Assembly: GCA_020632555.1 (NCBI GenBank)
Contig: JACKFI010000001.1
Coordinates: 133,152 to 197,151 of the forward strand
DNA: 64,000 nucleotides
Source of the DNA: Candidatus Omnitrophota bacterium
GTDB lineage: Bacteria > Omnitrophota > Gorgyraeia > Zapsychrales > JANLHA01
Direction: 5' to 3'
Every line of letters begins with the position of its first letter. Within the stretch, counting starts at the first letter, position 1. The notes under the pieces were generated by a model that saw only the letters and a program-made list of their open reading frames with translations, did no database searches and had not been told where the DNA came from. This document shows, piece by piece, positions 1-64,000 of this stretch. The position numbers and the translations under genes were made by a program.

Positions 1-301
1 CCAAGAATCCAAAGGTGACAGCCAAAGCACCAAAATTAAGGCCTACGCATTGGGCCGCCAAAATAATTCCAAAAAAGACAATAGAATAATGGACAATCCG
101 CTGAAATGTATACGTGATACCTGCAGAAAGTTTCAGCTTCTTAGCAATTTGCACAGCAATAATGCGCTGCAGAATCATGGAGGTCAACAAAGCCGTAATA
201 AAAATAAAGACGGCGCTACCGATCCCCCCAAAAGTCACCGGCGTTGTCCCAATGTGCACAATGGGCAAATTGATCCATTGAACAACTTGTTCAAATGTCA
301 T
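1..301 (-). CDS. MscS-family mechanosensitive channel, N-terminal part (gene runs off the window start)
   Basis: Absent from the ORF track because it is truncated. Minus-strand ATG at 299-301 is preceded by AGGAGA (rc of 306-311). My translation MTFEQVVQWINLPIVHIGTTPVTFGGIGSAVFIFITALLTSMILQRIIAVQIAKKLKLSAGITYTFQRIVHYSIVFFGIILAAQCVGLNFGALAVTFGFLG shows the TM helices and Gly/Ala-rich pore-helix start of MscS-like channels. Confidence 0.5.
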   Translation of the reverse strand, partial: MTFEQVVQWINLPIVHIGTTPVTFGGIGSAVFIFITALLTSMILQRIIAVQIAKKLKLSAGITYTFQRIVHYSIVFFGIILAAQCVGLNFGALAVTFGFL

Positions 302-313
302 TTTATCTCCTGG

Positions 314-2290
314 TTACTGTTTCTTAAAAACAACGATGCCCAAAGGCGGCAAGGTCAACGATAAAGAATGATAAAACCCGTGAATCGCAACCGGGTCACT
401 GTCTTTGCCGCCGCAATTGCCCTGCCCGCTGCCCCCGTATTCTTGCGCGTCAGTGTTGAGAATTTCACGCCAATAACCCGATTGGGGCACACCCACCCGA
501 TACGCTAAACGAACCGCTGGCGTAAAATTACAAACAATCAAAATATCCTCGCTGGAATCCTGCGTTTTTCTTAAAAAACTAATAATACTTTGCTGAGCGT
601 CGCTGGCATCCACACAATGAAAACCCGCAGCAGAGAAATCTGTTTGATACAGCGCCGGTTCTCGTTTATACAAAGCATTCAAGTCTTTGACACACCGCTG
701 CAACCCCGAATGCGCCGGATAACTTAACAAATGCCAATCCAAACTCTTTTCATGATTCCATTCGGTCCATTGCCCTATTTCACTGCCCATAAACAATAAT
801 TTCTTGCCCGGATGGGTAAACATATAAGCAAACAATAAACGCAAATTCGCGAACTTCTGCCAAAGATCGCCGGGCATCTTATTGATCAATGACCCTTTGC
901 CGTGAACCACCTCATCATGCGACAAAGACAAAACAAAATTTTCTGTAAAAGCATACAAATAACTAAACGTCAGCTCACCGTGATGATATTTGCGATAAAT
1001 CGGATCTTGCGCAAAATAACTCAAAGTGTCATGCATCCATCCCATATTCCACTTCATCCCAAAACCCAAACCGCCCAAATACAAAGGCCGCGAAACCGAC
1101 GGCCAAGCAGTAGATTCTTCGGCAATCACTTGCGTATCCGGGAAATATTCATACACCGTTTTATTAAGTTGTTTTAAAAAATCAATCGATTCTAAATTTT
1201 CGCGTCCGCCGTATTTATTGGGAATCCATTCTCCGGCTTTACGTGAATAATCCCGATACAGCATGGAAGCGACCGCGTCAACGCGCAAGCCATCCACATG
1301 GTATTTTTCCAGCCAAAAAATAGCGCTGGAAATCAAAAACTCTTTGACCTCCACTCGCCCGCAATTGAAAATATAACTTTTCCAATCTGGATGAAAACCC
1401 TCTCGCTCATCAGCATGCTCATACAACTTGGTGCCGTCGAAATAAACCAACCCATGCTCATCCGACGGAAAATGCGATGGAACCCAATCCAAAATAACGC
1501 CAATATCATTCTGGTGCAGCATATCAATCAAAAACATAAAATCCTGCGGCGTGCCATAACGATTGGTCGGCGCGAAATACCCAATCGACTGATAACCCCA
1601 AGATCCATAAAACGGATGCTCCATCACCGGCAAAAATTCAACATGCGTGAAACCAATCTCTTTGATGTAATCCACCAACTGTTGCGCCAACTCCCGATAG
1701 GTCAAATACCGGTTGTTTTCTTCAATCACCCGACGCCAAGACCCCAAATGAATTTCATAAATTGACATCGGTTTATCCAAAGCGTTATGTTGATAACGCT
1801 TCTTCATCCACTGCTGGTCATTCCACGTATTATCCAAATCCCAAACGATCGATGCTGTCTTGGGAGGATTTTCATTAAAAAATGCGTATGGATCGCGTTT
1901 CTCTACGGAATAATTTTGATTATTCGAAACAATCGAATACTTATAAAGCGCACCCTTACCTATCCCTTCGATAAACCCTTCCCATATCCCTGAAGAATCC
2001 CAGCGGGCAAATAAAGGATGTTGTCCTTTGGTCCAATAATTAAAATCGCCGACAACCGAAACCGACTGAGCATTGGGCGCCCAAACCGCGAAATGCACAC
2101 CGCGTTTTCCATCTTTCTCAATGCAATGAGAACCCAACTTTTCATAAAGCTTTAAGTGATTACCTTCCCGAAATAAATAAATATCATGATCGGTAATAAA
2201 ACTCTGATTTTCTATCGGTACTTGCATAGTCCTTGTATTGACAATTGGCGCTACAACCGTATTCTTTATTTTGCTTTTCCCTGCCATCAT
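314..2290 (-). CDS. glgB: 1,4-alpha-glucan branching enzyme GlgB (GH13)
   Basis: 658 aa. HFAVWAPNAQSVSVVGDFNYW N-domain. GH13 catalytic strings GVILDWVPSHF, GLRVDAVASMLY, IAEESTAWP, LSHDEVVHGK. Confidence 0.95.
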   Translation of the reverse strand: MMAGKSKIKNTVVAPIVNTRTMQVPIENQSFITDHDIYLFREGNHLKLYEKLGSHCIEKDGKRGVHFAVWAPNAQSVSVVGDFNYWTKGQHPLFARWDSSGIWEGFIEGIGKGALYKYSIVSNNQNYSVEKRDPYAFFNENPPKTASIVWDLDNTWNDQQWMKKRYQHNALDKPMSIYEIHLGSWRRVIEENNRYLTYRELAQQLVDYIKEIGFTHVEFLPVMEHPFYGSWGYQSIGYFAPTNRYGTPQDFMFLIDMLHQNDIGVILDWVPSHFPSDEHGLVYFDGTKLYEHADEREGFHPDWKSYIFNCGRVEVKEFLISSAIFWLEKYHVDGLRVDAVASMLYRDYSRKAGEWIPNKYGGRENLESIDFLKQLNKTVYEYFPDTQVIAEESTAWPSVSRPLYLGGLGFGMKWNMGWMHDTLSYFAQDPIYRKYHHGELTFSYLYAFTENFVLSLSHDEVVHGKGSLINKMPGDLWQKFANLRLLFAYMFTHPGKKLLFMGSEIGQWTEWNHEKSLDWHLLSYPAHSGLQRCVKDLNALYKREPALYQTDFSAAGFHCVDASDAQQSIISFLRKTQDSSEDILIVCNFTPAVRLAYRVGVPQSGYWREILNTDAQEYGGSGQGNCGGKDSDPVAIHGFYHSLSLTLPPLGIVVFKKQ

Positions 2291-2297
2291 GGCCCCC

Positions 2298-5200
2298 TTA
2301 CGTGTCAGTGTTATTAATCGCCAAAATATACTTAATGCCTTTGATCGGAATAATCGTTTTGTCCGGCCGATTATTCAATTCATAACCCAGTTCATAAACA
2401 GCTTTATCCAAAAGGAAAATATCCAATAACAAAGCAATTTCGTCACGATCTTGCGGAATAAAACACAACGGCTGCTCAACATCCAAATAGGATTGAATAA
2501 AAAGCTGGCTGGCCCAAAAGTACCACGCGTGCGCCCACGGTTCGAGAAATTTTAAATCATCCTCCGGCAAGGTTGACTTGAGTAAAAGCGAACTCAACGC
2601 GGCATAATGAAACGACCGAATCATTCCGGCAATATCACGAAACGCTGAGCGTTTCAATTTTCGTTCAGAAACCGAACGGCTGGGCTCTCCTTCAAAATCA
2701 ATCACGGTAAAATCTTTACCGGTAAAAAGAACTTGACCCAAATGATAATCCCCATGAATACGAATTTTGGAAGCAGAAAATTTTTTATCTTTGATGCGCA
2801 TAAAACTTTTGAGAATCAATTTCTCACTGTCCATCACATCCAAAGCTTCTTTTCGCAAATGTTGCGGCAAACGGCTCTGCTGCAACTGTAACGTTTGAAA
2901 CACTCGTTTCAATTGCCCTTGCATCGACTGCAAAACAGAACGTTGATACAAAACGGTGGAATCTTCCGGAGCAAAATCAGGATCATCCTCTGAAGAAATC
3001 GCTTGATGCATCTGGCGCGTCCTTTGTCCTAATAGTTGAATCATCTGCGGGAATATCGGATCCAAAGCTTCTTGCAAAATCTTGGCACTTTCGATAGGCT
3101 CCACCTGCAATAAAGAAACAGGAACAACAGGAACCGCTTGATATTTGTCCTTATTCGACAAAATGTTTTCATAAAACCGACCCAACTGATCCATGAAATA
3201 CGCCCACGCATCTCCCTGATTAGGAACAAAATGACTTAAAAGCGCAACGGTCACCGGCTCAGATTTGGTGGACGCATATTGAATCGCGCCGGCGTACGCG
3301 GAAATATTTTTAAATCGCGTTTTTTCCGTTAAAAACTGCGTGATTTCTAAATCCGGGTTGATACCTTCTTTCACCTGCCGAAAGAACTTGAGAAACAACT
3401 CTTGCCCATAAATGATCGAAGAATTGCTTTGCTCGGCTTTCAGAACCTTTGACCCCAAAGGTTCTGGTTGACTCTTCAGCAAAGCCTTCACCGATTTACC
3501 CGGATAAAACAGCAAACGACCTTCCCGGCCGGTTAATCTTTTGCGATTAGCGATGTATTCTAAAAACAAAATTCGCAATGAAGCGCTATAAATTCCGTCG
3601 TAAAGATAGCCTTGTTCATTGTCAGAAACAACCTGCGCGATCAAACATTGCGGTTGTTCACTCACCAATCCTTCCATACGGCTTTTTTCTTCATACGCCA
3701 AAACCAAAGAATACGCTTGAGTCAACCCGTCAAATAGCACAACATTCACAAACACAAAATAAGCTTTTTGATCGGGAATATCGAAGATATCCATAATCTT
3801 GATGGTTCTAATCGAGCTGGCTTTTTGACCAAACCAGCGGCATTTTTTAAAATATTGCGGCAAAACTTGATTCTCAATTTGATCCTTCAACTCTCTTTCA
3901 AAAATCTCGCTCCAGCGATCATTGACATTCAACGTCGGCATTTCTTGTTCCTGATTAACACCGACAGACGATGTTTCTTGTTTCAACAAAAACCAAAAAT
4001 GCGTATACGAACCTAACGTCACCAGATAGGGAGATTGCGTGATCTTGGGAAACTTGTTCTGGCTAAAGATTTCTTCTGGAATATAACCGGCATAGTCGGG
4101 CAGGTTTAATTCCACTGCCTGCGAGAATCGAGACAAATTGATCACGCACAATATGGTTTCTTCTTCATATTTGCGAATAAATACCAAGACTTTTTTATTA
4201 TCTGTATAAAGAAAATCCACGCTCCCGCGGCTAAACGCTTTAAACTTTTTGCGCATATAAATCACACGACGCATCCACCATAACAAGGATGAAAGATTGG
4301 CATCTTGATTCTCGACATTCACACTGCTGTATTGATATTCTGGATCAATCACAACCGGCAAATACAAGCGCTGCGGATTAGCTTGCGAAAAACCGGCGTT
4401 TTTATCCGGGCTCCATTGCATCGGCGTACGAACCCCATTGCGATCCCCTAAATAAAAATTATCGCCCATCCCGATTTCATCGCCGTAATAAATAATGGGT
4501 GTCCCCGGCAAAGAAAACAACAGCACATTCATCAGCTCGACCTTTTTACGATTATTCCCCAAAAGCGGCACCAGCCGACGACGAATCCCCACATTAATCT
4601 TAGCTTTAGAATCCTTGGCAAAAGAGCTGTACATATAATCTCTTTCCTCATCGGTCACCATTTCCAAAGTCAACTCATCATGATTTCGCAAAAAAATCGC
4701 CCACTGGCAGGGTTCCGGAATAGCCGGTGTTTGTTCCAGAATATCTTTAATGGGAAAACTGTCTTCCATCTGCATGGCCATAAACATTCGCGGCATCAAA
4801 GGAAAATGAAACGCCATTTGGCAAGAATCCCCATCCCCAAAATACGCAGCAGCATCTTCCGGCCATTGATTGGCTTCCGCCAAAAGCATTCTGTTTTTAA
4901 ATTTACTGTCCACATACGCCCGCAACTTTTTTAGAAATGCGTACGTTTCGGGAAGATTTTCACAATTTGTTCCCTCGCGCTCATACAAATACGGCACCGC
5001 GTCCAAACGCATACCGTCGACACCCATGCCCAGCCAGAAATCAACCACTTTAAAAAGCTCTTTATGCACTTGCGGATTATCAAAATTCAAATCCGGCTGA
5101 TGCGAATAAAACCGATGCCAATAATACGATTTGGCCAGCGGATCCCACGTCCAATTGGATGTCTCGAAGTCTTTGAAAATAATGCGGGCTTCTTTGTATT

Positions 5201-5621
5201 TCTTGGGATTATCGCTCCAGACGTAATAATCGCGCAACACAGAACCCGGTTTAGCCAAACGCGCTCTCTGAAACCACGCGTGCTGGTCAGAGGTATGATT
5301 GACAACCAACTCCGTTATCACGCGAATCCCATGAGCGTGAGCGGCATTGAGAAATTCTTTAAAATCTTTAATGTTTCCATATTGCGGATGGACATCAAAG
5401 TAATCGGCAATATCATAGCCATCATCCCGCAAAGGTGACGGATAGAACGGCAATACCCAAATCGCGGTAACCCCTAACTTTTGCAAGTGATCCAATTTCT
5501 GTGTCAGTCCGCGAATATCTCCGATGCCGTCGGCATTGCTATCGTAAAAAGACTTGATATGAACCTGGTAAACAACCGCGTCTTTATACCACAAAGCATC
5601 TTCTTTAAGTTTTTTAATCAT
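2298..5621 (-). CDS. treS: Trehalose synthase fused to maltokinase (TreS-Pep2/Mak)
   Basis: 1107 aa. N-terminal GH13 TreS half (WYKDAVVYQVHIKSFYDSNADGIGD, GMRLDAVPYLYEREGT, FLRNHDELTLEMVTDEER). C-terminal kinase-like half (IRIHGDYHLGQVLF, VIDFEGEP). Lies 7 nt upstream of glgB. Confidence 0.9.
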   Translation of the reverse strand: MIKKLKEDALWYKDAVVYQVHIKSFYDSNADGIGDIRGLTQKLDHLQKLGVTAIWVLPFYPSPLRDDGYDIADYFDVHPQYGNIKDFKEFLNAAHAHGIRVITELVVNHTSDQHAWFQRARLAKPGSVLRDYYVWSDNPKKYKEARIIFKDFETSNWTWDPLAKSYYWHRFYSHQPDLNFDNPQVHKELFKVVDFWLGMGVDGMRLDAVPYLYEREGTNCENLPETYAFLKKLRAYVDSKFKNRMLLAEANQWPEDAAAYFGDGDSCQMAFHFPLMPRMFMAMQMEDSFPIKDILEQTPAIPEPCQWAIFLRNHDELTLEMVTDEERDYMYSSFAKDSKAKINVGIRRRLVPLLGNNRKKVELMNVLLFSLPGTPIIYYGDEIGMGDNFYLGDRNGVRTPMQWSPDKNAGFSQANPQRLYLPVVIDPEYQYSSVNVENQDANLSSLLWWMRRVIYMRKKFKAFSRGSVDFLYTDNKKVLVFIRKYEEETILCVINLSRFSQAVELNLPDYAGYIPEEIFSQNKFPKITQSPYLVTLGSYTHFWFLLKQETSSVGVNQEQEMPTLNVNDRWSEIFERELKDQIENQVLPQYFKKCRWFGQKASSIRTIKIMDIFDIPDQKAYFVFVNVVLFDGLTQAYSLVLAYEEKSRMEGLVSEQPQCLIAQVVSDNEQGYLYDGIYSASLRILFLEYIANRKRLTGREGRLLFYPGKSVKALLKSQPEPLGSKVLKAEQSNSSIIYGQELFLKFFRQVKEGINPDLEITQFLTEKTRFKNISAYAGAIQYASTKSEPVTVALLSHFVPNQGDAWAYFMDQLGRFYENILSNKDKYQAVPVVPVSLLQVEPIESAKILQEALDPIFPQMIQLLGQRTRQMHQAISSEDDPDFAPEDSTVLYQRSVLQSMQGQLKRVFQTLQLQQSRLPQHLRKEALDVMDSEKLILKSFMRIKDKKFSASKIRIHGDYHLGQVLFTGKDFTVIDFEGEPSRSVSERKLKRSAFRDIAGMIRSFHYAALSSLLLKSTLPEDDLKFLEPWAHAWYFWASQLFIQSYLDVEQPLCFIPQDRDEIALLLDIFLLDKAVYELGYELNNRPDKTIIPIKGIKYILAINNTDT

Positions 5622-5658
5622 ACCGTCCTCTGAATGTTAACCGGAAAGTTTCATCAAA

Positions 5659-7635
5659 CTAAGCTTGTTGAACACTAAAAATATGTGCTGGCATTTTATA
5701 AGGATTTAACTCAACAAAATTCCATTCTCCCTGCCAGCTGTACTCATCACTGGTCAACAAATCCACGACCTTATAAGATTGATCATAGGCAAAACCCCAC
5801 TGCCCTAAAGGCAACTTGACTGTACCAGCCTGCGTATTGGCGCTATCCAAATTGACAATGACCAAAATAATATTTTTCGAATCATCAGTCTTTTTATAAT
5901 ACGCAATCAGATTATCATTATTCACATCGCAAAATTTCACATTCCATGTTGTTTGCAAAGCTGGATTTCGTTTACGAATACGATTGATGCGCGTCATAAT
6001 ATCTTTAAGATTTTGCGGCTCATTCCAATTCCACTGTTTGATTTCATACTTTTCCGAATCAAAATACTCTTCTTTGCCGGCCACCGGAGTATTAACACAA
6101 AGCTCATAAGCCGGTCCATAAAGACCATAATTCGACGATAATGTCGCCGCTAAAATCAATCGGCTGATAAAAGCCGGACGGCCGCCAGTTTGCAAATGAT
6201 ACGGTAAAATATCTGGAGTATTTGGCCAAAAATTCGGCCGAAAATATTCCCGAGATTCCGTTTGCGTCAATTCGGTCATATATTCAATAAGTTCCGCCTT
6301 ACTGACCCGCCAGGTAAAATATGTATAGGATTGATGAAACCCTACTTTTCCTAATTGCTTCATAATATTCGGACGAGTAAAGGCTTCGGCGAGAAAAACA
6401 ACTTCCGGATGGTTCTTATGCGTTTCTCCAATCATCCATTGCCAAAAAGCAAATGGCTTGGTGTGCGGATTATCCACCCGAAAAATCGTAATCCCCTGGT
6501 CAATCCAAAAATCCACAATACTTTTTAACTCTTGCCATAATTCGAATGAATTCGAACAATAAAAATTGACCGGATACACATCTTCATATTTTTTAGGAGG
6601 ATTTTCGGCATATTGAATCGTGCCATCCGGCCTTTGGTAAAACCATTCGGGATGCTCTTTAACATAAGGATGATCCGGCGAACATTGATAAGCAATATCA
6701 ATCGAAACTTCTAAACCCAGCGAATTGGCTTTTTTGATAAAGCGATGAAAATCATCCATCGTTCCCAAACGAGCGTCAATAGCTTTATGGCCGCCCCCCT
6801 GACCTCCAATAGCCCAGGGACTGCCCGGATCATTGGGCCCGCCGACACGCGCATTATTCTTTCCCTTACGATGCGTTGTCCCGATCGGATGAATCGGCGG
6901 CAAATAAATCACATCAAATCCCATGCGCGCGATTTCCGGTAAAATGGCTTCACAATCTTTAAACGTTCCATGTTTCCCATTCTTGCCAAAGGAACGCGGA
7001 AAAAACTCATACCAACTGCTTAATAAAGCTTTGGGACTGTTGACCTGAACTTTTAAAACTTTGTCATAACAGACATATGAGGCCGTATCTGGTGTTGCTT
7101 GAGTTAAACTCAACAGCTGGGCACTCAATAGCAATGTCTGTTTCTGATTGGAATTGGAAGCCTTTTGTATTTCCTCCAGCAAAGATTTAATACGCTCAAC
7201 CTCTTTACCCTTTTCTTGTTCAACAATATGTTTTAAATAATTGATCCCGATCAGGATATCAACCGTGACATCTTGGCCGGCTTCAATCCGCTTTTTAAAA
7301 TCTTTTTGCCAGGTTTCAAAATGATTAACCCAGGCCTCAATGCAATATTCATGATCAGATTGTTCCGTAATCACAAAATCCGCCCGCCAACGATCATTGC
7401 CCAAACTCGTCATGGGCAATTTCTTCCAAGCTTTTTCTCCCAACTTCCTGTATAAAAGCACCGCGTTGACACTGTCATGCCCTTCGGTATAGATATCCGC
7501 CATTACCGCAACCTGCTCCTGCGGCACACGTTTAATAGGAAACACGCCCCCATCAATCTCAGGCGCAAGATGCTCAATAATCACGCGTTGAAAAGTATGT
7601 TTTGCGTTCGCCGTCTTTAACTGTGTCATAAACAC
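5659..7635 (-). CDS. glgE: alpha-1,4-glucan:maltose-1-phosphate maltosyltransferase GlgE
   Basis: 658 aa. N-terminal FPIKRV domain. GFDVIYLPPIHPIG, GSPWAIG, IFRVDNPHTKP, FLAEAFTRP. Sits at the head of the treS-glgB operon. Confidence 0.9.
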   Translation of the reverse strand: MFMTQLKTANAKHTFQRVIIEHLAPEIDGGVFPIKRVPQEQVAVMADIYTEGHDSVNAVLLYRKLGEKAWKKLPMTSLGNDRWRADFVITEQSDHEYCIEAWVNHFETWQKDFKKRIEAGQDVTVDILIGINYLKHIVEQEKGKEVERIKSLLEEIQKASNSNQKQTLLLSAQLLSLTQATPDTASYVCYDKVLKVQVNSPKALLSSWYEFFPRSFGKNGKHGTFKDCEAILPEIARMGFDVIYLPPIHPIGTTHRKGKNNARVGGPNDPGSPWAIGGQGGGHKAIDARLGTMDDFHRFIKKANSLGLEVSIDIAYQCSPDHPYVKEHPEWFYQRPDGTIQYAENPPKKYEDVYPVNFYCSNSFELWQELKSIVDFWIDQGITIFRVDNPHTKPFAFWQWMIGETHKNHPEVVFLAEAFTRPNIMKQLGKVGFHQSYTYFTWRVSKAELIEYMTELTQTESREYFRPNFWPNTPDILPYHLQTGGRPAFISRLILAATLSSNYGLYGPAYELCVNTPVAGKEEYFDSEKYEIKQWNWNEPQNLKDIMTRINRIRKRNPALQTTWNVKFCDVNNDNLIAYYKKTDDSKNIILVIVNLDSANTQAGTVKLPLGQWGFAYDQSYKVVDLLTSDEYSWQGEWNFVELNPYKMPAHIFSVQQA

Positions 7636-7671
7636 CTACTTTCTCTAAAGTTAAAACATCGGTGCATTATA

Positions 7672-8268
7672 CTATGCTTGAATCCCACGCAGGAAAATTT
7701 CCCACAAAACTTCGGCTTTATTTAATGGAAATACAGTGTAATTCGTCAAAGAGTACAAAATAATACATGTTTGAATCAGTCCAAAAAAAGCCAAACTCGC
7801 GACTTCCAAATCCGTCTCTGGACGCACTTCTTTCTGTTGCCGAGCTTGCTCAAGAATACTTCTGATCTTAAGCTGATAGCGCCGCACAACATCAAGAACT
7901 TTCTTGGTCAATACCTTATCTTTAAAATGAATCGACTCAGAAGTGATCGCAAAAAAAATGCCTTTTTTACGCTCCGAAAGAAATAAATGCGCCTTCATAA
8001 TTTCTTTGAGCTGCTCGATCGGATCAACAGTTGAAGCAATGGATTGGGCCACGCCATCACTTAAAGTTCCTTCAAAATCTTCAATCAAAGCACCTAAAAT
8101 CGCTCGTTTATTATCAAAATGCCGATACAAAGCCGGCTCAGAAATCTTCATTTTTGAAGAGAGATTCTTCATCGTCAAAGCTTTGATGCCTTGATGAATA
8201 ATCAAATCCCGAGCGGTGTCGATGATTTCTCTCTTGCGAATATCTGTGGGTTTTTTTGTCATAGTCAT
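7672..8268 (-). CDS. TetR/AcrR family transcriptional regulator
   Basis: 198 aa. N-terminal HTH ALTMKNLSSKMKISEPALYRHFDNKRAIL followed by an all-helical ligand-domain-sized C-terminus. Confidence 0.8.
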   Translation of the reverse strand: MTMTKKPTDIRKREIIDTARDLIIHQGIKALTMKNLSSKMKISEPALYRHFDNKRAILGALIEDFEGTLSDGVAQSIASTVDPIEQLKEIMKAHLFLSERKKGIFFAITSESIHFKDKVLTKKVLDVVRRYQLKIRSILEQARQQKEVRPETDLEVASLAFFGLIQTCIILYSLTNYTVFPLNKAEVLWEIFLRGIQA

Positions 8269-8343
8269 GTTAGTTAATGATAACTAACATAATGTAACAG
8301 AGTCTGATTCATCTGTCAACCACAACCTTAAAAAAGTCTTGCT

Positions 8344-9021
8344 TCACAGCACATTTTCTTTGCGACCTTTTAGGAATTTCTGCAAAACATAGACTCCTGC
8401 TAATAGGACAACAGCGACACCCACCTTCCAAATATGCTGCGGATTAGCAATAACGCTAATAAAAGAAGAGCCAAAATACACCAAAGCAAATGAGCCGGGC
8501 ATAATGCCAAAGAATGTGGCTAAAAAATAATCGCGAAACTTAACCTTGGTCAAACCTAAGCCAAGATTTTGAATATCCCAAGGCAAATTAGGAATCAACC
8601 GTATCAACAACACCGTTACAAACCCCCGTTTCTCAATAGCCACATCTATATTGCCCATTTTGCCTTTGAGCAATTTTTCAACCGCGTCCCGAGCCAGATA
8701 GCGCGCAATAAAAAATTCTCCCACCGCTGACAAATTCGCCGCAATCAATAAATACATAAAACCCTGCACGCCCCAAATCACACCAGCAGAAGCTGACAAT
8801 AGTGAAGCAGGAAAAAGAATCAACGGGCGAGCGATATAAAAAATGATATAAATCACCGGCCCCCAAATCCCGAAACCTTGGATGATTTCCCTGAATCTCT
8901 CCGGCGTCATCCCTGAAAAATCAATATGCAAAGCCCGCACCAAAATAAACATAGCCACCAGCAGATTCATCCCAATCAATAATTTCAACCACGGATTTTT
9001 CTTCATCAAGTCATCTCGCAA
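8344..9021 (-). CDS. TVP38/TMEM64 (DedA/SNARE-associated) family membrane protein
   Basis: 225 aa, multi-TM. Family-like stretch LIRLIPNLPWDIQNLGLGLTKVKFRDYFLATFFGIMPG. Lies 9 nt downstream of the flavoprotein gene. Confidence 0.7.
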   Translation of the reverse strand: MRDDLMKKNPWLKLLIGMNLLVAMFILVRALHIDFSGMTPERFREIIQGFGIWGPVIYIIFYIARPLILFPASLLSASAGVIWGVQGFMYLLIAANLSAVGEFFIARYLARDAVEKLLKGKMGNIDVAIEKRGFVTVLLIRLIPNLPWDIQNLGLGLTKVKFRDYFLATFFGIMPGSFALVYFGSSFISVIANPQHIWKVGVAVVLLAGVYVLQKFLKGRKENVL

Positions 9022-9030
9022 TTTCTCTAT

Positions 9031-10452
9031 TTATTTAAGCAAATAGGTTGCAATCTTAATCAAAGGACTTTGAGCGGCCAAATACGTCCCGCTGACCTTT
9101 TTATTAATCTGTGCCAGCGTCGGATAAACATGCATCGCTTTTTCAATTTTGCCAATGTCAACCTTGGCATGGATTGCCGCAACCCATTCATGAATCAATT
9201 CGCCGGCGTGAAGGCCAACAATTTGTGCTCCAATGATTTTCCGTTTGATATCAGTCAACAATTTGATAAATCCCTGCGTTGCCCCCTCAGCCAAAGCGCG
9301 ATCCAAATGAGCAAAGTCATATTTATAAACCTTGTATTGAATTCCCGCCTGCTGGGCCATGGTTTCATTTAAGCCAACACAAGCGACCTCTGGATCAGTA
9401 AACGTACACCACGGCACAGCAGTATAATCGGTTTTCAACAGCGGCCATGGCAATTTGGCATTTAAAGCGGCAATTCTCGCATCATATTCTGCGACATGCG
9501 TGAATAAAAACCCGCCTTTGCAATCTCCACAGGCATAAATATTTTTCGCCGTGGTTTGCAGGTTCCGATTCACTGTGATGCCCTGCGGTGCGTATTGAAC
9601 ACCCGCTTTTTCTAAATCCAATCCCGCAACATTGGGCTGCCGTCCCGTCGCAACCAGTAATCTTTGGGCTAATACCTTTTTCATATTGCCCTGATATTCC
9701 ATCGTGACTTCGATCCCCTCACCTGCTTTGCACACCTTTTGCGCTTTTGCTTGCACAAAGAACTCAATGCCTTCTTTAGCCAATAGCTCATGGACATAAG
9801 ACGAAACATCCGGGTCTTCCTTGGGCAGAATACAATCGGCAAACTCGATGACGGTGACTTTTGATCCCAAGCGCGAAAACGATTGCGCCATTTCCATACC
9901 AATGGGTCCCCCGCCCAAGACAATCAGAGATGCCGGCAACTTATCCAGCAAGAAAATTTCAACATTGGTGATAAAAGGAACATCTTTTAGTCCTTCAATG
10001 GGCAAGATCCGAGCCGATGAGCCCGTGGCTAAAATAATTTTTTTAGCAGTAATCTTTGCTCCGTTGCATTCAAGCGTGCGACTATCTAAAAATCTTGGCG
10101 AACCAAAGCGTGTTTCAATATTGTATTGCTTTTTAAATGCCTCGGGGGAATCATGCTTTTGTATGCCGGCGATAATGCCCTGAATGCGATCCCGGACCTT
10201 GGGAAAATCCACCGGTTCAATAGGAACTTTCGGCAAACCATACTGCTGGACCTGTTTCATCAAGTGATAAACGTTTGCACTTTTAATCAATGATTTCGAC
10301 GGTATACAACCATAATGCAAACAATCGCCGCCCAATTTTTCTTCTTTTTCAATCAACAATGTTTTGGAACCCAGCTGCGCTGACCAAATAGATGACGTTA
10401 ACCCTGCCGCCCCACCGCCGATCACCACCATATCAAAAGAAAAGTCTGCCAT
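9031..10452 (-). CDS. Class I pyridine nucleotide-disulfide oxidoreductase (dihydrolipoamide dehydrogenase / mercuric-reductase-like)
   Basis: 473 aa. VVIGGGAAG FAD fold, redox-active GGDCLHYGCIPSK disulfide, second GGGPIGMEMAQ NAD fold, dimerisation end HVYPTLAQ. No C-terminal Cys pair and no HMA domain. Confidence 0.85.
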   Translation of the reverse strand: MADFSFDMVVIGGGAAGLTSSIWSAQLGSKTLLIEKEEKLGGDCLHYGCIPSKSLIKSANVYHLMKQVQQYGLPKVPIEPVDFPKVRDRIQGIIAGIQKHDSPEAFKKQYNIETRFGSPRFLDSRTLECNGAKITAKKIILATGSSARILPIEGLKDVPFITNVEIFLLDKLPASLIVLGGGPIGMEMAQSFSRLGSKVTVIEFADCILPKEDPDVSSYVHELLAKEGIEFFVQAKAQKVCKAGEGIEVTMEYQGNMKKVLAQRLLVATGRQPNVAGLDLEKAGVQYAPQGITVNRNLQTTAKNIYACGDCKGGFLFTHVAEYDARIAALNAKLPWPLLKTDYTAVPWCTFTDPEVACVGLNETMAQQAGIQYKVYKYDFAHLDRALAEGATQGFIKLLTDIKRKIIGAQIVGLHAGELIHEWVAAIHAKVDIGKIEKAMHVYPTLAQINKKVSGTYLAAQSPLIKIATYLLK

Positions 10453-10462
10453 AAATCTCTCC

Positions 10463-11134
10463 TCAACGAATATTTTTGTAAAATTTTGCTAATCGCTGTG
10501 TGGACACACCTAAAATAAAACCCCAACTGAGTAAAATATTCATTAAGGTTGTTTTAACAATGCCTCGCTTTTCCCAACGCCGCGGCAAAACAGTGGCTGA
10601 TGAATCGAGAACAATGGTTTTACCTAACTGACGCAACTGTCGAGAGAAAAGCACATCTTCAAACAAAGGCACATTATCAAACCCACCGATTTGCTCAAAA
10701 ATATCTCGGCGGACAAAGATGGCTTGATCTCCATAAAAGATCTTAAATAATTCCGCACGCAAATTCCCAGACGATTCTATCCAACGATAAATCCATTTTC
10801 CAGAGTCAATCTTATGGGTAAAGCAACCGCCAACATAATTTAATAAAACTTGTTTAGCGATAATTCTCAATCCCTCCGCAGCGATGACACAGTCGGCATG
10901 TAAAAAAAGCAAAACATCTCCCTTTGCTGCACAAGCTCCCGCGTTCATTTGCACAGCTCTGCCGCGCGGGGATGTGATAACCTTCACTGAATACTGACCA
11001 ACAATATCCCTAGTCCTATCATTGCTATGACCGTCGACAACAATAACCTCAAGATCCGAAGCATAAGGCAGAGCCTTTAATGTTCTTTCAATCGCGGCCT
11101 CTTCGTTATAAACCGGAATAATAATAGAAATCAC
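10463..11134 (-). CDS. Family-2 glycosyltransferase, rSAM/ArsS-associated type (TIGR04283-like)
   Basis: GT-A strings IIIPVYNEE, VVDGHSNDRT, LLFLHADC. I moved the start to GTG 11134, which overlaps the upstream TGA stop as GTGA. The track ORF start at 11209 would overlap the upstream gene by 79 nt. Confidence 0.7.
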   Translation of the reverse strand: MISIIIPVYNEEAAIERTLKALPYASDLEVIVVDGHSNDRTRDIVGQYSVKVITSPRGRAVQMNAGACAAKGDVLLFLHADCVIAAEGLRIIAKQVLLNYVGGCFTHKIDSGKWIYRWIESSGNLRAELFKIFYGDQAIFVRRDIFEQIGGFDNVPLFEDVLFSRQLRQLGKTIVLDSSATVLPRRWEKRGIVKTTLMNILLSWGFILGVSTQRLAKFYKNIR

Positions 11135-12087
11135 TGCAAAGTTCCCTGACAACTGGATCCTGTTCCCGCGGTGCAACCAAAACAATGATTGGCGGTCAAC
11201 ACCTGCCAACTCTCCAAATCTTTTTTGGTAACATCAAAAACAGTAAGCTCATGATCCTTGCGCATTCCCATACCCAACATTTGATTAAAATCACAATCAA
11301 ACAGTTTCCCGTCCCAACCAATACTTAAGGTATTGCGACACATCAGTCCGTCTAAAGTGCCGGGATTAAAACTATTAACCAATAATTCACAATAACTTTC
11401 CAACTGATTAAATGTTTTTAAGAATTTGGCATAACGCGTAATGGGCATATTGGTGATGGTGTAAAGTTTATTAAAAACAATCCCGAAATCATCAGAAAGC
11501 CGCTGCTTGTAATCCTGTTGCAATTTCTCTTGTGCCGGTGGCAAATGCGCTCCGACGGGATTATAAACCAAATTCAACACAAGCCCACTATTGCTCTGCC
11601 CATACCCCAAGCGATTCAACTCTTGCAAAGCTTCAATAGATTTACCAAACACTCCCCTGCCTCGCTGTTGATCAACATTGTCTTGGGTATAACACGGCAA
11701 AGACGCAATCACCTCAACCTGATGCTGTGCCAGAAAATCTCCCAAGTCCTGCATGCCTTGTTCAAAGAGAATCGTTAAATTGCAACGGTCAATAATATGT
11801 ATTGCGCGCTGATGGGCTTGGTGCACCAAATAACGAAAGTGAGGATTCATTTCCGGCGCTCCACCCGTCAAATCCAAAGTCTTAGGATGAAATTCATCCA
11901 TTAACCGGACAATAGCCTGTGCTGTTCTCAAATCCATATTTTCTTTGACTTTGCTCGGCCCAGCCTCGACGTGACAATGAGAACAGGTCAAATTGCACAA
12001 CTTGCCTACATTGACTTGCAAAATGTCAATGCCCGTCTTGCGCAAATCATATTGATGTTGTGTTAATTTTTCTTTAAAGGATTTCAT
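11131..12087 (-). CDS. arsS: Radical SAM / Cys-rich-domain protein, ArsS-like (arsenosugar-type 5'-deoxyadenosyl transferase family)
   Basis: CNLTCSHC (CX3CX2C) radical-SAM cluster near the N-terminus. C-terminal Cys-rich tail NHCFGCTAGTGSSCQG matches the rSAM/selenodomain family as I recall it. Start taken at MKSFKEKL (12087). Confidence 0.75.
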   Translation of the reverse strand: MKSFKEKLTQHQYDLRKTGIDILQVNVGKLCNLTCSHCHVEAGPSKVKENMDLRTAQAIVRLMDEFHPKTLDLTGGAPEMNPHFRYLVHQAHQRAIHIIDRCNLTILFEQGMQDLGDFLAQHQVEVIASLPCYTQDNVDQQRGRGVFGKSIEALQELNRLGYGQSNSGLVLNLVYNPVGAHLPPAQEKLQQDYKQRLSDDFGIVFNKLYTITNMPITRYAKFLKTFNQLESYCELLVNSFNPGTLDGLMCRNTLSIGWDGKLFDCDFNQMLGMGMRKDHELTVFDVTKKDLESWQVLTANHCFGCTAGTGSSCQGTLQ

Positions 12088-12685
12088 GCATACTACCTGA
12101 TTTAATCTCATCTAAATCTTCTAAAACAGACACTGATTGATATTTTAATTTTAATTTTGTAATTATGTGATATGTCTGAGCTAAAACGTCGCTGGTGCTC
12201 CAACTGATATTCACGAACACTTGCGGATGATTCGCCGATAAACCAATCAAATAATAGCCGCCATCTTTAGCCGGCCCGATCACCACATCAATTTCATTAA
12301 GCAAGGCAAAACCTTGTTGAGCTATTGCAGTGGTCAAATGCAAAGTATCGCTGCCATAAGCGGCTACCCTTTTATACCCCTGAGCAAACGCCCAAGCAAA
12401 AGCCGACGTTAAACGCTGCCCCAAATCATCACCCTGCTGCGGAAGATACTCATCCGCACTGGGCAGCCACTGTTGAATTTTGTCATGATCCTCTGGCGGA
12501 TCAAAGAAAACGATCAAGTCTGTCTGCCCACAGGCCCGCAGAATAGAATAATTCTGCCCAGCCAATTGCCGATAAACTCGCGCGGCCGCTTGATCACCCA
12601 ATGTTTTGGCTAAGCGAGTCTTGACGTGTCCGGCCGTCGGATATTTCACAAAAAACAAAATCGCCTGTTGATTACGGCACGTCAT
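12074..12685 (-). CDS. DUF2064 / TIGR04282-like glycosyltransferase-fold protein (rSAM-associated transferase 1)
   Basis: 203 aa. N-terminal AILFFVKYPTAGHVKTRLA, later GDDLGQRL and DGGYYLIG, typical of DUF2064. Its 3' end overlaps the arsS-like gene. Confidence 0.7.
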   Translation of the reverse strand: MTCRNQQAILFFVKYPTAGHVKTRLAKTLGDQAAARVYRQLAGQNYSILRACGQTDLIVFFDPPEDHDKIQQWLPSADEYLPQQGDDLGQRLTSAFAWAFAQGYKRVAAYGSDTLHLTTAIAQQGFALLNEIDVVIGPAKDGGYYLIGLSANHPQVFVNISWSTSDVLAQTYHIITKLKLKYQSVSVLEDLDEIKSGSMHEIL

Positions 12686-12887
12686 TTAGTCTCCAATTTT
12701 AGGTAACTAAAAAAGCTCCACCGTCGCAGCGCCTCGCCTCAACCCCAGAACCAAAGATAAAATCAAAAAGATTTAACGCAATAATAAGAAATCCAACAAT
12801 TCAAACGGGAGTTTTTTGAACATAATTCACAAGCATTTGAATTTTTTCCAATTTGATTGTTATATTTTCCACACAAGCTCAAACCGC

Positions 12888-13481
12888 CTACGCGACGGGG
12901 ACAGAATTCTTAACACTGGGGCGCTGAGAAATTTTCTGATACCACTCATTGAGTTTGGAATGTTTTTCTGCGCGATACAAATCCGGTAAACGAAATTGCA
13001 AATAACCCAACGCGCACACAACGGCCACTGATCCCAAATGCCAAGATTCAAGATCAGCAAGGTGGCTATCAAAATATTCCAACACCCGGTCAATGGAAAC
13101 AATGTTAAGATCAATAAACTTCGCATTATAATCCTGAGGATGACGCATTTTTTCCATAACGACGCCAACCGTGATATCCATCAAACCGTCAGCTATTGCG
13201 GCCATATTAAGAACCTTCCAACGCTCAATTGAATCTTGCGGAATAAAGCGCGGCGCCGGCGTCAAAGCGTCAAGATACTCACAAATCAATGGATTATCAC
13301 AAAGACTCATGGTTTCATCGATAACCAAAGCAGGAACCTTACCGACAGGATTGGCTTTTAATAAAACCGAAGATTTATTGGCCAAATCTTCCTCGAACAG
13401 CTCTAATTTGATATTTTTTTCTTCAGCAATAATACGGGCCTTGCGAGCATAAGGCGAACGCTGGGTGTAATAAAGTTTCAT
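12888..13481 (-). CDS. Glutathione S-transferase family protein
   Basis: 197 aa. Thioredoxin-like N-domain MKLYYTQRSPYARKARI ... GKVPALV followed by a helical C-domain. Confidence 0.8.
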   Translation of the reverse strand: MKLYYTQRSPYARKARIIAEEKNIKLELFEEDLANKSSVLLKANPVGKVPALVIDETMSLCDNPLICEYLDALTPAPRFIPQDSIERWKVLNMAAIADGLMDITVGVVMEKMRHPQDYNAKFIDLNIVSIDRVLEYFDSHLADLESWHLGSVAVVCALGYLQFRLPDLYRAEKHSKLNEWYQKISQRPSVKNSVPVA

Positions 13482-13560
13482 GTTGATCTCCTATTAATAA
13501 GTTATCTAAAAGTATAAAAACTTTAACTGGACATTAACAGAAGCGGTCCTTCTCTTCTAT

Positions 13561-14868
13561 TTACTTTTCGTTACGCCACACAGAACGCAAATACGTTACA
13601 ACTTTTCGCTCTTGCCGCATTAAAGAATCAGTCCCATCACCCAAAGACATAATACCCCACCATTCATCGTGGGCCGTATGATCAGGCGTATTCCAAGACT
13701 TTGTTCCCGAATTATGTTCGGCGGGCGAACCATCCATATACCACCGATCTGTCCAATCAAAAACAACACCGCCAATTGAATTCCCAGCATGCCCGTCCAA
13801 CGAATCACGATGCTTCAAAATATCCTGCCAAGCCCCACGAGTATAATGATCCTGCCAATCTTGATCTTCACCTTTGTTTTTATTATAAGCTTGCGTACCA
13901 AACTCTAGAATAAACATTGGCCGATCAAAGATTTTCTTTGTTTCTGCCCATAAATCCCCAAAACCATACTGCCCCCGATAAGAATTATAAGCCACAATAT
14001 CAATCTCCGGCGCCAACTCGCTGTACAATTCCAAAGTCACTTCATTAAAACCAGCATCACCCTCACTGATAGCAACAGGATGATTTGGATCAAGCTCCTT
14101 AACAATTCTCGCCAATTCACCAACCAGCGTCGCATATTCCCGCGGCTTAGTCTTAGCATTGCACCGAGAAAAATCCGCCATATTATTTTCATTGCCCAAT
14201 AACCACATCAAAACATATGGCTCATCTTTATTATCCAAAACCATGGCCCGTACAGATTTCTTAATATTCTCACGATGAATAGGGTTTGCATAATCTGTCC
14301 CGGCATCCCAGCTAGCACCTGAGCCGATGGTCCAAGACCCCAAGAAATTACCCATAATCACCCTAATCCCATAATCCGAATAAAGCTGACGCAACAAGTC
14401 TTTATTAACAGGATGCGCAAATTGCAAAGCAACGCCAGGATTATTCTTATAAATGTCCCCAACAATTTTATTATTCGAAGCCACGTGATAAAGACGAATC
14501 GTATTGACCCCTAAATCTTTCATCAAAGAAAAATCGCCAATCGCCTTTTCATCGACATCCTGAACATTATTGTGATTCTTATCTAGCCAAGATTGATAAG
14601 CAAAATCATTCTGGCCATCATGATCATCATCATAATCCATCCAATTTCGCATCGTCAGCTGCTTAGGGTCTTCCCCAATCTTAACCGGAGTATACGTCAT
14701 ACCTTTGATAAAATACGGCTGGTCATCAACCAATAATTGCCAATTTCCGCTTTTATCTTTAACAACTTTGACAAAACCTTCTGTAGGTTTTATAACATCC
14801 TGACTCGATGCGTAAAAAACCTGAAAAAAAATCATCACCACCACAGACATTAGAATTCGGATCTTCAT
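13561..14868 (-). CDS. Secreted clan GH-A (beta/alpha)8 glycoside hydrolase, family unresolved
   Basis: 435 aa with an N-terminal signal peptide. LGVNTIRLYHV, WLLGNENN (candidate acid/base Glu) and MFILEFGTQ (candidate nucleophile Glu) have the spacing expected for clan GH-A. Confidence 0.55.
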   Translation of the reverse strand: MKIRILMSVVVMIFFQVFYASSQDVIKPTEGFVKVVKDKSGNWQLLVDDQPYFIKGMTYTPVKIGEDPKQLTMRNWMDYDDDHDGQNDFAYQSWLDKNHNNVQDVDEKAIGDFSLMKDLGVNTIRLYHVASNNKIVGDIYKNNPGVALQFAHPVNKDLLRQLYSDYGIRVIMGNFLGSWTIGSGASWDAGTDYANPIHRENIKKSVRAMVLDNKDEPYVLMWLLGNENNMADFSRCNAKTKPREYATLVGELARIVKELDPNHPVAISEGDAGFNEVTLELYSELAPEIDIVAYNSYRGQYGFGDLWAETKKIFDRPMFILEFGTQAYNKNKGEDQDWQDHYTRGAWQDILKHRDSLDGHAGNSIGGVVFDWTDRWYMDGSPAEHNSGTKSWNTPDHTAHDEWWGIMSLGDGTDSLMRQERKVVTYLRSVWRNEK

Positions 14869-14929
14869 ACTATCTTACCTCCCACAACATCGACGAGAAT
14901 ATTACGGGTTGAAAATGTCTTATAAATTT

Positions 14930-16165
14930 CTAGAACTTAATCCCAACATCCAAGATGACTTTTTGCGTATCTGTCAAAAAATCATCAGCATTATAGTACG
15001 CATACTTGACGGAAGTTGTAACATACTGATTGATCGGCTTTTCCAAAAAGAGACCCCACTCTTGGCCATAATCCATTGGGCCATATTCCGCCGAGAAATA
15101 ATGATACTGTGCATTAACAAGCAACCCGTTGATCATTTTAAGATTTCCTGCCAAATCCTTCACTTTATAATTTAAATCAACATAAATATCTTCCAGCCCC
15201 GCAGCGGGTGTCGTTAAAAATTTATCCGCCCATCCATTAAATTTATGTCCTGTAGCCAAAGGCGTTCTAAACGCAAACTTGCCATGATCACTGCCCAAAA
15301 CTTCATAGCCTACTGTCGTGGTTAAACCTTGCCAAACAATAGCAGGAGCAATGTGAAAATAATTAGCTCCATAATTCGTTGGATTGTCGGCAAAATCCAA
15401 TTGATGCGCATATTCTCCATAATATTTGAATTTGATATCCTCACTTAAGTCAACATCTCCGGCGAGACTTGCGCCAAATGTTTGACTGGAATTCGCAGCT
15501 GAATCACTGCCAAAATCAAAAAGATAACCATAGGTCGTAAGTTTGCCGATTGACAAACTTGTATTTGAAATATTATAGAAATGACTTTTGGAGCCCCAAT
15601 CTCCAACTAAGGATTGTTCACCAAAAATACGATTAACATTATAAATGTAACCATATTTTATTTCGGTAGCGACGATGGACTTATTCGCAATGGTCGCTGC
15701 ATCAAAGACCTGATTATTTTGCCGCCATCCCACCGCGCCAATAAACCGCTGATTATCCACGACAATCACTTGCCGCCCGCCACGAAGAGTTGTATCTGGA
15801 ATCCCGGTATACTGACCATAAGCTTGATTGACCTGTATGTTTTCGGGATCGGCCACAACTGGATAATTTGTCCGTCCGTTGACGGTATCATTATAATTAT
15901 CCTTCCCTAAATAATTGACGGATTCTCCCTCAATCACAGCAGAGACGCCATAAAATTCCCCGGTCTTCAAACCCAAAAGAGTACGCAGTGTTGAAGAATT
16001 GGCTCGTTTGACTATTGCATCTTGGTCAACATACTCATAACGCATTCTCATTTGGGCATAAAACTGGCTCTCTTTAATCGCTTCTTTTACGGTGTCACCG
16101 GCATTAGCTGGGATTGCCATGAACAACACCGCCCCAACAACCAAACCTCGTAATAATAATCTCAT
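14930..16165 (-). CDS. Outer-membrane beta-barrel porin (alginate-export/AlgE-like)
   Basis: 411 aa. Signal peptide ending ANAG, alternating amphipathic beta-strand pattern rich in Y/G/N, C-terminal aromatic residue (..DVGIKF). Confidence 0.5.
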   Translation of the reverse strand: MRLLLRGLVVGAVLFMAIPANAGDTVKEAIKESQFYAQMRMRYEYVDQDAIVKRANSSTLRTLLGLKTGEFYGVSAVIEGESVNYLGKDNYNDTVNGRTNYPVVADPENIQVNQAYGQYTGIPDTTLRGGRQVIVVDNQRFIGAVGWRQNNQVFDAATIANKSIVATEIKYGYIYNVNRIFGEQSLVGDWGSKSHFYNISNTSLSIGKLTTYGYLFDFGSDSAANSSQTFGASLAGDVDLSEDIKFKYYGEYAHQLDFADNPTNYGANYFHIAPAIVWQGLTTTVGYEVLGSDHGKFAFRTPLATGHKFNGWADKFLTTPAAGLEDIYVDLNYKVKDLAGNLKMINGLLVNAQYHYFSAEYGPMDYGQEWGLFLEKPINQYVTTSVKYAYYNADDFLTDTQKVILDVGIKF

Positions 16166-16224
16166 AAACTCCTCCGTATTATTTCTATTTAAAAATTAAC
16201 TCTGCTCAAAAGTGGGAGCTGTCG

Positions 16225-17034
16225 CTACTTTTGAACGAAATATTTCATTGCTTGCGGCATCAACTCTTTAATATTATTAATGCGGGTTTGGTCTGAAGGA
16301 TGCGAGCTTAAGAATTCTAAGTTGAAATTCCCTTGCTTTAATTTGGCCATTCTTTCCCAAAAGGCAATGGCAGCATGCGGATCATAGCCAGCCATAGACA
16401 TAAAAATCAAACCCAAGTGGTCGGCTTCGCTCTCTTGCAGACGGCTATAAGGCAATTGCACTCCATATTGGGCACCCACATTAAAAGTGGTCATCCAAAG
16501 TTTTTTTGTCTCTTCTGGTTTGTCTTTCAAGGCGATAGACAGAGCTTGACCACCCAAACTCGAAAGCACTCCCTGACTCATCCGCTCATTTCCATGCTGA
16601 GCAATTGCGTGCGCAATCTCATGAGAGAGAACAACGGCTAATCCCTTGTCATCCTCAGCGACGGGTAAAATACCGGTATAAACAACAACCTTGCCTCCCG
16701 GCATACACCAGGCATTGATCTCTTGGCTCTCCACCACATTAAATTCCCACTGATAATTTTTCAACCGATCTGACATATTATTTTCAGCCATGTATTTCTC
16801 AACAGCCGTTTGGATCTGTCGTCCAACAGTCTTAACAGATTGAACTTTAGCTGCATCCTTACTGATTGTATTCGATTTAAGAAAATCGCCATATTGTTGA
16901 AAACTTATGGAAAGCATAACGTCCGCCGGAACAATATCAAGCTGTCTTCGTCCAGTCAACGGCACCGTCGCACAAGAGGAACACGCAACACACAAGATGA
17001 ATAAAACAATAATAAATCTAAATTCATTTTTCAT
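16225..17034 (-). CDS. M48 family zinc metallopeptidase, lipoprotein
   Basis: 269 aa. Lipobox ILCVACSSC, zinc motif LSHEIAHAIAQH, downstream SRLQESEAD. Confidence 0.85.
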   Translation of the reverse strand: MKNEFRFIIVLFILCVACSSCATVPLTGRRQLDIVPADVMLSISFQQYGDFLKSNTISKDAAKVQSVKTVGRQIQTAVEKYMAENNMSDRLKNYQWEFNVVESQEINAWCMPGGKVVVYTGILPVAEDDKGLAVVLSHEIAHAIAQHGNERMSQGVLSSLGGQALSIALKDKPEETKKLWMTTFNVGAQYGVQLPYSRLQESEADHLGLIFMSMAGYDPHAAIAFWERMAKLKQGNFNLEFLSSHPSDQTRINNIKELMPQAMKYFVQK

Positions 17035-17061
17035 ATAATCCTGACTGTTTTGAATTTTTTA

Positions 17062-17616
17062 TTAAACGGTTTCATCTTCCACCGAGGCCTCGATATCAAT
17101 CACCTCATCAGATCGATCATAATTTGGCGGCACTCTTTCTTGTAATTTTGCCGACATCTTTACCCCATAAAGACGCATGCCATAAGTAAATACTACGCCA
17201 ACACATAGCAAGAATGCTGATCCTATTTGCCCCTTAAGCAACAGCCCAATCATAGCTATGGGCGCAACCAAATGAAACATAAACATAAAAAATATCGCAA
17301 TCCATCCTAAATAATAGAATATTGTCAGAAATGAATACATAAAAACTGATGCCCCGACGATATAAGACAATATAAACGACAATCCCGCCAAACGTCCCCG
17401 CAGATTTTCAAACAAAGATAATGGCAAAATGATCAACAAAAACGCGACAATCGACGCACCCGCCAATACTGAGATAACCGGATAAAGAAATTCCGAAACT
17501 TTGAGAATTCCGAAAATCAAAATAAACGGAATCAGGAGAAACCCCAAAAACAATAAGAAACCCAAAACCCTCAAACCAAAACCTTGGGCATTATTCATTA
17601 TATTTATTCTAATCAT
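17062..17616 (-). CDS. Hypothetical integral membrane protein
   Basis: 184 aa with 5-6 predicted TM helices and an acidic C-terminal tail. No recognisable family. Confidence 0.45.
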   Translation of the reverse strand: MIRINIMNNAQGFGLRVLGFLLFLGFLLIPFILIFGILKVSEFLYPVISVLAGASIVAFLLIILPLSLFENLRGRLAGLSFILSYIVGASVFMYSFLTIFYYLGWIAIFFMFMFHLVAPIAMIGLLLKGQIGSAFLLCVGVVFTYGMRLYGVKMSAKLQERVPPNYDRSDEVIDIEASVEDETV

Positions 17617-17860
17617 GAAACTTCCTTAAGTTAATTCTTAAACAGGCTGGAACACTATCGAATAATTTTAAACGGCATAATCTTTCTTTTACAATATCAA
17701 AAATCTTAACCTGGTCTTCTTAATTAATTTTGGAAACCCTTATGATATTTTTAATGGTCTCTAATTTTCCCTTACGAAAATACACACATCCTGAGGACAC
17801 TTCCGCCGCAACTTACGCAATATAAGAGGCCAATAAAAAACGGTTCAAGTTATGGCTGAT

Positions 17861-18370
17861 CTAGAACTTGCGGCTATCATAGGCCCAATGCAACAATGCC
17901 TGACGCTGTTTACGACGACATGCTAAATCTCGAGGTTTACAATTTCTCTTTATTTGGGTGACATGGCGTTGCATAGCCCGCCAACGCTTGATCTGACGAA
18001 CATCCTCATCTGGTATGCGCCGGCCCATATAATAGCGACAATACCACTGAAACCAACCTCTGGGATCAGCTGGATGAATCCACCCTTTCATGCGCCAGGT
18101 ATGTAACGATTGACTAGCCTTTACCCCAAAAAAATTCGACTTTGAATCGTGACGCAAAGGACATAATTTCGCCTTCTTAAACCAAGTCGATGGAAACTCC
18201 TTGACACAATCGGTCATATACTTTCCACCAAAAACACCCAAAGATAACATCTGTTGTGGACTCAATTCAGGTTTGAATGCTTGATCAAAGTTCTTTCCCA
18301 TCGGTTGGACGAGTTGATAGTGGTAATTCTTTTGCATATGATCGTTTACAATAACAATCCTATGTCTCAT
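17861..18370 (-). CDS. Conserved hypothetical protein (basic, Trp/Arg-rich)
   Basis: Long ORF with well-conserved-looking strings GVFGGKYMTDC and GWFQWYCRYYMGRR. The start is uncertain (M16 at 18370 or M27 at 18337). It overlaps the end of the Nudix gene. Confidence 0.45.
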   Translation of the reverse strand: MRHRIVIVNDHMQKNYHYQLVQPMGKNFDQAFKPELSPQQMLSLGVFGGKYMTDCVKEFPSTWFKKAKLCPLRHDSKSNFFGVKASQSLHTWRMKGWIHPADPRGWFQWYCRYYMGRRIPDEDVRQIKRWRAMQRHVTQIKRNCKPRDLACRRKQRQALLHWAYDSRKF

Positions 18371-18923
18371 CGCTAATCCATTGACTGACGACAAACACAT
18401 ACCAAAGATTGGCACTAATCACCACTGCTTGCTTTATGGAGTTTAATAAAAATTGTTTTATTTCATTGACCGGGATAATAATCACTTCGATATCTTCCAA
18501 TGCCCCCAAATGCTGTTTTGGATTTTGATTCACCTGAGCATTTTCATCAATATAAACAAACACAACCCGTCCAGAATCATTGATGATTCCTGCTTGTGAT
18601 TTGATTAAAGGCCCCTTGTGTTTTATAAATCCAGTATATCCCGTTTCTTCCTTAAGTTCTTTGATAATTTGGGAATCGGAATGATTGTCTATTCCGGCCG
18701 GAAATCCGAGAATATAACCATTTATCGCAGGTCGGAATTGTTTAATCAATACAAATCTCCGAGATGGAATTAATTTTGCAATTATGACCACGCTAGAAGT
18801 ATTATTTTTACGAGCAACACTTTCCCAGCGTACTAAATCACCGTTTTTATTTTCATAAACGGTCTCTTTCAGCGATAACCAGCGGCCAGAATACAAATTA
18901 TTCTCAGTTATTCTTCTCATCAT
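18360..18923 (-). CDS. NUDIX hydrolase (ADP-ribose pyrophosphatase-like)
   Basis: 187 aa. Nudix-box-like GFPAGIDNHSDSQIIKELKEETGY. Confidence 0.7.
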   Translation of the reverse strand: MMRRITENNLYSGRWLSLKETVYENKNGDLVRWESVARKNNTSSVVIIAKLIPSRRFVLIKQFRPAINGYILGFPAGIDNHSDSQIIKELKEETGYTGFIKHKGPLIKSQAGIINDSGRVVFVYIDENAQVNQNPKQHLGALEDIEVIIIPVNEIKQFLLNSIKQAVVISANLWYVFVVSQWISDET

Positions 18924-19470
18924 TAACCAGTTCCCCAGATTGTTTTTGCCAGAGTTGAGGAACTTTACGTACTTTGCTCATATCATAACCCTGGTCTTTT
19001 AACATACTGATCAGACGCTGATAATCAGCCTCAGGAATTTCGGGAGTGCGCGCCATGATCCAAAAATAATCACGTTTATTGCGGCCAATAATGGTTTGAC
19101 TATAATCCGCGTTTAAATAGGTAATCAGATACTCCGCTTTAAAAGGCCAAATAAACTGCATCGCCCAGGTTGAGTTGTTGACCTTATCGACAACAAAACC
19201 ACGCGGATTGTATCGTTTAGCCGGTCCATCAAAACCGCCTTGATTAAAAGTAAAAATCGTGTCAATCGAACCATCGTCCAGCAGCCGGTATTCTTCAATG
19301 CCGTTATAAGCTTTGGTTTCTATAAAGGTGGGAATCGCCGCCAAAACATACCAAGGCCCCATAAATCTTTTCAAATCAACTTTCTCGGCAGTCTTCAACC
19401 GAGGCAGCGAACTGGCACAGCCGGTCACAAAAAAGGTGCACATTAAAATCAATATCGCTTGTATTCTCAT
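18904..19470 (-). CDS. blc: Bacterial lipocalin (Blc-like) outer-membrane lipoprotein
   Basis: 188 aa. Lipobox FFVTGC. Lipocalin signature FMGPWYVLAAIPTFIE and later YLITYLNADYSQTIIG. Confidence 0.75.
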   Translation of the reverse strand: MRIQAILILMCTFFVTGCASSLPRLKTAEKVDLKRFMGPWYVLAAIPTFIETKAYNGIEEYRLLDDGSIDTIFTFNQGGFDGPAKRYNPRGFVVDKVNNSTWAMQFIWPFKAEYLITYLNADYSQTIIGRNKRDYFWIMARTPEIPEADYQRLISMLKDQGYDMSKVRKVPQLWQKQSGELVNDEKNN

Positions 19471-19525
19471 ATTTCTCCTTTTGGTTTTAAAATCATTCTT
19501 AATTTATTGATCGTTCTCTTTATCA

Positions 19526-20311
19526 TCATCGCCGCTTTGGCAAGGGGATAAAGAAACTTGTTGTCCGCATATATTCTTTAAAGGCCTCTCCTTTATTCTT
19601 CAAAGCTCGTGTTTCCATCAGCGGGATTCCTGTCACTTTCATTAAAAGAAAGAGCATCAATGCTGGTGCGATGAAACCCCACCATCCCTGAGGACTGCCT
19701 AAAGCGAAGATAAAATAGGCCACCCACATCAGCCATTCAAAAAAGAAATTAGGATGTCGTGAATAATTCCATAATCCTTGCTGACAAATCTTGCCTTTGT
19801 TGTTTGAATCCGCTTTAAATTTTCTTAATTGTTCATCCGCTACCGATTCGCCGATCAGACCAATCAACCATATCACCACCGCGATAAGTTCAATCACCTT
19901 AATGGTTGGATCAGTATTGAGAAACGCAATAAAAAACGGGACGGACAGCACAACATTAAAAATTGGCTGCAGTTGGAAGATCACAAAAAAATTCCGCCCA
20001 GCTTGGCGCCCCCAATCTTCTCTAAATTGAGCGTAACGACTGTCCTCGCGTCCATCATGAATGATTCGCCGCAGCAAATGCGAGGACAAACGCAAGGTCC
20101 AAATGAAAATAGGCAGCAAAATCAACCACTTCCTTAATAGAAACCCATCTAAGTTGATCGCATACCAACCAACTAAAACAGACATGCCAATACTCCAACC
20201 CACATCAGCTGTTGACGCATCTTTGGTGCGCATTTGTATGCCCCACAACACCGTCTGCATCAAGACAAGCATCAGGTACCCTTTAAAAATGATGTCAAAG
20301 TTTTCGCTCAT
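19526..20311 (-). CDS. DUF1295 / steroid-5-alpha-reductase-like membrane protein
   Basis: 261 aa, multi-TM. C-terminal GLWNYSRHPNFFFEWLMW motif of the DUF1295/ICMT-like superfamily. 4-nt overlap with the upstream gene. Confidence 0.7.
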   Translation of the reverse strand: MSENFDIIFKGYLMLVLMQTVLWGIQMRTKDASTADVGWSIGMSVLVGWYAINLDGFLLRKWLILLPIFIWTLRLSSHLLRRIIHDGREDSRYAQFREDWGRQAGRNFFVIFQLQPIFNVVLSVPFFIAFLNTDPTIKVIELIAVVIWLIGLIGESVADEQLRKFKADSNNKGKICQQGLWNYSRHPNFFFEWLMWVAYFIFALGSPQGWWGFIAPALMLFLLMKVTGIPLMETRALKNKGEAFKEYMRTTSFFIPLPKRR

Positions 20312-20754
20312 TGTGGTTTATGATGGTTCGCCATTTTGTTTTTAACAAAACGCACCATCCCTCCTAAAATTGGTATACCTTCGTAGACAAACTCACCCAG
20401 ATCAAAATAATCCCGGTGATAAATAGCTTTGCCTTCTTTTCCTCCGAATTTAATAACCGATACGCCATCAACGATAACCGGTTGACCTTTATTAAAGTTT
20501 TTGGCTATCAATGTCATCTTCCAGACCAAACTGCAACTGTTGCCATCTCTGATCTGATCAGGAATATCCCAATGGATTGATTGAACATTGTTATACATGT
20601 TCCGATAATAATCCTTCATTTGCTGGCGATTGTTGACGGCGACTAAAGGATCAAGAAATTTGATATTCTCGTCGTAAAATTGATCAACCAGATGCATGGT
20701 ATCCTTGTTGAGTGCTTCAAAAAATTCTTTGGGTGTTAAGATTTCAGCAGCCAT
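20308..20754 (-). CDS. SnoaL/NTF2-like fold protein
   Basis: 148 aa. Size and pattern (FYDENIKFLDPL ... SLVWKMTL ... GVSVIKF) fit the nuclear transport factor 2 / SnoaL-like family. Confidence 0.5.
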   Translation of the reverse strand: MAAEILTPKEFFEALNKDTMHLVDQFYDENIKFLDPLVAVNNRQQMKDYYRNMYNNVQSIHWDIPDQIRDGNSCSLVWKMTLIAKNFNKGQPVIVDGVSVIKFGGKEGKAIYHRDYFDLGEFVYEGIPILGGMVRFVKNKMANHHKPQ

Positions 20755-20777
20755 AGATAACTCTCCTTATCAGCTGA

Positions 20778-21773
20778 TTAAATAAGATTGTTGACCTTTA
20801 GTAAACCACACAACTGTTTTAATGTAAATCGCTTATTAACTGCCAAATACGTCTGCTGTTTATTCGCTTTGTAATGATCTTTATGCTGACCAATGGTCTG
20901 ATAATTGTAAAATAAACTTGTCCGATAAATCAGTTGAAATATCTTTTCTGCGAATTGTGAATATGGGAATGATTGATTGTTCCTTTGATATAAGGGCGCC
21001 AATCCTAATGATATCTGTTCGAATCCTTCTTGTTTAAATTGAAACAAAGCATTGAGTATTAAAAAATCCTGGGATCCTAAAGGCGCTTTATCAGATACCC
21101 GAAGATGTTGAAGGGTGTAACTTAACACCTGACCTGTGTTCATTTTAGAAAAAATTGGATCAAAAGTGCAAAATCCAATGATATCTTTGTTTTTGACCAT
21201 ATAGAAATATCTAACCCCTGGCTCTTTGGTCCCATTAAAGGGCCGAGCCATAAACCGCAATTCTTTAGAACCCGGTTTTACTTTGAGCCATTGATCATTG
21301 ATGTCCCAGACTTTTTGAGCGTCAGCGTTATACTCAAAAACAAAATACTTTTGATTATTCAATTTTGAAAGATAACTCTTTAAACATTTTCTTTTTTTCC
21401 AAGACACCTCAAAATCTTGAGTATTGATCACATGCTCAACACCAAACCCATTGATTGTATAATTTAAACATTTTAATACTGTTGCATAGTCATAAGAAAT
21501 CTGACAATAAACAGCATTTTTGTGCTTTTGCTCAAACAAAACGGTTGCTTTTAACATTTCACTTTTGGGTGTTATCGGATCAGAAAGCACAAAATCAACA
21601 CCCCAAACAGATGTATAAGGAATAAAGCCTTGAAACGACGGATGACGAAATTCTCGAATGTCTTTCTGAAGAGCTGAATAAGACATGCTATTGGTACCGT
21701 ATTTCAAGATATTTTCAATCTTTATATGATTGTCAAAATTTACCAATGATTTATTTAAGGTTTGTCCGCTCAT
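20778..21773 (-). CDS. DUF2156-like protein (aminoacyl-phosphatidylglycerol synthase C-terminal-domain family)
   Basis: 331 aa. Pattern GFIPYTSVWGVDFVLSDPI ... GFGVEHVINTQDFEVSWKKRKCLKSYLSK resembles the MprF/LPG-synthase C-terminal tandem-GNAT domain. Called from memory of the family. Confidence 0.45.
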   Translation of the reverse strand: MSGQTLNKSLVNFDNHIKIENILKYGTNSMSYSALQKDIREFRHPSFQGFIPYTSVWGVDFVLSDPITPKSEMLKATVLFEQKHKNAVYCQISYDYATVLKCLNYTINGFGVEHVINTQDFEVSWKKRKCLKSYLSKLNNQKYFVFEYNADAQKVWDINDQWLKVKPGSKELRFMARPFNGTKEPGVRYFYMVKNKDIIGFCTFDPIFSKMNTGQVLSYTLQHLRVSDKAPLGSQDFLILNALFQFKQEGFEQISLGLAPLYQRNNQSFPYSQFAEKIFQLIYRTSLFYNYQTIGQHKDHYKANKQQTYLAVNKRFTLKQLCGLLKVNNLI

Positions 21774-21945
21774 GATAAATTCCTCTCTGGTCTAGGCATA
21801 ATTGGGCCAAGGTCCCCCTACCAAAAAATAATTGGGTCCCATCTTTTCCTTATTGATTGTTCTCTTTGAAGGCTCTTGCTCAACAAAACAATCTTTGCAA
21901 TTTATACCGTGCAACTTTGCATAAATTGTTTGCGCTAATCTTTTT

Positions 21946-23214
21946 TTATCCAATAGTGTTTGTGCACACATGATTCATCTCCCTTTTTAGTTTATGTGTT
22001 CTTCCGTATTTCTTATGGGCTTGAGTAAAGTGTCCGGCCGCAATGGCAGCCGCAATTGAGATTTCTCCTGCCAGAACAGTGGCGGCACAAATTTCAGCAA
22101 ACTTTTTTGATTTATCTTTTCCATAACAATCCATCAGTTCTAAACATTCTTTCTGAGTGGGAAGATGCGTTCCTCCACCCACAGTGCCCACAATCAAATT
22201 GGGCAATGAAATGGAGATATAAAGATCCCCTTGTTTGGTTAACTCCGCCCTGGAGGTCCCTGTTGAGGACTCAGCAACACAAGCAGCATCTTGACCACAA
22301 GCAATAAAAAGAGCTGTCAAAGCATTGGAGAAATGCGCATTGACCCCAATAGAACCACTGTGAATGCCGCCGACCATAGCCATATTGCTATACTCAACAA
22401 ATTCTTCAGGCGTTGTATGCAAAAACTTTTTGACTAGCAATTTATTGATAGTAACTTCGGCCAACATATTTTTTCCTCTACCTGCATATTGAGATAGCCT
22501 AGTGGCCTTTTTATCTCCAGAAAGATTGGCATCGATATACCATTTATTGGGTTTAATGGGACTGAACTTTTCAATATAGTGACAAATCGCGTCGGTGGCG
22601 ATAGTCACCATATTCTGCCCAGCCGCATCCCCGCTAACAAACTTAAAGTTAATCCAAACATATTTACCGTCTATCTTAGAATCAAAATCTTCAAGGTGAC
22701 CATAACGGGTTGTTGTTGTAACGATATCTCTTAAAATAGTAAAATGCTCTGATACCCAAGCCACAAATTGCGCGGACTCAAAAATACTATTAAAAATAAA
22801 TCCAGGCGAGCGCGTTATCGTTTCGGAAATACACAAAACATTCGCTCCACCACTGAGTGTTATAATCTTTGCTCCTCTGTTATAGGAGGCCACCAAAGCC
22901 CCTTCAGTGGTCGCTAATGGGACGTGCCATGAGCCACCCGCATAAGCCCCATTGACTCTCAAGGGACCAATCAATCCAATTGGAATCTGAGCCATACCAT
23001 AAAAGTTCTCTATATTCCCATCAAAAATACTGGGATCTTGAATCTTCTTGATTCCAGCCAAATAAGGCCCAGCTGGCGGTTGCTGATTTTTCATAGGTTT
23101 TACCCCAATCCCGTGATTCTTAATGTTATTTTTTATTTGACCTAAAACTTCCGAATCAATGATTGTATTTAACCTCGTTTTCATTTGACTTTTTGATATA
23201 TACATTTCGCTCAC
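21946..23214 (-). CDS. Hydroxymethylglutaryl-CoA reductase
   Basis: 422 aa. ENFYGMAQIPIGLIGPLRVNG, PLATTEGALVAS, SGDAAGQNM, GTVGGGTHLPTQ. Its start abuts the stop of the upstream gene (23214/23215). Confidence 0.9.
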   Translation of the reverse strand: MSEMYISKSQMKTRLNTIIDSEVLGQIKNNIKNHGIGVKPMKNQQPPAGPYLAGIKKIQDPSIFDGNIENFYGMAQIPIGLIGPLRVNGAYAGGSWHVPLATTEGALVASYNRGAKIITLSGGANVLCISETITRSPGFIFNSIFESAQFVAWVSEHFTILRDIVTTTTRYGHLEDFDSKIDGKYVWINFKFVSGDAAGQNMVTIATDAICHYIEKFSPIKPNKWYIDANLSGDKKATRLSQYAGRGKNMLAEVTINKLLVKKFLHTTPEEFVEYSNMAMVGGIHSGSIGVNAHFSNALTALFIACGQDAACVAESSTGTSRAELTKQGDLYISISLPNLIVGTVGGGTHLPTQKECLELMDCYGKDKSKKFAEICAATVLAGEISIAAAIAAGHFTQAHKKYGRTHKLKREMNHVCTNTIG

Positions 23215-23823
23215 CTACCTTTCCACTCGCATGGCGAGTTGCTCTTGACGAAAGTTCTGGTCATTTTTTAACCCTAGGATTTGATTTTTTAAATTCTGAT
23301 CAAATGGTTTTTCCCCAATCCATACCGAAAATAAAGCCTTGGCAAAATCATTGCCTTGAATAACTCCGGTGAGTTGATCATTATGAGCAAACTTTGTACC
23401 AACTCCGGGAATATACGTTAATGAAAATCTATCGCCGGGTTTTAAATCAACAAAATATTGGCCCATTAAATCAACTTCTGCGGCAATGCTGTTGAATTGC
23501 TCATTGGTTATATTTTCTTTCATCGTATCAATTGTAAAATTGTTGAGTTTTTTGCCAGGGATTTTAACGAAATACTCAACTTCAATTCTTTTTGCTGTCT
23601 GGCCGAGAACAATTTCTTGATCAATCGCATCTGTATAAAAACCAGCAACAAAGGCCTTAAAAAAGACCACGGTCTTTAAACCTGTTCCTTGAAGAGTCAT
23701 GCTAATGCCTTCGTCTTGATAAGTCTCTTCAAAATTAACGCCAACAATCTGTGCCGCATTGGCATTGAATGAAATAAAAATGCTGCACAAAAAAGTTGTG
23801 ACAAAAATATTAATTTTCTTCAT
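23215..23823 (-). CDS. Secreted chalcone-isomerase-like (fatty-acid-binding fold) protein
   Basis: Start moved to MKKINIF (23823). Signal peptide ..FNANAAQ. VAGFYTD and C-terminal KALFSVWIGEKPFDQNLKNQILG resemble the bacterial Chalcone_3 family. Confidence 0.5.
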   Translation of the reverse strand: MKKINIFVTTFLCSIFISFNANAAQIVGVNFEETYQDEGISMTLQGTGLKTVVFFKAFVAGFYTDAIDQEIVLGQTAKRIEVEYFVKIPGKKLNNFTIDTMKENITNEQFNSIAAEVDLMGQYFVDLKPGDRFSLTYIPGVGTKFAHNDQLTGVIQGNDFAKALFSVWIGEKPFDQNLKNQILGLKNDQNFRQEQLAMRVER

Positions 23824-24313
23824 TTGACCTCCCCTGACTATTGGCACTGTTTAAGATGGATGAAGTCGTATAATTAAAAGCAACTCCTAAATAACCCATG
23901 CTCTTGGACTGCATAGAACCTTTGAAATAATTTTGGCTTTGTTGATACTCTAGCTGGTCGGGGAAAAACATAGCCGCGATATATTGACAGCTTATGGTAA
24001 ATTTTCTTTTTGGAGAGACCAGAACACTAAAATATCTATCCGTCAAATCCGGCACTATCCGACTTTCCTCAATATCCCAAAAAAGGAAATTATTAACCAT
24101 CACGGGAAAGTCATTGGGATTAAATATCGTTATTAATATGTCGTGGCGTGTTCTCAGTTCACCATGCTGATCTGTAGTTCCACAAATAAAATCAGCCCGA
24201 TTCTCATACTCAATAGGATCTTGAATATATGCTTGGACGCTGACAACAGTGCTGGCCGCAATGATTGCAGCAAAAAGTAGAATTTTGATAAGTTGATTGA
24301 TTTTGACTGTCAT
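23810..24313 (-). CDS. Hypothetical secreted protein
   Basis: Start moved to MTVKINQL (ATG 24313), preceded by AAGGAG. N-terminal signal/TM helix. No recognisable domain. Confidence 0.5.
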   Translation of the reverse strand: MTVKINQLIKILLFAAIIAASTVVSVQAYIQDPIEYENRADFICGTTDQHGELRTRHDILITIFNPNDFPVMVNNFLFWDIEESRIVPDLTDRYFSVLVSPKRKFTISCQYIAAMFFPDQLEYQQSQNYFKGSMQSKSMGYLGVAFNYTTSSILNSANSQGRSNEEN

Positions 24314-24431
24314 TGCTCTGCTCTCCTTTATGTTGCTAGAATAGCAGGCTCCAAAAAACAATCAACGCCGCATGATACACTACATAACATGTATATAAAA
24401 GTAAGTGTTTAGTATATTTCTTGAAATCTTC

Positions 24432-25256
24432 TTAAAGCGTTTGAAGATAAGTGGTTAGGTTAACATCCTTGTTTGTTATACCTAATTTATTGCGGATTCT
24501 GTTCCGATGAGTCTCTACAGTCTTGGAAGAAATGTTTAACATTTCTACAATTTCTTTGCTGCTAACTCCGTTTTTAATGAGATTGGCGATCTCGACTTCA
24601 CGTGGGGATAATTTCAACTGCTGCTCAGAAACCTTAATGCCAAAAGTTGAAGTTAAGTCTTTCAAGTTCTTCTCTAAAATGTCAATATACTTTTTGTCTA
24701 AGCGGGTTCCTTTTCGCTTGATTTTCTTTAAAGCGGGAATCAAAACTTCCTCGACATTCATCACAACCCCTTCTTTGATTCTTTTTTTCTCTAATTCTAT
24801 TTGCTCCAAAATCTCCTTCAATGCCCCATTTTTTTGCTCGATAGCTTGCTCTGATTTCTTGCGATCGGTTATGTCATGCTGAATAGCGATATAATGAGTC
24901 AAATTCCCCGATTCATCCTTGATGGGCTCAATATGCCACTCATTCCAAAACTCGGAACCATCTTTGCGATAGTTAATGGCTTGCCCATAAAACACTTCTC
25001 CGGCTTCTAATGCTGCTCTAAGCCTGCGGGTAACAGATTGATCTGTCTTTGGCCCTTGTAGGATGCGAGGCGTCTTTCCCAGCACGTCCTCGGGCAAATA
25101 GCCGGTCATCCTTGTAAAACCCGGATTCACATAAAGAATTTTAGGGCCGGGCGGATCCAAATCTTTTGTTGTGACAATAATCGAATCTTGAGTAAAGTGA
25201 ACCACAGAGGCCAGAAGCTTTTCATCTGCTTGATATTTTGAATTGTATTGACTCAT
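24432..25256 (-). CDS. LOV-like PAS domain + LuxR-type HTH transcriptional regulator
   Basis: PAS core PKILYVNPGFTRMTGYLPEDVLGKTPRILQGPKTDQ ... INYRKDGSEFWNEWHIEPI ... HYIAIQHDITDRK. Coiled linker. C-terminal LSPREVEIANLIKNGVSSKEIVEMLNISSKTVETHRNRIRNKLG. Start taken at MSQYNSKY (25256, AGGAAA upstream); the track ORF extends to 25325. Confidence 0.85.
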   Translation of the reverse strand: MSQYNSKYQADEKLLASVVHFTQDSIIVTTKDLDPPGPKILYVNPGFTRMTGYLPEDVLGKTPRILQGPKTDQSVTRRLRAALEAGEVFYGQAINYRKDGSEFWNEWHIEPIKDESGNLTHYIAIQHDITDRKKSEQAIEQKNGALKEILEQIELEKKRIKEGVVMNVEEVLIPALKKIKRKGTRLDKKYIDILEKNLKDLTSTFGIKVSEQQLKLSPREVEIANLIKNGVSSKEIVEMLNISSKTVETHRNRIRNKLGITNKDVNLTTYLQTL

Positions 25257-25497
25257 GCTTGTGAAATTTCCTAAAGTTTTAATCACTTTTCCCCTAATTC
25301 TACGTTGACTTGTGCAACATGACAAGTGAATTTACGAGCCTGAAAACATCCCTTGATCATTCTTTTCTCATGACTATTAATAGTGGTTTTATTGTCAAAA
25401 GGCGGGATAGAACTATCTTCGATAGGTTCAGGTTATGAAAGGTCTAGCCTGATTCCCAACCTGTTTAATAACAATATGTTGCGTGATGGTCAAAAAA

Positions 25498-25515
25498 ATG
25501 TGCCAGATTTGTGCC
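25498..25515 (-). promoter_or_regulatory. sigma54-promoter-like motif, copy 1
   Basis: Minus strand reads ATAGGCACAAATCTGGCACATTT (GGCAC-N5-TGGCA, compared with consensus TGGCAC-N5-TTGCA). About 240 nt upstream of the PAS-LuxR start and 40 nt downstream of the fic stop. Confidence 0.4.
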
Positions 25516-25556
25516 TATCCTAAAGAGCTACTTTTTTTGATGATAAGCCGACCTGA

Positions 25557-26690
25557 TTAAGTGTCCTTCAATGCGTAACTTGTGCTGCGCCCACCCGCGG
25601 TTTCTTTTACTAAAATACCCTTTTCAACAAGATCGAGAATATCGCGCAACGCCGTGTCCTGTGAACACTGGGTGATCTTCGCCCATTTAGAAGAAGTGAG
25701 CTTGCCTTCAAAACCATCAAACAACTTATTGATGATCATCTTCTGCCTCTCGTTAAGGGATTGGGCAGGATGAGATTCCCAAAAACGCGCTTTCTTAAAT
25801 ACACCCGACAAAGTATTTTCAGTTGCATCCAACGCCCGACCCAAACAGCTCAGGAACCACACAAGCCATGGCGTAATATCAATGCCGTCTTTTGTGGCAC
25901 GGTTACTTTTCTGTGTTTTTTCAAGAATATCATAATAGGCATTCCGTTCCTGCCGGATCTGATTCGACATGCTGTAAAAACGCTCCCGGCTGCCGTCGGC
26001 ACGTGCCAGTTGCATATCGGCAATAGCCCGGGCAATTCTTCCGTTACCATCATCAAAAGGATGAAGTGTCACAAACCACAAATGCCCAATACCAGCTTTG
26101 AGCACAGGATCTAAATCCTTTGTGAGCGAAATCGAAGTGTTAAACCATTTCAGAAATTCCTTCATTTCACTTTTAAGACGGTTGGCCTGCGGTGCTTTAT
26201 AATGAACCTTCTCCCGGCCGATAGGACCAGACACAACTCTCATGGGACCATGCTTATCGTCGCGCCAATCAGCCACTGTAATTTTATGCATTCCGCTTCT
26301 ACCGGTTGGGAATAAACTGGCATGCCAGCCAAACATTCGATCCTGCGTAAGGGGCTTGTCAAATTTCTGTGTGGCATCGAGCATCATTTCCACCACTCCA
26401 TCCACATGACGATCAGAAGGCACAAGTCCACCGATGTCCATGCCCAGCCTGCGTGCAATGGATGACCGCACTTTGGCAGGGTCAAGAATCTCACCTTCAA
26501 TTTCACTACTTTTTAAAACATCAAGGGTGAGAGTCTGCAGGATTGCCTCGGAACGCAAAGAAAAACCCAATGCTTCCATTCTTCCAATCAGTCGCCCTTG
26601 GCGATTGCGGACAGTCCCCAAGATAGACGCGACCTTTTCGTGATCCCATGTCAATTTAGGCCAAATGGTTAATTCATGAATGTATTTCAT
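25557..26690 (-). CDS. Fic/DOC family protein (AMPylase-type) with N-terminal DUF4172-like region and C-terminal winged helix
   Basis: 377 aa. Fido motif HPFDDGNGRIARA. N-terminal WPKLTWDHEKV. C-terminal ..ALRDILDLVEKGILVK. Confidence 0.9.
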   Translation of the reverse strand: MKYIHELTIWPKLTWDHEKVASILGTVRNRQGRLIGRMEALGFSLRSEAILQTLTLDVLKSSEIEGEILDPAKVRSSIARRLGMDIGGLVPSDRHVDGVVEMMLDATQKFDKPLTQDRMFGWHASLFPTGRSGMHKITVADWRDDKHGPMRVVSGPIGREKVHYKAPQANRLKSEMKEFLKWFNTSISLTKDLDPVLKAGIGHLWFVTLHPFDDGNGRIARAIADMQLARADGSRERFYSMSNQIRQERNAYYDILEKTQKSNRATKDGIDITPWLVWFLSCLGRALDATENTLSGVFKKARFWESHPAQSLNERQKMIINKLFDGFEGKLTSSKWAKITQCSQDTALRDILDLVEKGILVKETAGGRSTSYALKDT

Positions 26691-26721
26691 GGCAAATTCC
26701 TGCGGTGAATAGTCTCATTAT

Positions 26722-26765
26722 TCTACGCATACTATGCGGAGAATATACCATGTTTTCTCCGCATA
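26722..26765. promoter_or_regulatory. Candidate operator upstream of fic
   Basis: Palindrome TCTACGCATA-c-TATGCGGAGA (26722-26742) plus a third half-site TCTCCGCATA (26756-26765), 30-75 nt upstream of the fic ATG. Confidence 0.35.
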
Positions 26766-26877
26766 CACAAGAGAGATTTAAATCTATATTGCTCCCTACT
26801 AAAAGAAAGCGTCATTGGATATAACGGCTATGTCCAATCATATCCAATTATTGAATCTTTCCATGAGATTTGAAACG

Positions 26878-26895
26878 ATGTGCCGGATTCCTGCC
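26878..26895 (-). promoter_or_regulatory. sigma54-promoter-like motif, degenerate copy 4, fused to an 18-nt palindrome
   Basis: Minus strand reads GTAGGCAGGAATCCGGCACATCG (3 differences from the 18-nt core). About 190 nt upstream of fic. Overlaps CCTGCCTACCGGCAGGCA (26890-26907). Confidence 0.25.
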
Positions 26896-26918
26896 TACCG
26901 GCAGGCAGGTGTGCCAAG

Positions 26919-27866
26919 TTATAATCGATCTGAATATTGTGAGATTGTACTTAAAATTTCATCAAACGATATTTGCCCCTGATAATACAATGTTGCAGTT
27001 TTTAGGCACTCCTTCTTAAATTGATCTCTTATCTTCGTATCTTTCAGCAAAAAAGCCTCCTGCTTTGCAATAGGAAACTTTTGATCTGCGACGGGAAATC
27101 TCTTCTTCTTATGCTCGTTGTATTCTGAAGTCCCGATAAACTTCTGAACCGTATCGTTTTGCAAAAGGCAAGCAACATCGTAATAATGCCGGATAAAATT
27201 AGCAGGCATCTTTCCGGACTCTTGCAGTTTCCGAAACTTTGTTGCGATTGTTTGCAATTTCTCAACAAACGTATAACCCAGATGATAGCACAAAACACCA
27301 CCAGCTCTATTATCCTTAACCTTGAGTCCATTCTGCAATGCAAAATCAAGCGCCCAAGAGCTAATATCCATCGGGCTGTTGGGCGTCACCTCATCAAACC
27401 CAACTTCGAGCAATACACCCTCTTTTATGCCGCCGGCAACAGAGAAAGCACTTTTGTAAAAAAGCCGTATTCCACCGCTAAAGAATTTTTCATTATCAAA
27501 TTCCGTGTCACGAATAATTCTTTGTATCCCATCAATATTAATTTTCTTCGCCAACCAGTCATAGTATTTCTTACGGCTTGCACAATGATCTGGTTTTATA
27601 TGGTTTGGACCTGTCTTGACTTCCATGCCGGCAGGCGGTTCGATACGAATATCAATGTCCTCAGAAAATCGATGAATAATGCCATACCCTTTTGAGAGCG
27701 ACGTACCTCCTTTGAGCTCGAAGGTAAATCCCCCTTGTTGCAAACCATATAAAACATGCATGATCCAATAATCTTTTTCAACCAGACTACGCTCTATCTT
27801 TTTTTCATGCTCTACAGCTCGCAAGAGTTCTTTAAATTCAGCGTGGTTATGTAAATAATCAGACAT
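26919..27866 (-). CDS. AbiEii/AbiGii nucleotidyltransferase toxin (type IV TA, DUF1814)
   Basis: 315 aa. LKGGTSLSKGYGIIHRFSEDIDI nucleotidyltransferase motif. 8-nt overlap with the upstream antitoxin-like gene. Confidence 0.85.
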   Translation of the reverse strand: MSDYLHNHAEFKELLRAVEHEKKIERSLVEKDYWIMHVLYGLQQGGFTFELKGGTSLSKGYGIIHRFSEDIDIRIEPPAGMEVKTGPNHIKPDHCASRKKYYDWLAKKINIDGIQRIIRDTEFDNEKFFSGGIRLFYKSAFSVAGGIKEGVLLEVGFDEVTPNSPMDISSWALDFALQNGLKVKDNRAGGVLCYHLGYTFVEKLQTIATKFRKLQESGKMPANFIRHYYDVACLLQNDTVQKFIGTSEYNEHKKKRFPVADQKFPIAKQEAFLLKDTKIRDQFKKECLKTATLYYQGQISFDEILSTISQYSDRL

Positions 27867-28452
27867 GTGCTAAGTTTCCCTCTAACATCCATTGATTAAA
27901 TAAAGTTTTTGTTCTTTCTCCTGCATAAACATTGACCGCGCGCTTCATCTGAGATTCTGGTTCTTTCAGCACTTTTTCCTTAACACTTCGCAAAACACTT
28001 TCCCGATCTTCCGCTAACTCATTTAAATTGTTCAGTAAATCAACCAGTAGAAATTCTTCGGACAATTCTCTGGGGAATTTATGCTTTAATCGAAAATCAA
28101 ACTCCTTTCCACCAAGAACGAATTGACCATGCCGTTTATGATTATAAACAAAGCGCGTATTGTACAACTGCGTAGTTCCCACTCCTAAAGAATTGTAAAG
28201 GTTAGGCGAGGTTAAAAGAAAATCATCGCTTTTTAAGAAGGCCCGTACCAATTTTTCGTCTTCCGGTGGCACAGAGCCAAACGAGGCTTTTGCAGGATAA
28301 TAGTACAATCCCTGTGACATTTTTTGCAAGGTCCCCTCATCAACCAGTTGCTTTAAATGCCGATCAACCGCGGTTGACCATTGCTCCAGATCAACCCTGC
28401 GATAAACCTGTCCCGGTTTTAAATGCCTTTTAAGTTCGCTAAGCGCGTCCAC
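27859..28452 (-). CDS. AbiEi-family antitoxin-like protein (wHTH)
   Basis: 197 aa. N-terminal wHTH-like HLKQLVDEGTLQKMSQGLYYYP. Positioned directly upstream of AbiEii and overlapping it. Confidence 0.65.
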   Translation of the reverse strand: MDALSELKRHLKPGQVYRRVDLEQWSTAVDRHLKQLVDEGTLQKMSQGLYYYPAKASFGSVPPEDEKLVRAFLKSDDFLLTSPNLYNSLGVGTTQLYNTRFVYNHKRHGQFVLGGKEFDFRLKHKFPRELSEEFLLVDLLNNLNELAEDRESVLRSVKEKVLKEPESQMKRAVNVYAGERTKTLFNQWMLEGNLAHV

Positions 28453-28568
28453 GTCTTCTGCCTCCTACTTACCTCAAGTATAAAGAGTTTTCTCTAAGAA
28501 TGCAACAATATTAATTTAAAATTCATGCAAATAAAGTGGAAGGACGCACCCAAGATGCTGATATAAAT

Positions 28569-29918
28569 CTAATTGTGATGATTAGCCATCATCCAATCAA
28601 GCACCCCTTTAACACGACGCCAGACAGTAGCCATCTCATGGGCATAATACCGAGCCTCATCCTCTCCGCCCATAGATAAATAATCAGGAATCGCCTTCAA
28701 ACGGAAACCTTTGACAAGATAATTAGGAATAAATTTATTTGTTTTAAAAGCGCGCGCCATCATTTCCCTTGATTGCAACGAATCACCTTCTTTAATAAAC
28801 CACACCAACGCCCTCGTGTAGCACCATGGCGCGGAGCAATCATTCGCATACGGCCCATCCTCCATGAATTGTTCAAGTTCCGCAAATTTCGATCTCTTTG
28901 CCAGATAGCCTGCAAGAACATAGCGCATTCCCTGATTGTCATTCTCATTCAAACACAGCATATCGCGACACACCTCAATCGCTTCGGCATGCTTACCAAG
29001 CTCCCATAAAATTTCCTGAAGTCCAGCCAAAGCGCGCATATACGGCCTTGATTCCAGCAAAGCCCAAAATTGTCCGGCATTCTCTATAAAAAATTTTTGC
29101 CCTAATGCTTCTTTGCCAACCCTAACCCCTTGTAAAAAGTAGGTTGCGGCTTCGTCAAGATACTCTGCTGAATCACCTAAAACAACGTAGGCATCCGTGC
29201 AATTCGGATCAAGATTTAAAGCTTTTTGAGCCAAACCAACACGCTCATCAGAATCAGCCCGCTCCCATGCTTCATAAATCAACTCTTGAGCGATACGTGC
29301 AGGCGACGCATCTGCGAGCTCAGAGGCGGCTTCACCCAATTCTCTTCTTAAGTAAGTCTTCAAATCTTCCTCTTTTGGAATACCCCAAAGAATATTTCTA
29401 AGATCTGGTGGGACCTTGTAACCGTAAAGTGCCGAAAACGTCTCGATCGGAAACCCGTATTTCAGCGCTCCCATGGGCATGCCATTCAATTGAGCGGCTA
29501 CGACGGCCGCAGGATCCTCGTCCTTCTTAGCTTTACTCAGCCACCAGCGGGAATTTAAGACCATCTGGTTCATGGAGGCAAGCACACTGCGATCATTGGC
29601 TTTATCGACGACAATCTCGTCACAGCCTTGCAAAACTTTCTGCATCATTTCACTTGGACAATGCGTATGAAACATAGCACGCGAAAGCCCTTTGTAAAAA
29701 AGTTCACGAAGGTTTTTGAGATCCTTTTTCTTCACTCCCGCGACAAGGAAAGAAAACAGCGTCGATCGATGAGTAAAAAGCAGCTGCTTCTTGTGCTCAT
29801 GATAAAATAAATTCACGAACCATTCTGAAACAGATGGACTATCAGTGTTCAAAGATAAAGACTGAGGCTTGATACCGCTAAACAATAAAAACTTTTGTGT
29901 CCCACGTAAAAGAATCAT
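28569..29918 (-). CDS. Hypothetical protein with C-terminal TPR-like helical repeats
   Basis: 449-aa ORF, coherent with no internal stops. C-terminal half is helical-repeat-like (AQELIYEAWERADSDERVGLAQKALNLDPNCTDAYVVLG). No function assignable. Confidence 0.55.
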   Translation of the reverse strand: MILLRGTQKFLLFSGIKPQSLSLNTDSPSVSEWFVNLFYHEHKKQLLFTHRSTLFSFLVAGVKKKDLKNLRELFYKGLSRAMFHTHCPSEMMQKVLQGCDEIVVDKANDRSVLASMNQMVLNSRWWLSKAKKDEDPAAVVAAQLNGMPMGALKYGFPIETFSALYGYKVPPDLRNILWGIPKEEDLKTYLRRELGEAASELADASPARIAQELIYEAWERADSDERVGLAQKALNLDPNCTDAYVVLGDSAEYLDEAATYFLQGVRVGKEALGQKFFIENAGQFWALLESRPYMRALAGLQEILWELGKHAEAIEVCRDMLCLNENDNQGMRYVLAGYLAKRSKFAELEQFMEDGPYANDCSAPWCYTRALVWFIKEGDSLQSREMMARAFKTNKFIPNYLVKGFRLKAIPDYLSMGGEDEARYYAHEMATVWRRVKGVLDWMMANHHN

Positions 29919-29994
29919 TTTTTAATAACCTAACGTTGTTAAATCACCTACAAGCGCCCTCGTTTTGTCATACACTGCGTAATGGTCAATAAAA

Positions 29995-30012
29995 ATGTGC
30001 CAGATTTGTGCC
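29995..30012 (-). promoter_or_regulatory. sigma54-promoter-like motif, copy 2
   Basis: Minus strand reads TGTGGCACAAATCTGGCACATTT (TGGCAC-N5-TGGCA). 77 nt upstream of the 449-aa ORF start. It shares a further ~17 nt (TTGACCATYACGCA) with copy 1. Confidence 0.45.
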
Positions 30013-30017
30013 ACATG

Positions 30018-30443
30018 CTATATGAGTTTTTCCATTTTTTCTATAGCAGCATAGTAAATACTCAAAAACTTATCTTTTATTGTAAAAAGCTCGTCCATCA
30101 TTTTTTCAGAATGGGACTTATTCTCATATTCAAAAGGATAAAACCGAATACCCTTTTTATAAAATCCGCCTTCATAATTAATTTGAAAAAAATAATCTCG
30201 GTCAACAAGAGATCGATGCTTACTCAAGTTACAAAAACTCCTCACGTAGCCAAACTCATCTGAGTCAATCCATTCTCCTATAGCATTCTCTAAATCCGGA
30301 GCGATACCTTTCAATTGTTTACTCACTTTATAAATTGTAACTTTGCTTCGGGGCAGCGTAGAAGATAGGATTACCATATTGATTACCTGTGCGCAAATAT
30401 CAGGAGCCAAAGAGAATATTTCCAAACGTGCCATATTCAGCAC
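30018..30443 (-). CDS. Hypothetical protein
   Basis: 141-aa ORF beginning 103 nt downstream of rtcA on the same strand. No recognisable motif. Confidence 0.4.
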   Translation of the reverse strand: MLNMARLEIFSLAPDICAQVINMVILSSTLPRSKVTIYKVSKQLKGIAPDLENAIGEWIDSDEFGYVRSFCNLSKHRSLVDRDYFFQINYEGGFYKKGIRFYPFEYENKSHSEKMMDELFTIKDKFLSIYYAAIEKMEKLI

Positions 30444-30546
30444 AAACCTGCCGAAGGACGAGCAAGTCCGCCAGAAGCAAATGAACCCGACACTCCTGGA
30501 AATGTTCTCTTTTACTCTCTTTTGAGTTTCTTTAGAATTTTATTTT

Positions 30547-31560
30547 TCATATTGAAACGTGGCATTGCCCATTGCCAAGATCAACAAAATTAATTTTAAC
30601 ATCCATGAACTTCTCAATAATCTCGGCATTGGTAAGGCTGTGCAGCGTCAGGGCCGTAGTTTTAAATTCTCCACCTTTGGCCAAAGCAAACGGGATCAAA
30701 AGCTGATCAGCCAAATACGTCCCCACCGGAGCATCGATTTGTAAATATTTCTTTACTTGTTCAATGGCTTCATGCGCTACTGCTTCCGCGCTTTTACGCA
30801 ATTCTCCGAAACCCACAAACATTTCCCTGATATTTTCACTATCAACCTCAACCGTAAAAATATTTCCCGGACCTTGAGAATCCATGGCTTGAAAAATCTC
30901 ACTTTGATCATCTTCCAGAGAAAAATGTTTTTTAGCGACCGCGATTTCTCTGACAGCAACATTGCCAGGGATTTGGGCAAAGAGTGATCTTGCCTTTATG
31001 CCTTTAAGTTTGCCGCGCTCTAACAAAAATATGGGTTTTAATTTCTTTATAGGCACAATTTTAGCTTCGATCTTTCCGCCGCCGGCCGGGTAAAAACCGT
31101 GGCGATGCAAAGTCACTTCTAAATCCACACCCATTTGTTTGAGAATCGGCGCAAAAACTATTTTTAAAAAATCCACCGGGGGTGCGAAAGGATTATGCGT
31201 TCCTCCTTCGATCACAATTATGGATGGTGAGTCCGCGATCATCAAAGCCGGTAAAATGGTTTGCAAAACAAGAGTCGCGCTACCCGCCGTCCCAACTGAA
31301 AAATGGTATTCCCCTGCGGTGACTTCTCCCGGATAGAAAGTCAGCTTTTGCGAGCCGATAACATTCCCATCGACCTTTGCATCTCCAATCTTCGTAGCTG
31401 CTTCGACAGCCGTTAAATGCTGGCGTAAAAGCCCCGGCTTACTACGCTTAGCGCGGATATTCTCAATCGTAAACGGCTCGCCCGTTACTAAGGACAACCC
31501 GAGAGCTGTCCTTAGTATTTGGCCCCCGCCTTCACCGATTGAACCGTCGATTTTAATCAT
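30547..31560 (-). CDS. rtcA: RNA 3'-terminal phosphate cyclase RtcA
   Basis: 337 aa. MIKIDGSIGEGGGQILRTALGLSLVTGEPFTIENIRAKRSKPGLLRQHL, HRHGFYPAGGG, YLADQLLIPFALA. ATGA overlap with the upstream SPFH gene. Confidence 0.92.
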   Translation of the reverse strand: MIKIDGSIGEGGGQILRTALGLSLVTGEPFTIENIRAKRSKPGLLRQHLTAVEAATKIGDAKVDGNVIGSQKLTFYPGEVTAGEYHFSVGTAGSATLVLQTILPALMIADSPSIIVIEGGTHNPFAPPVDFLKIVFAPILKQMGVDLEVTLHRHGFYPAGGGKIEAKIVPIKKLKPIFLLERGKLKGIKARSLFAQIPGNVAVREIAVAKKHFSLEDDQSEIFQAMDSQGPGNIFTVEVDSENIREMFVGFGELRKSAEAVAHEAIEQVKKYLQIDAPVGTYLADQLLIPFALAKGGEFKTTALTLHSLTNAEIIEKFMDVKINFVDLGNGQCHVSI

Positions 31561-32306
31561 TTGACCTCTTTGGTTCTCACCGGAACGACTTGACCCGATA
31601 CTCCTAAGACAATCGTACTTCCCGGTGATTGTAAAGCTCGCAATTGCAATAACGCAGGATTGTCTTCCAACACTTTAGAAACATTGGCCAAATTGCGCAA
31701 AGACGCGGTTTCTCCGCGGGCACGTTCCAATGCCGCCAACCCTTCTTTTTGCGCCTCAACAACCTTAGCAAAGATTTTCTTTAATTCACCCGGAAACATA
31801 ACGTCCTTAACGCCGATGAGCGTAATTTTTAAACCGATTTCCTTCGCTTTGGCAACCGTCGCTTCCATCAACTTTTGATTAATCGTTGCTCGCTGTGCCA
31901 AAACCTCATCGATCGCTAAAGAGCCAATGATGTCACGAACTGCCAATTGTACCACCGCGTATAAAGCCTCGGTGTAACTAGCGATCTTATTAACGGCGAT
32001 GTTGGCATCTTCGATCTCATATTGCGCCGTAATGCTGACCTTTAAGGACACATTGTCCGAACTTAAGACTTCCTGCCCCGGGATCGTGATGACTCGAGGA
32101 CGAACATCGATCTTAACGATGATCGTATTCTGAGAAAACTTAAAATAACGACCCGGTTCCAAAATTCCGACAAATTTTCCCTTGCGATATTTTAAACCCT
32201 TCTCATATTCAAGAATAGTGACAAAATATTTTGCACTAAAAACCGCAATGACGACCCAACCGATAAAGCCGAGCACCGCCATGCTTACTAATGTTGATAA
32301 TGTCAT
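31557..32306 (-). CDS. SPFH/band-7 (stomatin/slipin-like) membrane protein
   Basis: 249 aa. N-terminal TM helix. SPFH core VDVRPRVITIPGQEVLSSDNVSLKVSITAQYEI, then a coiled AKVVEAQKEGLAALERARGETA segment. Confidence 0.85.
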   Translation of the reverse strand: MTLSTLVSMAVLGFIGWVVIAVFSAKYFVTILEYEKGLKYRKGKFVGILEPGRYFKFSQNTIIVKIDVRPRVITIPGQEVLSSDNVSLKVSITAQYEIEDANIAVNKIASYTEALYAVVQLAVRDIIGSLAIDEVLAQRATINQKLMEATVAKAKEIGLKITLIGVKDVMFPGELKKIFAKVVEAQKEGLAALERARGETASLRNLANVSKVLEDNPALLQLRALQSPGSTIVLGVSGQVVPVRTKEVK

Positions 32307-32602
32307 TTCTTTCTCCTTTTGTTTTTAAAAGTTCTGTCTTAAAAAAATTGTAGAATCGCAGTGGAGGTTGTTGACCTGCAAGACGGCTTTTCTACGAGCA
32401 ACTTTCTTAAGACAGAACGTGGGGATTTGAACCCCTCGGATTACTCCTTGACCAGGGCGAGCGTTTATCTGCAAAATGATATGGCCGATGCCATGTCATC
32501 GCACTGGATTCGCTCGCATATTTTTTTATCCCAATTTTTGCTAAAGGATTTTGCTTTTGGTAAATTGGGATTACGCAAATTTTTTCTATCGAAAATCTGC
32601 CT
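32307..32602 (-). ncRNA. Structured non-coding spacer between rtcB and the SPFH gene, with a tRNA T-arm-like motif (candidate ncRNA or tRNA remnant)
   Basis: No ORF. On the minus strand: 10-bp hairpin ATCCCAATTT/AAATTGGGAT (32528-32571); 7-bp stem GCGAGCG/CGCTCGC (32457-32517); exact T-arm GGGGTTCAAATCCCC (rc of 32421-32435); 12-bp stem GTTCTGTCTTAA/TTAAGACAGAAC (32331-32342 with 32407-32418) followed by TTTT. Confidence 0.35.
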
Positions 32603-34120
32603 TTAAGCTGCTCCTTTTAAACTTTTATCTTCATCTTTAATAACAAACCGCGCTTTTAACTTTGCCACAGGACTCGCCAGCCCGGCGCTCTCGATTGATC
32701 TCAAAACTTCTTTGAAATCTTTATAAGCCGCAGGGGCTTCATCCAAAGGATATTGCCGGCAATTAGACAGAATGTCATTGTCTTTGAAACTCTGGTCGAC
32801 TTCCTGTTGGACCAAAGTTCTCATCGCCGCCTTCCGTCCCAACGCACGACCAGCGCCGTGATTAACGCTGTAACAACTTTTTTCTGCGCCCGGATCAGCA
32901 ACCATAACAACCGAGCCATCTTTAGGATTACCCGGAAGCAAAATCGGATGTCCGGTATCAGCAAACAAAGTGTCCTTTAATGCAAAGTGTCCCGCCGGGA
33001 AAGCCCGCGTCGCCCCTTTGCGGTGGACCCAGACTTTTTGATTGTCCACCACTTCCTGCCGGGCAATGTTATGGCTGATAAAATAAACCAACTGCCCTTT
33101 TGTTCCAGGAACCACCTCTTGAAACGCTTCTAAAACCAAAGCATTGATTAACAGATGATTGATCGTCGCAAAATTAGCGCCCAAGGCCATGTCATTCAAG
33201 TAGGCATCTGCTTCGGGCGTTCCCAAGGGCGCATACACCAACTCCTTATCCTCGCCCGGCAATGGAATATCCCAAACCGAGAATTTATTTTGCAAGGTCT
33301 TGAATTGATGCTGCGCTAAATGATAACCAAAACCGCGCGAACCGCAATGCGAGAGAAAGGCTACCTTGTTATCTTGAAGCCCAAAGACTTCGGCCACCTT
33401 CTTGGCGCGCTCATCATTCTCGATTTCAACAACTTCGCATTCTCCAAAGTGATTTCCACCACCATAAGAACCCAATTGCGAAATCTTTTTCTCAAAATTA
33501 TCGAACAATCCCGTATCGATCAAAAATTGCAATCTTTGACCTAAGGCATCGGCTGTTCCATCATGCCCGACGTGAAAAGCATCTTCGCAACGCAAAGCCC
33601 AATCCACAGGAATGCCTAATTGCTCGCAGACCGAAGCCGAAGCACCCTGGATAGCGACTTGTTTACCCAGGATTTCATTGACCCGTCTCGCCTTCTTAAC
33701 TGAACGCTGCCCCTGCCCCGCACCCGTCGGGGTTCTTTCAAGGATCGCGTTAATTAAAGCCCGACGGGTGCTTTGATCAATGACGGCATTTGCCGGCAAA
33801 TCCATTTGCAATAAACTCATCGAACACTTAATGTCCACACCAACCGGACCAGGATATATATGAGTAGGTGACACCAGAACACAACCAACCGGTGCGCCGT
33901 ACCCGCAGTGAGCATCTGGGTTCAATACTAAATCGGTAACCCCGGGAGCGCCGCGAGAATTTAAAGCTTGTTGAATACAAAGGTCATCAAAAGTTTTTCT
34001 GATCGCCTCGGTTCCAATCACCGTGATTGGTTTTCCTTCACTATTATGCATAGGAAGAAAACCCGTTGCTTCCCCGGTGGCATGAATTCTTGAAGTTGAT
34101 TCGTTCGTTTGTTCTGACAT
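32603..34120 (-). CDS. rtcB: RNA 3'-phosphate ligase RtcB
   Basis: 505 aa. DAHCGYG, HCGSRGFGYHLAQH, ISHNIARQE, VHRKGATRAFP, NHGAGR. Confidence 0.95.
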   Translation of the reverse strand: MSEQTNESTSRIHATGEATGFLPMHNSEGKPITVIGTEAIRKTFDDLCIQQALNSRGAPGVTDLVLNPDAHCGYGAPVGCVLVSPTHIYPGPVGVDIKCSMSLLQMDLPANAVIDQSTRRALINAILERTPTGAGQGQRSVKKARRVNEILGKQVAIQGASASVCEQLGIPVDWALRCEDAFHVGHDGTADALGQRLQFLIDTGLFDNFEKKISQLGSYGGGNHFGECEVVEIENDERAKKVAEVFGLQDNKVAFLSHCGSRGFGYHLAQHQFKTLQNKFSVWDIPLPGEDKELVYAPLGTPEADAYLNDMALGANFATINHLLINALVLEAFQEVVPGTKGQLVYFISHNIARQEVVDNQKVWVHRKGATRAFPAGHFALKDTLFADTGHPILLPGNPKDGSVVMVADPGAEKSCYSVNHGAGRALGRKAAMRTLVQQEVDQSFKDNDILSNCRQYPLDEAPAAYKDFKEVLRSIESAGLASPVAKLKARFVIKDEDKSLKGAA

Positions 34121-34163
34121 TTGTTTTTCCCTTATATTGCCCCTTTCCTTTATCGTTGCTTAA

Positions 34164-34192
34164 AGCATACCCTATCCAAAGCCAAATGTCAA
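34164..34192 (-). promoter_or_regulatory. sigma70-type promoter candidate for rtcB
   Basis: Minus strand reads TTGACA (rc of 34187-34192), a 17-nt spacer, then TATGCT (rc of 34164-34169), about 45 nt upstream of the rtcB ATG. Confidence 0.4.
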
Positions 34193-34243
34193 ATTTATTT
34201 TTATTTTCTTGTATAAATGTTTATCCTGTGATATATTTATACC

Positions 34244-35842
34244 ATGAATACAAAAATTGCTATTGGGCTACTTGGGACAACCCTCGATCAAGGGAAAGAT
34301 GAAAATCGCTGGAACAAGTGGCGTCCGACCATCTCCCTTTTTCAGCACGAAGACCTCTTGATCCATCGTTTTGACTTGCTATACGAAAAAAAATTTCAAG
34401 ATCTTGCCGAGCAAGTTATTTCTGACATCAAATCCATCTCCCCTGAAACCAGAGTTGTGCCCCACATTATTGAAGTGAAAGACGCGTGGGATTTTGAGAA
34501 TATGTACAGCGTCCTTTTTGACTTTGCCCGCAATTATCCTTTTAATATAGAGAAAGAAGAATATCTCATCCACATCACCACCGGATCGCACGTAGCGCAA
34601 ATTTGTGAATTTCTTTTAACTGAAAGCCGATACTTCCCAGCTAAACTCATCCAGACCTCCCCTTCCAAAACCGAAGGCTTTAAAGGCGAATACCGCATCA
34701 TTGATCTTGACCTTTCTAAGTACGACAACATCGTCAAGCGATTCCGTAAAGAACAAAGAGAAAATTTATCATTTCTTAAATCCGGGATAGCGACTCGCAA
34801 TAGTAAATATAATCGGCTCATTGAACAAATCGAACGCGCGACGATCAACTCTAATGCCCCGCTTCTTCTCACCGGCCCGACCGGTGCCGGAAAATCACAT
34901 CTTGCCCGACAAATTTTTGAACTCAAAAAGATTCACAACCAAATCAAAGGCCAATTTATCGAAGTCAACTGCGCGACTCTGCGCGGAGAAATGTCGGCCT
35001 CCACCCTTTTTGGGCATGTCAAAGGAGCATTTAACTGCGCCATCAAAGACCGAATGGGATTATTACGCGAAGCCAATGAAGGGGTTTTATTTCTCGACGA
35101 GATTGGAGAATTAGGGATCGATGAGCAAGCCATGCTTCTTAAAGCATTGGAAGAACAAAAATTCTTGCCCATCGGCAGCGACGAGGAAGTTGAAAGTAAA
35201 TTTCAGTTAATTGCCGGGACGAATTTAGACCTTGGCATTGAAGTTGATAAAGGCAATTTTCGCACCGACCTCTACTCCCGAATCAATCTTTGGACATTCT
35301 CATTGCCTTCTCTTAAGGACCGTCCTGAAGATATCGATGCCAACATTGAATTTGAATTAGAAAAGTTTTCACAAACACACAATATCAACGCCACCATCAA
35401 TAAAGAAGCCAAAGATGCCTATTTGAAATTTGCGACATCAGAGAAAGCATTATGGAAAGCGAACTTCCGTGACTTGAATGCCTCCATCATTCGCATGACC
35501 ACATTAGCCGACGGCGGGAGAATCAATATTGAACTTGTGCAGGAAGAAATTGACCGGTTAAATAAACTTTGGAAGAGAAGCGAAGATACTCAAGAAGCGG
35601 AGATACTCGAACGTTTACTAACTCAAGAACAACTGCAAAAGCTAGACCGGATTGAAAAAATCCAATTGATTGAAGTTATAAAGATTTGCCGCGAATCACG
35701 CAACCTGTCTGAAGCCGGCCGCATTTTATACAATGCTTCCCGCACACTCAAATCAAGCACCAATGACGCCGATCGACTTAAAAAACTTCTCGCCCGCCAC
35801 GATCTATCCTGGGACCAAATTAAAAACGCTTCCGTACTATGA
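34244..35842 (+). CDS. rtcR: RtcR: CARF-domain / AAA+ bacterial-enhancer-binding-type regulator of the rtc operon
   Basis: 532 aa, divergent from rtcB. N-terminal ~185 aa RtcR-type CARF region. Walker A LLTGPTGAGKSHLA. LFLDEIGELGIDEQAMLLKALEE. C-terminal HTH. The L1 loop reads GAFNCA (35024-35041) instead of GAFTGA. Confidence 0.9.
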   Translation: MNTKIAIGLLGTTLDQGKDENRWNKWRPTISLFQHEDLLIHRFDLLYEKKFQDLAEQVISDIKSISPETRVVPHIIEVKDAWDFENMYSVLFDFARNYPFNIEKEEYLIHITTGSHVAQICEFLLTESRYFPAKLIQTSPSKTEGFKGEYRIIDLDLSKYDNIVKRFRKEQRENLSFLKSGIATRNSKYNRLIEQIERATINSNAPLLLTGPTGAGKSHLARQIFELKKIHNQIKGQFIEVNCATLRGEMSASTLFGHVKGAFNCAIKDRMGLLREANEGVLFLDEIGELGIDEQAMLLKALEEQKFLPIGSDEEVESKFQLIAGTNLDLGIEVDKGNFRTDLYSRINLWTFSLPSLKDRPEDIDANIEFELEKFSQTHNINATINKEAKDAYLKFATSEKALWKANFRDLNASIIRMTTLADGGRINIELVQEEIDRLNKLWKRSEDTQEAEILERLLTQEQLQKLDRIEKIQLIEVIKICRESRNLSEAGRILYNASRTLKSSTNDADRLKKLLARHDLSWDQIKNASVL

Positions 35843-35934
35843 TCAATCCCTAATTTAATCATCCGTGATAGTTTATTTGAGAATTTATTGTAACCCCAAG
35901 AAGTGGCGTCAGGGGGGATTTTTGGTGCCAAAAC

Positions 35935-35952
35935 ATGTGCCAGATTTGTGCC
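35935..35952 (-). promoter_or_regulatory. sigma54-promoter-like motif, copy 3
   Basis: Minus strand reads TATGGCACAAATCTGGCACATGTT. Lies 25 nt downstream of the HEPN gene and points antisense into the 3' end of rtcR. No downstream minus-strand gene. Confidence 0.35.
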
Positions 35953-35976
35953 ATAGCAAAATGCCATCTTTTTGTA

Positions 35977-36384
35977 TCACTTTCCCATCATCTCTCTGAC
36001 CCATTGATAAACCCGGGTAGTCACCTTGACCATTTCATCAGCATCGGCTCGATTAACACTACGGCATTCATACTGGATCACATTCTTTCGGGCAATGATT
36101 TTGCGTAATTGCTTGGCTTTTTCAGCAGCGCCATCAATCGGCAATTTTGAAACCAGCTCACAGACATCCAAGTGATCTTGGGAAATTGACCGAACACCTT
36201 TTTCATTCACACAAATCGCATCCGCCGAAGAAATCGCACATTGCAATGCCAACGTTGCCGCGGCGTTCCAATTCTCAGCATGAAAAGCAATGAGCATTTG
36301 ATCGTAATTGTCCGATGCCTTTTTCAGATATTCACTAGCGGCAGATTTGCTCTCTTCTCTCACCTTCATTTCACGCGCTGTCAC
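35977..36384 (-). CDS. HEPN-domain protein (HepT-like toxin of a HEPN/MNT module)
   Basis: 135 aa, all-helical. Rx4-6H-type motif RSISQDH. Lies immediately downstream (1-nt gap) of the MNT gene. Confidence 0.7.
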   Translation of the reverse strand: MTAREMKVREESKSAASEYLKKASDNYDQMLIAFHAENWNAAATLALQCAISSADAICVNEKGVRSISQDHLDVCELVSKLPIDGAAEKAKQLRKIIARKNVIQYECRSVNRADADEMVKVTTRVYQWVREMMGK

Positions 36385-36385
36385 A

Positions 36386-37015
36386 TCACACCTCCAAAGG
36401 TTCTTTTCCGTATAAAACTGAATAGGATTTCATTAATGTTGATATCGGCGGAAGATTCTTTTTAAGACGTTCACGAAATTCAGCCGCTGACTTTACATAA
36501 AAATCCAAATGAATACCAAAATATGACTTAAACCGATCCGCAATGCTTGAATTAAAAACCTCCGCAACCTGCTTCGTATGGCTTGCCTTATCGACAACAA
36601 CGGCCACATCAACATCGCTTTTTTTATTTGCTGTACCTTGCTGAACACTTCCATAAAGGATCAAAGAAACAATATCCGTCTTGATCCCGCCTTTCTTTAT
36701 CTCCTCCAAGAGCAGATCGCGGATCTCTCCCTTATAATTACTCTCCGCCTCGAACATCGGGCGAATAATTTTTTGAACGATGCGGTCCTCTTCATTCAAA
36801 GAATAGATATGCTGTTTTCCGATGACTTCGACATTAAGAATATTGTGTGCCTGAAGATTCTTTAATGATTCGTGGGTAGCAGGCACAGAAAAACCAGACA
36901 ATTTAGCAATCTCGCGGCCCGTGGCTCTTAATCCTTTACGGATAGTCAGAACACGCAGGATGGCCACCGCTGACTGCGTCCCAACAATTTCACTGATTTG
37001 GAAAGGAGAATCCAT
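36386..37015 (-). CDS. Minimal nucleotidyltransferase (MntA-like antitoxin) with N-terminal winged-helix domain
   Basis: 209 aa. N-terminal wHTH (GREIAKLSGFSVPATHESLKNLQAHNIL). NTase motif LILYGSVQQGTANKKSDVDVAVVV. Confidence 0.8.
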   Translation of the reverse strand: MDSPFQISEIVGTQSAVAILRVLTIRKGLRATGREIAKLSGFSVPATHESLKNLQAHNILNVEVIGKQHIYSLNEEDRIVQKIIRPMFEAESNYKGEIRDLLLEEIKKGGIKTDIVSLILYGSVQQGTANKKSDVDVAVVVDKASHTKQVAEVFNSSIADRFKSYFGIHLDFYVKSAAEFRERLKKNLPPISTLMKSYSVLYGKEPLEV

Positions 37016-37020
37016 AAACT

Positions 37021-37058
37021 TTACCTAACATATGTAAGGTTAACCTAACACGTAAAGT
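37021..37058. promoter_or_regulatory. Candidate operator upstream of the MNT/HEPN pair
   Basis: TTACCTAACATATGTAAGGTTAACCTAACACGTAAAGT: imperfect palindrome CCTAACAT/ATGTAAGG plus a repeated ACCTAACA, starting 6 nt upstream of the MNT start codon. Confidence 0.3.
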
Positions 37059-37346
37059 ATAACATTGTTTCCAGAACTGTCAAATTTATACTGCTCCACG
37101 GTGATATACCGTATTGTGTGTAAATTAACTGTCATCCCCGAAATTTTTTATCGGGGAACCATTTAAAAGTAGTAAAAAAAGGCGTATCTTTCTGTTTGGA
37201 AATGTTTAACCGGGTTGACCCATGTCAGCCCAGAACAGAAAGGATACGCCCATGTACCAAACATTTGATACTTTAAAACATCGCGGAGCCGGGTCAAGGA
37301 TTTCATTAATTATACCCAACCGAAAGATTTTTGGATCGATATTAAT

Positions 37347-38471
37347 ATGCATCTTAGAAAACTAACCAAAAGTTTTATTGAAGAAACTCTCGACGAAGAA
37401 ATGACCCAATATCAACAACGAGAAAAACATCAGCGGTTAAAGAAAATGATCGATTACCGAAACGGACATTATCAACGCAACCTCGATACGACCATCGGCC
37501 CTCTTGATAATATTGCCGTTCCGCGTTCACGAAGCGGACTATTTAAACCTACGGTTTTTAAGCGTTACCAAAGACGCCAAGAAGCTGTTAACACCGTCAT
37601 CTGCAATGCCTTCCTGCGCGGCATATCCACCCGTGAAGTCGCTGGCGCTTTAAAACCAATCCTTGACACCAACATCTCCGCTTCCGCCGTCTCACGAATA
37701 ACAAAATCTTTAAATGCCCAAGTTAAAGCATTCCATCAACGTCAACTGCTCGACGAATATCAGTTTTTATTCCTAGACGGTATTGCTATCTCAGTCAAAG
37801 GAGCGCTTAAAGCCAAGAAAATTCTTGTCCTAACTGCTTATGGCATTACGATCTTCGGTAAAAAAGAGCTCATCGCCTTTAGAATCTCTAACAGCGAGTC
37901 AAATCAAGCCTGCGAAGGATTTTTAAATGATCTATTTAAACGCGGCCTGCAAGGCAAAAACCTTAAATTGATTATCACCGACGGGTCCAAAGGCTTTATT
38001 AACGCCGTCGACCTCGTTTACCCTCACGTCAAACATCAGCGCTGCTGGGTTCATAAACTTCGTAATTGCACTAAACATCTTAAGAAATGCGATATTGATG
38101 CATTTAAAAATGATGCCCGCAAGATTTACAATGCCTCGACTCATCGAGATGCTGTCGCGGCTTTTAAGAGTTTACGCCAACATTGGGTCAAAGATTATCC
38201 GCAAGTTGTCAAACTCATCGAACAGGATTTAGATAGTCTTTTGGCTTTTTTAGAAATTCCAATCAAGGAACAATACCGCGAATTTATCCGTCGTCGAATT
38301 CGTACAACCAACATCATCGAGCGTTCATTCCGGGAAATCAGACGCCGCACCAGACCCATGGGATGTTTTGCAAATATTGATAGCGTCAGCAGGATTATTT
38401 ATGCGATATTTAATCGCTTAAACACCAAATGGCAGGAGAAACCTTTAACCCAATTTACACAATTTATTTGA
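37347..38471 (+). mobile_element. IS256-family (mutator-type) transposase gene; IS ends not delimited
   Basis: 374 aa. FLFLDGIAISVK, IITDGSKGFINAVDLVYPHVKHQRCWVHKLRN, TTNIIERSFREIRRR (DDE region). N-terminus somewhat short for the family. I could not identify convincing terminal inverted repeats. Confidence 0.8.
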
Positions 38472-38549
38472 CATTACCGCAAATTGAAAGGTGCGGTTAA
38501 AACAAGAAAACCCCGTCTCTCCTCGACGGAAAACAGGGTTTTATATTGG

Positions 38550-38563
38550 TTGCGGGGACAGGA
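38550..38563 (-). repeat. 14-nt duplicate of the tRNA-fMet 3' end
   Basis: TTGCGGGGACAGGA is identical to 38731-38744 (discriminator, 3' acceptor strand and start of the T stem), 181 bp from the intact gene. It runs directly into the palindrome CCTGCCTACCGGCAGGCA (38564-38581). Confidence 0.6.
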
Positions 38564-38695
38564 CCTGCCTACCGGCAGGCAAGTTTGAATGGTTTCGCGG
38601 CTTCGCTTACGCTCAACCATTTCCTCGCCTAACGGCTCGGTCACCTGCGCTCGCTTTCGCTCGCTGCACGTCCATTCACCCATCCCACTAATAAA

Positions 38696-38725
38696 TTAAG
38701 AAGGCCCCAATTGGGGCCTTCTTAA
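38696..38725 (-). terminator. Rho-independent terminator downstream of tRNA-fMet
   Basis: Perfect 30-nt palindrome TTAAGAAGGCCCCAATTGGGGCCTTCTTAA, 6 nt after the tRNA 3' end, followed on the minus strand by TTTATT. Confidence 0.7.
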
Positions 38726-38730
38726 TTTAA

Positions 38731-38804
<74 letters not shown>

Positions 38805-38827
38805 GCTATTCTTAGTAATAATATCTT

Positions 38828-39040
38828 GAGGTAGCCGCGGCACTTCCTCGGGTATTAAGCGTCTGTCGGCCTCGCCACGGTGGGCTCGGCACTCCTTCGC
38901 ACTTTACGTGCTCAGTCGCCCGCTTTGGTACTAAATACATCTTAATATAACGGCGGCACTTCCTCGGGCATTAAGCGTCTGTCGGCCTCGCCACGGTGGG
39001 CTCGGCACTCCTTCGCACTTTACGTGCTCAGTCGCCCGCT
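38828..39040. repeat. GC-rich tandem repeat, two ~96-bp copies with 116-bp period, immediately 5' of tRNA-fMet
   Basis: CGGCACTTCCTCGGGYATTAAGCGTCTGTCGGCCTCGCCACGGTGGGCTCGGCACTCCTTCGCACTTTACGTGCTCAGTCGCCCGCTTTGGTACTA occurs at 38828 and 38944, nearly identical. A degenerate related stretch lies at ~38585-38690. Confidence 0.85.
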
Positions 39041-39084
39041 TTGGTACTAATGCTATCTTTTGATACTATAAATATCTTTAAATC

Positions 39085-39225
39085 TTTATGCAGATCCCCA
39101 ATAAAATCCTTCGGGGATGACAACTAATTAGGATTGCCGCGCCCCTTCGGGGCCCGCAATGACAAATCTTTTCGATTTGGTTCTCGTCGAAAAGGGACTC
39201 ACTGCGTTCGCAATGACAACACTTC
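39085..39225. repeat. Three hairpin units each ending in ATGACAA (small REP/MITE-like family)
   Basis: ATCCCC..CCTTCGGGGATGACAAC; ATTGCCGCGCCCCTTCGGGGCCCGCAATGACAAA; ..CACTGCGTTCGCAATGACAACA. An inverted relative, CTGTCATCCCCGAAATTTTTTATCGGGG, lies at 37129-37157. Confidence 0.6.
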
Positions 39226-39230
39226 TAATT

Positions 39231-39512
39231 CTATCTTTTCTCGCTATTAGCGGGTTGGTTGATTCGATAAACCACTTCACCATTGCGAATCAGGCCCATC
39301 TTTTCGCGGCCTACTTTTTCTAAATAAATCGGGTCTTCTTCCAAGCGCCGCTTTTCTTCTAACATCTTAATTTTACGCAACTTAAGCGCCTCAATCTTGT
39401 CGCTATACTCCACATTCTTCTGTCGCAAATCTTGAAGTTTTGTATAAGACGGCAAAAAAATATAAAGAGCGAGAATCGCAAAACCAAAAAGCCAAAGGGC
39501 GTTTTTTATCAT
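39231..39512 (-). CDS. ftsB: Cell division protein FtsB/DivIC (septum formation initiator)
   Basis: 93 aa. N-terminal TM helix followed by a coiled coil. Classical position directly downstream of eno. Confidence 0.7.
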   Translation of the reverse strand: MIKNALWLFGFAILALYIFLPSYTKLQDLRQKNVEYSDKIEALKLRKIKMLEEKRRLEEDPIYLEKVGREKMGLIRNGEVVYRINQPANSEKR

Positions 39513-39579
39513 CGTAATCAGAAGTTAGAATTTAGTGGAAAATATTTTTTCCCAACTAGCCGCTAACCACCCGTTGCTA

Positions 39580-40854
39580 TTAATATATCTTGCCCCACAA
39601 AGCGCCGGCATAAACTGCTTTTTTGCCAAGCTGTTCTTCAATACGCAAAAGTTCATTATACTTGCAAAGCCGATCGGTGCGCGATAAAGATCCGGTCTTA
39701 ATCTGCCCAACGCCGGTGGCAACAGCCAAATGCGCAATGGTGGTGTCTTCTGTCTCGCCTGAGCGATGAGAAATAATCGATGTATATTTGTTCTTTTTAG
39801 CCAAATTCACGGTATCCAATGTTTCGGACAAACTGCCGATCTGATTGACTTTAACCAAAATCGAATTGGCAACGCCCCTATTAATACCGTCTTTTAAACG
39901 TTTGACATTGGTCACAAACAAATCATCTCCAACCAGCTGAACTTTCGCAGCTAATTTATCAGTCATAACCTTCCAACCGTCCCAATCATTTTCATCCAAA
40001 CCATCTTCGATAGAAACAATCGGATAATTCTTGAGCATGCTGGCATATACCGCGATCATTTCGTCAGCGGTATTAATTTTGCCATTGTAATTGTAACCAC
40101 CTTTTTTATCAAAAAAGGAAGCCGCCGCGCAATCTAACGCGATAGAAATATCTTTGCCTGGTTTATAACCGGCTTTGCTGATCGCGTCGATAATCAAAGA
40201 CAAGGCTTCTTCATTCTTGCCCAAGTTCGGCGCGAAACCACCTTCGTCACCGACGGAGGTAGAAAGTTTTTTGTCATGCAAAATTTTCTTTAAGTTATGA
40301 AAAACTTCGGTCGCCATGCGAATCGCTTCGCTAAACGTTGGTGCGCCGATGGGAGCGATCATAAATTCTTGAATGTCCAGATTATTGTCCGCGTGCAAAC
40401 CGCCGTTTAAAATATTCATCAAAGGCACCGGCAAGATGCTGGCCCGATTGCCACCCAAATAACGATACAGCGGTTCTTCCTTATCTTCTGCGGTCGCCTT
40501 GGCAACAGCCATCGAAACGCCCAAAATCGCATTGGCGCCCAATTTGGATTTGTTTTCAGTGCCGTCTAAATCTAATAAAATTTGATCGATATCTTGGAAG
40601 TCAGCCTTTTGGCCTTTGATTTTTTTAGCAATCAAGGTGTTCACATTGTCAACAGCTTTGGTAACGCCTTTGCCCATCCAACGGCTTTTGTCCCCGTCGC
40701 GCAATTCGATAGCTTCGTATTCTCCCGTCGATGCGCCTGATGGAACCGCTGCGCGTCCGAAAGCGCCGCTGCCCAAAAGAACGTCAACCTCAACGGTTGG
40801 ATTACCACGAGAATCAATGATCTGTCTTGCTTTCACTGCTTTAATTTTTGCCAT
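39580..40854 (-). CDS. eno: Enolase
   Basis: 424 aa. [55 protein letters not shown]. Confidence 0.97.
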
Positions 40855-41031
40855 GTCGCTATCCTTTTGAAAAATAATTTATAATGAACTCTAAAAGTGG
40901 AGAAAACTGCGATTTACCTGCTTTAAGAATATGGACAAGTTATCATAGTTCCTTTTTAAAGTCAAGGTTTGTGAACTTTATGCTATACTTTAACCTGCAA
41001 TCTTAAGAGAACTTTTACCCAAGGACACGCT

Positions 41032-42720
41032 ATGAAGCGCCTCGTTATCTATCTTAAACTTTATTGGTTAAGAATCATTTTTGCCACAATCATCCTCATT
41101 GGAATATATTTCACAATACAATTTTTAATTTATTGCGTTCACAACTTTAATATGCTGGAAGATTTCAGTAAACGGCAGATTTCTGGTCAAATGGCGCTGC
41201 TTTTGCCGATGTTTGTTCTGGTCAACCTGATCGCACTACCTATTATGCTCGGGATGCAATATTATTTTATGCAAGGCGGATTGGCTGGCTCAATGGGCCG
41301 GGAAAAATTAGATCGCGAAAAAGTCAATGTTCATTGGTCAGAAGTTATTGGCATGGAAAGTGCCAAACGCGAGGCCTGGGAATTGGTCAAACTTCTCAAA
41401 GACCGTCATCTAGTCAAAGTCATTGGCGGAAAAATCATCAAAGGAACCATGATGATCGGCCCGCCGGGCTGCGGAAAAACTTATCTGGCCAAAGCCATTG
41501 CCACCGAATGCGGTTTCCCTTTTTTATCTGCCGTCGGTAGTGAATTCGTCGGAATTTTTATCGGCGTTGGTGCCGCACGCATGAAATCAATGTTTAAGCA
41601 AGCTCGCGCCTTGGCGAAGATGGAAGGCGGATGTCTCATTTTTATCGATGAAATTGATTCTTTTGCTCGACCACGCCAAGCTGAACGCGGATTCGGCGGA
41701 GCAACAGATCACAATGCCACCATCAATCAGTTTTTAACTGAACTCGATGGTTTACGAAAAACAGAAAACAATGTCGTTGTCATCGCGGCAACCAATGTGC
41801 CTGAAAATGAATTAGACCCAGCTATTATGCGGTCTGGACGCTTTGACCGCAAAATCCATATCACGCTCCCAAATCTCGAAGAACGCGTCGAGCTTTTTAA
41901 ATTTTATTTAAACCGTATCAAATGCGATGCCTCCGTCGATGCCCAACTCTTGGCAAGAAAAGCTTTATGGTTTACTCCATCGGATATTGATTCCATGGTG
42001 CGTGAAGCCGTTTTAATCGCCTTGCGAGATATCCGTGATGTTATTTCAACAAAAGACATTTCCGAAGCTTATGATCGAGTCACCTTTGGATTGAAAGCCA
42101 ATATCACTTTATCTGAAAAAGAAAAAATCTGGACCGCCTATCACGAAGCTGGTCACGCTGTCATTTCTTATCTGACGCATCCTTCTAACGACGTTATTAA
42201 AGCTTCTATAATTCCTCACAAAGGAAACCTAGGTTTTGTTTTTCAACGCCCAACGGAAGAACTGCATTCTTCTAACCGCGAACACTTACTAGCAAATATT
42301 AAAGTCAGCGTTGCCAGTTTTGTCGCCGAACAAATGAAATTCAACTCCACCTCCAGTGGTGTCGGCGGCGGCCGCGGCAGTGACTTTGATACGGCCATGC
42401 GCATTGCCCACGCGATGGTTTGGCAATACGGCATGGGCAAATCTGGCTTGCTGGGCGATTTTCATGCCATCAGCACTCAGCAAGAACTTCCCTTGGTATC
42501 CGAAAAAACAAAAGAAATTCTCGACCACGACGTACAAGACATTTTACAATCCTGCATCAAAGAGGTTCGCGAAATCCTGACAGCCAAAAATGAAATTCTT
42601 GAACACTTTGCCCAAGAACTTTTACGCAAAGGCGAATTAGAATACGATGAGATTGAAGCTATTTTCAATAAGTTCGGCGCCCGAGCGGCATCACGACCAA
42701 TACAAAGCAATGAAATATAA
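41032..42720 (+). CDS. FtsH-family AAA+ zinc metalloprotease (short N-terminal region)
   Basis: 562 aa. Two N-terminal TM helices. Walker A GPPGCGKT, Walker B IFIDEIDS, SRH TNVPENELDPAIMRSGRFDRKIHI, zinc site HEAGHAV. Confidence 0.85.
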   Translation: MKRLVIYLKLYWLRIIFATIILIGIYFTIQFLIYCVHNFNMLEDFSKRQISGQMALLLPMFVLVNLIALPIMLGMQYYFMQGGLAGSMGREKLDREKVNVHWSEVIGMESAKREAWELVKLLKDRHLVKVIGGKIIKGTMMIGPPGCGKTYLAKAIATECGFPFLSAVGSEFVGIFIGVGAARMKSMFKQARALAKMEGGCLIFIDEIDSFARPRQAERGFGGATDHNATINQFLTELDGLRKTENNVVVIAATNVPENELDPAIMRSGRFDRKIHITLPNLEERVELFKFYLNRIKCDASVDAQLLARKALWFTPSDIDSMVREAVLIALRDIRDVISTKDISEAYDRVTFGLKANITLSEKEKIWTAYHEAGHAVISYLTHPSNDVIKASIIPHKGNLGFVFQRPTEELHSSNREHLLANIKVSVASFVAEQMKFNSTSSGVGGGRGSDFDTAMRIAHAMVWQYGMGKSGLLGDFHAISTQQELPLVSEKTKEILDHDVQDILQSCIKEVREILTAKNEILEHFAQELLRKGELEYDEIEAIFNKFGARAASRPIQSNEI

Positions 42721-43693
42721 CTTTCTTTTTCTTTGTTTGCTCAGCGGACTCATTTGCACGCCTTTGGCTTGTGCACCCCAAAACGTACCCCAAAAAGTTT
42801 CACTGACCTCTGCGCAGGAAAAATTTCTTAAACTCTGCCATGAAGAGCTCAAGTACGAGGTCTCCGTGTTTCCCAAGGGCAAAACGCTGTGGGTTTATGT
42901 TCCGCTGTCTGATAATATCAGCATTCTCAAAGCGGCACCCAAAAACCAAACACCGCCGGCGGATACCATAGAAAGCTGGTCCATCAATTTTCTAAAAAGC
43001 ACGTTTGAAAACAAAACATTTGTGATCAGCTATGACATTACGCCGACTAAGAAATATGATCAACCCCTAACATATAAAAATAGCTATTCCGATGAATATT
43101 CGAAGAAACAAAGAGAAGTCTTAACCGCTTTGACGCGCGCGTATTTTGATGTCGGGCAAAAGAACATCGACAGTTCTTTGACCGTTGGCAATCAAGCCGA
43201 TACGACCAGCGATAAACCCCTAGTCAAAAACATTGCCGAGGGCATTTTGCCGCCAGAGAAAGAAGCCGCGCCTCCCGAATTCTTTGTCACAATCTTTGCC
43301 GACATCAAAAACGGGGTCGCGGTAAAAACCACCAACTATTTTGAAGATATGCGCATGGCTCTCTCAAACCCGCCGGCTATTTCTAACGACGAATATGCCA
43401 AACGTTTTGTTTATGAAATATTGGGAGATGAGAAGATGATTGGCAATACAACCGGTACCAATCTAGAAATGAATGAAATCATTTTGAGCGATTTTTTGGC
43501 CAAACAAATCGAAACCCGCATCAAATACCAGTTCACGCAAAGTAATTTTCCTCCCACGGGACAAGTGCTAGATGAGATTTGGACTATCGTCGGAGAAACC
43601 TGCCGTTTGTATCAATTCAAGGATTTCGAGAAAATCAAACTCATTGACCTGCAGACTCAAAAAGAATCAACTTTCGATAAAAGCCAACTTTAG
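42710..43693 (+). CDS. Hypothetical lipoprotein
   Basis: Start moved to MKYNFLFLCLLSGLICTPLAC (lipobox LAC). This ATG (42710) overlaps the FtsH-like stop. No known domain. Confidence 0.55.
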   Translation: MKYNFLFLCLLSGLICTPLACAPQNVPQKVSLTSAQEKFLKLCHEELKYEVSVFPKGKTLWVYVPLSDNISILKAAPKNQTPPADTIESWSINFLKSTFENKTFVISYDITPTKKYDQPLTYKNSYSDEYSKKQREVLTALTRAYFDVGQKNIDSSLTVGNQADTTSDKPLVKNIAEGILPPEKEAAPPEFFVTIFADIKNGVAVKTTNYFEDMRMALSNPPAISNDEYAKRFVYEILGDEKMIGNTTGTNLEMNEIILSDFLAKQIETRIKYQFTQSNFPPTGQVLDEIWTIVGETCRLYQFKDFEKIKLIDLQTQKESTFDKSQL

Positions 43694-44535
43694 AACTCCA
43701 CGCCCACTTTCATGCCGACGATAATTGAAGTATTCTCGAATTCTTGCTGTGATTTAGCCGCTTGCACGCCGGTGTGGAAAACGGGCTTCACCTCCGAGCT
43801 GTCGATGCTCCAATAATCCACGTAAGGCTCAAAAATATAATTTTTGTCACTCATTTCTTTACGAATTTGGATAGAAATTTTAAAACCATACCCGGAATCT
43901 TGGTCATTATCAACATCACCAAATAAAGGGTCCAAATCACTCAAATAGGTCGTTTGTTTGCCAGACCAAAAGAAATCATATTCTGCCTTGACTCCAGCCG
44001 ACCAACCTTTGGCTAATGGGGTATTGGTTTCAAAACCCAACGGCGTGTACAAATATTCAGAAACTCGTCGATATCCCGCATTAACTTTTTGCAATTGATC
44101 TTTCAAATAACGATAACCAATCCCGGCAAATGGCGTGATCGTCGTGTCTGAAAATATCGAAAAATCATAGCCAGCCAAACCGCGAAATTCACTGATAAAG
44201 TTTTTAACATCCTGAATCTCATAATAACGATCATCATAAAGATAACCGTTAAAATCAACTCTGCCGAAGATAATGCGGCCATCAACTTTGAGCATAACCT
44301 TGGAAAATTGTTCCACCCACGATTCTCCCCGATACGTGTACGAACCCGACAAACCATACAAAAATCCATTTTCTTCCATAGCTGTTTCTTTAAAATCGTA
44401 ATAGCCCGCCTCGGGACTTAAAGTGATGGTATGTGTTTTAGGTTCCAAAGCGTCGACCGCACCAGGAGCCAAAGCACAAACTAAAAATAATACAACAATC
44501 AATATCGCAAACCTTGGCATAATCAACCTCCTCAA
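43690..44535 (-). CDS. Hypothetical outer-membrane beta-barrel protein
   Basis: 281 aa. Signal peptide, alternating beta-strand pattern rich in Y/G/D, C-terminal ..MKVGVEF. Confidence 0.5.
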   Translation of the reverse strand: MRRLIMPRFAILIVVLFLVCALAPGAVDALEPKTHTITLSPEAGYYDFKETAMEENGFLYGLSGSYTYRGESWVEQFSKVMLKVDGRIIFGRVDFNGYLYDDRYYEIQDVKNFISEFRGLAGYDFSIFSDTTITPFAGIGYRYLKDQLQKVNAGYRRVSEYLYTPLGFETNTPLAKGWSAGVKAEYDFFWSGKQTTYLSDLDPLFGDVDNDQDSGYGFKISIQIRKEMSDKNYIFEPYVDYWSIDSSEVKPVFHTGVQAAKSQQEFENTSIIVGMKVGVEF

Positions 44536-44568
44536 AAATTAAAATAAAACATACGTTGCCGTCCCATT

Positions 44569-44961
44569 TTATTGCCTGGGCAGAACAAAAAGCGGTAAAG
44601 ACGCACAATTGATTCCGTCAACGGCCAAATCAATAGAATACTCGCCGATCCTTTCAACTTTTAATCCATGAATATTAAGAATCAAATTGGCTGAACCTGT
44701 CCGTTGTTGATCAGGAAAATTCACATGAATCACTCCTGTTGTAGACGGAATAATGTGCTTGCCGTCGATATCCACAAAATTGACCGTAATGCGATGCTCT
44801 CCGCGCTCCTGATTATTAAATCGAATGCGCAAAACAACCGCGCATTGAGGATGAACTCCAGGAACTTGCTTAATCCACAACGTGTCAAACGCGCCTAAAA
44901 TATTTAATTTGCCGGTATCATTGGTCGCGGCATCACAAAGAGAAAACACTTCAATATTCAT
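44569..44961 (-). CDS. Hypothetical protein
   Basis: ORF with the ATG at 44961 (MNIEVFSL) preceded by AAAGGG. The track start at 44982 is a TTG. No recognisable domain. Confidence 0.4.
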   Translation of the reverse strand: MNIEVFSLCDAATNDTGKLNILGAFDTLWIKQVPGVHPQCAVVLRIRFNNQERGEHRITVNFVDIDGKHIIPSTTGVIHVNFPDQQRTGSANLILNIHGLKVERIGEYSIDLAVDGINCASLPLFVLPRQ

Positions 44962-45034
44962 AAGCCCAAACCCTTTCTTCAAAAGTCACGGCTTGGATTA
45001 TAGCATTGAAACGAATATGAGAAAATTATTTGAT

Positions 45035-45191
45035 CCCAAATTTTGCATTACAACACAGTGCGCGACGATACGTTGCGCACAAAAAAGTGAAATGCAAAAT
45101 TTGCCTTCGGTTCTGGTTTTTCTCGAGACATGCGGCCCTTTGGGCGAAGTTTGCTTGGCCTCGCAGAGGCGAGGCTAATGCAAAATTCGGG
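45035..45191 (-). repeat. 157-bp inverted-repeat-bounded element (MITE-like or structured RNA) downstream of purN
   Basis: 16-nt arms CCCAAATTTTGCATTA (45035-45050) and TAATGCAAAATTCGGG (45176-45191). The single mismatch becomes a G-U pair only on the minus strand. Internal GC hairpins GTGCGC..GCGCAC and GCCTCGCagagGCGAGGC. Confidence 0.5.
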
Positions 45192-45234
45192 TTAATTACG
45201 ACAAGCATCAGGAAGAATCAACGTGCATGAGAAT

Positions 45235-45870
45235 TTATTGCGAGTTTTCTGCTTTAACTTCGGGCTTTTCTAAAATTGTGACGCGTCGGCCTTTGACTTT
45301 CAACCGCTGATCAGCCATCAAAACCACAGCTTGTGGATAAATTCGATGCTCGACACGATGGATTTTGGCTTCCAAAGTTTCTAAGGTGTCCTCTTCATTG
45401 ATCTTAACAGTATCCTGTAAAATAATCGGGCCATTGTCCATTTTTTCATTGACAAAATGCACAGTCACGCCGGTCTGCTTGACACCGTAAGTAAACGCGT
45501 CTTTAATGCCGTGAGCGCCTTTAAATGATGGCAGCAATGACGGGTGGACGTTAATAATTTTATTGGGGTACTCTTTGATAAAATACGGGGTCAATAAGCG
45601 CATATAACCGGCTAAAACAAGAAAATCAATTTTATGCTCTTTGAGCGCGATCACAATATCACGGTCAACACTTTGTCGATTGGTGTAATTGTCAGGAGAG
45701 AAGACCAGAGTTTTGATGCCAGCTTTTTCAGCACGCTTGAGACCAAAGGCTTTATCAGTGCTGGAAATGACCAAAGACAATTCAGCTTTGATCTCACCGT
45801 TTGCGACGCTATCAATAATCGCTTGCAAATTGCTGCCATTGCCTGAAATAAAAACCGCAAACTTTTGCAT
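45235..45870 (-). CDS. purN: Phosphoribosylglycinamide formyltransferase PurN
   Basis: 211 aa. FAVFISGNGSNLQAIID, VLAGYMRLL, INVHPSLLPSFKG, GVTVHFV. Confidence 0.9.
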   Translation of the reverse strand: MQKFAVFISGNGSNLQAIIDSVANGEIKAELSLVISSTDKAFGLKRAEKAGIKTLVFSPDNYTNRQSVDRDIVIALKEHKIDFLVLAGYMRLLTPYFIKEYPNKIINVHPSLLPSFKGAHGIKDAFTYGVKQTGVTVHFVNEKMDNGPIILQDTVKINEEDTLETLEAKIHRVEHRIYPQAVVLMADQRLKVKGRRVTILEKPEVKAENSQ

Positions 45871-45974
45871 ATCAATCTCTTGTCCTTTTTGCTGACTTAC
45901 TTAAAGTACGTCAATTATGCCCTGTTTTGGTCGAAAAATCAAGGTAAGCGGATAAAAGAACTTAAAAAGAACAA

Positions 45975-47996
45975 TTAAGGACGATGTTGAAGTTTTTTCT
46001 CGAGGGTTTGCAATTGCAGTTCAATTTTTTCAAAGGTCTGATCTTGTAAGCGCATTTGATTGTTCTGCTCTTTGAGCGCGCCGGTTAGAACCGCGGTAAT
46101 GCCCATCGGATCAACACTTCTGCGACCTTCTTCAGCGACGAACTCCGGAACATCTTCGGCAATAAACCCGACGTGATGTTCCTCATGATTGACTTTATAA
46201 TTATAAGTCACAGGCTGCAATTCTTTGACCACTTCTAAAGCTTGGCGGGTATCTAATGGATAGATATGCTCTTTATACTCGCGGCTGGATAAAGTCATCC
46301 ACGTTCCAACATCGTCCAAATGCGCATTATTACCAAAATGCAAAGGGTAGGCCGGATCAGGTCGTCCAACACCAATTCGACCATTATTTTTAACCATAAA
46401 AATATCTCCAGCGGTTGCGGAGTTCTGTGAAGTCACAGCAAAAAAATCGTCCCCATTATTAATTTTTATATCTAAAATCGCACTGGGCGCAGTGTTACGA
46501 ATACCGAATTTGGGATTATTGGTACTGGGCGCAATAATAAACGCATCCGAGGCTGAAATCGAAACAGCTGATATGGAATACCCCCACACAAAAGATCGAT
46601 TTGCGCTATTAATCAAATTCATATAACGTCCTCCTGCCCATGAATAATCGCCCAAAACCGTATTATTTCGACCATTGCTAATGACTGAATAATTTCCTGA
46701 AACATCATTATTCACACCACCAACAACTATTGAAGAACGTCCAGCCCTATTATTAGCCCCTCCCCAAATAACCGCATAATCCCCAGATGTCACATTTCCT
46801 GTTCCACCCATAATCGCCGACCAAGAGCCATTAACTGTATTGCTCCTGCCTCCATCAATCACTGAATACAAACCATTCGCGGTATTGGTCAATCCTCCCG
46901 CAATAAATGAATAACTCGCCAACGCATTATTTGATTGCCCCCCGCCGACCACAGCATAAGGACCAGCTGAATTTTGACAACCGCCACTGACCACAGAATA
47001 AATACCGGGATCGTGATGCAATGTGCCGCCGGAAATAGTAAAATAATCGGCCGCAACAGTTTTGGTCGGATCCGTTAAACAATTTGGAAAAACCCATTGC
47101 GCATTATTACTACTGCCGCCGGTGATCGTCGCACCGACTCCTGCCGCAACATTACAAGAACCACTAAAAACAACATTATAATCATTTCGTGTTTGGCTTG
47201 ATTCTCCACCGACAACAGAAGCTCTCCCCTGCACATCACTTCGCTCACCCCAATTGACAGCATACTGACTGAAAACATCTGTTTTTAAACCGCCCAAATT
47301 AGCTGAATAATCTCCGGAAGCTTTTGAATACCGTCCAAATGCAACTGCAGCTAACCCACTGGCCTTAATATTGTCTTTACCTAAAGCAATTGAATAATCG
47401 CCAATATTGCCATCATTCCAAGCATCGGAAAAATCTTCTTCCCCCCAAAAATGCGTTAAATGTCCAACACGAAAAGCCGCTTTACGAGGATACCAAATCA
47501 TTTGCACCGCCCCTTCAAAACTAGACTCAGCAATAGCAGGCAAGTCAGGCAAAAGTTGGCCACTGCCCAATTGCCCCATCGCTAAAATACCGCCATCATT
47601 TTCTAAAGTCAGCTTGAATTCCGGAACAGTCGTGCCAATACCCACAAAAATATTGGGATTGGTGACTATCGCAGTTGGAAAAACATCATTGCCCGACTGG
47701 GTCCAAGAGCTTTCCAACAATGTCCATTGTCCATTTCCACTGCCATCATCAAAACAATAATGCAATTGATCTGTCCCCTGCTTAACAGACAATGTCCCAA
47801 GCGCACAAGGGGTGGATAATACTTGCGGCAATAAAGTCACTCGATCATAAGCGCCTTGCGGTGCCGGATAATATGTCGTTAATGTAAGACTCTCAGCCAA
47901 CGCAGACAAAGAACTCAATACAATCAAAGCGACGCTGATCGCCCCAATTTGAATTGAGCGTAAAAAACCATCGTCTCTGTGCTGAGCCTTTTGCAT
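45975..47996 (-). CDS. Secreted tail-fibre-like Gly-rich beta-helix repeat protein with C-terminal peptidase-S74 / intramolecular chaperone domain (paralog 1)
   Basis: 673 aa. Signal peptide ..LSALAESL. N-module TTYYPAPQGAYDRVTLLPQ..C..G..C. Many GGxxNxaxGxYSxixGG repeats. C-terminal LSSREYKEHIYPLD..LQPVTYNYK..HVGFIAEDVP then a coiled coil. Confidence 0.75.
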   Translation of the reverse strand: MQKAQHRDDGFLRSIQIGAISVALIVLSSLSALAESLTLTTYYPAPQGAYDRVTLLPQVLSTPCALGTLSVKQGTDQLHYCFDDGSGNGQWTLLESSWTQSGNDVFPTAIVTNPNIFVGIGTTVPEFKLTLENDGGILAMGQLGSGQLLPDLPAIAESSFEGAVQMIWYPRKAAFRVGHLTHFWGEEDFSDAWNDGNIGDYSIALGKDNIKASGLAAVAFGRYSKASGDYSANLGGLKTDVFSQYAVNWGERSDVQGRASVVGGESSQTRNDYNVVFSGSCNVAAGVGATITGGSSNNAQWVFPNCLTDPTKTVAADYFTISGGTLHHDPGIYSVVSGGCQNSAGPYAVVGGGQSNNALASYSFIAGGLTNTANGLYSVIDGGRSNTVNGSWSAIMGGTGNVTSGDYAVIWGGANNRAGRSSIVVGGVNNDVSGNYSVISNGRNNTVLGDYSWAGGRYMNLINSANRSFVWGYSISAVSISASDAFIIAPSTNNPKFGIRNTAPSAILDIKINNGDDFFAVTSQNSATAGDIFMVKNNGRIGVGRPDPAYPLHFGNNAHLDDVGTWMTLSSREYKEHIYPLDTRQALEVVKELQPVTYNYKVNHEEHHVGFIAEDVPEFVAEEGRRSVDPMGITAVLTGALKEQNNQMRLQDQTFEKIELQLQTLEKKLQHRP

Positions 47997-48011
47997 ATTT
48001 TTATCCCTGTC

Positions 48012-50006
48012 TTATTTCTCTAACCTTGTCCGCAATACTTTAATTCTTTCTTCAATCAGCTGAATCTTGTGTTCCCGTTGTTCAATTTCAGATTGTTGAT
48101 TTTGAACAACCTTGGTTAAAACGGCAACAATATCCATTGTGCTCAAAGTTTTGCGGTCTTTAACCGCAACTAAACTCGGAACATCTTCGGCAATAAATCC
48201 AATATTCGTATGATCAGGATCATTTTTATATTCAAATGTAACCGGATTTAATTGCTCAAAAGCTTGCTGGGCATCTGCTCCTGTCAGCGGAATAATATTT
48301 TCTTTAAGCTTGCGGCTAGATCCATTTTCCCAGGATCCTCCAGAACTCACATAAGCCCCATTGCCAAACTCCATTGCATAAGTAGGATTTGTTGGCATTA
48401 TTTTTTGGCTGCCAATATAACCATTTCTTTTCACAATAAAAACATCCCCAGAAGTTATTTTTCCCAAAGCCAAGAAATTATCAGCAGTTCCGTTGGCATT
48501 AACTTCTAAAACACCAACCGGATTAGTATCCCTGATCCCAACTCTGGGATTCCAAACAACTCCGCCAATCGTTCCCGGCGCAATAATAAATGCATCCGGC
48601 ACAACAATAGAAACCGCTGTATCAGAATATCCCCACGCAAAAGTTCGCTGCGCGGTACTTGTCAAATTCATAAAACGTCCCCCAGCCCAAGAATAATCGC
48701 CATCTACTATATTGTCCGTCCCACCCATGATCGTAGAATACCCGCCGTAAGCTCTGTTTCGCTCACCCCCCGCGATCACAGAATAATTATAGCTAGCATC
48801 ATTTTGCCACCCACCACCTATAATCTGGCCGAAACCTCCGCGAATCACATTCGTGCGTCCACTAGAAATAAACGAATACCTATTACCAGTTAAAATGGAA
48901 TTGCTGTCCCCACCGGAAATTCGCACATATTCACCAGCTGGACTAAACACAGAAACGTATTCACCGGTTTTATTCGCCAAGCCACCGCCAATGCTTGAAT
49001 AAGGTCCCTCAACAATATTGCCCTCACCCCCCAAAACAATAGAATAATCAGATCTGACTTTATTGTCCTTACCCCCACCAATCAGCGAATACCCCGTCGG
49101 AACACCAAAATCAGTAAAATCAATTAAATTATTAAAACCACCATTGATGTTTGAATATGGAATTGTGACACGATTTTGTGCCCCGCCGGCAACAACACTA
49201 TAAATCGCAGTGGCCTGATTATCTAAACCCCCAAGAATCGCAGAAAAATCTCCGGAAACCACATTGTTTTCTCCACCCCAAAGTGCCGCATATCGACCAC
49301 TGGCCATATTGTCCTTGCCACCGCCAACCGCTGAAAAATCCGCACTGGCCGTGTTCCTAAATCCACTGCCAACCACAGAATATAATGCACTGGCAATATT
49401 TCCATCGCCGCCGCCGATAGCTGAATAATGTCCACTGGCCCTTGTATTCTTTCCAAAAGCCGTGGAATAATTGCCGATATTCCCATTGTCCCATTGAGCC
49501 CCATCAACATAACCGGCGCGAATCGCGGCTTTACGCGGATACCAAATAAACCGGCTGCCCGCTCCTAAATTCGGCAAGGTCGCGCCACTGCCAAATGTCC
49601 CCTTAGCCATAATCCCGCCATCTTTTATTAAAGTCAGTTTTGAATCCGGCGTGTTGGTCCCAATCCCAACACGCAATAAAGGATTGCTCAAAGTATCTTT
49701 CAAATAAATATCATCATTCGTTTGCATCCAAACATCACTAAGCGCTTCCCACGCACCATTACCGCTGCCATCATTGTGACAATACTGAAGACTCCCCAAA
49801 GAATTCACATACAAAGATCCAATCGGACAAGCCGCAGTCAAGTCTGCGCGTGGCAGTAAACGAAAAGTGTCATATTCCCCTACCAATGAAGGATAATAAA
49901 TATCCATTTTCATTTCTGGGCTCGCCTGCGCAACGGGGACAAACACAAATCCCGTACAAATGAGGAGAAGAATTAGGAAAAGTTTTTTTGAATTATTTAT
50001 CATCAT
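48012..50006 (-). CDS. Secreted tail-fibre-like repeat protein with C-terminal S74 chaperone domain (paralog 2)
   Basis: 664 aa. Signal peptide ..PVAQASPE. DIYYPSLVGEYDTFRLLPR. Same repeat core. C-terminal GSSRKLKENIIPL..LNPVTFEYK..NIGFIAEDVP. Confidence 0.75.
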   Translation of the reverse strand: MMINNSKKLFLILLLICTGFVFVPVAQASPEMKMDIYYPSLVGEYDTFRLLPRADLTAACPIGSLYVNSLGSLQYCHNDGSGNGAWEALSDVWMQTNDDIYLKDTLSNPLLRVGIGTNTPDSKLTLIKDGGIMAKGTFGSGATLPNLGAGSRFIWYPRKAAIRAGYVDGAQWDNGNIGNYSTAFGKNTRASGHYSAIGGGDGNIASALYSVVGSGFRNTASADFSAVGGGKDNMASGRYAALWGGENNVVSGDFSAILGGLDNQATAIYSVVAGGAQNRVTIPYSNINGGFNNLIDFTDFGVPTGYSLIGGGKDNKVRSDYSIVLGGEGNIVEGPYSSIGGGLANKTGEYVSVFSPAGEYVRISGGDSNSILTGNRYSFISSGRTNVIRGGFGQIIGGGWQNDASYNYSVIAGGERNRAYGGYSTIMGGTDNIVDGDYSWAGGRFMNLTSTAQRTFAWGYSDTAVSIVVPDAFIIAPGTIGGVVWNPRVGIRDTNPVGVLEVNANGTADNFLALGKITSGDVFIVKRNGYIGSQKIMPTNPTYAMEFGNGAYVSSGGSWENGSSRKLKENIIPLTGADAQQAFEQLNPVTFEYKNDPDHTNIGFIAEDVPSLVAVKDRKTLSTMDIVAVLTKVVQNQQSEIEQREHKIQLIEERIKVLRTRLEK

Positions 50007-50008
50007 AT

Positions 50009-51943
50009 TTACTCAAAGTGCCTGTTTAATTGCTCTAGCTCATTTAATAAATCTTCACTTTTTTGCTTCTGTTGCTCAATTTTCTCTTGTTGATAAGCAA
50101 CAACCTTGGTTAAAACCGCAGCAATATCCATTGGGGCTAATCCTTGGCGTTGTTTTTGAACAACCAAAGCAGGAACATCTTCGGCAATAAAACCAACATA
50201 TTCTTCATCTTTTTGTAATTTATAATTAAACCGTACCGGATTTAAACCACGCAATGTTTCTAAAGCTTGATCCAGGTCCAAAGCCGTAATATTTTCTTTA
50301 TATTCACGACTTGATGAAGGCATGAATTTACCACTGGCATCAACATAGGCACCGTTACCAAAATCCATAATGTATTGCGGATTACTCTTATTAACCCCAA
50401 TGCAACCATTGCAACTGCCGCCTTTCTTGATGGTAAAAATATCACCCACAACAGAACTAGAGTTGCTGGTAAAGTTTAAATAATCATCCGCAGAATTATT
50501 GCCATTAATTTCCAACCCAGCGGCAGGAGTTATATCGCGAATACCCATTCTGCCAGAATAAATGATAAAAGCATTGGCTGTCGAAATATCTGCAGGCGCT
50601 GCAGAATATCCCCACAAAAAAGTATTATTAGCCCCAGTGGTCAATCTCATATTTCGACCAGCAACAAATGAATATGGGCCAACAATAGAATTATCAGCCC
50701 CACCGGCAATCATCGAACAATCAGAAGCCGCCTCAACCCTATTGAGCTTACCCCCCATAACCGTTGCATAAGGACTCAAAACGCCATTGTCTTCTCCTGC
50801 GCCAATCACAGAATAATCCTGACTCACAGTATTTCTATGCCCACCACCGACGACCGAATAAAGACCCTGAACAAGATTATCACTGCCGCCGGCAATAACC
50901 GAATACTGTCCAGAAATAACATTTGACTTCCCACCGGAATTAACAGAATATGAAGCGCTGGACGAATTTAAATGCCCCCCCGCAATAACAGTCCGATCCG
51001 TTACATTGACAAAGGTGTTGGCCCGACCGCCGCTAATGACCCCATAACTGCTAACCTGACTTGGCGAAAAAGAATTATCCCCACCACCTGAAATTATTTG
51101 ATAATCATAATAAGTCTTATTATTGTTCCCACCCGCAATAATTCTAAAACGAGAATAATTATCCGACCCGCGCGGGTGAGAATTATCTCTCCCTCCGCCG
51201 ATATCAGACCACACGTCCCCCGCACTATTATTAAAACCGGCTAGTCCTCCCTCCCAACAATCATCACGGCAAACATTGTTTTCTCCACCAAGAATAATTC
51301 CGCCCTTAGCTGCATTCGATTTACCTCCTAAAATCATTCCCCATCTGGCATCGTTATTCTCGCCACCTAAAACAAACATCCCTCTGCTGCCATATCCCAT
51401 AACTACACTGCCTGGATCAATATTCCCAACATCCCATTCATTCCCGGCAGCATACCCGGAACGAAAAGCTTTTTTCGATGGAATCCACATCAAGCGCGTA
51501 CCGGCTCCCGCAGTAACTAAGGCTGTCCCACTGGCCCAACTGGGCGTAAACCATCGCGATAAAATTCCACCATCACCGGCGAGCGTTAACTTAAACTGCG
51601 GCATCATTGTTCCAATCCCAACTTTTTTAGCTGCTGGATTCGTCGTATCGGCAAGATGGAGATTGTCTCCTGTCAATACCCACGTACCAGAGACAAGCAC
51701 GTATTTAGAAAACGGAGTGTCCTTAACACAATAATAAAGTCTGCCTAGGTCTGTCGCATTGGCATACAATGTACCAACAGGACAATTTGTATTTGGAGTA
51801 ATAGCTGGCTGAGGATTTAATCTGAGTTTGCTGTAATTTCCCGTTGGAGCAGGATAGTAGGACGTCATTTCCAAACCGCTGCAAGCTGCACAGGCGATAA
51901 ACGCGAACGAAAAAAACAAATATGCTGAAAATATTCTTCGCAT
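50009..51943 (-). CDS. Secreted tail-fibre-like repeat protein with C-terminal S74 chaperone domain (paralog 3)
   Basis: 644 aa. Signal/lipobox-like FIACAACSG. TSYYPAPTGNYSKLRLNPQ. Same repeat core. C-terminal PSSREYKENITALD..LNPVRFNYK..YVGFIAEDVP. 2-nt gap to paralog 2. Confidence 0.75.
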   Translation of the reverse strand: MRRIFSAYLFFSFAFIACAACSGLEMTSYYPAPTGNYSKLRLNPQPAITPNTNCPVGTLYANATDLGRLYYCVKDTPFSKYVLVSGTWVLTGDNLHLADTTNPAAKKVGIGTMMPQFKLTLAGDGGILSRWFTPSWASGTALVTAGAGTRLMWIPSKKAFRSGYAAGNEWDVGNIDPGSVVMGYGSRGMFVLGGENNDARWGMILGGKSNAAKGGIILGGENNVCRDDCWEGGLAGFNNSAGDVWSDIGGGRDNSHPRGSDNYSRFRIIAGGNNNKTYYDYQIISGGGDNSFSPSQVSSYGVISGGRANTFVNVTDRTVIAGGHLNSSSASYSVNSGGKSNVISGQYSVIAGGSDNLVQGLYSVVGGGHRNTVSQDYSVIGAGEDNGVLSPYATVMGGKLNRVEAASDCSMIAGGADNSIVGPYSFVAGRNMRLTTGANNTFLWGYSAAPADISTANAFIIYSGRMGIRDITPAAGLEINGNNSADDYLNFTSNSSSVVGDIFTIKKGGSCNGCIGVNKSNPQYIMDFGNGAYVDASGKFMPSSSREYKENITALDLDQALETLRGLNPVRFNYKLQKDEEYVGFIAEDVPALVVQKQRQGLAPMDIAAVLTKVVAYQQEKIEQQKQKSEDLLNELEQLNRHFE

Positions 51944-52033
51944 AAGCGGTTTTGAAAAAGACCAACTGATATAAAAAAAACACTTTTTTATACTATAGGA
52001 GAAGTATACCTGAAAAAATGACTAGTCACAATG

Positions 52034-53317
52034 TCAAGAATGCATCTTTTCAGTCAAAAAGGCAAGATCGCCGCCGTGGCGATAACGAATCATACCGGCA
52101 ATGCCTACAATGGTAAAAATCGCGCCCACCGAAACCAAAATCCAAAACGCGTCAATACGTTCAGCTAGCCATGAACTGATCAACATGGAGGTCAAAAACG
52201 CAAAATGAATAACGATTTCCAACGCGCTAAAAACTTTTCCTCGCATCGCCTCATCACTGGCCACATGAACAATCGTATTAGACGCGATAAAAATCGGACC
52301 AATCACAATACCCAATAAAAACGCCAGAATCCCAGCCAAAAAAACACTTGGGTATTGCTGGACGGTCGTCGCGAAAACAATAACCATCGCTCCGCCAGCC
52401 ATCAAGCTCAAAAAAATCGTACGCGACCACAAAACTTTTTTGCCCCAACGCCCATAAAGCAAAGCGCCAATAAAGAGCCCCACACCTAAGCAAACAGCCA
52501 AAACACCCAAGTCCCGCGTGACCGTGTTAAAAGCTTTTTGAATAAAAACGATAATGACTACATAAATAGCACCAGCTGCGGACAAAAGAATAAAAAACAT
52601 ATTCATCACGAAACGAATCTGACGCTGGCTAAACAAATACTGCAAGCCTTCTTTGATTTCTGAAAAAAAAGATTTCTCAATCGCAAGAAATTCCTTGCCC
52701 TTATCAATGATTTGTTTTTTACTCAATTCGACATGAAACTTAGCACCCATTGATCCAATTAATAACGCTGAAAAAAAGTATGTTGCTCCATCACCAAAAA
52801 AACCTGCTTTCACGCCAACTTTATCAACCAAAAAACCACCTAATGCACAACCCAAGACAAAAGCCAACATACCTGTGGTCGTCAAAAGCGAATTGGCCAT
52901 CAAAATATTTTCGGCGGGAACAAGTTCAGGAACAATAGACATTTTAGCGGGCACATAAAAACGGCTAAAACAAAAAATCAGAAAAACAATAATATAAATT
53001 TCGATCATGGATTGTTTATACAAAAAGAAAAAAGGAATGATCAAAACCAGAAGTCCACGAACCAAATCACATACAAATAATGTCTTGCGTTTGTCCCAAC
53101 GATCCACATAAACGCCGGCAATAGGCCCGACGATAAAAACGGGAATAATCGTAAACGACAACAGTTTGGCCAAGCTGTAAGCTGAACCAGGTTCACGCTG
53201 GGCAATCAAACCAATCAAGGCCATTTGATTTAAGCGATCTCCAAACTGCGAAATCAGCTGTGCCCACCACAGACGCATAAACTGCTTATTTTTTTTATCA
53301 AAAATAAAACGCAACAT
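52034..53317 (-). CDS. MFS transporter
   Basis: 427 aa, about 12 TM helices. GVYVDRWDKRKT loop motif between TM2 and TM3. Confidence 0.85.
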   Translation of the reverse strand: MLRFIFDKKNKQFMRLWWAQLISQFGDRLNQMALIGLIAQREPGSAYSLAKLLSFTIIPVFIVGPIAGVYVDRWDKRKTLFVCDLVRGLLVLIIPFFFLYKQSMIEIYIIVFLIFCFSRFYVPAKMSIVPELVPAENILMANSLLTTTGMLAFVLGCALGGFLVDKVGVKAGFFGDGATYFFSALLIGSMGAKFHVELSKKQIIDKGKEFLAIEKSFFSEIKEGLQYLFSQRQIRFVMNMFFILLSAAGAIYVVIIVFIQKAFNTVTRDLGVLAVCLGVGLFIGALLYGRWGKKVLWSRTIFLSLMAGGAMVIVFATTVQQYPSVFLAGILAFLLGIVIGPIFIASNTIVHVASDEAMRGKVFSALEIVIHFAFLTSMLISSWLAERIDAFWILVSVGAIFTIVGIAGMIRYRHGGDLAFLTEKMHS

Positions 53318-53320
53318 AAT

Positions 53321-55126
53321 TTAAAGCTTCTCAATACGCCGGGCCATATCGGCCAAATGCATAGTCGCCAGACGATCCAATTCATCAGGACCGGACTTGA
53401 GCAACAAAACACGCTCATAAAACGCGATCGCTTTTTCCCGTTGCCCCAGCATTTGATACGTTGAAGCGAGGTTAAATAAAGCTTCTTTCAAATTTCCATC
53501 TAATGAAATTGCTTTTTCGTAATACTCAATGGCCCGCCGGGGATCAGATAATTTCGAATACAAAATCCCCAAACTATGGTAACCGCGCGCATTATCGGGT
53601 TTTTCTCTCATCAAACGTTCATAATGTGAAACCAAAAACAATTCCGTAGACTTGATATTATCGTCAAGCAAGTTCTTCAAATCGCCCGGATCGGTAATCT
53701 TATCATATTCGCGCAAACCTTCCCAAAACTTACCTTGATCACATAAGGATTTACCCAAACCAATGCGCGCCCGGATATTAAAAGGTTCAACATCCAAAAC
53801 TTTTCGAAAATTATGTTCAGCCAGATCAAACCGATTGCGCTTAGCATAAGATAAAGCCAAAGAATTGCGAATACGCGTATTGGTCGGATTAATGGACAAA
53901 GTGCGCTCGAACATTGCGATTTCATTGCTGGAATAAATGTTGTATTGAATCGTTAAAAGAATCAAAAATAAAGAAAACCCTATCACACCAGAGCGAATCA
54001 TGAAAGGAGAAATCAATTTACGGCGCGCACAGGCTTTTTTGTAATGCTCAAAGAGCACCATGGCTAAAACAAAAATACCAATGCTGGGCACATATAAAAA
54101 ATGCTCCGCTGTTGAAATATAGCCCGGCTGGACTCCCACTGTTGTAATAATCTGAGAAACAGGTAAAAGTTCAATAAAAAACCAGCTCACACAAAAAGCT
54201 TGCAACCCTGTGATTTTCTCGCGCTTAATCCAAGCCATCGCCATTAAGGCCAAGAAAAATAGCACAGTCAGAATCACCTGAGTGTCCATGAAACTAATAA
54301 AAATCGGCTGAGAACGATCAAAATAAAGATCAACCGGAAAAATGAAAAGGCGCAAATCGATGATCACACTTTTTAAAAATGTCAAAAAACCCAAAACCAT
54401 TTCACTCGCCGATCGCCACGGAAAAGTTCTCGTAATGCCTAAAATATGGCGTATCCCCAAATAAACTCCGGCGACAGCAGCGTAAGGAACAAGGCCAACG
54501 AAAAGTTTTTTAAAATGAAAGCTTTGTTTTTCCTTAATAAAATAAGAATAACTTAAAAACACCAATGGAAGAATACCCGCGGATTCTTTGCACAGCAGCG
54601 CCAAAGCAAACGCGATCAGTGAAAAATACGAATAATATTTCCGGCGGTCGGAATAAATAAAAAAATAAAATGACGCCAGCCCATAAAAAGCGCACAAAAG
54701 AATAGAACGCCCGGGAATATTAGACACCGCCTCCCATTGAATCGGATGCAAAGCAAACAAAAATGCCGCTCCCAAGGCCATGGCTCGTCGATCTGTCAAA
54801 GCAAAAACAATCGCAAAAACCCAGAAAGCGTTGAGAATATGAATAAGAATATTGTCTACATAATACGGAACGGGATCGAGTTTAAAAAAATGGTATTCCT
54901 TCATAAAACTCAGCGTAACCAATGGCCGATAATAAGCCTCCCCACTAAAAAAAGCGCTGGTCATCACTTTGGGAATATTACGAAAACTGCGAACATCTTC
55001 ATTGCGGACAATTGAATAATCATCATCCAGCGTCTTAAAAGCGCCATTAATGCTAAACGAATAGACAAAACATGTCATAAACGCCAACAAAATCAACCCA
55101 ACAAGTGTTTTACGTTTTTCAATCAT
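53321..55126 (-). CDS. GT-C-fold membrane glycosyltransferase with C-terminal TPR repeats (TMTC/PMT-like), paralog A
   Basis: 601 aa. First-loop acidic motif FKTLDDDYSIVRNEDV, YYRPLVTLSF, about 10 TM helices, then 4-5 TPR units (..YHSLGILYSKLSDPRRAIEYYEKAISLD..). Confidence 0.7.
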   Translation of the reverse strand: MIEKRKTLVGLILLAFMTCFVYSFSINGAFKTLDDDYSIVRNEDVRSFRNIPKVMTSAFFSGEAYYRPLVTLSFMKEYHFFKLDPVPYYVDNILIHILNAFWVFAIVFALTDRRAMALGAAFLFALHPIQWEAVSNIPGRSILLCAFYGLASFYFFIYSDRRKYYSYFSLIAFALALLCKESAGILPLVFLSYSYFIKEKQSFHFKKLFVGLVPYAAVAGVYLGIRHILGITRTFPWRSASEMVLGFLTFLKSVIIDLRLFIFPVDLYFDRSQPIFISFMDTQVILTVLFFLALMAMAWIKREKITGLQAFCVSWFFIELLPVSQIITTVGVQPGYISTAEHFLYVPSIGIFVLAMVLFEHYKKACARRKLISPFMIRSGVIGFSLFLILLTIQYNIYSSNEIAMFERTLSINPTNTRIRNSLALSYAKRNRFDLAEHNFRKVLDVEPFNIRARIGLGKSLCDQGKFWEGLREYDKITDPGDLKNLLDDNIKSTELFLVSHYERLMREKPDNARGYHSLGILYSKLSDPRRAIEYYEKAISLDGNLKEALFNLASTYQMLGQREKAIAFYERVLLLKSGPDELDRLATMHLADMARRIEKL

Positions 55127-56927
55127 TTTTTTTCTCTGCCTGGTTAAGGTAATTTTCTACCGCTTTTAAATTCATATCCCCATCAAACTTTTCTTGAGCT
55201 TTTGCCAATACCGTCCGCGCTTGCGGCAAATCACCGGCCTCAATGTTAATATGTATCACAAAAACATAAGCCAGTACCGATTGAGAATCAACTGCCATGG
55301 CCTGCAAAGCACAATCTTTTGCCGACACATAATCTTTTTTAATCAAATAATTCCTCGAAAGCTCCAAATACAATCCCGAAAAACCGGGAGCCAACTCAAT
55401 GGCTTTCTTCAAATAACCAATCGCGGCGTCGGGAGTAGCAGCCGCTTTACTTAGAAGATGATAAGTCATAAATTTTTCTTTGTCACTGGAAATAAACGGA
55501 TTATTCATCGCGACTTTAAGATGTTGTGTAAGATATTTAACCGCCTGCGGCGAATGACCTGCCAAATAACTATCCAAGCCTAAAATCCAATACGGGCGAG
55601 AACTATCCGGATACCGGCGAATCATTTCGCGGCAAGCCACAAAATTATTTCTAAAGAAATCATTATTGGCAATGGTTAAAATAATCAAAAACCCTGTCCA
55701 AACTCCTGGCAATATCAATCTCATGTTCAACGTAATATGTCGTCGAGTAAACCACTGCGCAAGATGGTCTATACCAATCGCAAATAACAAAAAAAATCCA
55801 ATCGACGGCAAATACAAGAAACGAAATGCTAAAGGATTAAGCAAAGGAAAGATCCCAGAAGCCGGGAAATAATTGACAAAAAACCACACAAACCCAAAAG
55901 TAATAATTTTATCGCGTCGAAAAAAATTAACGGCTAAAATTATGGACAATAAGCTAACAACCAACGGCACCATCAATTCCCAAATCGGCATTGGAAAAAT
56001 TGGCGGGGCATACAAGGGAGGAAGAACAGAAACTTTAAACGGCAAAACCAGCGCCACGCAGTACTGTAAGAAAAGTTTAAGCATCAAGACAATTTGCGCT
56101 AAACCTTTTAAAGCATAAGGCGAAGGCTGTAAATAAAATACATTAGGAATTAAAATGAAGTACACACATAAATAAAAGATCGTGATTCCAGCCAAAACCG
56201 CGTAAAGCCCCTTCTTTTGACCAAGAATCTGTCGACCCTTTTGCGCTGAAAGAAAGAACCAGTCGACAATAAAAATAATAAATGGAAAAGTTACTGCTGT
56301 TTCTTTTGAAAACAAAGCCAAAAAATATGACACTCCGACAAGACCAAACCAGAGGCCTTTTCTTTTAGCCTCACTAAAGCGCGCATAAGCTAAAACCGCG
56401 CACAAATAAAACATCGTCATCAAAATATCCGAACGATACCCGCTGGCATTGACAACTTCCGACTGAATTGGATGGACTGCGAAAAAACTTGCCGCCCAAA
56501 AAGCTATTTTTTTATTGCCGGAAATCCGCAGGATAAAATAAAAAACCAAAATGCAGGTCAAAAAATGAAGAAATATATTACTAAAATGATGCCCCGTCGG
56601 ATTGTTCTTCCATAAAGCGTAATCTATAAAAAAGGTCGCAGCGCTAACCGGACGATAAGAAACGCACCCGGAAAAAGATTGAGTCTTTTGTGAAGCATCA
56701 TAAGTCGACGGATTCATGACCAAATCTTGTGAGAAAATCTTTGGGAAATTGGTCAGACTTTTATAAAATTCATTGCCGCTAAAAAGAGCCTTGTCGTCGC
56801 CAACAAAGTCATTTTGCAAACAATTGTGAAAAGCGGCTGCAACAAAAAGCGCTAAAAGAAAAATAATTAATCGATTGGTGAAGGGAATTTTTGTGAAGGA
56901 AAAATTTTTCAAGGCACGAAGAATCAA
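55119..56927 (-). CDS. GT-C-fold membrane glycosyltransferase with C-terminal TPR repeats (TMTC/PMT-like), paralog B
   Basis: 602 aa. NDFVGDDKALFSGNEF, SYRPVSAATFF, multi-TM core, C-terminal TPR units. 8-nt overlap with paralog A. Confidence 0.7.
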   Translation of the reverse strand: MILRALKNFSFTKIPFTNRLIIFLLALFVAAAFHNCLQNDFVGDDKALFSGNEFYKSLTNFPKIFSQDLVMNPSTYDASQKTQSFSGCVSYRPVSAATFFIDYALWKNNPTGHHFSNIFLHFLTCILVFYFILRISGNKKIAFWAASFFAVHPIQSEVVNASGYRSDILMTMFYLCAVLAYARFSEAKRKGLWFGLVGVSYFLALFSKETAVTFPFIIFIVDWFFLSAQKGRQILGQKKGLYAVLAGITIFYLCVYFILIPNVFYLQPSPYALKGLAQIVLMLKLFLQYCVALVLPFKVSVLPPLYAPPIFPMPIWELMVPLVVSLLSIILAVNFFRRDKIITFGFVWFFVNYFPASGIFPLLNPLAFRFLYLPSIGFFLLFAIGIDHLAQWFTRRHITLNMRLILPGVWTGFLIILTIANNDFFRNNFVACREMIRRYPDSSRPYWILGLDSYLAGHSPQAVKYLTQHLKVAMNNPFISSDKEKFMTYHLLSKAAATPDAAIGYLKKAIELAPGFSGLYLELSRNYLIKKDYVSAKDCALQAMAVDSQSVLAYVFVIHINIEAGDLPQARTVLAKAQEKFDGDMNLKAVENYLNQAEKKND

Positions 56928-56951
56928 ATTTTAATGAAACATCAAAAAACA

Positions 56952-57024
56952 AGCTGGCGGTCAGGGTTGAACTGACGGCCTGCGCATTACGAATGCGCTG
57001 CTCTACCGACTGAGCTACGCCAGC
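56952..57024 (-). tRNA. tRNA-Thr (CGT)
   Basis: rc = GCTGGCGTAGCTCAGTCGGTAGAGCAGCGCATTCGTAATGCGCAGGCCGTCAGTTCAACCCTGACCGCCAGCT. All four stems pair. Anticodon loop TTCGTAA. Confidence 0.9.
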
Positions 57025-57483
57025 GAATTACCTTAAAATAATCAAAACAAACCTTAAGAAAAATTCGCCAGTACTGTTTTCCTTATATCTTTTTACAGAA
57101 AAAACAGTGCGCCAGCAAACTTCCACTAAACTTACAAAATTTACCCTTAGAACAGTTTGCCAGTACTGCCTTCTACTTTTACTATCTTGAGAAGGCATGT
57201 ACGCCAGCGAATTACCTTAAAATCATCAAAACAACCTTAAGAAAAATTTGCCAGTACTGTTTTCCTTATATCTTTTTACAGAAAAAACAGTGCGCCAGCA
57301 AACTTCCACTAAACTTACAAAATTTACCCTTAGAACAGTTTGCCAGTACTGCCTTCTACTTTTACTATCTTGAGAAGGCATGTACGCCAGCGAATTACCT
57401 TAAAATCATCAAAACAAACCTTAAGAAAAATTTACCAGTACTGTTTTCCTTATATCTTTTTACAGAAAAAACAGTGCGCCAGC
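57017..57483. repeat. Tandem repeat, about 2.6 copies of 183-184 bp, starting inside the 5' end of tRNA-Thr
   Basis: ACGCCAGCGAATTACCTTAAAAT recurs at 57017, 57201 and 57384. Each unit holds two ~91-bp sub-units: a hairpin (ACTGTTTTCC..GAAAAAACAGT or TGCCTTCT..AGAAGGCA) bracketed by GCCAGTACTG and CGCCAGC, then an A-rich spacer. Confidence 0.9.
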
Positions 57484-57503
57484 ATTTACATCAAATTTTT
57501 CGC

Positions 57504-57650
57504 GGGAAACCGGGACATCACCCACCGAACAACATTGCACCAAACTAAAAAAAAAGAATGGTGCCGAGACTAAGGGATTGTTGTGGGAAACCGGGATTTC
57601 ACCCACCGAACAACAAAGCACCAAACTAAAAAAAAGAATGGTGCCGAGAC
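57504..57650. repeat. 81-bp tandem duplication carrying the 3' end of tRNA-Phe
   Basis: GGGAAACCGGGAYWTCACCCACCGAACAACAWWGCACCAAACTAAAAAAAA(A)GAATGGTGCCGAGAC occurs at 57504-57570 and 57585-57650. The second copy runs into the intact tRNA; the first ends in a 12-nt tRNA 3' fragment. Confidence 0.85.
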
Positions 57651-57714
57651 CCGGAATTGAACCGGGGACGCACGGCTTTTCAGGCCGTCGCTCTACCGAC
57701 TGAGCTATCTCGGC
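57639..57714 (-). tRNA. tRNA-Phe (GAA), CCA encoded
   Basis: rc = GCCGAGATAGCTCAGTCGGTAGAGCGACGGCCTGAAAAGCCGTGCGTCCCCGGTTCAATTCCGGGTCTCGGCACCA. All stems pair. Anticodon loop CTGAAAA. Confidence 0.9.
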
Positions 57715-57973
57715 ACAACTGCTGCTACAAATAAAAGGTTGCTACCTTAGAAGTTTTGCTTTGAATAGCTTTTGTCCCGCTTGCGGGACTGAGCTACTCA
57801 AGCGTTTGCATCTAAATCTTTTCTGAGAAAACGCCAGTGCCGCACAATTAGCGGCGCTCGGCACAACTATCTTTTAAGATATTAAATCCAAATCAAAGAC
57901 CAGTGATTCTATCCAACCTCATCCCAAATGTCAACCGCGAAAGCCCACAACGACCACCGCGACACAATCACAA

Positions 57974-58375
57974 CTACGGATGCGACCGTTGAACAATCTT
58001 GGTATAAATATCCTGAGCTAATTTAATTCTTGGCATCATGCCCCGACGAGCTTTGACTCGTAGTTTTACAGTATCTGCGACCGGTTCAGCCACTGTCACC
58101 GTAATATGAGCCCCAGAAACCTTAGCAACAACCACTCCGGCAATTTCATTCTTCTCTTCAATCAGCCCCATAATGGATACTGTATCAACCGCGGCCTGCC
58201 AAATATCCTGCATGGTATATCCACTGACCATGCCCTCAACCGTGTCTGGACTAATCGCATAACCGCCCAAAGCCCCGACGCCGCCAATTACCAAATAAAA
58301 ACAGCCACTGCCGGTCAATAAAAATAAAACCAACGCTATCGAAAAAAAACTTTTCTTAACAGAAAACCTTTCCAC
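57974..58375 (-). CDS. Hypothetical lipoprotein
   Basis: 133 aa. Lipobox LLTGSGC followed by a Gly-rich segment GGVGALGGYA. Confidence 0.5.
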   Translation of the reverse strand: MERFSVKKSFFSIALVLFLLTGSGCFYLVIGGVGALGGYAISPDTVEGMVSGYTMQDIWQAAVDTVSIMGLIEEKNEIAGVVVAKVSGAHITVTVAEPVADTVKLRVKARRGMMPRIKLAQDIYTKIVQRSHP

Positions 58376-58426
58376 CCTTTATCTCCCAACCAAATGAGCA
58401 ATCCATTACAGCGTCAAGATTTTTGC

Positions 58427-58507
58427 TTATCCCTTGCAAGGCTTACGGCCATGATTGGCTTTTTTTGATCGCCAATTCAATTTGCCAACTTTACTTTTAC
58501 GTCCCAT
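58427..58507 (-). CDS. Possible 26-aa highly basic small protein
   Basis: Not in the ORF track (too short). My translation is MGRKSKVGKLNWRSKKANHGRKPCKG. The ATG is preceded by AAGGAGGGGA at optimal spacing. Confidence 0.3.
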   Translation of the reverse strand: MGRKSKVGKLNWRSKKANHGRKPCKG

Positions 58508-58562
58508 TCTGATCCCCTCCTTAATAATTTAAGGTACCATCGTACTACGCGACACGAAAAAA

Positions 58563-59216
58563 TCAAAGCAAAAATTTTCTCACCTGATAAACATTCTCAA
58601 CTACGGCCAAAGGCTTTAAAGCTGTTAATTCTGCAATTGTACTGGAACCTGTTGCTACCGCTACGGTTTTAACTCTCGCCCGCCGGCCGGTCAAAACATC
58701 AATCCCCATATCTCCCACATAGAGAGCTTGAGACGGCTTGAGCTTAAACTTCTTTAAAATCGCCTTAAGAATATCCGCCGCCGGCTTAGGACGCGCCACC
58801 TTATCCCCACATAAAACATAATCGAAGAAAATATTGATTTTTAAATACCTTATCGCAATCAGCGAAAACTTAGTCGGGCGATTGCTGGCCACTGCGATTC
58901 TTAATCCTTGCGCCTGCAAATATTGTAGAATTTTCAACGCGCCCGGCAATAGCTTGGTATCTTTGCGCAAAGCTAAAGCATGATGCTGTCGATAAACACT
59001 CAGCGCTCGGTCAATATCTTTGTCTCCGATTTTGTCCCCCAGAAAAGACTGCAACAAATGCCGGTCACCCCAACCCACTGTGCGTTTAATCGTCGAGTGC
59101 GCAATTGGGGCAAAACCAAATTTATCGACGGTATAATTGACACTGCGATAAACCGCCGGATAAGCGTTCATCAAAGTCCCATCAAGATCAAAAACAACAA
59201 GTTTGATTTTTTTCAT
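58563..59216 (-). CDS. HAD-superfamily hydrolase (phosphoglycolate phosphatase-like)
   Basis: 217 aa. Motif I VVFDLDGTL, motif II VASNR, motif III/IV K..YVGDMGIDV. Confidence 0.85.
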   Translation of the reverse strand: MKKIKLVVFDLDGTLMNAYPAVYRSVNYTVDKFGFAPIAHSTIKRTVGWGDRHLLQSFLGDKIGDKDIDRALSVYRQHHALALRKDTKLLPGALKILQYLQAQGLRIAVASNRPTKFSLIAIRYLKINIFFDYVLCGDKVARPKPAADILKAILKKFKLKPSQALYVGDMGIDVLTGRRARVKTVAVATGSSTIAELTALKPLAVVENVYQVRKFLL

Positions 59217-59376
59217 AGTCGAATATTATAATTTAGAAATATTTTAGAAACTCATCTTATCATCGATTAACTAAATTGCTTGCCTTAGTGCTACAATTTT
59301 ATTTCGATGCTAAGACAAAAAAATCCCGCATGCCGATTTTCCAACATGCGGGATTGTGACGCAATGACTAATGAAC

Positions 59377-62300
59377 TTACAACTTGGGCGAAAGAACAAT
59401 AACGCCAGATTTTACAGTACTGGTATCCTGATCTTGCGGATAAGCCGCAACAACCGTATCTCCACTTAAAGCAATACTCTGCCCAAAATTGAGAATACCG
59501 GCTCCTGCTAAATTATACGCCCAGGCAAAAGAATTATTGGCCTGACGTTTAAAAACAATCACTGAATCCGTTGTATGTATCGAACCTAACGAGAAGGTTT
59601 TAGGATGCATCGCAACGGCGACAGTATTGTCTTTGGCCGTAAGGCTGATAATCGCACTGCTCGAATGCCACGGCAAGCTTAAGCGAGAATACGATGTATT
59701 CCACGTGCTAACCGGCGCTCCATACGGAGCATTGCGCATTTCATTAAAAATAAAAACATTACTCAAAAGAGTAATATCAGGAACAGCACTCAACGCAACA
59801 ATAAGCTGATGACCAACAACCTTGGTTGCCGTCAAAACAGCCTCAGCATTCTGCGGCGTTAATAACCCTATCTCTTGACCAAAATTAGCTATATCGTTTT
59901 CATACGTTTTTTCTAATGTCCAGAGACCTTGTCCTTTGTAACGATAGATAAAGATTTTACTCTTTTCGGTTTCCGAAGCTTTGGGCGCGCCAACTGCAAT
60001 AATCCCATCACCGACAGCTACCGATTGAGCAAATTGAACTTTACCAGCTTCCACTCCAGACAACTTCAATGTGGCCGCATAAGCCCATGCACCATTGTTA
60101 CGACTGATCACATACACAACTTTAGCCGACGGTAAAGAAACCGCCAAGCTGTCTGACGAAAGAGCCAGTTTCATATTACTAACTAAAGCTGGATCTAAAT
60201 TATCAATTTTACTAAGATCCAATTTATTGCCAGCTTGAACCCAAGCATTATTAACTTTGGAGAAAAAATAAAGACTGCTCTGCGCTTGCACAACCAACGC
60301 ATCTTTATTAGCCGCCAAAGTCTTGCCAAACTGATCACCATCTGCCAAACCTACAGGCGCGATAATCGCGGGCACAGGCACAGACTGTGTTGCATCAACA
60401 GGCATGCTCTTATATTGATAAACAACACCTTTGCCATTAACACTAGGGGCTCCGACGAATAATTCATTGCTCTCTTGCAAAACAGCAACGCTTTGCGCAA
60501 AACCAATGTTAAACTGCGGCGTTGCCAAACGGCCTGCTGACAGATTATCCAAATTGCTATAATACTCACCAACCGTGATTTTATCAGCTGGCTTTTTTAT
60601 AGCAGCAATAAATGAATCCATCACAAATTTTGCTTTCGCAGGATCTTTTAATGCCCAAATATTTTGAAAATACTTATTCATTGCATACTTTGTGTTCCAA
60701 AGCATTTTACTATCATAATAGTTACCAACGTTTGTTTTATCTGCCGGATTAAGAACTACGGCTATAATGGATTCCATCACAAACTTCTCTTTGGCAGGAT
60801 CCTTCGCCTGCGCCAAAATCGAAACATAACTATTGATTGCCGCTTGAGCTTTAAGCACAGCCGTTTGATCATAATACTGCCCAATTGTGGTTTTATCCGC
60901 AGGATTTAAAACTGTGGCCAACAATGATGTCATCACAAACTTCGCCTTAGCTGGATCTTCGTTCCCAGCCGATAAAACTGTGAAATAATTGTCAATCGCG
61001 ACTTTCGCTTTTGTCACCGCCACTTGATCCAAATACTGACCAATTGCGGTTTTGTCGGCAGGATTTAAAACTGTGGCCAACAATGATGTCATCACAAACT
61101 TCGCCTTAGCTGGATCTTCGTTCCCAGCCGATAAAACTGTGAAATAATTGTCAATCGCGGCTTTCGCTTTTGTCACCGCCACTTGATCCAAATACTGACC
61201 AATTGCGGTTTTGTCGGCAGGATTTAAAACTGTGGCCAACAATGATGTCATCACAAACTTCGCCTTAGCTGGATCTTCGTTCCCAGCCGATAAAACTGTG
61301 AAATAATTGTCAATCGCGGCTTTCGCTTTTGTCACCGCCACTTGATCCAAATACTGACCAATTGCGGTTTTGTCGGCAGGATTTAAAACTGTGGCCAACA
61401 ATGATGTCATCACAAACTTCGCCTTAGCTGGATCTTCGTTCCCAGCCGATAAAACTGTGAAATAATTGTCAATCGCGGCTTTCGCCTTTGTCACCGCCAC
61501 TTGATCCAAATACTGACCAATCGCGGTTTTGTCGGCGGGATTTAAAACCGTCGCAATCACTCTATCCATAACCAATTTTGCATTAACTGGATTTTGTACC
61601 GCAGCCAATAAAACCTGAAAATAATTATCAATTGTAATTTTAGAATTTGTTACCGCAGATTGATTGTAATAATCTCCAACAATCGCTTTTTCTGCAGGAT
61701 TCAAAACTGCAGCAATAGCCGAATCCATCGCCAGTTTTGCTTGCGCTGGATTTTTGGTAACAATCAACAATGTCGCAAAATAATCATCAATCGCAGCTTT
61801 AGCTTTATTAACAGCCATCTGAGACATTCCAATGCTGTAATAATTTGCAACAATGGTTTTGTCAGCAGCATTAAGAACCGTCGCCATTACAGCCTCCATA
61901 ACAGCTTTTGCCGTTGCTGGATTTTGCCCAGCGGCCAAAGCAGAAAAATAATTATCAATCGCAACTTTGGCCTTCACAATAGCTGTTTGGCCGTAATAAT
62001 TATTAACAATAAGTCTATCCGATGGATTAAGAACCGCCGCCATAGCGGCTTCCATGACAGTTTTCGCTATTGCTGGATTTTGCGCAGCCATCAAAGCAGA
62101 AAAATAATTATCAACCGCAGCTTTGGCCTTCACAATAGCCGTTTGGCCGTAATAATTATTAACAATAAGTTTATCTGATGGATTAAGAACCGCCGCCATA
62201 GCGGCTTCCATGACAGTTTTCGCTATTGCTGGATTTTGCGCAGCCATTAAAGCAGCAAAATACTTATCAATCGCCGCTTTGGCCTTCACAATAGCCGTTT

Positions 62301-63051
62301 GGCCGTAATAATTATTAACAATAAGTCTATCTGATGGATTAAGAACCGCCGCCATAGCGGCTTCCATGACAGTTTTCGCTATTGCTGGATTTTGCGCAGC
62401 CATCAAAGCAGCAAAATAATTATCAACCGCCGCTTTGGCCTTCACAATAGCTGTTTGGCCGTAATAATTACTAACAATAAGTTTATCTGATGAATTAAGA
62501 ACCGCCGCTATAGCGGCTTCCATGACAGTTTTCGCTATTGCTGGATTTTGCGCAGCCATCAAAGCAGCAAAATACTTATCAATCGCAGCTTTGGCCTTCA
62601 CAATAGCTGTTTGGCCGTAATAATTACTAACAATAAGTTTATCTGATGGATTAAGAACCGCCGCCATAGCGGCTTCCATGACAGTTTTCGCTATTGCTGG
62701 ATTTTGCGCAGCCATCAAAGCAGCAAAATAATTATCAACCGCCGCTTTGGCCTGAATAATAGCTGTTTGACCATAATAATTATTCACGATAGATCTATCT
62801 GCCGTGTTAACTACGGCAGCCATGGCCTGATCCATTGCAACCTTAGCTGCTGATGGATTCTGTCCACTCAACAAGACGCTAAAGTAATTGTCAATAGCCA
62901 CTTTAGCAGCTTCGACAGAAGTCAACTGCACTGCTGTCCCCACACTTGAACTTTGAGCATACACCATACTGGGCAATGCCAGCATGCCAAAACCAGCGCA
63001 CGCTCCCAACAATACAACAACAACCTTCTTAACCAAACTCTTTCGATTCAT
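59377..63051 (-). CDS. Large secreted repeat protein: about 15 tandem 52-54-aa helical repeats plus a C-terminal FG-GAP-like beta-propeller region
   Basis: 1224 aa. Signal peptide ..PSMVYAQ. Repeats of the form AKAAIDNYFxxLxAxxxPAxAKxVMxxxxAxVLNPxDKxxxxxYYxQxAxxK. C-terminal ~390 aa has FAQSVAV..VGAP, FGKTLA, FAQSVAVGDGIIAVGAP, FGQEIGL, FGQSIALSGDTVVAAYP. Confidence 0.8.
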   Translation of the reverse strand: MNRKSLVKKVVVVLLGACAGFGMLALPSMVYAQSSSVGTAVQLTSVEAAKVAIDNYFSVLLSGQNPSAAKVAMDQAMAAVVNTADRSIVNNYYGQTAIIQAKAAVDNYFAALMAAQNPAIAKTVMEAAMAAVLNPSDKLIVSNYYGQTAIVKAKAAIDKYFAALMAAQNPAIAKTVMEAAIAAVLNSSDKLIVSNYYGQTAIVKAKAAVDNYFAALMAAQNPAIAKTVMEAAMAAVLNPSDRLIVNNYYGQTAIVKAKAAIDKYFAALMAAQNPAIAKTVMEAAMAAVLNPSDKLIVNNYYGQTAIVKAKAAVDNYFSALMAAQNPAIAKTVMEAAMAAVLNPSDRLIVNNYYGQTAIVKAKVAIDNYFSALAAGQNPATAKAVMEAVMATVLNAADKTIVANYYSIGMSQMAVNKAKAAIDDYFATLLIVTKNPAQAKLAMDSAIAAVLNPAEKAIVGDYYNQSAVTNSKITIDNYFQVLLAAVQNPVNAKLVMDRVIATVLNPADKTAIGQYLDQVAVTKAKAAIDNYFTVLSAGNEDPAKAKFVMTSLLATVLNPADKTAIGQYLDQVAVTKAKAAIDNYFTVLSAGNEDPAKAKFVMTSLLATVLNPADKTAIGQYLDQVAVTKAKAAIDNYFTVLSAGNEDPAKAKFVMTSLLATVLNPADKTAIGQYLDQVAVTKAKVAIDNYFTVLSAGNEDPAKAKFVMTSLLATVLNPADKTTIGQYYDQTAVLKAQAAINSYVSILAQAKDPAKEKFVMESIIAVVLNPADKTNVGNYYDSKMLWNTKYAMNKYFQNIWALKDPAKAKFVMDSFIAAIKKPADKITVGEYYSNLDNLSAGRLATPQFNIGFAQSVAVLQESNELFVGAPSVNGKGVVYQYKSMPVDATQSVPVPAIIAPVGLADGDQFGKTLAANKDALVVQAQSSLYFFSKVNNAWVQAGNKLDLSKIDNLDPALVSNMKLALSSDSLAVSLPSAKVVYVISRNNGAWAYAATLKLSGVEAGKVQFAQSVAVGDGIIAVGAPKASETEKSKIFIYRYKGQGLWTLEKTYENDIANFGQEIGLLTPQNAEAVLTATKVVGHQLIVALSAVPDITLLSNVFIFNEMRNAPYGAPVSTWNTSYSRLSLPWHSSSAIISLTAKDNTVAVAMHPKTFSLGSIHTTDSVIVFKRQANNSFAWAYNLAGAGILNFGQSIALSGDTVVAAYPQDQDTSTVKSGVIVLSPKL
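60902..61537. repeat. 4 x 159-bp nearly identical in-frame tandem repeats inside the 1224-aa gene
   Basis: GGATTTAAAACTGTGGCCAACAATGATGTCATCAC.. recurs at 60902, 61061, 61220 and 61379. Only about 1-6 nt differ between copies by eye. Confidence 0.9.
61972..62751. repeat. 5 x 156-bp highly similar in-frame tandem repeats inside the 1224-aa gene
   Basis: CATAGCGGCTTCCATGACAGTTTTCGCTATTGCTGGATTTTGCGCAGCCAT recurs with a 156-bp period (for example 62041 and 62197). Encodes repeat copies 2-6. Confidence 0.9.
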
Positions 63052-63402
63052 ATAAACTCTCCTGTAAAATTAGTTTTCATTGAATATTTAAAAAAACTTA
63101 AGCATCAAAGGTTAATGCTTGGTCGCCAAACCACGCCAGATCCATCGATTGTTATATAGGGAAGGGTGCAACAGGTGATTTAGCTTGAAGGCTCCATTTA
63201 AGGAAGCTTGAATCTTAACCAATGATCCTAAAGTCTTACTAGAAGCACAGGACTCTGAAAAAGAGCATTGAAATCATTACGTCAAATGTAACATGCCAAT
63301 TGAAAATTGGCAAATTAATTTGACTAACCCAAAAATCTGATATTAAGTGATTAATTAACACAAAAAACAACCCTAGAAAAGGGCTGAGAAATGGGTGCTT
63401 TG

Positions 63403-63588
63403 CTACTTTTGCAGCAAATACAAAATCAACAAACCGCCCAGAGCCAACAAAACGCCAATAAATCCGCGAAAAACGACCATTACATCATTCCACCACAACA
63501 AAACCAAGGTTATACCCGCAATCATCACTGATAACCCAAGAATAAAACGCAGAATCTTGCCAAATGTGGATGATGACTTAGGCTGCAT
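63403..63588 (-). CDS. Possible small membrane protein (61 aa)
   Basis: Internal start MQPKSSSTFGKILRFILGLSVMIAGITLVLLWW.. has two TM helices. The ATG at 63588 overlaps the acyltransferase stop. The longer track ORF (to 63723) would overlap that gene extensively. Confidence 0.3.
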   Translation of the reverse strand: MQPKSSSTFGKILRFILGLSVMIAGITLVLLWWNDVMVVFRGFIGVLLALGGLLILYLLQK

Positions 63589-64000
63589 AATCAGACTCCT
63601 TATCCGTCTGTCGATTTTCAGGCACCTGCGTCTTCCACCGCCTGTGCATCCAGCCCCATTCATGCGGATATTTGCGAATATATCCTTCAATGATTTTTGT
63701 AATCTTGGCGACATTGGCAACAATCATCTCTTGGCTATCTTCACGCTGTTCCAATTGCATTTCCGGTTCAATGGCAATTTTATTAACATCATCTTCTTGA
63801 CGGCGAATAAAAATCGGCACAATCGGAGCCCCGGCTCTTTGCGCTAAAACAATCGGACCCGGCGCGGTTGCCGCTTTTTGTCCAAAAAAATCAACAAAAA
63901 CTCCGCCGCTGCTGCCAAAATTTTGATCCATTAAAATAAACACAATCTCATTATTACGCAAAGCTTTGAGCGTATCCATCACGGCTTTTTTGCGCGGCAA
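63578..64000 (-). CDS. LpxL/HtrB-type lysophospholipid (lipid A) acyltransferase, C-terminal part (gene runs off the window end)
   Basis: 140 aa visible. IVFILMDQNFG, GVFVDFFGQKAATAPGPIVLAQRAGAPIVPIFIRR, typical of the late lipid A acyltransferase family. Confidence 0.65.
   Translation of the reverse strand: MPRKKAVMDTLKALRNNEIVFILMDQNFGSSGGVFVDFFGQKAATAPGPIVLAQRAGAPIVPIFIRRQEDDVNKIAIEPEMQLEQREDSQEMIVANVAKITKIIEGYIRKYPHEWGWMHRRWKTQVPENRQTDKESDYAA

Follow-up and report, generated by a model that had tools for sequence, protein, structure and literature searches.

An arsM-less ArsS cluster with a recurrent flavoprotein reductase–DedA pair in an uncultured Omnitrophota bacterium

To our knowledge, no enzymes have been assigned to adenine removal, ribosyl transfer or lipid attachment in arsenosugar synthesis. 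ArsS is the sole enzyme type of the gene cluster to have been characterized biochemically (bioRxiv 10.64898/2026.04.29.721666; PMC8552651), and that biochemistry comes from a single cyanobacterial enzyme, ArsS of Synechocystis (the same sources and PMC12159101). With a [4Fe-4S] cluster and SAM, it places a 5'-deoxyadenosyl radical onto a trivalent dimethylated arsenical to form 5'-deoxy-5'-dimethylarsinoyl-adenosine (bioRxiv 10.64898/2026.04.29.721666; PMC8552651), chemistry also attributed to Cheng et al. 2021 through a citation in PMC12159101. Some members of the family contain selenocysteine, at a position written as 'GxxU' (PMC13188914).

The window analysed here is a 64-kb stretch of DNA in which the genes for a DUF2064 protein, ArsS, a GT2-family glycosyltransferase (GT2), a class-I flavoprotein pyridine-nucleotide-disulfide oxidoreductase (PNDR) and a DedA protein form one tight five-gene operon of an uncultured Omnitrophota bacterium (8344–12685, minus strand; Table 1). 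All six ORFs of the earlier note were recovered on the minus strand at the same positions, and its picture of five tightly packed or overlapping genes was confirmed by the coordinates: DUF2064 and ArsS overlap by 14 nt, the stop codon of ArsS and the start codon of GT2 share a 4-nt overlap, and gaps of 10 and 24 nt separate GT2 from PNDR and PNDR from DedA. The deposited proteins are exact matches, with starts that deviate slightly from the longest ORFs for ArsS, GT2 and DedA. The first three genes had been assigned to TIGR04167, TIGR04282 and TIGR04283, and profile searches placed all three above the trusted cut-offs, with 449.5 bits for ArsS (cut-off 300; E 5.3e-135; profile positions 2–303 of 303), 191 for the DUF2064 protein (cut-off 134) and 237.2 for GT2 (cut-off 182; scored on the longer 248-aa ORF at 10463–11209). 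GenBank already labels this trio as arsenosugar-biosynthesis proteins (Ca. Omnitrophota MAG, MCB9756922-27), and IMG naming does likewise. Annotation of the locus and the cluster type are known; judging from sequence comparison, what appears to be new is the arsM-less form and the presence of PNDR and DedA as regular partners.

Table 1 Genes of the operon and its immediate neighbours.
Feature	Coordinates	Strand	Remarks
DUF2064 / TIGR04282 protein, 203 aa	12074..12685	-	operon gene 1; exact match MCB9756926.1
ArsS radical SAM enzyme, 318 aa	11131..12087	-	TIGR04167, PF04055 + PF12345; MCB9756925.1
GT2-family glycosyltransferase, 223 aa	10463..11134	-	TIGR04283, PF00535; MCB9756924.1
PNDR, 473 aa	9031..10452	-	PF07992/PF00070/PF02852
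TVP38/TMEM64 (DedA superfamily) integral membrane protein, 220 aa	8344..9006	-	PF09335; MCB9756922.1; last operon gene
Glutathione S-transferase-like protein (GST), 197 aa	12888..13481	-	GST_N domains; upstream neighbour, judged outside system
TetR-family regulator	7672..8268	-	PF00440; judged outside system

In ArsS, the radical SAM motif CxxxCxxC (C31/C35/C38) and the CxxC-x7-C motif of the tail (C302/C305/C313) are both alignment-invariant, the PF12345/DUF3641 domain is C-terminal (E 7e-55), and the Cys-rich tail quoted in the earlier note was found as ...HCFGCTAGTGSSCQGTLQ. C313 is the site of selenocysteine in some family members, and the locus ArsS belongs to the Cys rather than the Sec form. 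Aligned with 94 other ArsS sequences, it kept 79 of the 79 columns conserved at ≥95%, and it clustered among Omnitrophota ArsS whose neighbours include ArsM-like and PHO4 genes. Transfer of a 5'-deoxyadenosyl group to DMAs(III) is the activity predicted for it. The DUF2064 protein also matched PF09837, had a weak match to CofC (E 1.2e-5) and matched PDB 3CGX, a 'putative nucleotide-diphospho-sugar transferase', at E 4.8e-29; its predicted fold is that of a CofC/MobA-like nucleotide-diphospho-sugar transferase. No experimental work on TIGR04282 or TIGR04283 is known, and the literature searched makes no mention of DUF2064.

Searched by tblastn with sequences from related loci as queries, the 64 kb gave no match to ArsM-like, PHO4, fatty-acid hydroxylase, TIGR04169 AhpD-like, PstB or MTAP proteins. 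An approximate check with reference sequences and motif scans found no ArsR or ArsC in the same stretch, and the earlier observation that no ArsM, ArsR or ArsC is visible in the window is supported. The cluster is an arsM-less version ('type B') of a widespread ArsS-centred arsenosugar-type biosynthetic cluster. None of the best 120 ArsM-like proteins lay on the 197-kb contig of the locus or on the 1.14-Mb, 164-kb and 141-kb contigs in which type-B or near-identical proteins are encoded. The arsM-less arrangement was present in at least five related contigs (L082, L083, L085, L086 and L090), and across the contigs that keep it ArsS is 77–92% identical to that of the locus. Against relatives, dN/dS was 0.06–0.20 for all five genes at dS up to ~2 (DUF2064, 0.12–0.17; GT2, 0.10–0.20; PNDR, 0.06–0.09; DedA, 0.07–0.08). 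The arsM-less form is maintained. These values contradict the idea that the cluster is a functionless, decaying remnant of an arsM–PHO4 deletion, which we find barely credible: compared with the type-A cluster L089, the ArsM-like and PHO4 genes of the DUF2064–ArsS interval and the CMD and YHS genes of the ArsS–GT2 interval are indeed gone, but the five ORFs are intact and the arrangement has been retained over the above range of ArsS identity.

The wider setting of ArsS was surveyed in 80 species genomes (GTDB ArsS loci) over 6 kb around the gene. ArsM-like genes were found in 30 of the 80, PHO4 in 13, PstB and MTAP in 5 each, and the TIGR04169 partner in 9. Within Omnitrophota, L089 reads GT2, DUF2064, ArsM-like, PHO4, ArsS, CMD (an AhpD-type domain), YHS, GT2, PNDR, DedA and AhpC, and L087 reads ArsM-like, PHO4, ArsS, PNDR, DedA and GT2; ArsS proteins of such ArsM/PHO4-bearing Omnitrophota clusters are 69–79% identical to the locus ArsS. 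The ArsM-like neighbours had arsenite methyltransferase models as their best matches, yet scored under the NCBIfam cut-offs. They keep four cysteine-containing motifs (CC, YGCG, SNCV and GC-GA), which we take to be the ArsM cysteines.

These neighbourhoods bear on whether the ArsS of the arsM-less clade might adenosylate something besides a methylated arsenical, for instance inorganic As(III) or some form of selenium, antimony or tellurium, which the reductase and DedA would import and reduce. We give this a slim chance. It would fit with the failure to find arsM or PHO4 in the window or on the long contigs of relatives, with the existence of selenocysteine-containing ArsS family members (PMC13188914), with a DedA protein tied to selenite resistance (Ledgham 2005, as cited in PMC10127716) and, going by the title of PMC4960239, with tellurite reduction by flavoprotein disulfide reductases. 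However, at the 79 conserved columns the locus ArsS matches ArsM-linked ArsS without exception, and it groups with Omnitrophota ArsS from loci with ArsM-like and PHO4 genes nearby; the PNDR–DedA module shares a cluster with ArsM-like and PHO4 genes in six loci, L087, L089 and four from other phyla; and no selenium-metabolism family was recurrent among the 150 nearest other neighbours of ArsS. The earlier note had left the true substrate open, a position that these same observations weaken while its account of the missing arsM holds.

The fourth gene had been described as a CxxxxC pyridine-nucleotide-disulfide oxidoreductase, in agreement with the redox pair C44-LHYG-C49 and the three Pfam profiles found. 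No NCBIfam model reached its cut-off on PNDR, the top one being NF004991 (461 versus 620). When PNDR is aligned with lipoamide dehydrogenase (1DXL) and MerA (5X1Y), both full-length matches at E 1e-72 to 1e-73, Tyr443 of PNDR falls at the catalytic His site of lipoamide dehydrogenase/glutathione reductase and Gln448 at the Glu site; the H-P-T-x-x-E dyad motif of these enzymes is not kept, and PNDR reads H-V-Y-P-T-L-A-Q. The motifs GGDCL.xGC and H-x-Y-P-T are common to 19 of the 20 aligned PNDR sequences, the exception being L027. Assignment as MerA (TIGR02053) was rejected at 376 bits versus a cut-off of 454, with a cysteine-free tail (...SPLIKIATYLLK) and no N-terminal extension, as was assignment as dihydrolipoyl dehydrogenase (TIGR01350) or glutathione reductase at 396 bits versus 408.8.

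The DedA protein scored 91.8 bits on the VTT/DedA domain PF09335 (cut-off 33.9; E 5.9e-26), and its placement in the COG0398 branch comes from the PGAP name 'TVP38/TMEM64 family protein'. That a reductase and a DedA protein are attached to the trio had been seen at this one locus; the gene order DUF2064-ArsS-GT2-PNDR-DedA is kept by Omnitrophota relatives, and PNDR, together with a DedA that is either a gene of its own or part of a fusion, lay within 6 kb of ArsS, mostly directly adjacent, in 16 of the 80 species genomes. By record titles, these genomes represent about 10 lineages, namely Planctomycetota, Acidobacteriota, Binatia, Verrucomicrobiota, Gamma- and Betaproteobacteria, Rhodospirillales, Oligoflexia, Myxococcota and Deltaproteobacteria, and in six loci PNDR and DedA are fused into a single protein of 710–767 aa. 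PNDR and DedA are genuine recurrent partners of the ArsS pathway, previously undescribed as such.

An alternative reading accepts the trio as described and treats PNDR–DedA as an independent, general membrane/redox-homeostasis module that merely travels beside ArsS. Among COG0398 DedA proteins, PF07992/PF02852 is the commonest fusion, and these fusions have been tied to aerobic metabolism, not to arsenic (Todor et al. 2023, PMC10127716). Among 34 PNDR-anchored metagenome loci with a length of 10 kb or more, 24 had DedA, and 23 were without ArsS, ArsM or DUF2064 within 8 kb; such an arsenosugar-cluster marker was nevertheless present in the other 11, one third of the loci. An independent module is unlikely in our judgement, as the 16 of 80 genomes with the pair near ArsS compare with ~1% by chance for a single flavoprotein subfamily (a rough estimate, not computed), and at the locus the pair trails GT2 with the short gaps given above.

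The neighbours on either side of the operon were judged to lie outside the system. GST, 202 nt away, had been proposed as part of the substrate-handling machinery, a role that is not borne out: its best equivalog is PRK10357 (106 versus a cut-off of 181), no GST was found beside ArsS in the 80 GTDB loci, and although one is present in L082, it is absent upstream of the cluster in L083, L085 and L090, the last of which has a PNDR in the same 90%-identity cluster as that of the locus. We consider it a local neighbour. The TetR gene, at a distance of 75 nt, was likewise beside ArsS in none of the 80 GTDB loci and has its own -35/-10-like promoter site at 8319–8291. In L082 and L090, two opposite-strand genes lie between TetR and DedA, and TetR remains beside GlgE; it is judged to accompany the downstream GlgE/TreS alpha-glucan genes.

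The best explanation, towards which we lean with modest confidence, is that the operon is an arsM-less ArsS arsenosugar-type cluster with a PNDR–DedA accessory module. We infer every step after ArsS, including the roles of PNDR and DedA. An MTAP-type phosphorylase, encoded in several related clusters and absent from the locus, would strip adenine from the ArsS product; the DUF2064 protein, with its CofC/MobA-like fold, would activate the resulting arseno-ribose phosphate; and GT2 would attach the arseno-ribosyl unit to an acceptor, either glycerol or a lipid head group. GT2 enzymes follow inverting chemistry and natural arsenosugars have the beta configuration, so a beta-riboside product would be expected. 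PNDR and DedA would form a conserved accessory module that works directly with ArsS at the membrane, in which PNDR, with its redox dithiol and MerA-like Tyr, would most likely perform an NAD(P)H-driven reduction, either of DMAs(V) to DMAs(III) or of the ArsS Cys/Sec tail, and DedA may carry the substrate or a lipid-linked product across the membrane. As the locus has neither arsM nor the PHO4 transporter, the methylated arsenical would have to be supplied either by the environment or by an ArsM whose gene lies elsewhere. We know of no established dedicated bacterial reductase for pentavalent methylarsenicals. A bolder proposal, which has a small chance of being right, is that the H-x-Y-P-T flavoprotein and DedA constitute a dedicated NAD(P)H-driven organoarsenical reductase/transport module feeding trivalent methylarsenicals to ArsS, by which arsM-less Omnitrophota would scavenge community-made methylated arsenic for arsenosugars or arsenolipids.

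The locus and its relatives offer a compact conserved gene set in which DUF2064, GT2, PNDR and DedA are candidates for the post-ArsS steps, while the set of further partners (ArsM, PHO4, MTAP, a fatty-acid hydroxylase and an AhpD-like protein) varies. On genomic evidence, the arsM-less form raises the possibility that some uncultured bacteria make organoarsenicals from the methylarsenic of their neighbours.

The closest described pathway is that of Synechocystis sp. PCC 6803, with ArsM (slr0303) and an ArsS that shares the TIGR04167 family, radical SAM motif, DUF3641 domain and Cys-rich tail with the locus ArsS. The Synechocystis enzyme converts a dimethylated arsenical to DDMAA (bioRxiv 10.64898/2026.04.29.721666; PMC8552651), whereas the locus is known from genes alone, has no arsM found in 64 kb and belongs to an uncultured Omnitrophota bacterium. 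In related Omnitrophota, the ArsM-like genes differ from the cyanobacterial type, with 104–133 bits on NF038099 versus a cut-off of 400. In the ArsL/ArsM arsinothricin pathway, a radical SAM enzyme likewise forms a C–As bond with SAM (bioRxiv 10.64898/2026.04.29.721666); ArsL, however, transfers a 3-amino-3-carboxypropyl group and belongs to another family, and the locus ArsS is not ArsL-like. All of TIGR04167, TIGR04282 and TIGR04283 from the 'rSAM/selenodomain-associated' set of NCBIfam/TIGRFAMs are adjacent and above cut-off in the locus, which differs from that set in lacking the TIGR04169 AhpD-like peroxidase and in having the Cys form of ArsS. The curated set includes neither PNDR nor DedA.

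Each accessory protein can be compared with known families in turn. PNDR resembles MerA in its FAD and NAD(P)H domains, its CxxxxC pair and the Tyr that substitutes for the catalytic His of disulfide reductases, but has neither an NmerA domain nor a C-terminal Cys-Cys. The same domains and redox pair are shared with lipoamide dehydrogenase, from which PNDR differs in its broken His-Glu dyad (Tyr443, Gln448). The domain pair PF09335 and PF07992/PF02852 of the locus is that of the COG0398 DedA–oxidoreductase fusions, a fused protein there and two separate adjacent genes here (Todor et al. 2023, PMC10127716). In that study, the fusion was given only as a statistic and no link to ArsS or arsenic was drawn; the present comparison provides a first specific pathway context for the enigmatic DedA–flavoprotein fusions.

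HMM searches placed all three core proteins above their family cut-offs: the radical SAM protein scored 449.5 bits against TIGR04167 (ArsS; cut-off 300), the DUF2064 protein 191 bits against TIGR04282 (cut-off 134) and the GT2 protein 237.2 bits against TIGR04283 (cut-off 182). Pfam matches were consistent with these assignments, and the trio of ArsS plus two transferases recognized in the earlier note was borne out. The corresponding names already appear in PGAP and IMG annotation, and the six proteins from GST to DedA are identical to GenBank MCB9756922–MCB9756927, encoded on one contig (197,279 bp) of an uncultured Candidatus Omnitrophota MAG. The cluster type was already known and annotated, and this locus is an arsM-less form of it.

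Genes of the ArsS locus, in transcription order (PNDR, class-I pyridine-nucleotide-disulfide oxidoreductase)
Gene	Coordinates	Strand	Remark
GST-like	12888-13481	minus	first in transcription order
DUF2064	12074-12685	minus	
Radical SAM (ArsS)	11131-12087	minus	deposited start used
GT2	10463-11134	minus	
PNDR	9031-10452	minus	
TVP38/DedA	8344-9006	minus	

From DUF2064 through DedA, the five genes are joined by overlaps of 14 and 4 nt and gaps of 10 and 24 nt. The GST gene lies 202 nt upstream of them and a TetR gene 75 nt downstream, the latter preceded by a good −35/−10-like site and followed by the alpha-glucan genes GlgE and TreS-Mak. Promoter-like and terminator-like matches across the operon region did not exceed their frequency in shuffled sequence, and Rfam returned no family there, only three tRNAs elsewhere in the window. 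When the 64-kb window was searched by tblastn with ArsM-like, PHO4, fatty-acid hydroxylase, TIGR04169 AhpD-like, PstB and MTAP queries from related loci, no match was obtained; approximate queries and motif scans likewise found neither ArsR nor ArsC. The reported absence of ArsM, ArsR and ArsC from the window therefore held.

The genomic context of ArsS was surveyed by scanning one genome per GTDB species, which yielded at least 599 confirmed relatives; the best 80 loci (L numbers below) were taken together with flanks of up to 10 kb, and neighbor families within 6 kb of ArsS were counted. ArsM-like methyltransferases were the most frequent (30/80), followed by TIGR04283-like GT2 (22), DUF2064 (17), PNDR of the window's type (16), PHO4-family phosphate transporters (13), TIGR04169 AhpD-like proteins (9), OlsE-like fatty-acid hydroxylases (7), DedA as a separate gene (7), MTAP (5) and PstB (5). 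The recurrent partner set of ArsS exceeds the curated trio, and at the family level its context is arsenic and phosphate. The ArsM-like neighbors matched arsenite methyltransferase models best, yet below the curated cut-offs, and retain four cysteine-containing motifs (CC, YGCG, SNCV and GC-GA), which we take to be the ArsM cysteines. Neither GST nor TetR occurred in any of the 80 loci; both were rejected as system components on this count and by comparison with Omnitrophota relatives, so the GST that the earlier note had included is an incidental neighbor. Among the 150 nearest other neighbors, no Pfam family exceeded three loci, selenium-metabolism families did not recur, and a selenium link was rejected.

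Three kinds of neighboring gene were recorded alongside these counts. A PP2C phosphatase fused to an FGE-sulfatase/EgtB/SenA-like domain (~615 aa), the latter a C–S/C–Se bond-forming fold, lies two genes upstream of ArsS in three gammaproteobacterial loci (L050, 4010-5914; L054, 7478-9322; L063, 7453-9312). The OlsE-like hydroxylase adjoins ArsS or GT2 in L002 (11688-12470), L031, L037, L051, L052 and L061, and in L139 of the metagenome set. Four ArsM-like methyltransferases of 431–509 aa (P0207, P0208, P0225 and P0229) also contain PF12345/DUF3641, the C-terminal half of ArsS. They represent either genuine fusions of ArsM to the ArsS tail or separate genes merged in calling on short contigs; in the former case ArsM and ArsS would be physically tied.

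Two ArsS cluster architectures were found within Omnitrophota (relatives L082, L083 and L085–L090). Type A combines the window's genes with arsM. In L089 (ArsS 76% identical to that of the window) the order is nucleoside phosphorylase, DUF547, an unannotated gene, GT2, DUF2064, ArsM-like, PHO4 and ArsS, then CMD (AhpD-type domain), YHS, GT2, PNDR, DedA and AhpC; L088 (79%) carries a 706-aa GT2-domain protein, DUF2064, ArsM-like, PHO4 and ArsS, and L087 (69%) ArsM-like, PHO4, ArsS, PNDR, DedA, GT2 and thioredoxin. Type B, ordered DUF2064-ArsS-GT2-PNDR-DedA, has neither methyltransferase nor PHO4 within 10 kb. Its members are the window, L082 (92%), L083 (78%), L085 and L086 (77%) and L090, whose PNDR falls in the same 90%-identity cluster as the window's. 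An Omnitrophota ArsM-like query was used to search for arsM beyond the window. Among its best 120 matches, all of at least 60% identity, 14 type-A ArsS contigs were paired by length with an ArsM-like protein; none of these matches fell on the type-B contigs of 197,279, 163,999, 141,110 and 34,356 bp, or on a 1,136,155-bp IMG contig, some of whose proteins share 90%-identity clusters with those of the window. Another ten ArsM-like proteins from NCBI (matches of at least 60% identity) all lay outside the accession range of the window MAG (MCB975xxxx). These results suggest that type-B genomes lack this ArsM. In a neighbor-joining tree, type-B ArsS sequences cluster together inside those of type A; a single loss of arsM was not adopted, since the weak bootstrap of 39/100 leaves one loss indistinguishable from two.

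Pseudogenization of the operon was rejected, as comparisons of the window with L082, L083 and L085 gave a dN/dS of 0.06–0.20 for all five genes, corresponding to purifying selection. The window's ArsS shows no differences from 94 other ArsS sequences at the 79 columns conserved in at least 95%. Because of this constraint and the intact columns, the arsM-less operon is best read as a maintained, functional variant and no relic, and nothing in the ArsS sequence suggests an altered substrate. Overall, the observation in the earlier note was confirmed and its interpretation partly supported: it had left the substrate open, and a non-arsenic substrate gains little support from the intact ArsS columns and the lack of a recurring selenium family.

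The link of reductase and DedA to the trio proved real and recurrent. PNDR is mostly immediately adjacent to ArsS, in the orders ArsS-PNDR (L006, L010 and L038), PNDR-ArsS (L011, L030 and L043), ArsS-DedA-PNDR (L018, L065 and L074) and DedA-PNDR-ArsS (L031), and in six loci (L011, L029, L030, L038, L042 and L077) DedA and PNDR are fused into one protein of 710–767 aa. By record titles, module-bearing loci span about ten lineages, including Planctomycetota, Acidobacteriota, Binatia, Verrucomicrobiota, several proteobacterial classes, Oligoflexia and Myxococcota. With the PNDR subfamily as the anchor in JGI metagenomes, 34 loci reached at least 10 kb; DedA adjoined PNDR or was fused to it in 24 of these, and ArsS, ArsM-like or DUF2064 lay within 8 kb in 11; the pair is therefore tied to ArsS clusters strongly, not exclusively. 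Published work found COG0398 DedA proteins fused most often to PF07992/PF02852 and named no pathway for the fusion (PMC10127716), and our literature search returned no paper in which DedA, TVP38 or these reductases are connected with arsenosugar genes; the ArsS-locus comparison gives DedA–flavoprotein fusions their first pathway context. In Synechocystis sp. PCC 6803, arsM is slr0303 (PMC4010505) and slr0305 is one of three TVP38/DedA homologs (PMC3836016); tags two apart hint that the DedA link may extend to the organism of the characterized ArsS.

Elsewhere in the window, a minus-strand run at 19526-23214 encodes lipid-related proteins (a DUF1295/steroid-reductase-like membrane protein, a protein consisting only of the phosphatidylglycerol lysyltransferase C-terminal domain and HMG-CoA reductase). 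At 25557-28452 (minus), a DUF4172-Fic/DOC protein precedes an AbiEii nucleotidyltransferase toxin and its small upstream partner (weak DUF6088 match), a likely toxin–antitoxin or defense islet; close homologs of the AbiEii pair also occur in L089. By eye from translations, 30547-35842 holds a putative RNA-repair set of RtcA-like cyclase, Band-7 protein and RtcB-like ligase, with an RtcR-like sigma-54 activator transcribed divergently. An IS256/Mutator-family transposase (37347-38471, plus; PF00872, E = 1e-89) adjoins a tRNA gene (38731-38804, minus). Three tandem paralogs of 673, 664 and 644 aa (45975-51943, minus) combine N-termini resembling signal peptides with glycine-rich repeats; the first ends in a Peptidase_S74 'chaperone of endosialidase' domain (E = 5e-11), typical of phage tail fibers, and no further phage genes were recognized nearby by eye. 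A 1,224-aa protein (59377-63051, minus) consists mostly of ~45-residue tandem repeats (...AKAAIDNYF..L.A.QNPA.AK.VM......VLNP.DK..V.NYY...), with a weak FG-GAP match in its C-terminal part and no confident Pfam assignment.

The main value of the comparison is a defined accessory gene set for unassigned steps in the synthesis of arsenosugars and arsenolipids. GT2 enzymes use inverting chemistry and natural arsenosugars have the beta configuration, so a sugar transfer by the cluster GT2 could yield a beta-riboside. For this family, others have shown ArsS to attach the 5′-deoxyadenosyl radical of SAM to a dimethylated arsenical to give DDMAA, after which adenine is removed and the ribose derivatized (bioRxiv 10.64898/2026.04.29.721666; Cheng et al. 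2021 via PMC12159101; Xue et al. 2019 via PMC8552651). In type B, the methylated arsenical would have to be made by an ArsM encoded at another site or enter the cell from its surroundings. MTAP or nucleoside-phosphorylase genes, present in clusters L029, L031, L062, L080 and L089, could remove adenine phosphorolytically to give arseno-ribose-1-phosphate. DUF2064, with a CofC/MobA-like fold judged from a weak CofC HMM match and PDB 3CGX, could make a nucleotide-activated intermediate; no paper found in our search mentions this family. The OlsE-like hydroxylase, recurring in seven loci, and DedA together suggest a lipid-linked product; the DedA superfamily includes lipid flippases (PMC10193950), and eukaryotic homologs are reported as phospholipid scramblases (PMC10127716). 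PNDR would most plausibly act as an NAD(P)H-driven reductase and hold the arsenical trivalent, given its redox dithiol, MerA-like Tyr, frequent DedA tether and usual ArsS adjacency, and because DMAs(III) is readily air-oxidized. Alternatively, it may re-reduce the CxxC...C/U tail of ArsS.

GGDCL-x-x-GC and H-x-Y-P-T-x-x-(E/D/Q) are common to 19 of 20 aligned PNDR sequences, the sole exception to both being L027, in which PNDR lies ~4 kb from ArsS. Aligned with lipoamide dehydrogenase (H-A-H-P-T-x-x-E) and MerA (Y-L-T), PNDR has Tyr in place of the catalytic His, and in the Omnitrophota enzymes the dyad Glu is also swapped for Gln (Q448). PNDR scores below the HMM cut-offs of MerA, LPD and GR alike; it shares with MerA the Tyr at the catalytic-His position but has neither the C-terminal Cys pair nor the NmerA domain of that enzyme.

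Follow-up and report, generated by a model that had tools for sequence, protein, structure and literature searches.

Why should a gene for HMG-CoA reductase (HMGR), the key enzyme of mevalonate synthesis, lie in a run of nine genes with no other gene of that pathway in view? The question is raised by a 64,000-nucleotide (64 kb) stretch of DNA from an Omnitrophota MAG, here called the window, in which nine minus-strand ORFs occupy positions 17861-24313. A preliminary description had proposed that the run makes, modifies or shuttles one unusual envelope lipid, or alternatively that the reductase is of the degradative type. The interpretation is partly supported: its domain calls, gene order and the co-occurrence of genes that it stated for other bacteria are borne out below, whereas the degradative alternative is not, and both the regulator and the regulatory principle had been missed. 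The region is best read as the Omnitrophota version of light and oxidative-stress protection operons already known in other bacteria, and we assign a probability of roughly 0.6 to a light- or redox-controlled, photoprotective operon that carries a lineage-specific HMGR-DUF2156 pair and is controlled by a LOV-like PAS/LuxR regulator encoded upstream. The presence of HMGR inside such a stress operon is unusual, and so is its driver, a cysteine-less LOV-type regulator.

Gene content of the run

All nine consecutive genes are present, with refined starts, and of their junctions (from the refined coordinates) four are overlaps (14, 4, 20 and 11 nt), three are gaps of 9, 23 or 55 nt, and the remaining one, between HMGR and the DUF2156 gene, is a gap of 172 nt. 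They are best explained as the structural part of a ten-gene unit that includes the regulator. Pfam scans of every window ORF of at least 110 aa upheld six of the earlier domain calls (Chalcone_3, class I HMGR, DUF2156/LPG_synthase_C, SnoaL_2, DUF1295 and Blc) and left the Nudix call weak.

The upstream end of the run encodes a secreted or anchored, lineage-specific hypothetical protein of 167 aa (23810-24313) with an N-terminal hydrophobic segment read from the sequence, no Pfam or NCBIfam match and no homolog in the related loci. It is followed by a periplasmic chalcone-isomerase-like (CHI-like) protein (Chalcone_3, 23215-23823; Pfam, 123 bits), found also in the related loci L081, L085, L087 and L088, and then by HMGR and the DUF2156 protein, which are treated below. 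Next come a SnoaL_2/NTF2-like protein (20308-20754; Pfam, 49 bits), kept in L081, L085, L087, L088 and L089; a DUF1295 membrane protein of the steroid-5-alpha-reductase/ICMT-like kind (19526-20311; Pfam DUF1295 227 bits, Steroid_dh 52 bits), whose gene overlaps that of SnoaL by 4 nt and is kept in L081, L085 and L087; and a Blc-type lipocalin lipoprotein (18904-19470; Lipocalin_2, 130 bits), copies of which, 71% identical, occur in the L081 and L087 clusters. Signal peptides and a lipobox were assigned by reading the N-termini MTVKINQLIKILLFAAIIAASTVVSVQA, MKKINIFVTTFLCSIFISFNANA and ...FFVTGC. The weakly called Nudix-like gene (18360-18923; NCBIfam NudE E=1e-5; Pfam NUDIX E=0.02, below cutoff), whose product is named NUDIX hydrolase by NCBI, is absent from the related clusters compared. 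The last gene (17861-18370) specifies a W/R-rich conserved protein of 169 aa with more than 8000 homologs at ~70% identity and with no Pfam family or fold match; it is present in the L081 cluster as well, and a homolog in a Patescibacteria genome adjoins DUF1295, DUF2177, TspO and AhpC.

The reductase and its DUF2156 partner

The reductase (21946-23205, minus strand) is a soluble enzyme of 419 aa (PF00368, HMG-CoA_red, 376 bits) that scores 350 bits against the NADPH class I model TIGR00533 and 39 bits against the degradative model TIGR00532. Its closest solved relative is an archaeal class I enzyme (PDB 6hr7, 2.8e-93), and it keeps the catalytic E, D-K-K, D and H motifs as well as the HMG-binding motifs; TTEG, DKK, CGQDAA, GH...AH and GTVGGGT are all conserved. 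The match to archaeal 6HR7 and human 1DQ8 spans the full catalytic domain; unlike this comparison set, the Omnitrophota enzyme has no membrane domain, sits in a stress operon rather than beside mevalonate (MVA) genes and forms a clade of its own. In a neighbour-joining tree, built without support values, the operon-linked HMGRs are one clade, neighbouring bacterial HMGRs that head DUF3419/UbiA clusters.

It is true, as described earlier, that the 64 kb hold no other mevalonate-pathway gene: Pfam scans covering all ORFs from 110 aa upward gave no match to HMG-CoA synthase, GHMP kinase or decarboxylase, nor to any MEP or carotenoid gene. This absence carries little weight, since an MVA gene beside the reductase was found in 0 of 88 other HMGR loci, as judged from scanning the ten most frequent neighbour families against Pfam and, for the clade loci, from precomputed Pfam lists. 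Carotenoid, polyprenyl-synthase and other MVA genes were likewise seen in none of the nine clade loci, a point against the photoprotective reading.

The DUF2156/LPG_synthase_C protein (20778-21773, minus strand; Pfam, 117 bits), whose assignment, like that of the CHI-like protein, survived the domain searches, is aminoacyl-tRNA transferase-like. As in the C-terminal domain of MprF/aminoacyl-phosphatidylglycerol synthase, PF09924 extends across the entire protein, and solved Lys-PG and Ala-PG synthase domains match it (PDB 4v36, Lys-PG, at 1e-11). Unlike MprF, it is stand-alone and soluble, without a flippase or membrane domain, and belongs to a tiny subfamily whose 27 members almost all come from contigs that carry HMGR. 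Its gene lies downstream of HMGR in 8 of 9 genomes, directly or with one ORF between, and the two show start/stop overlaps in L081, L087 and L090. The 172-nt spacer of the window, for its part, contains a conserved putative micro-ORF of 16 codons, MGPNYFLVGGPWPNYA (21792-21842, minus strand), that had not been mentioned earlier; its core, GPNYFLVGGP[WY]PNY, recurs in L088 at the same position and in L087, where it is called as a 53-aa gene.

A LOV-like regulator and its predicted operator

Directly upstream of the nine genes, and overlooked in the preliminary description, lies a gene (24432-25256, minus strand) for a 274-aa regulator composed of a LOV-like PAS domain (PAS_9, 83 bits), a coiled-coil linker and a LuxR/GerE HTH (GerE, 53 bits). 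The NCBIfam model YtvA_fam scores 116 bits, below its cutoff of 250, and its matches to solved LOV domains range from 1e-27 to 1e-21; the top summed PDB match is the FAD-PAS redox sensor MmoS. In alignment with YtvA and EL222 the adduct-forming Cys is replaced by Pro (GKTPRILQG) and R, Q, N, N and Q are retained; apart from this replacement and an Asn to Thr/Ser change, all LOV flavin-contact residues are kept. The regulator adjoins HMGR in six other genomes (70-74% identical), and Pro replaces Cys in every clade regulator. Since the adduct-forming Cys is lacking, the signal perceived by the regulator may be redox state or oxygen instead of light. A tandem of a Pro-type LOV* with a canonical LOV occurs in protein P0388, and P0416 joins this output module to a canonical Cys-LOV.

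The protein resembles EL222 in joining an N-terminal LOV-like PAS to a C-terminal LuxR-type HTH in one polypeptide and in having, as its predicted site, a palindrome upstream of a promoter; it differs in the Pro, in a coiled coil of ~75 residues between PAS and HTH, and in an overall identity of 27%. Pro at the Cys position with the other conserved LOV residues retained is also found in BAT-LOV* of Halobacterium and in other Cys-less LOV-like domains. Bat also controls isoprenoid (retinal/carotenoid) genes. The architecture of Bat (GAF-PAS-HTH), its domain of life and its target genes differ from those of the Omnitrophota protein. BAT-LOV* binds flavin, and natural Cys-less LOV* domains, Pro variants included, respond to photo- or chemical reduction (PMC4682037).

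Six aligned regulator-to-operon spacers share, as invariant columns, the operator consensus tCATGTA-N7-9-TACATG-N3-4-TGTAG, and among 96 loci the exact palindrome is restricted to those of the clade. The predicted operator of the window (24380-24407, minus strand), the single match within it, consists of TACATGTTATGTAG (24380-24393) and a degenerate upstream half-site, CACTTAC (24401-24407), a degeneracy that counts against photoprotection. The palindrome also stands ahead of HMGR in L091, where no regulator adjoins, and ahead of a second CHIL-folE-GSHPx-YceI sub-operon in L087. Next to the operator is a predicted promoter (24338-24365, minus strand) with a -35 element TTGATT (24360-24365) overlying an invariant GCGTTG, a 16-nt spacer and a putative extended -10, TGCTATTCT (24338-24346), followed by a predicted RBS, AAGGAGAG (24321-24328, minus strand). 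GCGTTG and TGnTA are kept in 6/6 spacers and in L087, L090 and L091.

Relatives of the operon

We compared the window with eight other genomes of the clade, in which HMGR is 57-73% identical. Gene order is conserved: the regulator adjoins HMGR in 6/8 and DUF2156 follows it in 7/8, and throughout the reductase stays tied to the regulator or operator and/or to DUF2156. The order is regulator > CHIL > HMGR > DUF2156 > SnoaL > DUF1295 > unk160 > GSHPx > W/R-rich ... YceI ... lipocalin in L081, with a fasciclin gene just upstream of the regulator; regulator > HMGR > DUF2156 > GTP cyclohydrolase I > ... YceI > NAD-epimerase/DUF2867 in L082; HMGR > photolyase in L084; regulator > CHIL > HMGR > CMAS > DUF2156 > SnoaL > DUF1295 > DedA ... 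DUF1722 > photolyase in L085, which L087 and L088 resemble, with CMAS, folE and GSHPx; regulator > HMGR > DUF2156 > unk160 > DUF1722 > photolyase in L090; and YaaA > HMGR > DUF2156 > unk160 > photolyase in L091. Across the clade the membership of the block is fluid, with the regulator, HMGR and DUF2156 as its only near-constant members. The companions with which clade HMGR travels include DNA photolyase, YbgA-like DUF1722, GTP cyclohydrolase I, CFA-synthase-like methyltransferases, glutathione peroxidase, YceI and lipocalin. A regulator and operator at the head of the operon, and a block that in relatives holds DNA photolyase, folE and glutathione peroxidase, are the signature of light/singlet-oxygen stress regulons.

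The earlier statement that DUF1295, lipocalin, NTF2-like and chalcone-isomerase-like genes occur together elsewhere holds in annotated Ralstonia and Acinetobacter replicons. A Ralstonia replicon is annotated MerR > GTP cyclohydrolase I > FAD-oxidoreductase > DUF1365 > CFA synthase > DUF1295 > CFA synthase, then lipocalin, chalcone isomerase and photolyases, and an Acinetobacter plasmid, again by annotation, resembles it. Proteobacterial light regulons share the DUF1295/lipocalin/chalcone-isomerase/CFA/folE/photolyase set with the clade loci. The Pseudomonas light regulon includes phrB, ufaM, folE and more, and the guild common to the clade loci, the light-inducible LitR/CarH (MerR-type) regulons of Pseudomonas and relatives and the Ralstonia and Acinetobacter clusters comprises DNA photolyase, GTP cyclohydrolase I and UfaM, a CFA-synthase-family methyltransferase (PMC9758184), as well as NAD-binding oxidoreductase, DUF1295, lipocalin, chalcone-isomerase family and NTF2-like proteins. 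Unlike these systems, the Omnitrophota operon has a LOV-like PAS-LuxR regulator instead of MerR/LitR with a B12 or short-LOV partner, adds HMGR and DUF2156, and lacks the FAD-oxidoreductase/DUF1365 (UfaD/UfaO-like) pair; moreover, the window's own copy, and indeed the whole 64 kb, contains no photolyase, folE, CMAS or GSHPx, which speaks against photoprotection. The response set of the SigmaE-ChrR singlet-oxygen regulons (Rhodobacter, Vibrio) and of Chlamydomonas SAK1 likewise includes CFA synthase, photolyase, glutathione peroxidase, fasciclin-like, DUF1295 and DUF2177 proteins (PMC5241685, PMC4067076); the Chlamydomonas singlet-oxygen (SAK1) regulon includes CFA synthases, GPX5, a fasciclin protein, DUF1295 and DUF2177 (PMC4067076). 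Unlike SigmaE-ChrR, no ECF sigma/anti-sigma pair occurs at the Omnitrophota operon, control of which appears to depend on a one-component regulator and an extended -10 promoter of the sigma-70 type.

Alternative explanations

Light control of the operon is suggested through guilt by association, and the same operon and regulator might, as a lesser possibility, answer without light to redox, oxygen or peroxide stress; the Cys-less flavin-PAS would then behave as MmoS, NifL or Aer does, and photolyase would be a chance member of a general island of oxidative-stress genes. The universal Pro, the MmoS match, neighbours that include GSHPx, AhpC-like proteins, DsbD/thioredoxin and the peroxide-stress protein YaaA, and the triggering of BAT-LOV* by chemical reduction as well as by light (PMC4682037) would all fit. 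Against it, in L085, L090 and L091 photolyase and its usual companions (DUF1722/YbgA, folE) belong to the same closely packed, co-directional runs of genes. Photolyase is, to our knowledge, of use in light only. The P0416 fusion also argues for light, as does a gene guild that matches that of experimentally light-responsive regulons (PMC9758184).

A module for one isoprenoid- or acyl-derived envelope lipid, with HMGR supplying the precursor, DUF2156 aminoacylating, DUF1295/SnoaL modifying and CHI-like/Blc proteins carrying it, seems doubtful. HMGR, DUF2156, SnoaL and DUF1295 are tightly coupled in conserved order, members of the DUF2156 subfamily hardly occur outside HMGR contigs, relatives bring polyisoprenoid-binding YceI, DedA/VTT and a weak SRPBCC-like lipid binder, and the closest non-clade HMGRs lie in isoprenoid-flavoured clusters with UbiA prenyltransferase; yet in proteobacteria neither HMGR nor DUF2156 accompanies the DUF1295, lipocalin, CHI-like and NTF2 genes, which lie beside CFA/furan-fatty-acid genes and photolyases, the block is fluid, and a prenyl-chain-forming enzyme is found in none of the loci. 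It is improbable that HMGR is simply the housekeeping mevalonate gene of the lineage, placed among stress genes without functional meaning: bacterial MVA genes are often dispersed, and the best 120 homologs include no second HMGR from large clade contigs, but the position of HMGR is kept in nine genomes, down to 57% identity, it stays by the same operator while other genes come and go, and it overlaps DUF2156 as described. Least credible of all is a degradative, NAD-dependent class II enzyme that catabolises mevalonate, for which nothing speaks beyond the absence of neighbouring MVA genes; it is contradicted by sequence, given the model scores and class I catalytic residues above, and PDB matches at 1e-20 or better include archaeal and human class I enzymes and no class II structure.

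Proposed mode of action

In the photoprotective operon that we prefer, the regulator would bind flavin, and reduction of the flavin by blue light or chemically would change its conformation or dimerisation, as described for natural cysteine-less LOV* domains (PMC4682037). It would then bind the palindrome tCATGTA-N8-TACATG...TGTAG, whose centre lies ~55-65 bp ahead of the predicted start site, and probably activate, rather than repress, the adjoining extended -10 promoter. The products of the operon would shield the envelope from photo-oxidative damage, the CHI-like protein and Blc as lipid binders of the periplasm and outer membrane, and DUF1295 as a membrane reductase/methyltransferase-like enzyme with the NTF2 protein as its possible partner. 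To these the clade would have added two proteins, the NADPH-type class I HMGR and the soluble aminoacyl-tRNA-transferase-like DUF2156.

If the MVA route were the sole source of isoprenoids, expression of HMGR under stress only would be hard to square with growth. Our preferred reading is that, with the rate-limiting HMGR under a stress promoter, more mevalonate and isoprenoids (quenchers, quinones, polyprenyl lipids) would be made under illumination or oxidative stress; the organising principle of the operon is regulatory, rather than one dedicated lipid pathway.

Gene content of the operon and its upstream regulator

The nine consecutive minus-strand genes of the preliminary description (17861-24313) were borne out by an ORF listing (17861-24361), in which neighbouring genes overlap by 14, 4, 20 and 11 nt or are separated by gaps of 9, 23 and 55 nt, with a longer gap of 172 nt between the genes for HMG-CoA reductase (HMGR) and the DUF2156 protein. 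Homolog lengths and reading of the sequence place the starts of the secreted hypothetical, chalcone-isomerase-like (CHI-like), HMGR and W/R-rich genes at 24313, 23823, 23205 and 18370, respectively; the GTG start listed for the HMGR ORF differs from the annotated start. Six of the domains named earlier stood in Pfam searches, namely Chalcone_3 (123 bits), HMG-CoA_red (PF00368; 376 bits, cutoff 27), LPG_synthase_C, the equivalent of DUF2156 (PF09924; 117 bits, residues 22-311), SnoaL_2 (49 bits), DUF1295 (227 bits) and Lipocalin_2 (130 bits), and the Nudix call proved weak (NudE, E=1e-5; Pfam NUDIX, E=0.02). The first protein (the secreted hypothetical) and the last (W/R-rich) found no family match in domain searches, and Rfam and tRNA scans gave no match in or near the operon. 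The proteins of the window are MCB9756923-49 at NCBI (locus tag H6753_).

The gene next upstream on the same strand (24432-25256), which had been missed, specifies a protein of 274 aa that combines a PAS domain with a LuxR/GerE HTH. LOV families give the PAS domain its best scores (YtvA_fam at 116 bits, under that model's cutoff), and among solved structures it matches LOV domains at 1e-27 to 1e-21 as well as the FAD-PAS redox sensor MmoS. The HTH (GerE, 53 bits, at residues 239-286 in the long ORF) aligns with that of EL222. Alignment with YtvA and EL222 finds the LOV flavin-contact residues (YtvA R63, Q66, R79, N94, N104 and Q123) kept in this regulator and in five orthologs, and flavin binding is predicted. 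In the same alignment the adduct-forming Cys of the GxNCRFLQ motif is replaced by Pro (GKTPRILQG), and the motif GK[TS]PR[IF][LF]QG is present in all six of these regulators. The protein thus shares with canonical LOV-HTH proteins of the EL222/YtvA type the PAS fold, the flavin-contact residues and the LuxR/GerE HTH, but it carries Pro where they carry the adduct-forming Cys, for which reason we regard it as a cysteine-less LOV-like (LOV*) regulator and not as a canonical LOV receptor. Natural cysteine-less LOV-like domains, Pro variants explicitly among them, are flavin-binding and react to photoreduction or chemical reduction (Yee et al., PMC4682037), and by analogy it is plausible that the signal sensed here is light, redox state or both.

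Four relatives of the regulator in a representative library (P0309, P0364, P0325 and P0429) also have Pro at the Cys position. In another relative (P0416), a canonical Cys-LOV and a second PAS domain are fused to the same coiled-coil and LuxR output module as in the window regulator, and in yet another (P0388) a canonical LOV stands in tandem with a Pro-type LOV* domain. These two architectures make the Pro-type domain (PR[IFL]LQGPKT[DE] ... NYRKDGSEF.NEWHI.P) look like a distinct conserved PAS subfamily.

Beyond the regulator, the window carries other genes than the corresponding position in relatives. Mobile and defence genes lie directly upstream of it and farther on (25557-28452 and 35977-38471), comprising a Fic/DUF4172 protein, an AbiEii toxin with a DUF6088 partner, a HEPN and nucleotidyltransferase pair and a Mutator-family (IS256-like) transposase. 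An RNA-repair locus (30547-35842) consists of an RtcA cyclase, an SPFH/Band-7 protein and an RtcB ligase on the minus strand with a divergent RtcR sigma-54 activator, and three tandem paralogs of ~644-673 aa (45975-51943, minus strand) each end in a Peptidase_S74 domain, an intramolecular chaperone of the endosialidase or tail-fibre type.

Conservation of the block in related genomes

A homolog search recovered HMGR relatives of intermediate identity (57-81%), and the same block was found on their contigs, so that the gene order proved to be conserved. One of these loci (L081, HMGR 73% identical) reads regulator, Chalcone_3, HMGR, DUF2156, SnoaL, DUF1295, an unknown protein of ~160 aa, glutathione peroxidase and W/R-rich protein, with YceI farther on and then DUF547 followed by lipocalin. 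At L085 (58%) the order is regulator, Chalcone_3, HMGR, a CFA-synthase-like methyltransferase (CMAS), DUF2156, SnoaL, DUF1295 and DedA, with DUF523/DUF1722 and DNA photolyase beyond, and L087 and L088 (70% and 72%) resemble this type, with CMAS, the GTP cyclohydrolase I gene folE and glutathione peroxidase (GSHPx) present. Shorter versions are found at L082 (69%), where thioredoxin/DsbD and the regulator precede HMGR, DUF2156 and GTP cyclohydrolase I, with YceI and NAD-epimerase/DUF2867 farther on; at L090 (PPK2, regulator, HMGR, DUF2156, the ~160-aa protein, DUF1722, photolyase); at L091 (YaaA, HMGR, DUF2156, the ~160-aa protein, photolyase); and at L084 (61%), where HMGR is followed by photolyase and then by a PAS histidine kinase and a LuxR response regulator. 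Orthology was confirmed by local tblastn, the regulator being the best conserved piece (70-74%). When genes are clustered across the loci, the regulator, HMGR and DUF2156 emerge as a nearly constant core, along with a frequent shell of the ~160-aa protein (for which only a weak Polyketide_cyc/SRPBCC match was obtained), SnoaL, CHI-like, DUF1295 and photolyase.

The copy in the window is a reduced version of this block. The whole 64 kb contains no match to photolyase, CMAS, folE, GSHPx, YceI, DUF1722, PPK2 or the ~160-aa protein, and local tblastn against the related loci indicates that only the window's lineage has the secreted hypothetical and the Nudix-like gene. A separate co-directional run on the minus strand (8344-12685; DUF2064, radical-SAM with DUF3641, family-2 glycosyltransferase, pyridine-nucleotide-disulphide oxidoreductase and DedA/VTT membrane protein), after which comes a TetR regulator (7672-8268), belongs to the clade synteny, because VTT and glycosyltransferase homologs lie near the HMGR block at L084, L085 and L090.

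Predicted operator and promoter

The spacers that separate the regulator from the first structural gene were aligned for six genomes and contain four conserved blocks: tCATGTA-N8-TACATG-N3-4-TGTAG; an invariant GCGTTG that includes a -35-like TTGAyy; a spacer of 16-17 nt; and an extended -10, TGnTAT. In the window the predicted operator lies at 24380-24407, with a degenerate upstream half-site, and is followed by a predicted -35 (24360-24365), extended -10 (24338-24346) and RBS (24321-24328). The exact palindrome CATGTA-N7-9-TACATG occurs in eight of the 96 fetched loci, all eight of them in the clade and every site at a promoter position. At L091 it stands ahead of HMGR though the regulator is not adjacent, and at L087 it also precedes a second sub-operon that runs from Chalcone_3 and folE through GSHPx and YceI to lipocalin. 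The place of the predicted operator upstream of the -35 suggests an activating role. This exact-palindrome search was more informative than a PWM scan for further operator copies, which gave one site per locus. A consensus promoter/terminator scan, with 37 promoter-like sites against 26 expected, was uninformative by itself. L087 also has a second copy of the regulator, truncated at its N terminus (3022-3759; 69% identity over residues 80-297), which lies between the full-length regulator and HMGR; an operator copy follows each of the two.

HMG-CoA reductase, the DUF2156 protein and a micro-ORF

The possibility, raised at the outset, that the reductase is of the degradative type was rejected. 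The enzyme scores 350 bits with the model for NADPH-dependent class I reductases (TIGR00533) versus 39 bits with that for degradative class II enzymes (TIGR00532, cutoff 260), and its closest solved relatives are of class I (archaeal 6hr7, 2.8e-93; human enzyme, 2.7e-64), with no class II structure among the strong PDB matches. Judged by its sequence it is a class I (NADPH, biosynthetic-type) reductase, and a divergent one, since 350 bits falls short of the equivalog cutoff (442) set for TIGR00533. Alignment with the structures 1dq8 and 6hr7 recovers TTEGALVAS, SGDKKAT, ACGQDAA, AAGHFTQAHKKYGR and GTVGGGT, together with HMG-contact positions. From the human structures, we take the catalytic residues to be the Glu of TTEGALVAS, the cis-loop D-K-K, the Asp of ACGQDAA and the His of AAGHFTQAH.

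In the 64 kb, Pfam scans that took in all other ORFs of 110 aa or more turned up no gene of the mevalonate, MEP or carotenoid pathways, in agreement with the earlier remark that HMGR is the only mevalonate gene in view, and precomputed Pfam lists for the eight related genomes contain no HMG-CoA synthase, mevalonate kinase, phosphomevalonate kinase or decarboxylase within +/-10 kb of HMGR. Lone HmgR genes are on record in bacteria with a complete MEP pathway and are treated in the literature as an open question (PMC13001223). The operon-linked HMGRs of nine genomes form one clade in a neighbour-joining tree without support values. An HMGR-anchored scan of species-representative genomes returned 80 loci with identities of at most 61%, none of which (0/80) has any other gene of the module.

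A different conserved cluster came to light in the same scan. The closest HMGRs outside the clade (L001-L080, 45-61% identity; Omnitrophota, Planctomycetota, Verrucomicrobiota, Lentisphaerae, Bacteroidota, Nitrospirota and cyanobacteria) do not adjoin mevalonate-pathway genes and head a widely conserved cluster (e.g. L002:2551-9000 and L041:10001-17442). It includes DUF3419 (BtaA-like; 54/80 loci), a ~450-aa membrane protein (52/80) with motifs that, by our own reading, are like those of polyprenol/phytol kinases, a ~350-aa GNAT protein, a fatty-acid CoA ligase and, optionally, a UbiA prenyltransferase and an 867-aa enzyme like PEP synthase, rifampin phosphotransferase or PigC. No report on a DUF3419 and HMGR cluster was found in the literature. 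Homology of the DUF2156 protein to the GNAT protein of these clusters was considered and rejected (hhalign probability 0.3%).

The DUF2156 protein (331 aa) matches PDB 4v36 at 1e-11 over residues 18-318. It has in common with MprF, the aminoacyl-phosphatidylglycerol synthase, the LPG_synthase_C catalytic domain, but it is without the N-terminal integral-membrane flippase domain, and its match to the model for bifunctional MprF (841 residues) is confined to positions 520-830. Its subfamily has 27 members in 5.8 billion proteins, nearly all on HMGR contigs, and a metagenome scan anchored on it found at least one locus. Between HMGR and DUF2156 lies a micro-ORF (21792-21842, minus strand) of 16 aa, MGPNYFLVGGPWPNYA, with a conserved core GPNYFLVGGP[WY]PNY. 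It has the same location at L088 (4006-4086; 25 aa from the nearest Met), and at L087 (9988-10149) it is called as a 53-aa gene after GTP cyclohydrolase I. Its product could be a small protein of the regulon or a peptide substrate of the aminoacyl-tRNA-transferase-like DUF2156 protein.

Parallels with photo-oxidative protection genes

The co-occurrence, proposed at the outset, of DUF1295, lipocalin, NTF2-like and chalcone-isomerase-like proteins is real, as seen in annotated clusters of Ralstonia and Acinetobacter. A Ralstonia replicon has, in order, a MerR-family regulator, GTP cyclohydrolase I, FAD-oxidoreductase, DUF1365, CFA synthase, DUF1295 and CFA synthase, and next DUF2878, lipocalin, a chalcone-isomerase family protein, lipocalin, cryptochrome/photolyase, TIGR01777 oxidoreductase and photolyase. 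An Acinetobacter plasmid carries NudC, lipocalin, desaturase, FAD-oxidoreductase, DUF1365, CFA synthase and DUF1295, with chalcone-isomerase-family and NTF2-family genes near them. Similar genes respond to light or singlet oxygen: in Pseudomonas, a light-inducible regulon is composed of phrB, ufaM (of the CFA-synthase family), folE and cryB together with a short-chain dehydrogenase and hypothetical proteins (PMC9758184); in Chlamydomonas, CFA1/2, GPX5, a fasciclin-like protein, DUF1295 and DUF2177 are among the members of the singlet-oxygen SAK1 regulon (PMC4067076); and in Vibrio cholerae blue light induces photolyases and a CFA synthase via ChrR and MerR (PMC5241685).

This guild (photolyase, CFA-synthase family, folE, DUF1295, lipocalin, CHI-like and peroxidase) is complete at the level of the clade, matching the annotated proteobacterial clusters, and is represented in the window copy only by DUF1295, SnoaL, CHI-like and lipocalin. 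On the strength of the shared gene set we consider the Omnitrophota block to be a version of the photo-oxidative protection guild, from which it differs in its regulator and in two additions, HMGR and DUF2156. No MerR/LitR or ECF sigma/ChrR regulator is present in the window or the clade loci; where regulons of the LitR or SigmaE-ChrR type have these, the Omnitrophota block has a LOV*-LuxR protein in the regulatory position.

The 169-aa W/R-rich protein (17861-18370, minus strand; compared with L081:9764-10270 and L093-L096) is one of a family that numbers over 8000 proteins (~70% identity) and extends across Omnitrophota, Patescibacteria (Gracilibacteria, Peregrinibacteria) and a Bathyarchaeia MAG. 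In one genome of the Patescibacteria its gene lies beside DUF1295, DUF2177, TspO, peroxiredoxin and undecaprenyl-diphosphate synthase, neighbours that point to the same guild.

Proposed function and alternative explanations

The explanation that we prefer, at a probability of roughly 0.6, is that the block is a light- or redox-controlled photoprotection operon; its central functional claims rest on association. The LOV*-LuxR regulator would bind flavin and respond to blue-light photoreduction, to reducing or oxidising conditions, or to both, and would bind the palindrome and turn on an operon that protects the envelope. The products would be lipid-binding periplasmic and outer-membrane proteins and the DUF1295/NTF2 pair, to which the operons of relatives would add lipid methyltransferases, peroxidases, and DNA photolyase along with folE, the gene that would supply its cofactor. 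In this clade HMG-CoA reduction would be raised as well, for which an increased isoprenoid supply is the favoured purpose; the model is weakest at this step and at the substrate of the DUF2156 protein.

A version of the operon that senses redox state alone differs only in the signal, on which the match to MmoS and the chemical reduction of Pro variants are to be set beside their photoreduction and the photolyases of the clade. The single-lipid pathway of the preliminary description, a module for one unusual envelope lipid, accounts for the lipid-related genes of the window; at the clade level these genes keep company with photolyase, peroxidase and folE. As to a housekeeping HMGR placed here by chance, in the clade HMGR belongs to the near-constant core together with the regulator and DUF2156. 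A bolder proposal, which we think rather unlikely, is that Pro-type LOV*-LuxR proteins are a new class of flavin light/redox transcription factor and, at the same time, that HMGR, the micro-ORF and DUF2156 form a new stress-induced pathway that does not feed the canonical mevalonate pathway. One possibility for this trio is that mevalonate or a mevalonate-derived alcohol is aminoacylated from aminoacyl-tRNA into a protective envelope compound. If such a flavin factor exists, it would mean a blue-light response in uncultured, supposedly dark-living Omnitrophota.

The gene guild and the idea of light or singlet-oxygen regulons are established. In the literature searched we did not find described the Pro-type LOV*-LuxR regulator and its operator, the occurrence in this phylum or the addition of HMGR and DUF2156 (with the micro-ORF), nor did we find a report that ties bacterial HMGR to photolyase or light, a relevant one on mevalonate in Omnitrophota, or one on the combination of DUF1295, lipocalin, chalcone isomerase and photolyase. 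The regulator is a natural compact cysteine-less LOV-LuxR protein with a defined candidate operator that can be tested in E. coli, and has relevance to optogenetics and to the proposal that LOV domains originated as redox sensors. A tiny DUF2156 subfamily is defined, and DUF1295, the CHI-like and W/R-rich families and the SRPBCC-like 160-aa protein gain one testable functional context. HMGR, which in bacteria is usually seen as a housekeeping or 'orphan' gene, becomes linked to a stress regulon and photolyase, and the operon as a whole would be the first indication that members of the Omnitrophota, which are uncultured and mostly nano-sized, can detect light or photo-oxidative stress and respond to it.

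Follow-up and report, generated by a model that had tools for sequence, protein, structure and literature searches.

The 18-nt motif that recurs four times in this 64-kb stretch of DNA (the window) is most likely the arm-type site pair of a heterobivalent (lambda/P2-like) tyrosine integrase, left in a composite island at a tRNA-Met gene. It would then be a rather commonplace remnant of mobile DNA, and its likeness to a sigma54 promoter is accidental. Three lines of direct observation carry this reading: the geometry of the sequence, its comparative associations across genomes, and the module boundaries at which it lies. Heterobivalent integrases bind arm repeats on both sides of a core through a small N-terminal domain and cut the core with their catalytic domain, and by holding the two together they assemble the complex in which recombination takes place. 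Here the core would be the 3' part of a tRNA gene.

A pattern search of the window recovered ATGTGCCAGATTTGTGCC exactly on the forward strand at 25498-25515, 29995-30012, and 35935-35952, together with a fourth copy bearing three mismatches at 26878-26895, just as the preliminary description had listed them; we number the copies c1 to c4 by position (Table 1). Four matches were reached in none of 100 dinucleotide-preserving shuffles (shuffle mean, 0.06). All four copies are confined to 10.5 kb of the island, and the other 53 kb of the window contain no copy with up to three mismatches, which argues against a dispersed mobile repeat such as a REP or MITE end. Read on the minus strand, as (T)GGCACAAATCTGGCACAT, the motif is in all four copies a direct repeat, GGCACA-N5-GGCACA, with a period of 11 nt, so that the units fall on one face of the helix; two or more short tandem direct repeats phased at about 10-11 bp are the hallmark of arm-type sites. 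The three exact copies, identical to one another at 18 of 18 positions, also carry a third repeat unit. The bases that c1 and c3 have in common downstream (TTTTTTTGACCATCACGCA / TTTTTATTGACCATTACGCA), previously taken for the first transcribed bases, are real, and they are this third, degenerate unit, not a transcribed leader: the flank of c1 has TGACCA 12 nt beyond the second GGCACA, and the flank of c3 at 29973-29994 is homologous to it. Likewise, c2, which had been regarded as a degenerate relative, is an intact GGCACA-AATCC-GGCACA broken by a 20-nt palindrome at 26890-26909 (minus strand, GGCACA / CCTGCCTGCCGGTAGGCAGG / AATCCGGCACAT).

Table 1. Motif copies and associated features of the tRNA-Met island (window coordinates).
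Feature	Position	Strand	Evidence and context
Decayed tRNA-Met 3' half	25396..25438	-	12-nt exact match, tRNA-Met positions 34-45, at 25427-25438
c1 right flank TTTTTTTGACCATCACGCAAC	25476..25497	-	common to c3 and L097 1902-1925
c1, GGCACA-AATCT-GGCACA(T) tandem	25498..25515	-	exact match; 41 nt past Fic stop
c2, GGCACA / 20-nt palindrome insertion (26890-26909) / AATCCGGCACAT	26878..26915	-	3 nt past AbiEii stop
c3	29995..30012	-	exact match; 5 nt past 141-aa ORF stop, 76 nt before DUF6933/ST7 gene
c4 + third unit + conserved box, GGCACAAATCTGGCACATGTTTTGGCACCAAAAATCCCCCC	35912..35952	-	exact match; L098 4750-4790 and L097 8-50 homologous
IS256/Mutator-family transposase	37347..38471	+	Pfam PF00872, E = 1.2e-89
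Second tRNA-Met 3' fragment, TTCAAA...TCCTGTCCCCGCAACCA	38547..38589	-	split by c2's 20-nt palindrome, at 38564-38583
tRNA-Met (CAT) gene	38731..38804	-	ARAGORN + Rfam

The tRNA-Met gene is the integration target that anchors the island at one end. At the other, the decayed tRNA-Met 3' half, 60 nt from c1, is the remnant of an att core and gives an attR-like junction, and chromosomal homology to a relative (locus L201, 90%) resumes at exactly its edge, 25396, on the PAS-LuxR flank; this return of homology marks 25396-38731 as a probable composite island of 13.3 kb. Its modules are MNT-HEPN, rtcR/rtcBA, DUF6933 with AbiEi/ii, and Fic, that is, an Rtc RNA-repair operon and several toxin-antitoxin or defence modules, and the motif copies mark the joints between them, c3 standing where the rtc module ends distally. 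The genes around the copies are placed as originally claimed: each copy follows the stop of a co-oriented gene by 3-41 nt (Fic, AbiEii, the 141-aa ORF, and HEPN, the last ending 24 nt before c4), the next co-oriented gene begins 76-187 nt downstream of c3, c1, and c2, and c4 is turned towards the end of rtcR, which is convergent with it. The second tRNA-Met 3' fragment, 170 nt from the full tRNA, is another att remnant; between it and the MNT-HEPN module sits the IS256/Mutator-family transposase gene, which belongs to the later decay of the island and lies outside the motif system. Within the window, a recognisable core accompanies c1 only, leaving c2, c3, and c4 as orphan sites. Simple tandem accretion, with a tRNA fragment at each joint, is accordingly too simple a history: similarity to tRNA-Met occurs only at c1 and at the 38547-38563 fragment. 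No tyrosine integrase was detected in the 64-kb window (tblastn with 11 integrase queries; best E = 0.14), Rfam searches over 24000-39200, at the gathering threshold and also at E <= 1, returned tRNAs only, and a PHROGs search of the unannotated island ORFs was uninformative. One observation sits uneasily with a mere relic: c1, c3, and c4 have kept their full identity though the core beside c1 has decayed, which hints at ongoing constraint, gene conversion, or recent spread.

The motif is by no means peculiar to this genome, as an exact 17-mer version occurs at no fewer than 119 genome loci (at least 119) spanning many phyla. A tyrosine integrase (Pfam Phage_integrase) lies within 3 kb of 34 of 127 matches, and in 30 integrase-linked matches the two are co-oriented, with the motif at or past the integrase 3' end. 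The motif is linked to integrases in prophages as well, and in L201. Homologous integrases read the motif DNA in three frames, as GTNLAH, WHKSGT, or MAQIWH; at other loci it lies 36-360 nt beyond the integrase stop, and at two (L026 and L091) 6 nt ahead of the integrase start. The three frames, together with the non-coding copies, rule out a conserved peptide: it is the DNA that is conserved, and the recurrent GTNLAH, WHKSGT, and AQIWH at integrase C-termini result from translation of the site and are not conserved protein features. A convergent tRNA gene follows 27-303 nt downstream in 28 matches (mostly at 46-52 nt), and a co-oriented one precedes by 72-225 nt in 6 (at about 117-121 nt in 4 of them). 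Pairs of motifs about 210-250 nt apart surround a tRNA fragment at five loci (L035, L036, L015, L020, and L098). The half-sites covary (GACACAATTCTGACACA, GGTGCAAATCTGGTGCA, GGTACAAATTTGGTAC), as seen in the variant pairs GACACA/GACACA, GGTGCA/GGTGCA, and GGTACA/GGTAC, and most of the copies with one or two mismatches differ in the spacer alone. At the level of the hexamer, the profile of GGCACA within 400 nt on either side of genome matches was flat with one mismatch allowed; near-copies of the whole motif are the only form enriched there.

A functional phage displays the complete layout. In PhiBP82.3/phiX216 (L200), GGCACA occurs at 2662, 2672, and 2683 and again at 2869, 2880, and 2901, all on one strand, so that triplets stand on both sides of the annotated 45-bp attP core (2738-2782); in the experimentally characterised phiX216 family the tRNA-identical core lies 55-120 nt from the repeats. 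The phiX216 attP, at the 3' end of int, has been confirmed experimentally (PMC3548686), and the arm sites of P2-like integrases are described as direct repeats, at least two to either side of the core, that follow the consensus tgTGGaCa (PMC3448106). Repeats that flank a tRNA 3' end as core, on either side and within about 50-150 bp, occur in L200, L035, L036, L015, L020, L098, and L201, and in the window at c1 only, where the core is a decayed half. GGCACA triplets were also found in L057, L065, L097, and L098. Accordingly, c1, at the island's distal end, reads as a putative integrase-binding pair of the P-arm type, and c4 as the P'-arm-type form. That an integrase N-terminal domain binds the motif we infer from these sequence relationships.

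L201, whose PAS-LuxR protein is 95% identical to that of the window, has at the corresponding tRNA-Met hot spot an Xis-XRE-integrase element with the motif in the integrase tail, and a second copy directly past the stop of a cargo gene, with an intact tRNA-Met half 61 nt further on. In the window, c1 and the 130 nt downstream of it align with L098 4522-4655 and resemble L201 5723-5850, and the c4 homologue in L098 has a tRNA-Met 3' fragment 105 nt upstream of it. Homology of the AbiEi/AbiEii genes to L097 (86.5% over 1660 nt) ends at c2, whose split arrangement is also kept in L097 (1865-1902). Compared with L097, the Fic module forms an indel that has a motif copy at both bounds, and three further sequences (L099a, L099b, and L090) diverge directly past the motif; several loci hold multiple copies (L027, 6 in 5.4 kb; L116 and L099, several). 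The Fic indel and the L099/L090 divergences lie at the motif edge and not at a core, which simple integrase insertion does not predict and which counts against the arm-site reading. A metagenome scan for the junction CTGGCACA-N7-10-ACCATYACGCA gave 62 matches, all of them unrelated coding sequences.

Under the arm-site reading, the island at 25396-38731 would have arisen by successive integrations at tRNA-Met, followed by deletion and shuffling, and the four copies would be arm sites left behind at module ends: c4 as the tRNA-proximal, P'-type site, and c3, c2, and c1 as distal, P-type sites directly past the last cargo gene, with c1 alone retaining its decayed tRNA-Met core 60 nt off. Modules may have been exchanged via the GGCACA repeats themselves.

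Several other explanations deserve consideration. It is unlikely that the orphan arm sites are still working and have for that reason stayed identical while the core beside c1 decayed. An integrase encoded elsewhere might then swap integrase-less modules at them, or they might serve integrase and sigma54 alike, a dual use suggested by the likeness of an 11-bp TGGCACA repeat to a -24/-12 promoter. If the former were true, the island would exemplify a cassette system for defence and toxin-antitoxin modules built on arm sites, not on attC hairpins; under dual use, sigma54 holoenzyme and integrase might compete for one stretch of DNA, coupling recombination of the island to sigma54 regulation.

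It is very unlikely that crossover takes place within the motif, as site-specific recombination inserting integron-like cassettes that each consist of a gene with the motif at its 3' end. The placement of every copy just past a co-oriented stop, the exact bounding of the Fic module, the divergence of L099a, L099b, and L090 right after the motif, and the multi-copy loci would all suit such a scheme. Tyrosine recombinase core sites, however, require an inverted repeat around a spacer, and attC sites are imperfect inverted repeats that IntI recombines as folded single strands, whereas the motif is a direct repeat lacking any foldable R''-L''/L'-R' arrangement and any hairpin potential (fold z-scores of -0.9 to +1.6). 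The window holds no IntI-type integrase and no attI or Pc arrangement, crossover in the phiX216 family takes place in the tRNA-identical core and not in the repeats, and the duplicated target in L201 and L098 is an intact tRNA half, not the motif. The same folds, no better than those of shuffled sequences, together with terminator-like sites that overlap none of the copies, led us to drop a role as RNA structure or terminator.

Just as improbable is binding of the repeats by another protein of the element, for instance an HTH_17 excisionase or recombination directionality factor, in place of the integrase N-terminal domain. Directionality factors typically bind phased direct repeats, and an HTH_17 gene lies directly upstream of the integrase at 10 loci and in L201. 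Excisionase sites of P2 and lambda are nevertheless known from one arm only, and the repeats occupy both core arms in the phage attP, L035, L015, and L098. Furthermore, the P2-family arm-site consensus resembles TGGCACA, and the integrases have in common a conserved motif like that of an N-terminal arm domain.

Also very unlikely is the reading first proposed, which makes the copies into sigma54 (RpoN) promoters for a common regulon served by an enhancer-binding protein. Its minus-strand parsing, (T)GGCAC-AAATC-TGGCA-CAT, and the resemblance to the sigma54 consensus hold up: c3 and c4 fit TGGCAC-N5-TTGCW with one mismatch and c1 with two, all three with the right GG-N10-GC spacing; the motif copies and one site at 23386 are the best sigma54-type matches in the window; c3, c1, and c2 stand 76-187 nt ahead of co-oriented genes; RtcR, a sigma54 activator, is encoded in the island, which implies that sigma54 is present in the genome; and 101 of 124 genome matches have a T just ahead of the motif. 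The context of the motif nevertheless leaves the regulon unsupported. The 17-mer lies inside integrase 3' ends, aimed at a convergent tRNA from its 3' side, its family occupies both arms of phage attP, and where it stands 6 nt before an integrase ATG there is therefore no space for a transcribed leader. Homologous variants drop GG and GC, both boxes together, so that the invariance of these dinucleotides is not found among homologous sites; position -14 is always G (consensus T), and position -15 is among the most variable. The insertion in c2 abolishes the distance required between -24 and -12, but L097 has kept the split copy all the same; c4 is directed into the convergent rtcR; a tRNA remnant separates c1 from PAS-LuxR; and L201 has PAS-LuxR and the homologous upstream region without the motif. 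Nothing that the window encodes contains an RpoN box, and the leading T is accounted for by the repeat unit TGGCACA, whose recurrence at 11 bp is the reason for the sigma54 resemblance as a whole. The region upstream of rtcB, tried as a positive control, has no canonical sigma54 site: its best GG-N10-GC match, GGGTATGCTTTAAGCA, agrees with the consensus at 6 of 11 positions and shares bases with the -10 hexamer in a sigma70-like TTGACA-17-TATGCT. The fallback offered in the preliminary description, cassette-boundary repeats or recombination sites, was essentially correct, as the copies lie at module joints and probably belong to the attachment sites of tyrosine integrases.

For the window, this structural account replaces a sigma54 regulon across defence genes and locates the joints of the 13.3-kb island. 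More broadly, any pattern scan will score a direct TGGCACA repeat at 11 bp as a near-consensus sigma54 promoter, and arm sites of this family are therefore a source of systematic false sigma54 predictions beside tRNA genes and islands. The motif could help to locate attP sites and the limits of islands in metagenome-assembled genomes from many phyla.

Set beside known systems, the copies resemble sigma54 -24/-12 promoters in their GG-N10-GC spacing and in TGGCAC at -24, and differ from them in context, in the covariation of half-sites, and in the retention of a split copy. With integron attC sites they share a place at cassette boundaries, where co-oriented, promoterless-looking cargo genes end, and they differ in being unfolded direct repeats linked to tRNA-targeting, phage-type integrases. 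The island as a whole recalls the CIME-type elements of the ICESt1/ICESt3 family, integrase-less derivatives flanked by att sites, and the tRNA-linked islands that grow by tandem accretion: a full tRNA stands at one end, with tRNA 3' fragments inside and at the far end, the modules lack integrases and carry toxin-antitoxin or defence cargo, and in a close relative the hot spot is occupied by another element, one that does bear an integrase. Unlike in those islands, most internal joints retain an arm repeat without a core, and at least one module, Fic, has arm repeats and not cores at its limits. The closest likeness is to the attP arm sites of P2-like, 186-like, and lambda phages (for example, lambda P'1-P'3), although a literature search yielded no paper linking GGCACA to arm-type sites, no description of that unit, and no published binding test of the motif, the identical 17-mer pair spans many phyla, and the window sites lack an integrase and, in three of four cases, a recognisable core. 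As in those phages, short direct repeats recur at about one helical turn, at least two to an arm, with the arms flanking a core that is identical to the bacterial target, and they overlap or adjoin the int gene at its 3' end. The Burkholderia P2-like phages of the phiX216 family, which carry this exact motif, display it in just such a P2/lambda-type arm layout.

The 18-mer ATGTGCCAGATTTGTGCC is a genuine repeat, as the preliminary description had it: we confirmed three exact copies (c1, c3 and c4) and a relative with three mismatches (c2), and four matches were reached in 0 of 100 dinucleotide-preserving shuffles. Read on the minus strand, the copies have the form (T)GGCACAAATCTGGCACAT. Their likeness to TGGCAC-N5-TTGCA (1-2 mismatches) arises because GGCACA is directly repeated with an 11-nt period on this strand, which alone suffices to produce it. 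The c2 copy, previously taken to be degenerate, proves to be a complete motif into which a 20-nt palindrome is inserted (minus-strand reading: GGCACA, then CCTGCCTGCCGGTAGGCAGG, then AATCCGGCACAT). Each of the four copies is preceded by the stop codon of a co-oriented gene at a distance of 3-41 nt, and no stable fold or RNA family was found at any of them. The extended form of c4, GGCACAAATCTGGCACAT(G)TTTTGGCAC..CAAAATCCCCCC, recurs at two loci in other genomes, L098 (downstream of a tRNA fragment) and L097 (ahead of an AbiE module).

Features of the island region, listed in minus-strand order (window positions)
Feature	Position	Strand or orientation
tRNA-Met	38804-38731	minus
tRNA-Met 3' fragment, 17-23 nt	38547-38563/38589	
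IS256-family transposase		
MNT-HEPN		
Motif copy c4	35935	
rtcR		convergent
rtcB		
SPFH gene		
rtcA		
141-aa ORF		
Motif copy c3	29995	
DUF6933/ST7 gene		
AbiEi/AbiEii		
Motif copy c2	26878	
DUF4172-Fic		
Motif copy c1	25498	
PAS-LuxR		

A search for the exact 17-mer GGCACAAATCTGGCACA in 596 Gb of sequence returned at least 119 genome loci. Since about 70 matches would be expected by chance (our own estimate), some of these are noise; the contexts of the matches are strongly non-random. Among the matches listed, a tyrosine integrase (custom HMM; Pfam Phage_integrase) lies within 3 kb in 34 of 127, often with an HTH_17 excisionase-like gene just upstream, and the integrase is co-oriented with the motif at 30 loci, where the motif occupies the last 6-19 integrase codons or follows the stop codon by up to 360 nt. 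A convergent tRNA (tmRNA in one case) is found 27-303 nt downstream, mostly at 46-52 nt, in 28 of the matches listed, and a co-oriented tRNA 72-225 nt upstream in 6, with four of these distances close to 117-121 nt; the tRNAs are of many identities. In homologous integrases the identical DNA is translated as GTNLAH (L003, L016, L028), WHKSGT (L013, L018) or MAQIWH (L023), and at L026 and L091 the motif stands 6 nt ahead of the integrase start codon. Given three reading frames and a position before the start codon, it is therefore the DNA and not the peptide that is conserved, and the family yields spurious "conserved" integrase C-terminal peptides.

Additional near-copies with the same orientation are present at many loci (at least 16 seen versus about 2 expected, at ≤3 mismatches), and motif pairs about 210-250 nt apart surround a tRNA-derived fragment at L035, L036, L015, L020 and L098. 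Copies with 1-2 mismatches differ mostly at the two spacer bases before the second unit, and variant copies alter both half-sites together (GACACAATTCTGACACA, GGTGCAAATCTGGTGCA, GGTACAAATTTGGTAC). A Gammaproteobacteria MAG locus (L027) has six motif copies in 5.4 kb (1384-4409); its paralogous pair, with the same G-to-A in both half-sites (GGCACAATTCTGGCACA versus GACACAATTCTGACACA) and conserved flanks, is a clean example of half-site covariation. A literature search found no publication on this particular GGCACA arm-site sequence.

Within the window, TCATAACCTGAA and a decayed T-arm lie 60 nt past c1; together they are what is left of a tRNA-Met 3' half, now degenerate, with 12 nt still matching exactly at 25427-25438. 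The 130-nt stretch at c1 aligns with L098, where GGCACAAATCCGGCACA lies 1 nt past the stop codon of a cargo gene and 61 nt ahead of an intact tRNA-Met 3' fragment, with the triple motif form a further 105 nt past the fragment. Homologues of PAS-LuxR are mostly from Omnitrophota, and in a close relative (L201/L202) the protein is 95% identical to that of the window and has the same hot spot upstream of its gene. There the hot spot is occupied by Xis-XRE-integrase, and the integrase tail contains GGCACAAATATGGCACA (peptide GTNMAH); a second motif copy, GGCACAAATTTGGCACA, comes directly after the stop of a cargo gene encoding 181 aa, and an intact 45-nt tRNA-Met 3' half stands 61 nt after this copy. 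Chromosomal homology between the window and L201 (90%) starts at window position 25396, directly after the decayed tRNA half, so 25396-38731 is an island at tRNA-Met and c1 belongs to its distal att junction. At the island junction of L201, just after the tRNA-Met half, we also observed a group II intron reverse transcriptase (RVT_1 and GIIM, 6316-7707); the next 111 nt match window 38584-38694 with 93% identity.

The motif also delimits exchanged modules. L097 matches the AbiEi/AbiEii module of the window (26878-28536) with 86.5% identity over 1660 nt, and this homology stops at the motif; in L097 the sequence directly after the split motif is the c1 right flank, with a PAS-LuxR-like gene. 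The Fic module of the window is therefore an indel that has a motif copy at either end. In some cases homology breaks off at the edge of the motif and not at a core.

The Rtc RNA-repair unit (rtcR, rtcB, SPFH gene, rtcA and 141-aa ORF) lies wholly inside the island, flanked by one P'-type and one P-type motif copy, and looks like mobile cargo rather than core genome. The SPFH gene and rtcB are separated by 300 nt (32306-32603, minus strand); in this gap a tRNA-like T-arm, GAGGGGTTCAAATCCCCAC, at about 32423-32440 has an 11-nt match to tRNA-Met positions 53-63. Rfam returned no match in this gap; the T-arm could be part of a tRNA-like or Y-RNA-like ncRNA of the Rtc operon, or an att remnant.

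By analogy, the best reading of the copies is as arm-type repeats for integrase binding, located at the module ends of a composite, partly decayed tRNA-Met island, and the preliminary description's second suggestion, boundary or recombination repeats, was essentially right. Several features leave room for continuing function: no integrase was found within the 64-kb window, no tRNA core was detected near c2, c3 or c4, some breaks fall at the motif edge, and the three exact copies are identical at 18/18 positions though the neighboring core has decayed. An integrase encoded elsewhere could act on the sites in trans, the sites could serve short-repeat recombination between modules, or another protein could bind them.

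The first suggestion, a shared sigma54 promoter, is not supported: the position and orientation of copies across the motif family speak against promoters, half-site covariation abolishes the GG and GC dinucleotides, position -15 is variable while -14 is constantly G, c2 is split yet conserved, c4 faces the 3' end of a convergent gene, and L201 has the PAS-LuxR gene and a homologous upstream region without the motif. The window encodes no rpoN, though the presence of RtcR implies one in the source genome. The arm-site family mimics sigma54 promoters. The rtcR-rtcB intergenic region (34121-34243) has no canonical sigma54 promoter; its best GG-N10-GC, GGGTATGCTTTAAGCA, lies 36 nt ahead of the rtcB ATG and overlaps the -10 hexamer of a good sigma70-like TTGACA-17-TATGCT (34192-34164).

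The 20-nt palindrome has two copies in the window, at 26890-26909 (CCTGCCTGCCGGTAGGCAGG) and 38564-38583 (CTTGCCTGCCGGTAGGCAGG), and interrupts two unrelated att-type sequences: the first copy separates the half-sites of c2, and the second splits the tRNA-Met 3' fragment, with TTCAAA on one side and TCCTGT on the other. L097 shares the insertion in c2 (1871-1890). The palindrome may represent a miniature palindromic insertion element that prefers certain targets. Between c2 and the Fic start, the inverted repeat ATTGGATAT...ATATCCAAT (26814-26848) has a homologue in L097 (150-180), a palindrome that precedes AbiEi, and may be an operator that moved along with the arm-site flank. One copy in the window (45030-45103) and two in L201 (8270-8340 and 10936-11007) make up a dispersed, possibly MITE-like repeat of some 72 nt with 93-94% identity; the places are non-syntenic, and one of them directly follows the PAS-LuxR gene. 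A tandem pair of 116-nt repeats (91% identity, 38813-39044) lies immediately upstream of tRNA-Met, and terminator-like inverted repeats occur at 37123-37157 and 39095-39129. Tandem 183-184-nt repeats (57016-57484) and a 58-nt pair (57497-57635) lie between tRNA-Thr (56952-57024) and tRNA-Phe (57639-57714), and about 15 tandem repeats of 156-159 nt (52-53 codons, 60-100% identity) at 60556-62919 presumably belong to a highly repetitive protein gene on the minus strand.

The matches in viral contigs (n = 18) are mostly prophage ends, >99% identical to the Burkholderia P2-like phages phiX216, phiE52237, phiE202 and PhiBP82.3. For phiX216, a sequenced lysogen junction confirmed that attP lies in the 3' end of int and that the phage integrates at tRNA-Phe (PMC3548686). 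In the PhiBP82.3 sequence (L200), the attP core is annotated at 2738-2782 and consists of the 3'-terminal 45 bp of tRNA-Phe. Three GGCACA units (2662, 2672 and 2683) lie within the 3' end of the integrase, 55-76 nt from the core, and three more (2869, 2880 and 2901) lie 87-119 nt from the core on its other side. All six units share one strand and make up 6 of the 8 GGCACA occurrences in 4.3 kb. The motif-carrying integrases share an N-terminal K-R-G-K-x-W-W...G-x-R-x-R-x-S pattern such as would be expected of an arm-binding domain, which we treat as supportive only. Binding of the motif by an integrase would follow by analogy with the known arm-type sites of P2-like integrases, at least two direct repeats flanking the core on either side, for which the consensus is tgTGGaCa in the P2 type and tgccGCCActt in the 186 type (PMC3448106): the GGCACA repeats have exactly the architecture of such sites, and their unit is close to the P2 consensus.
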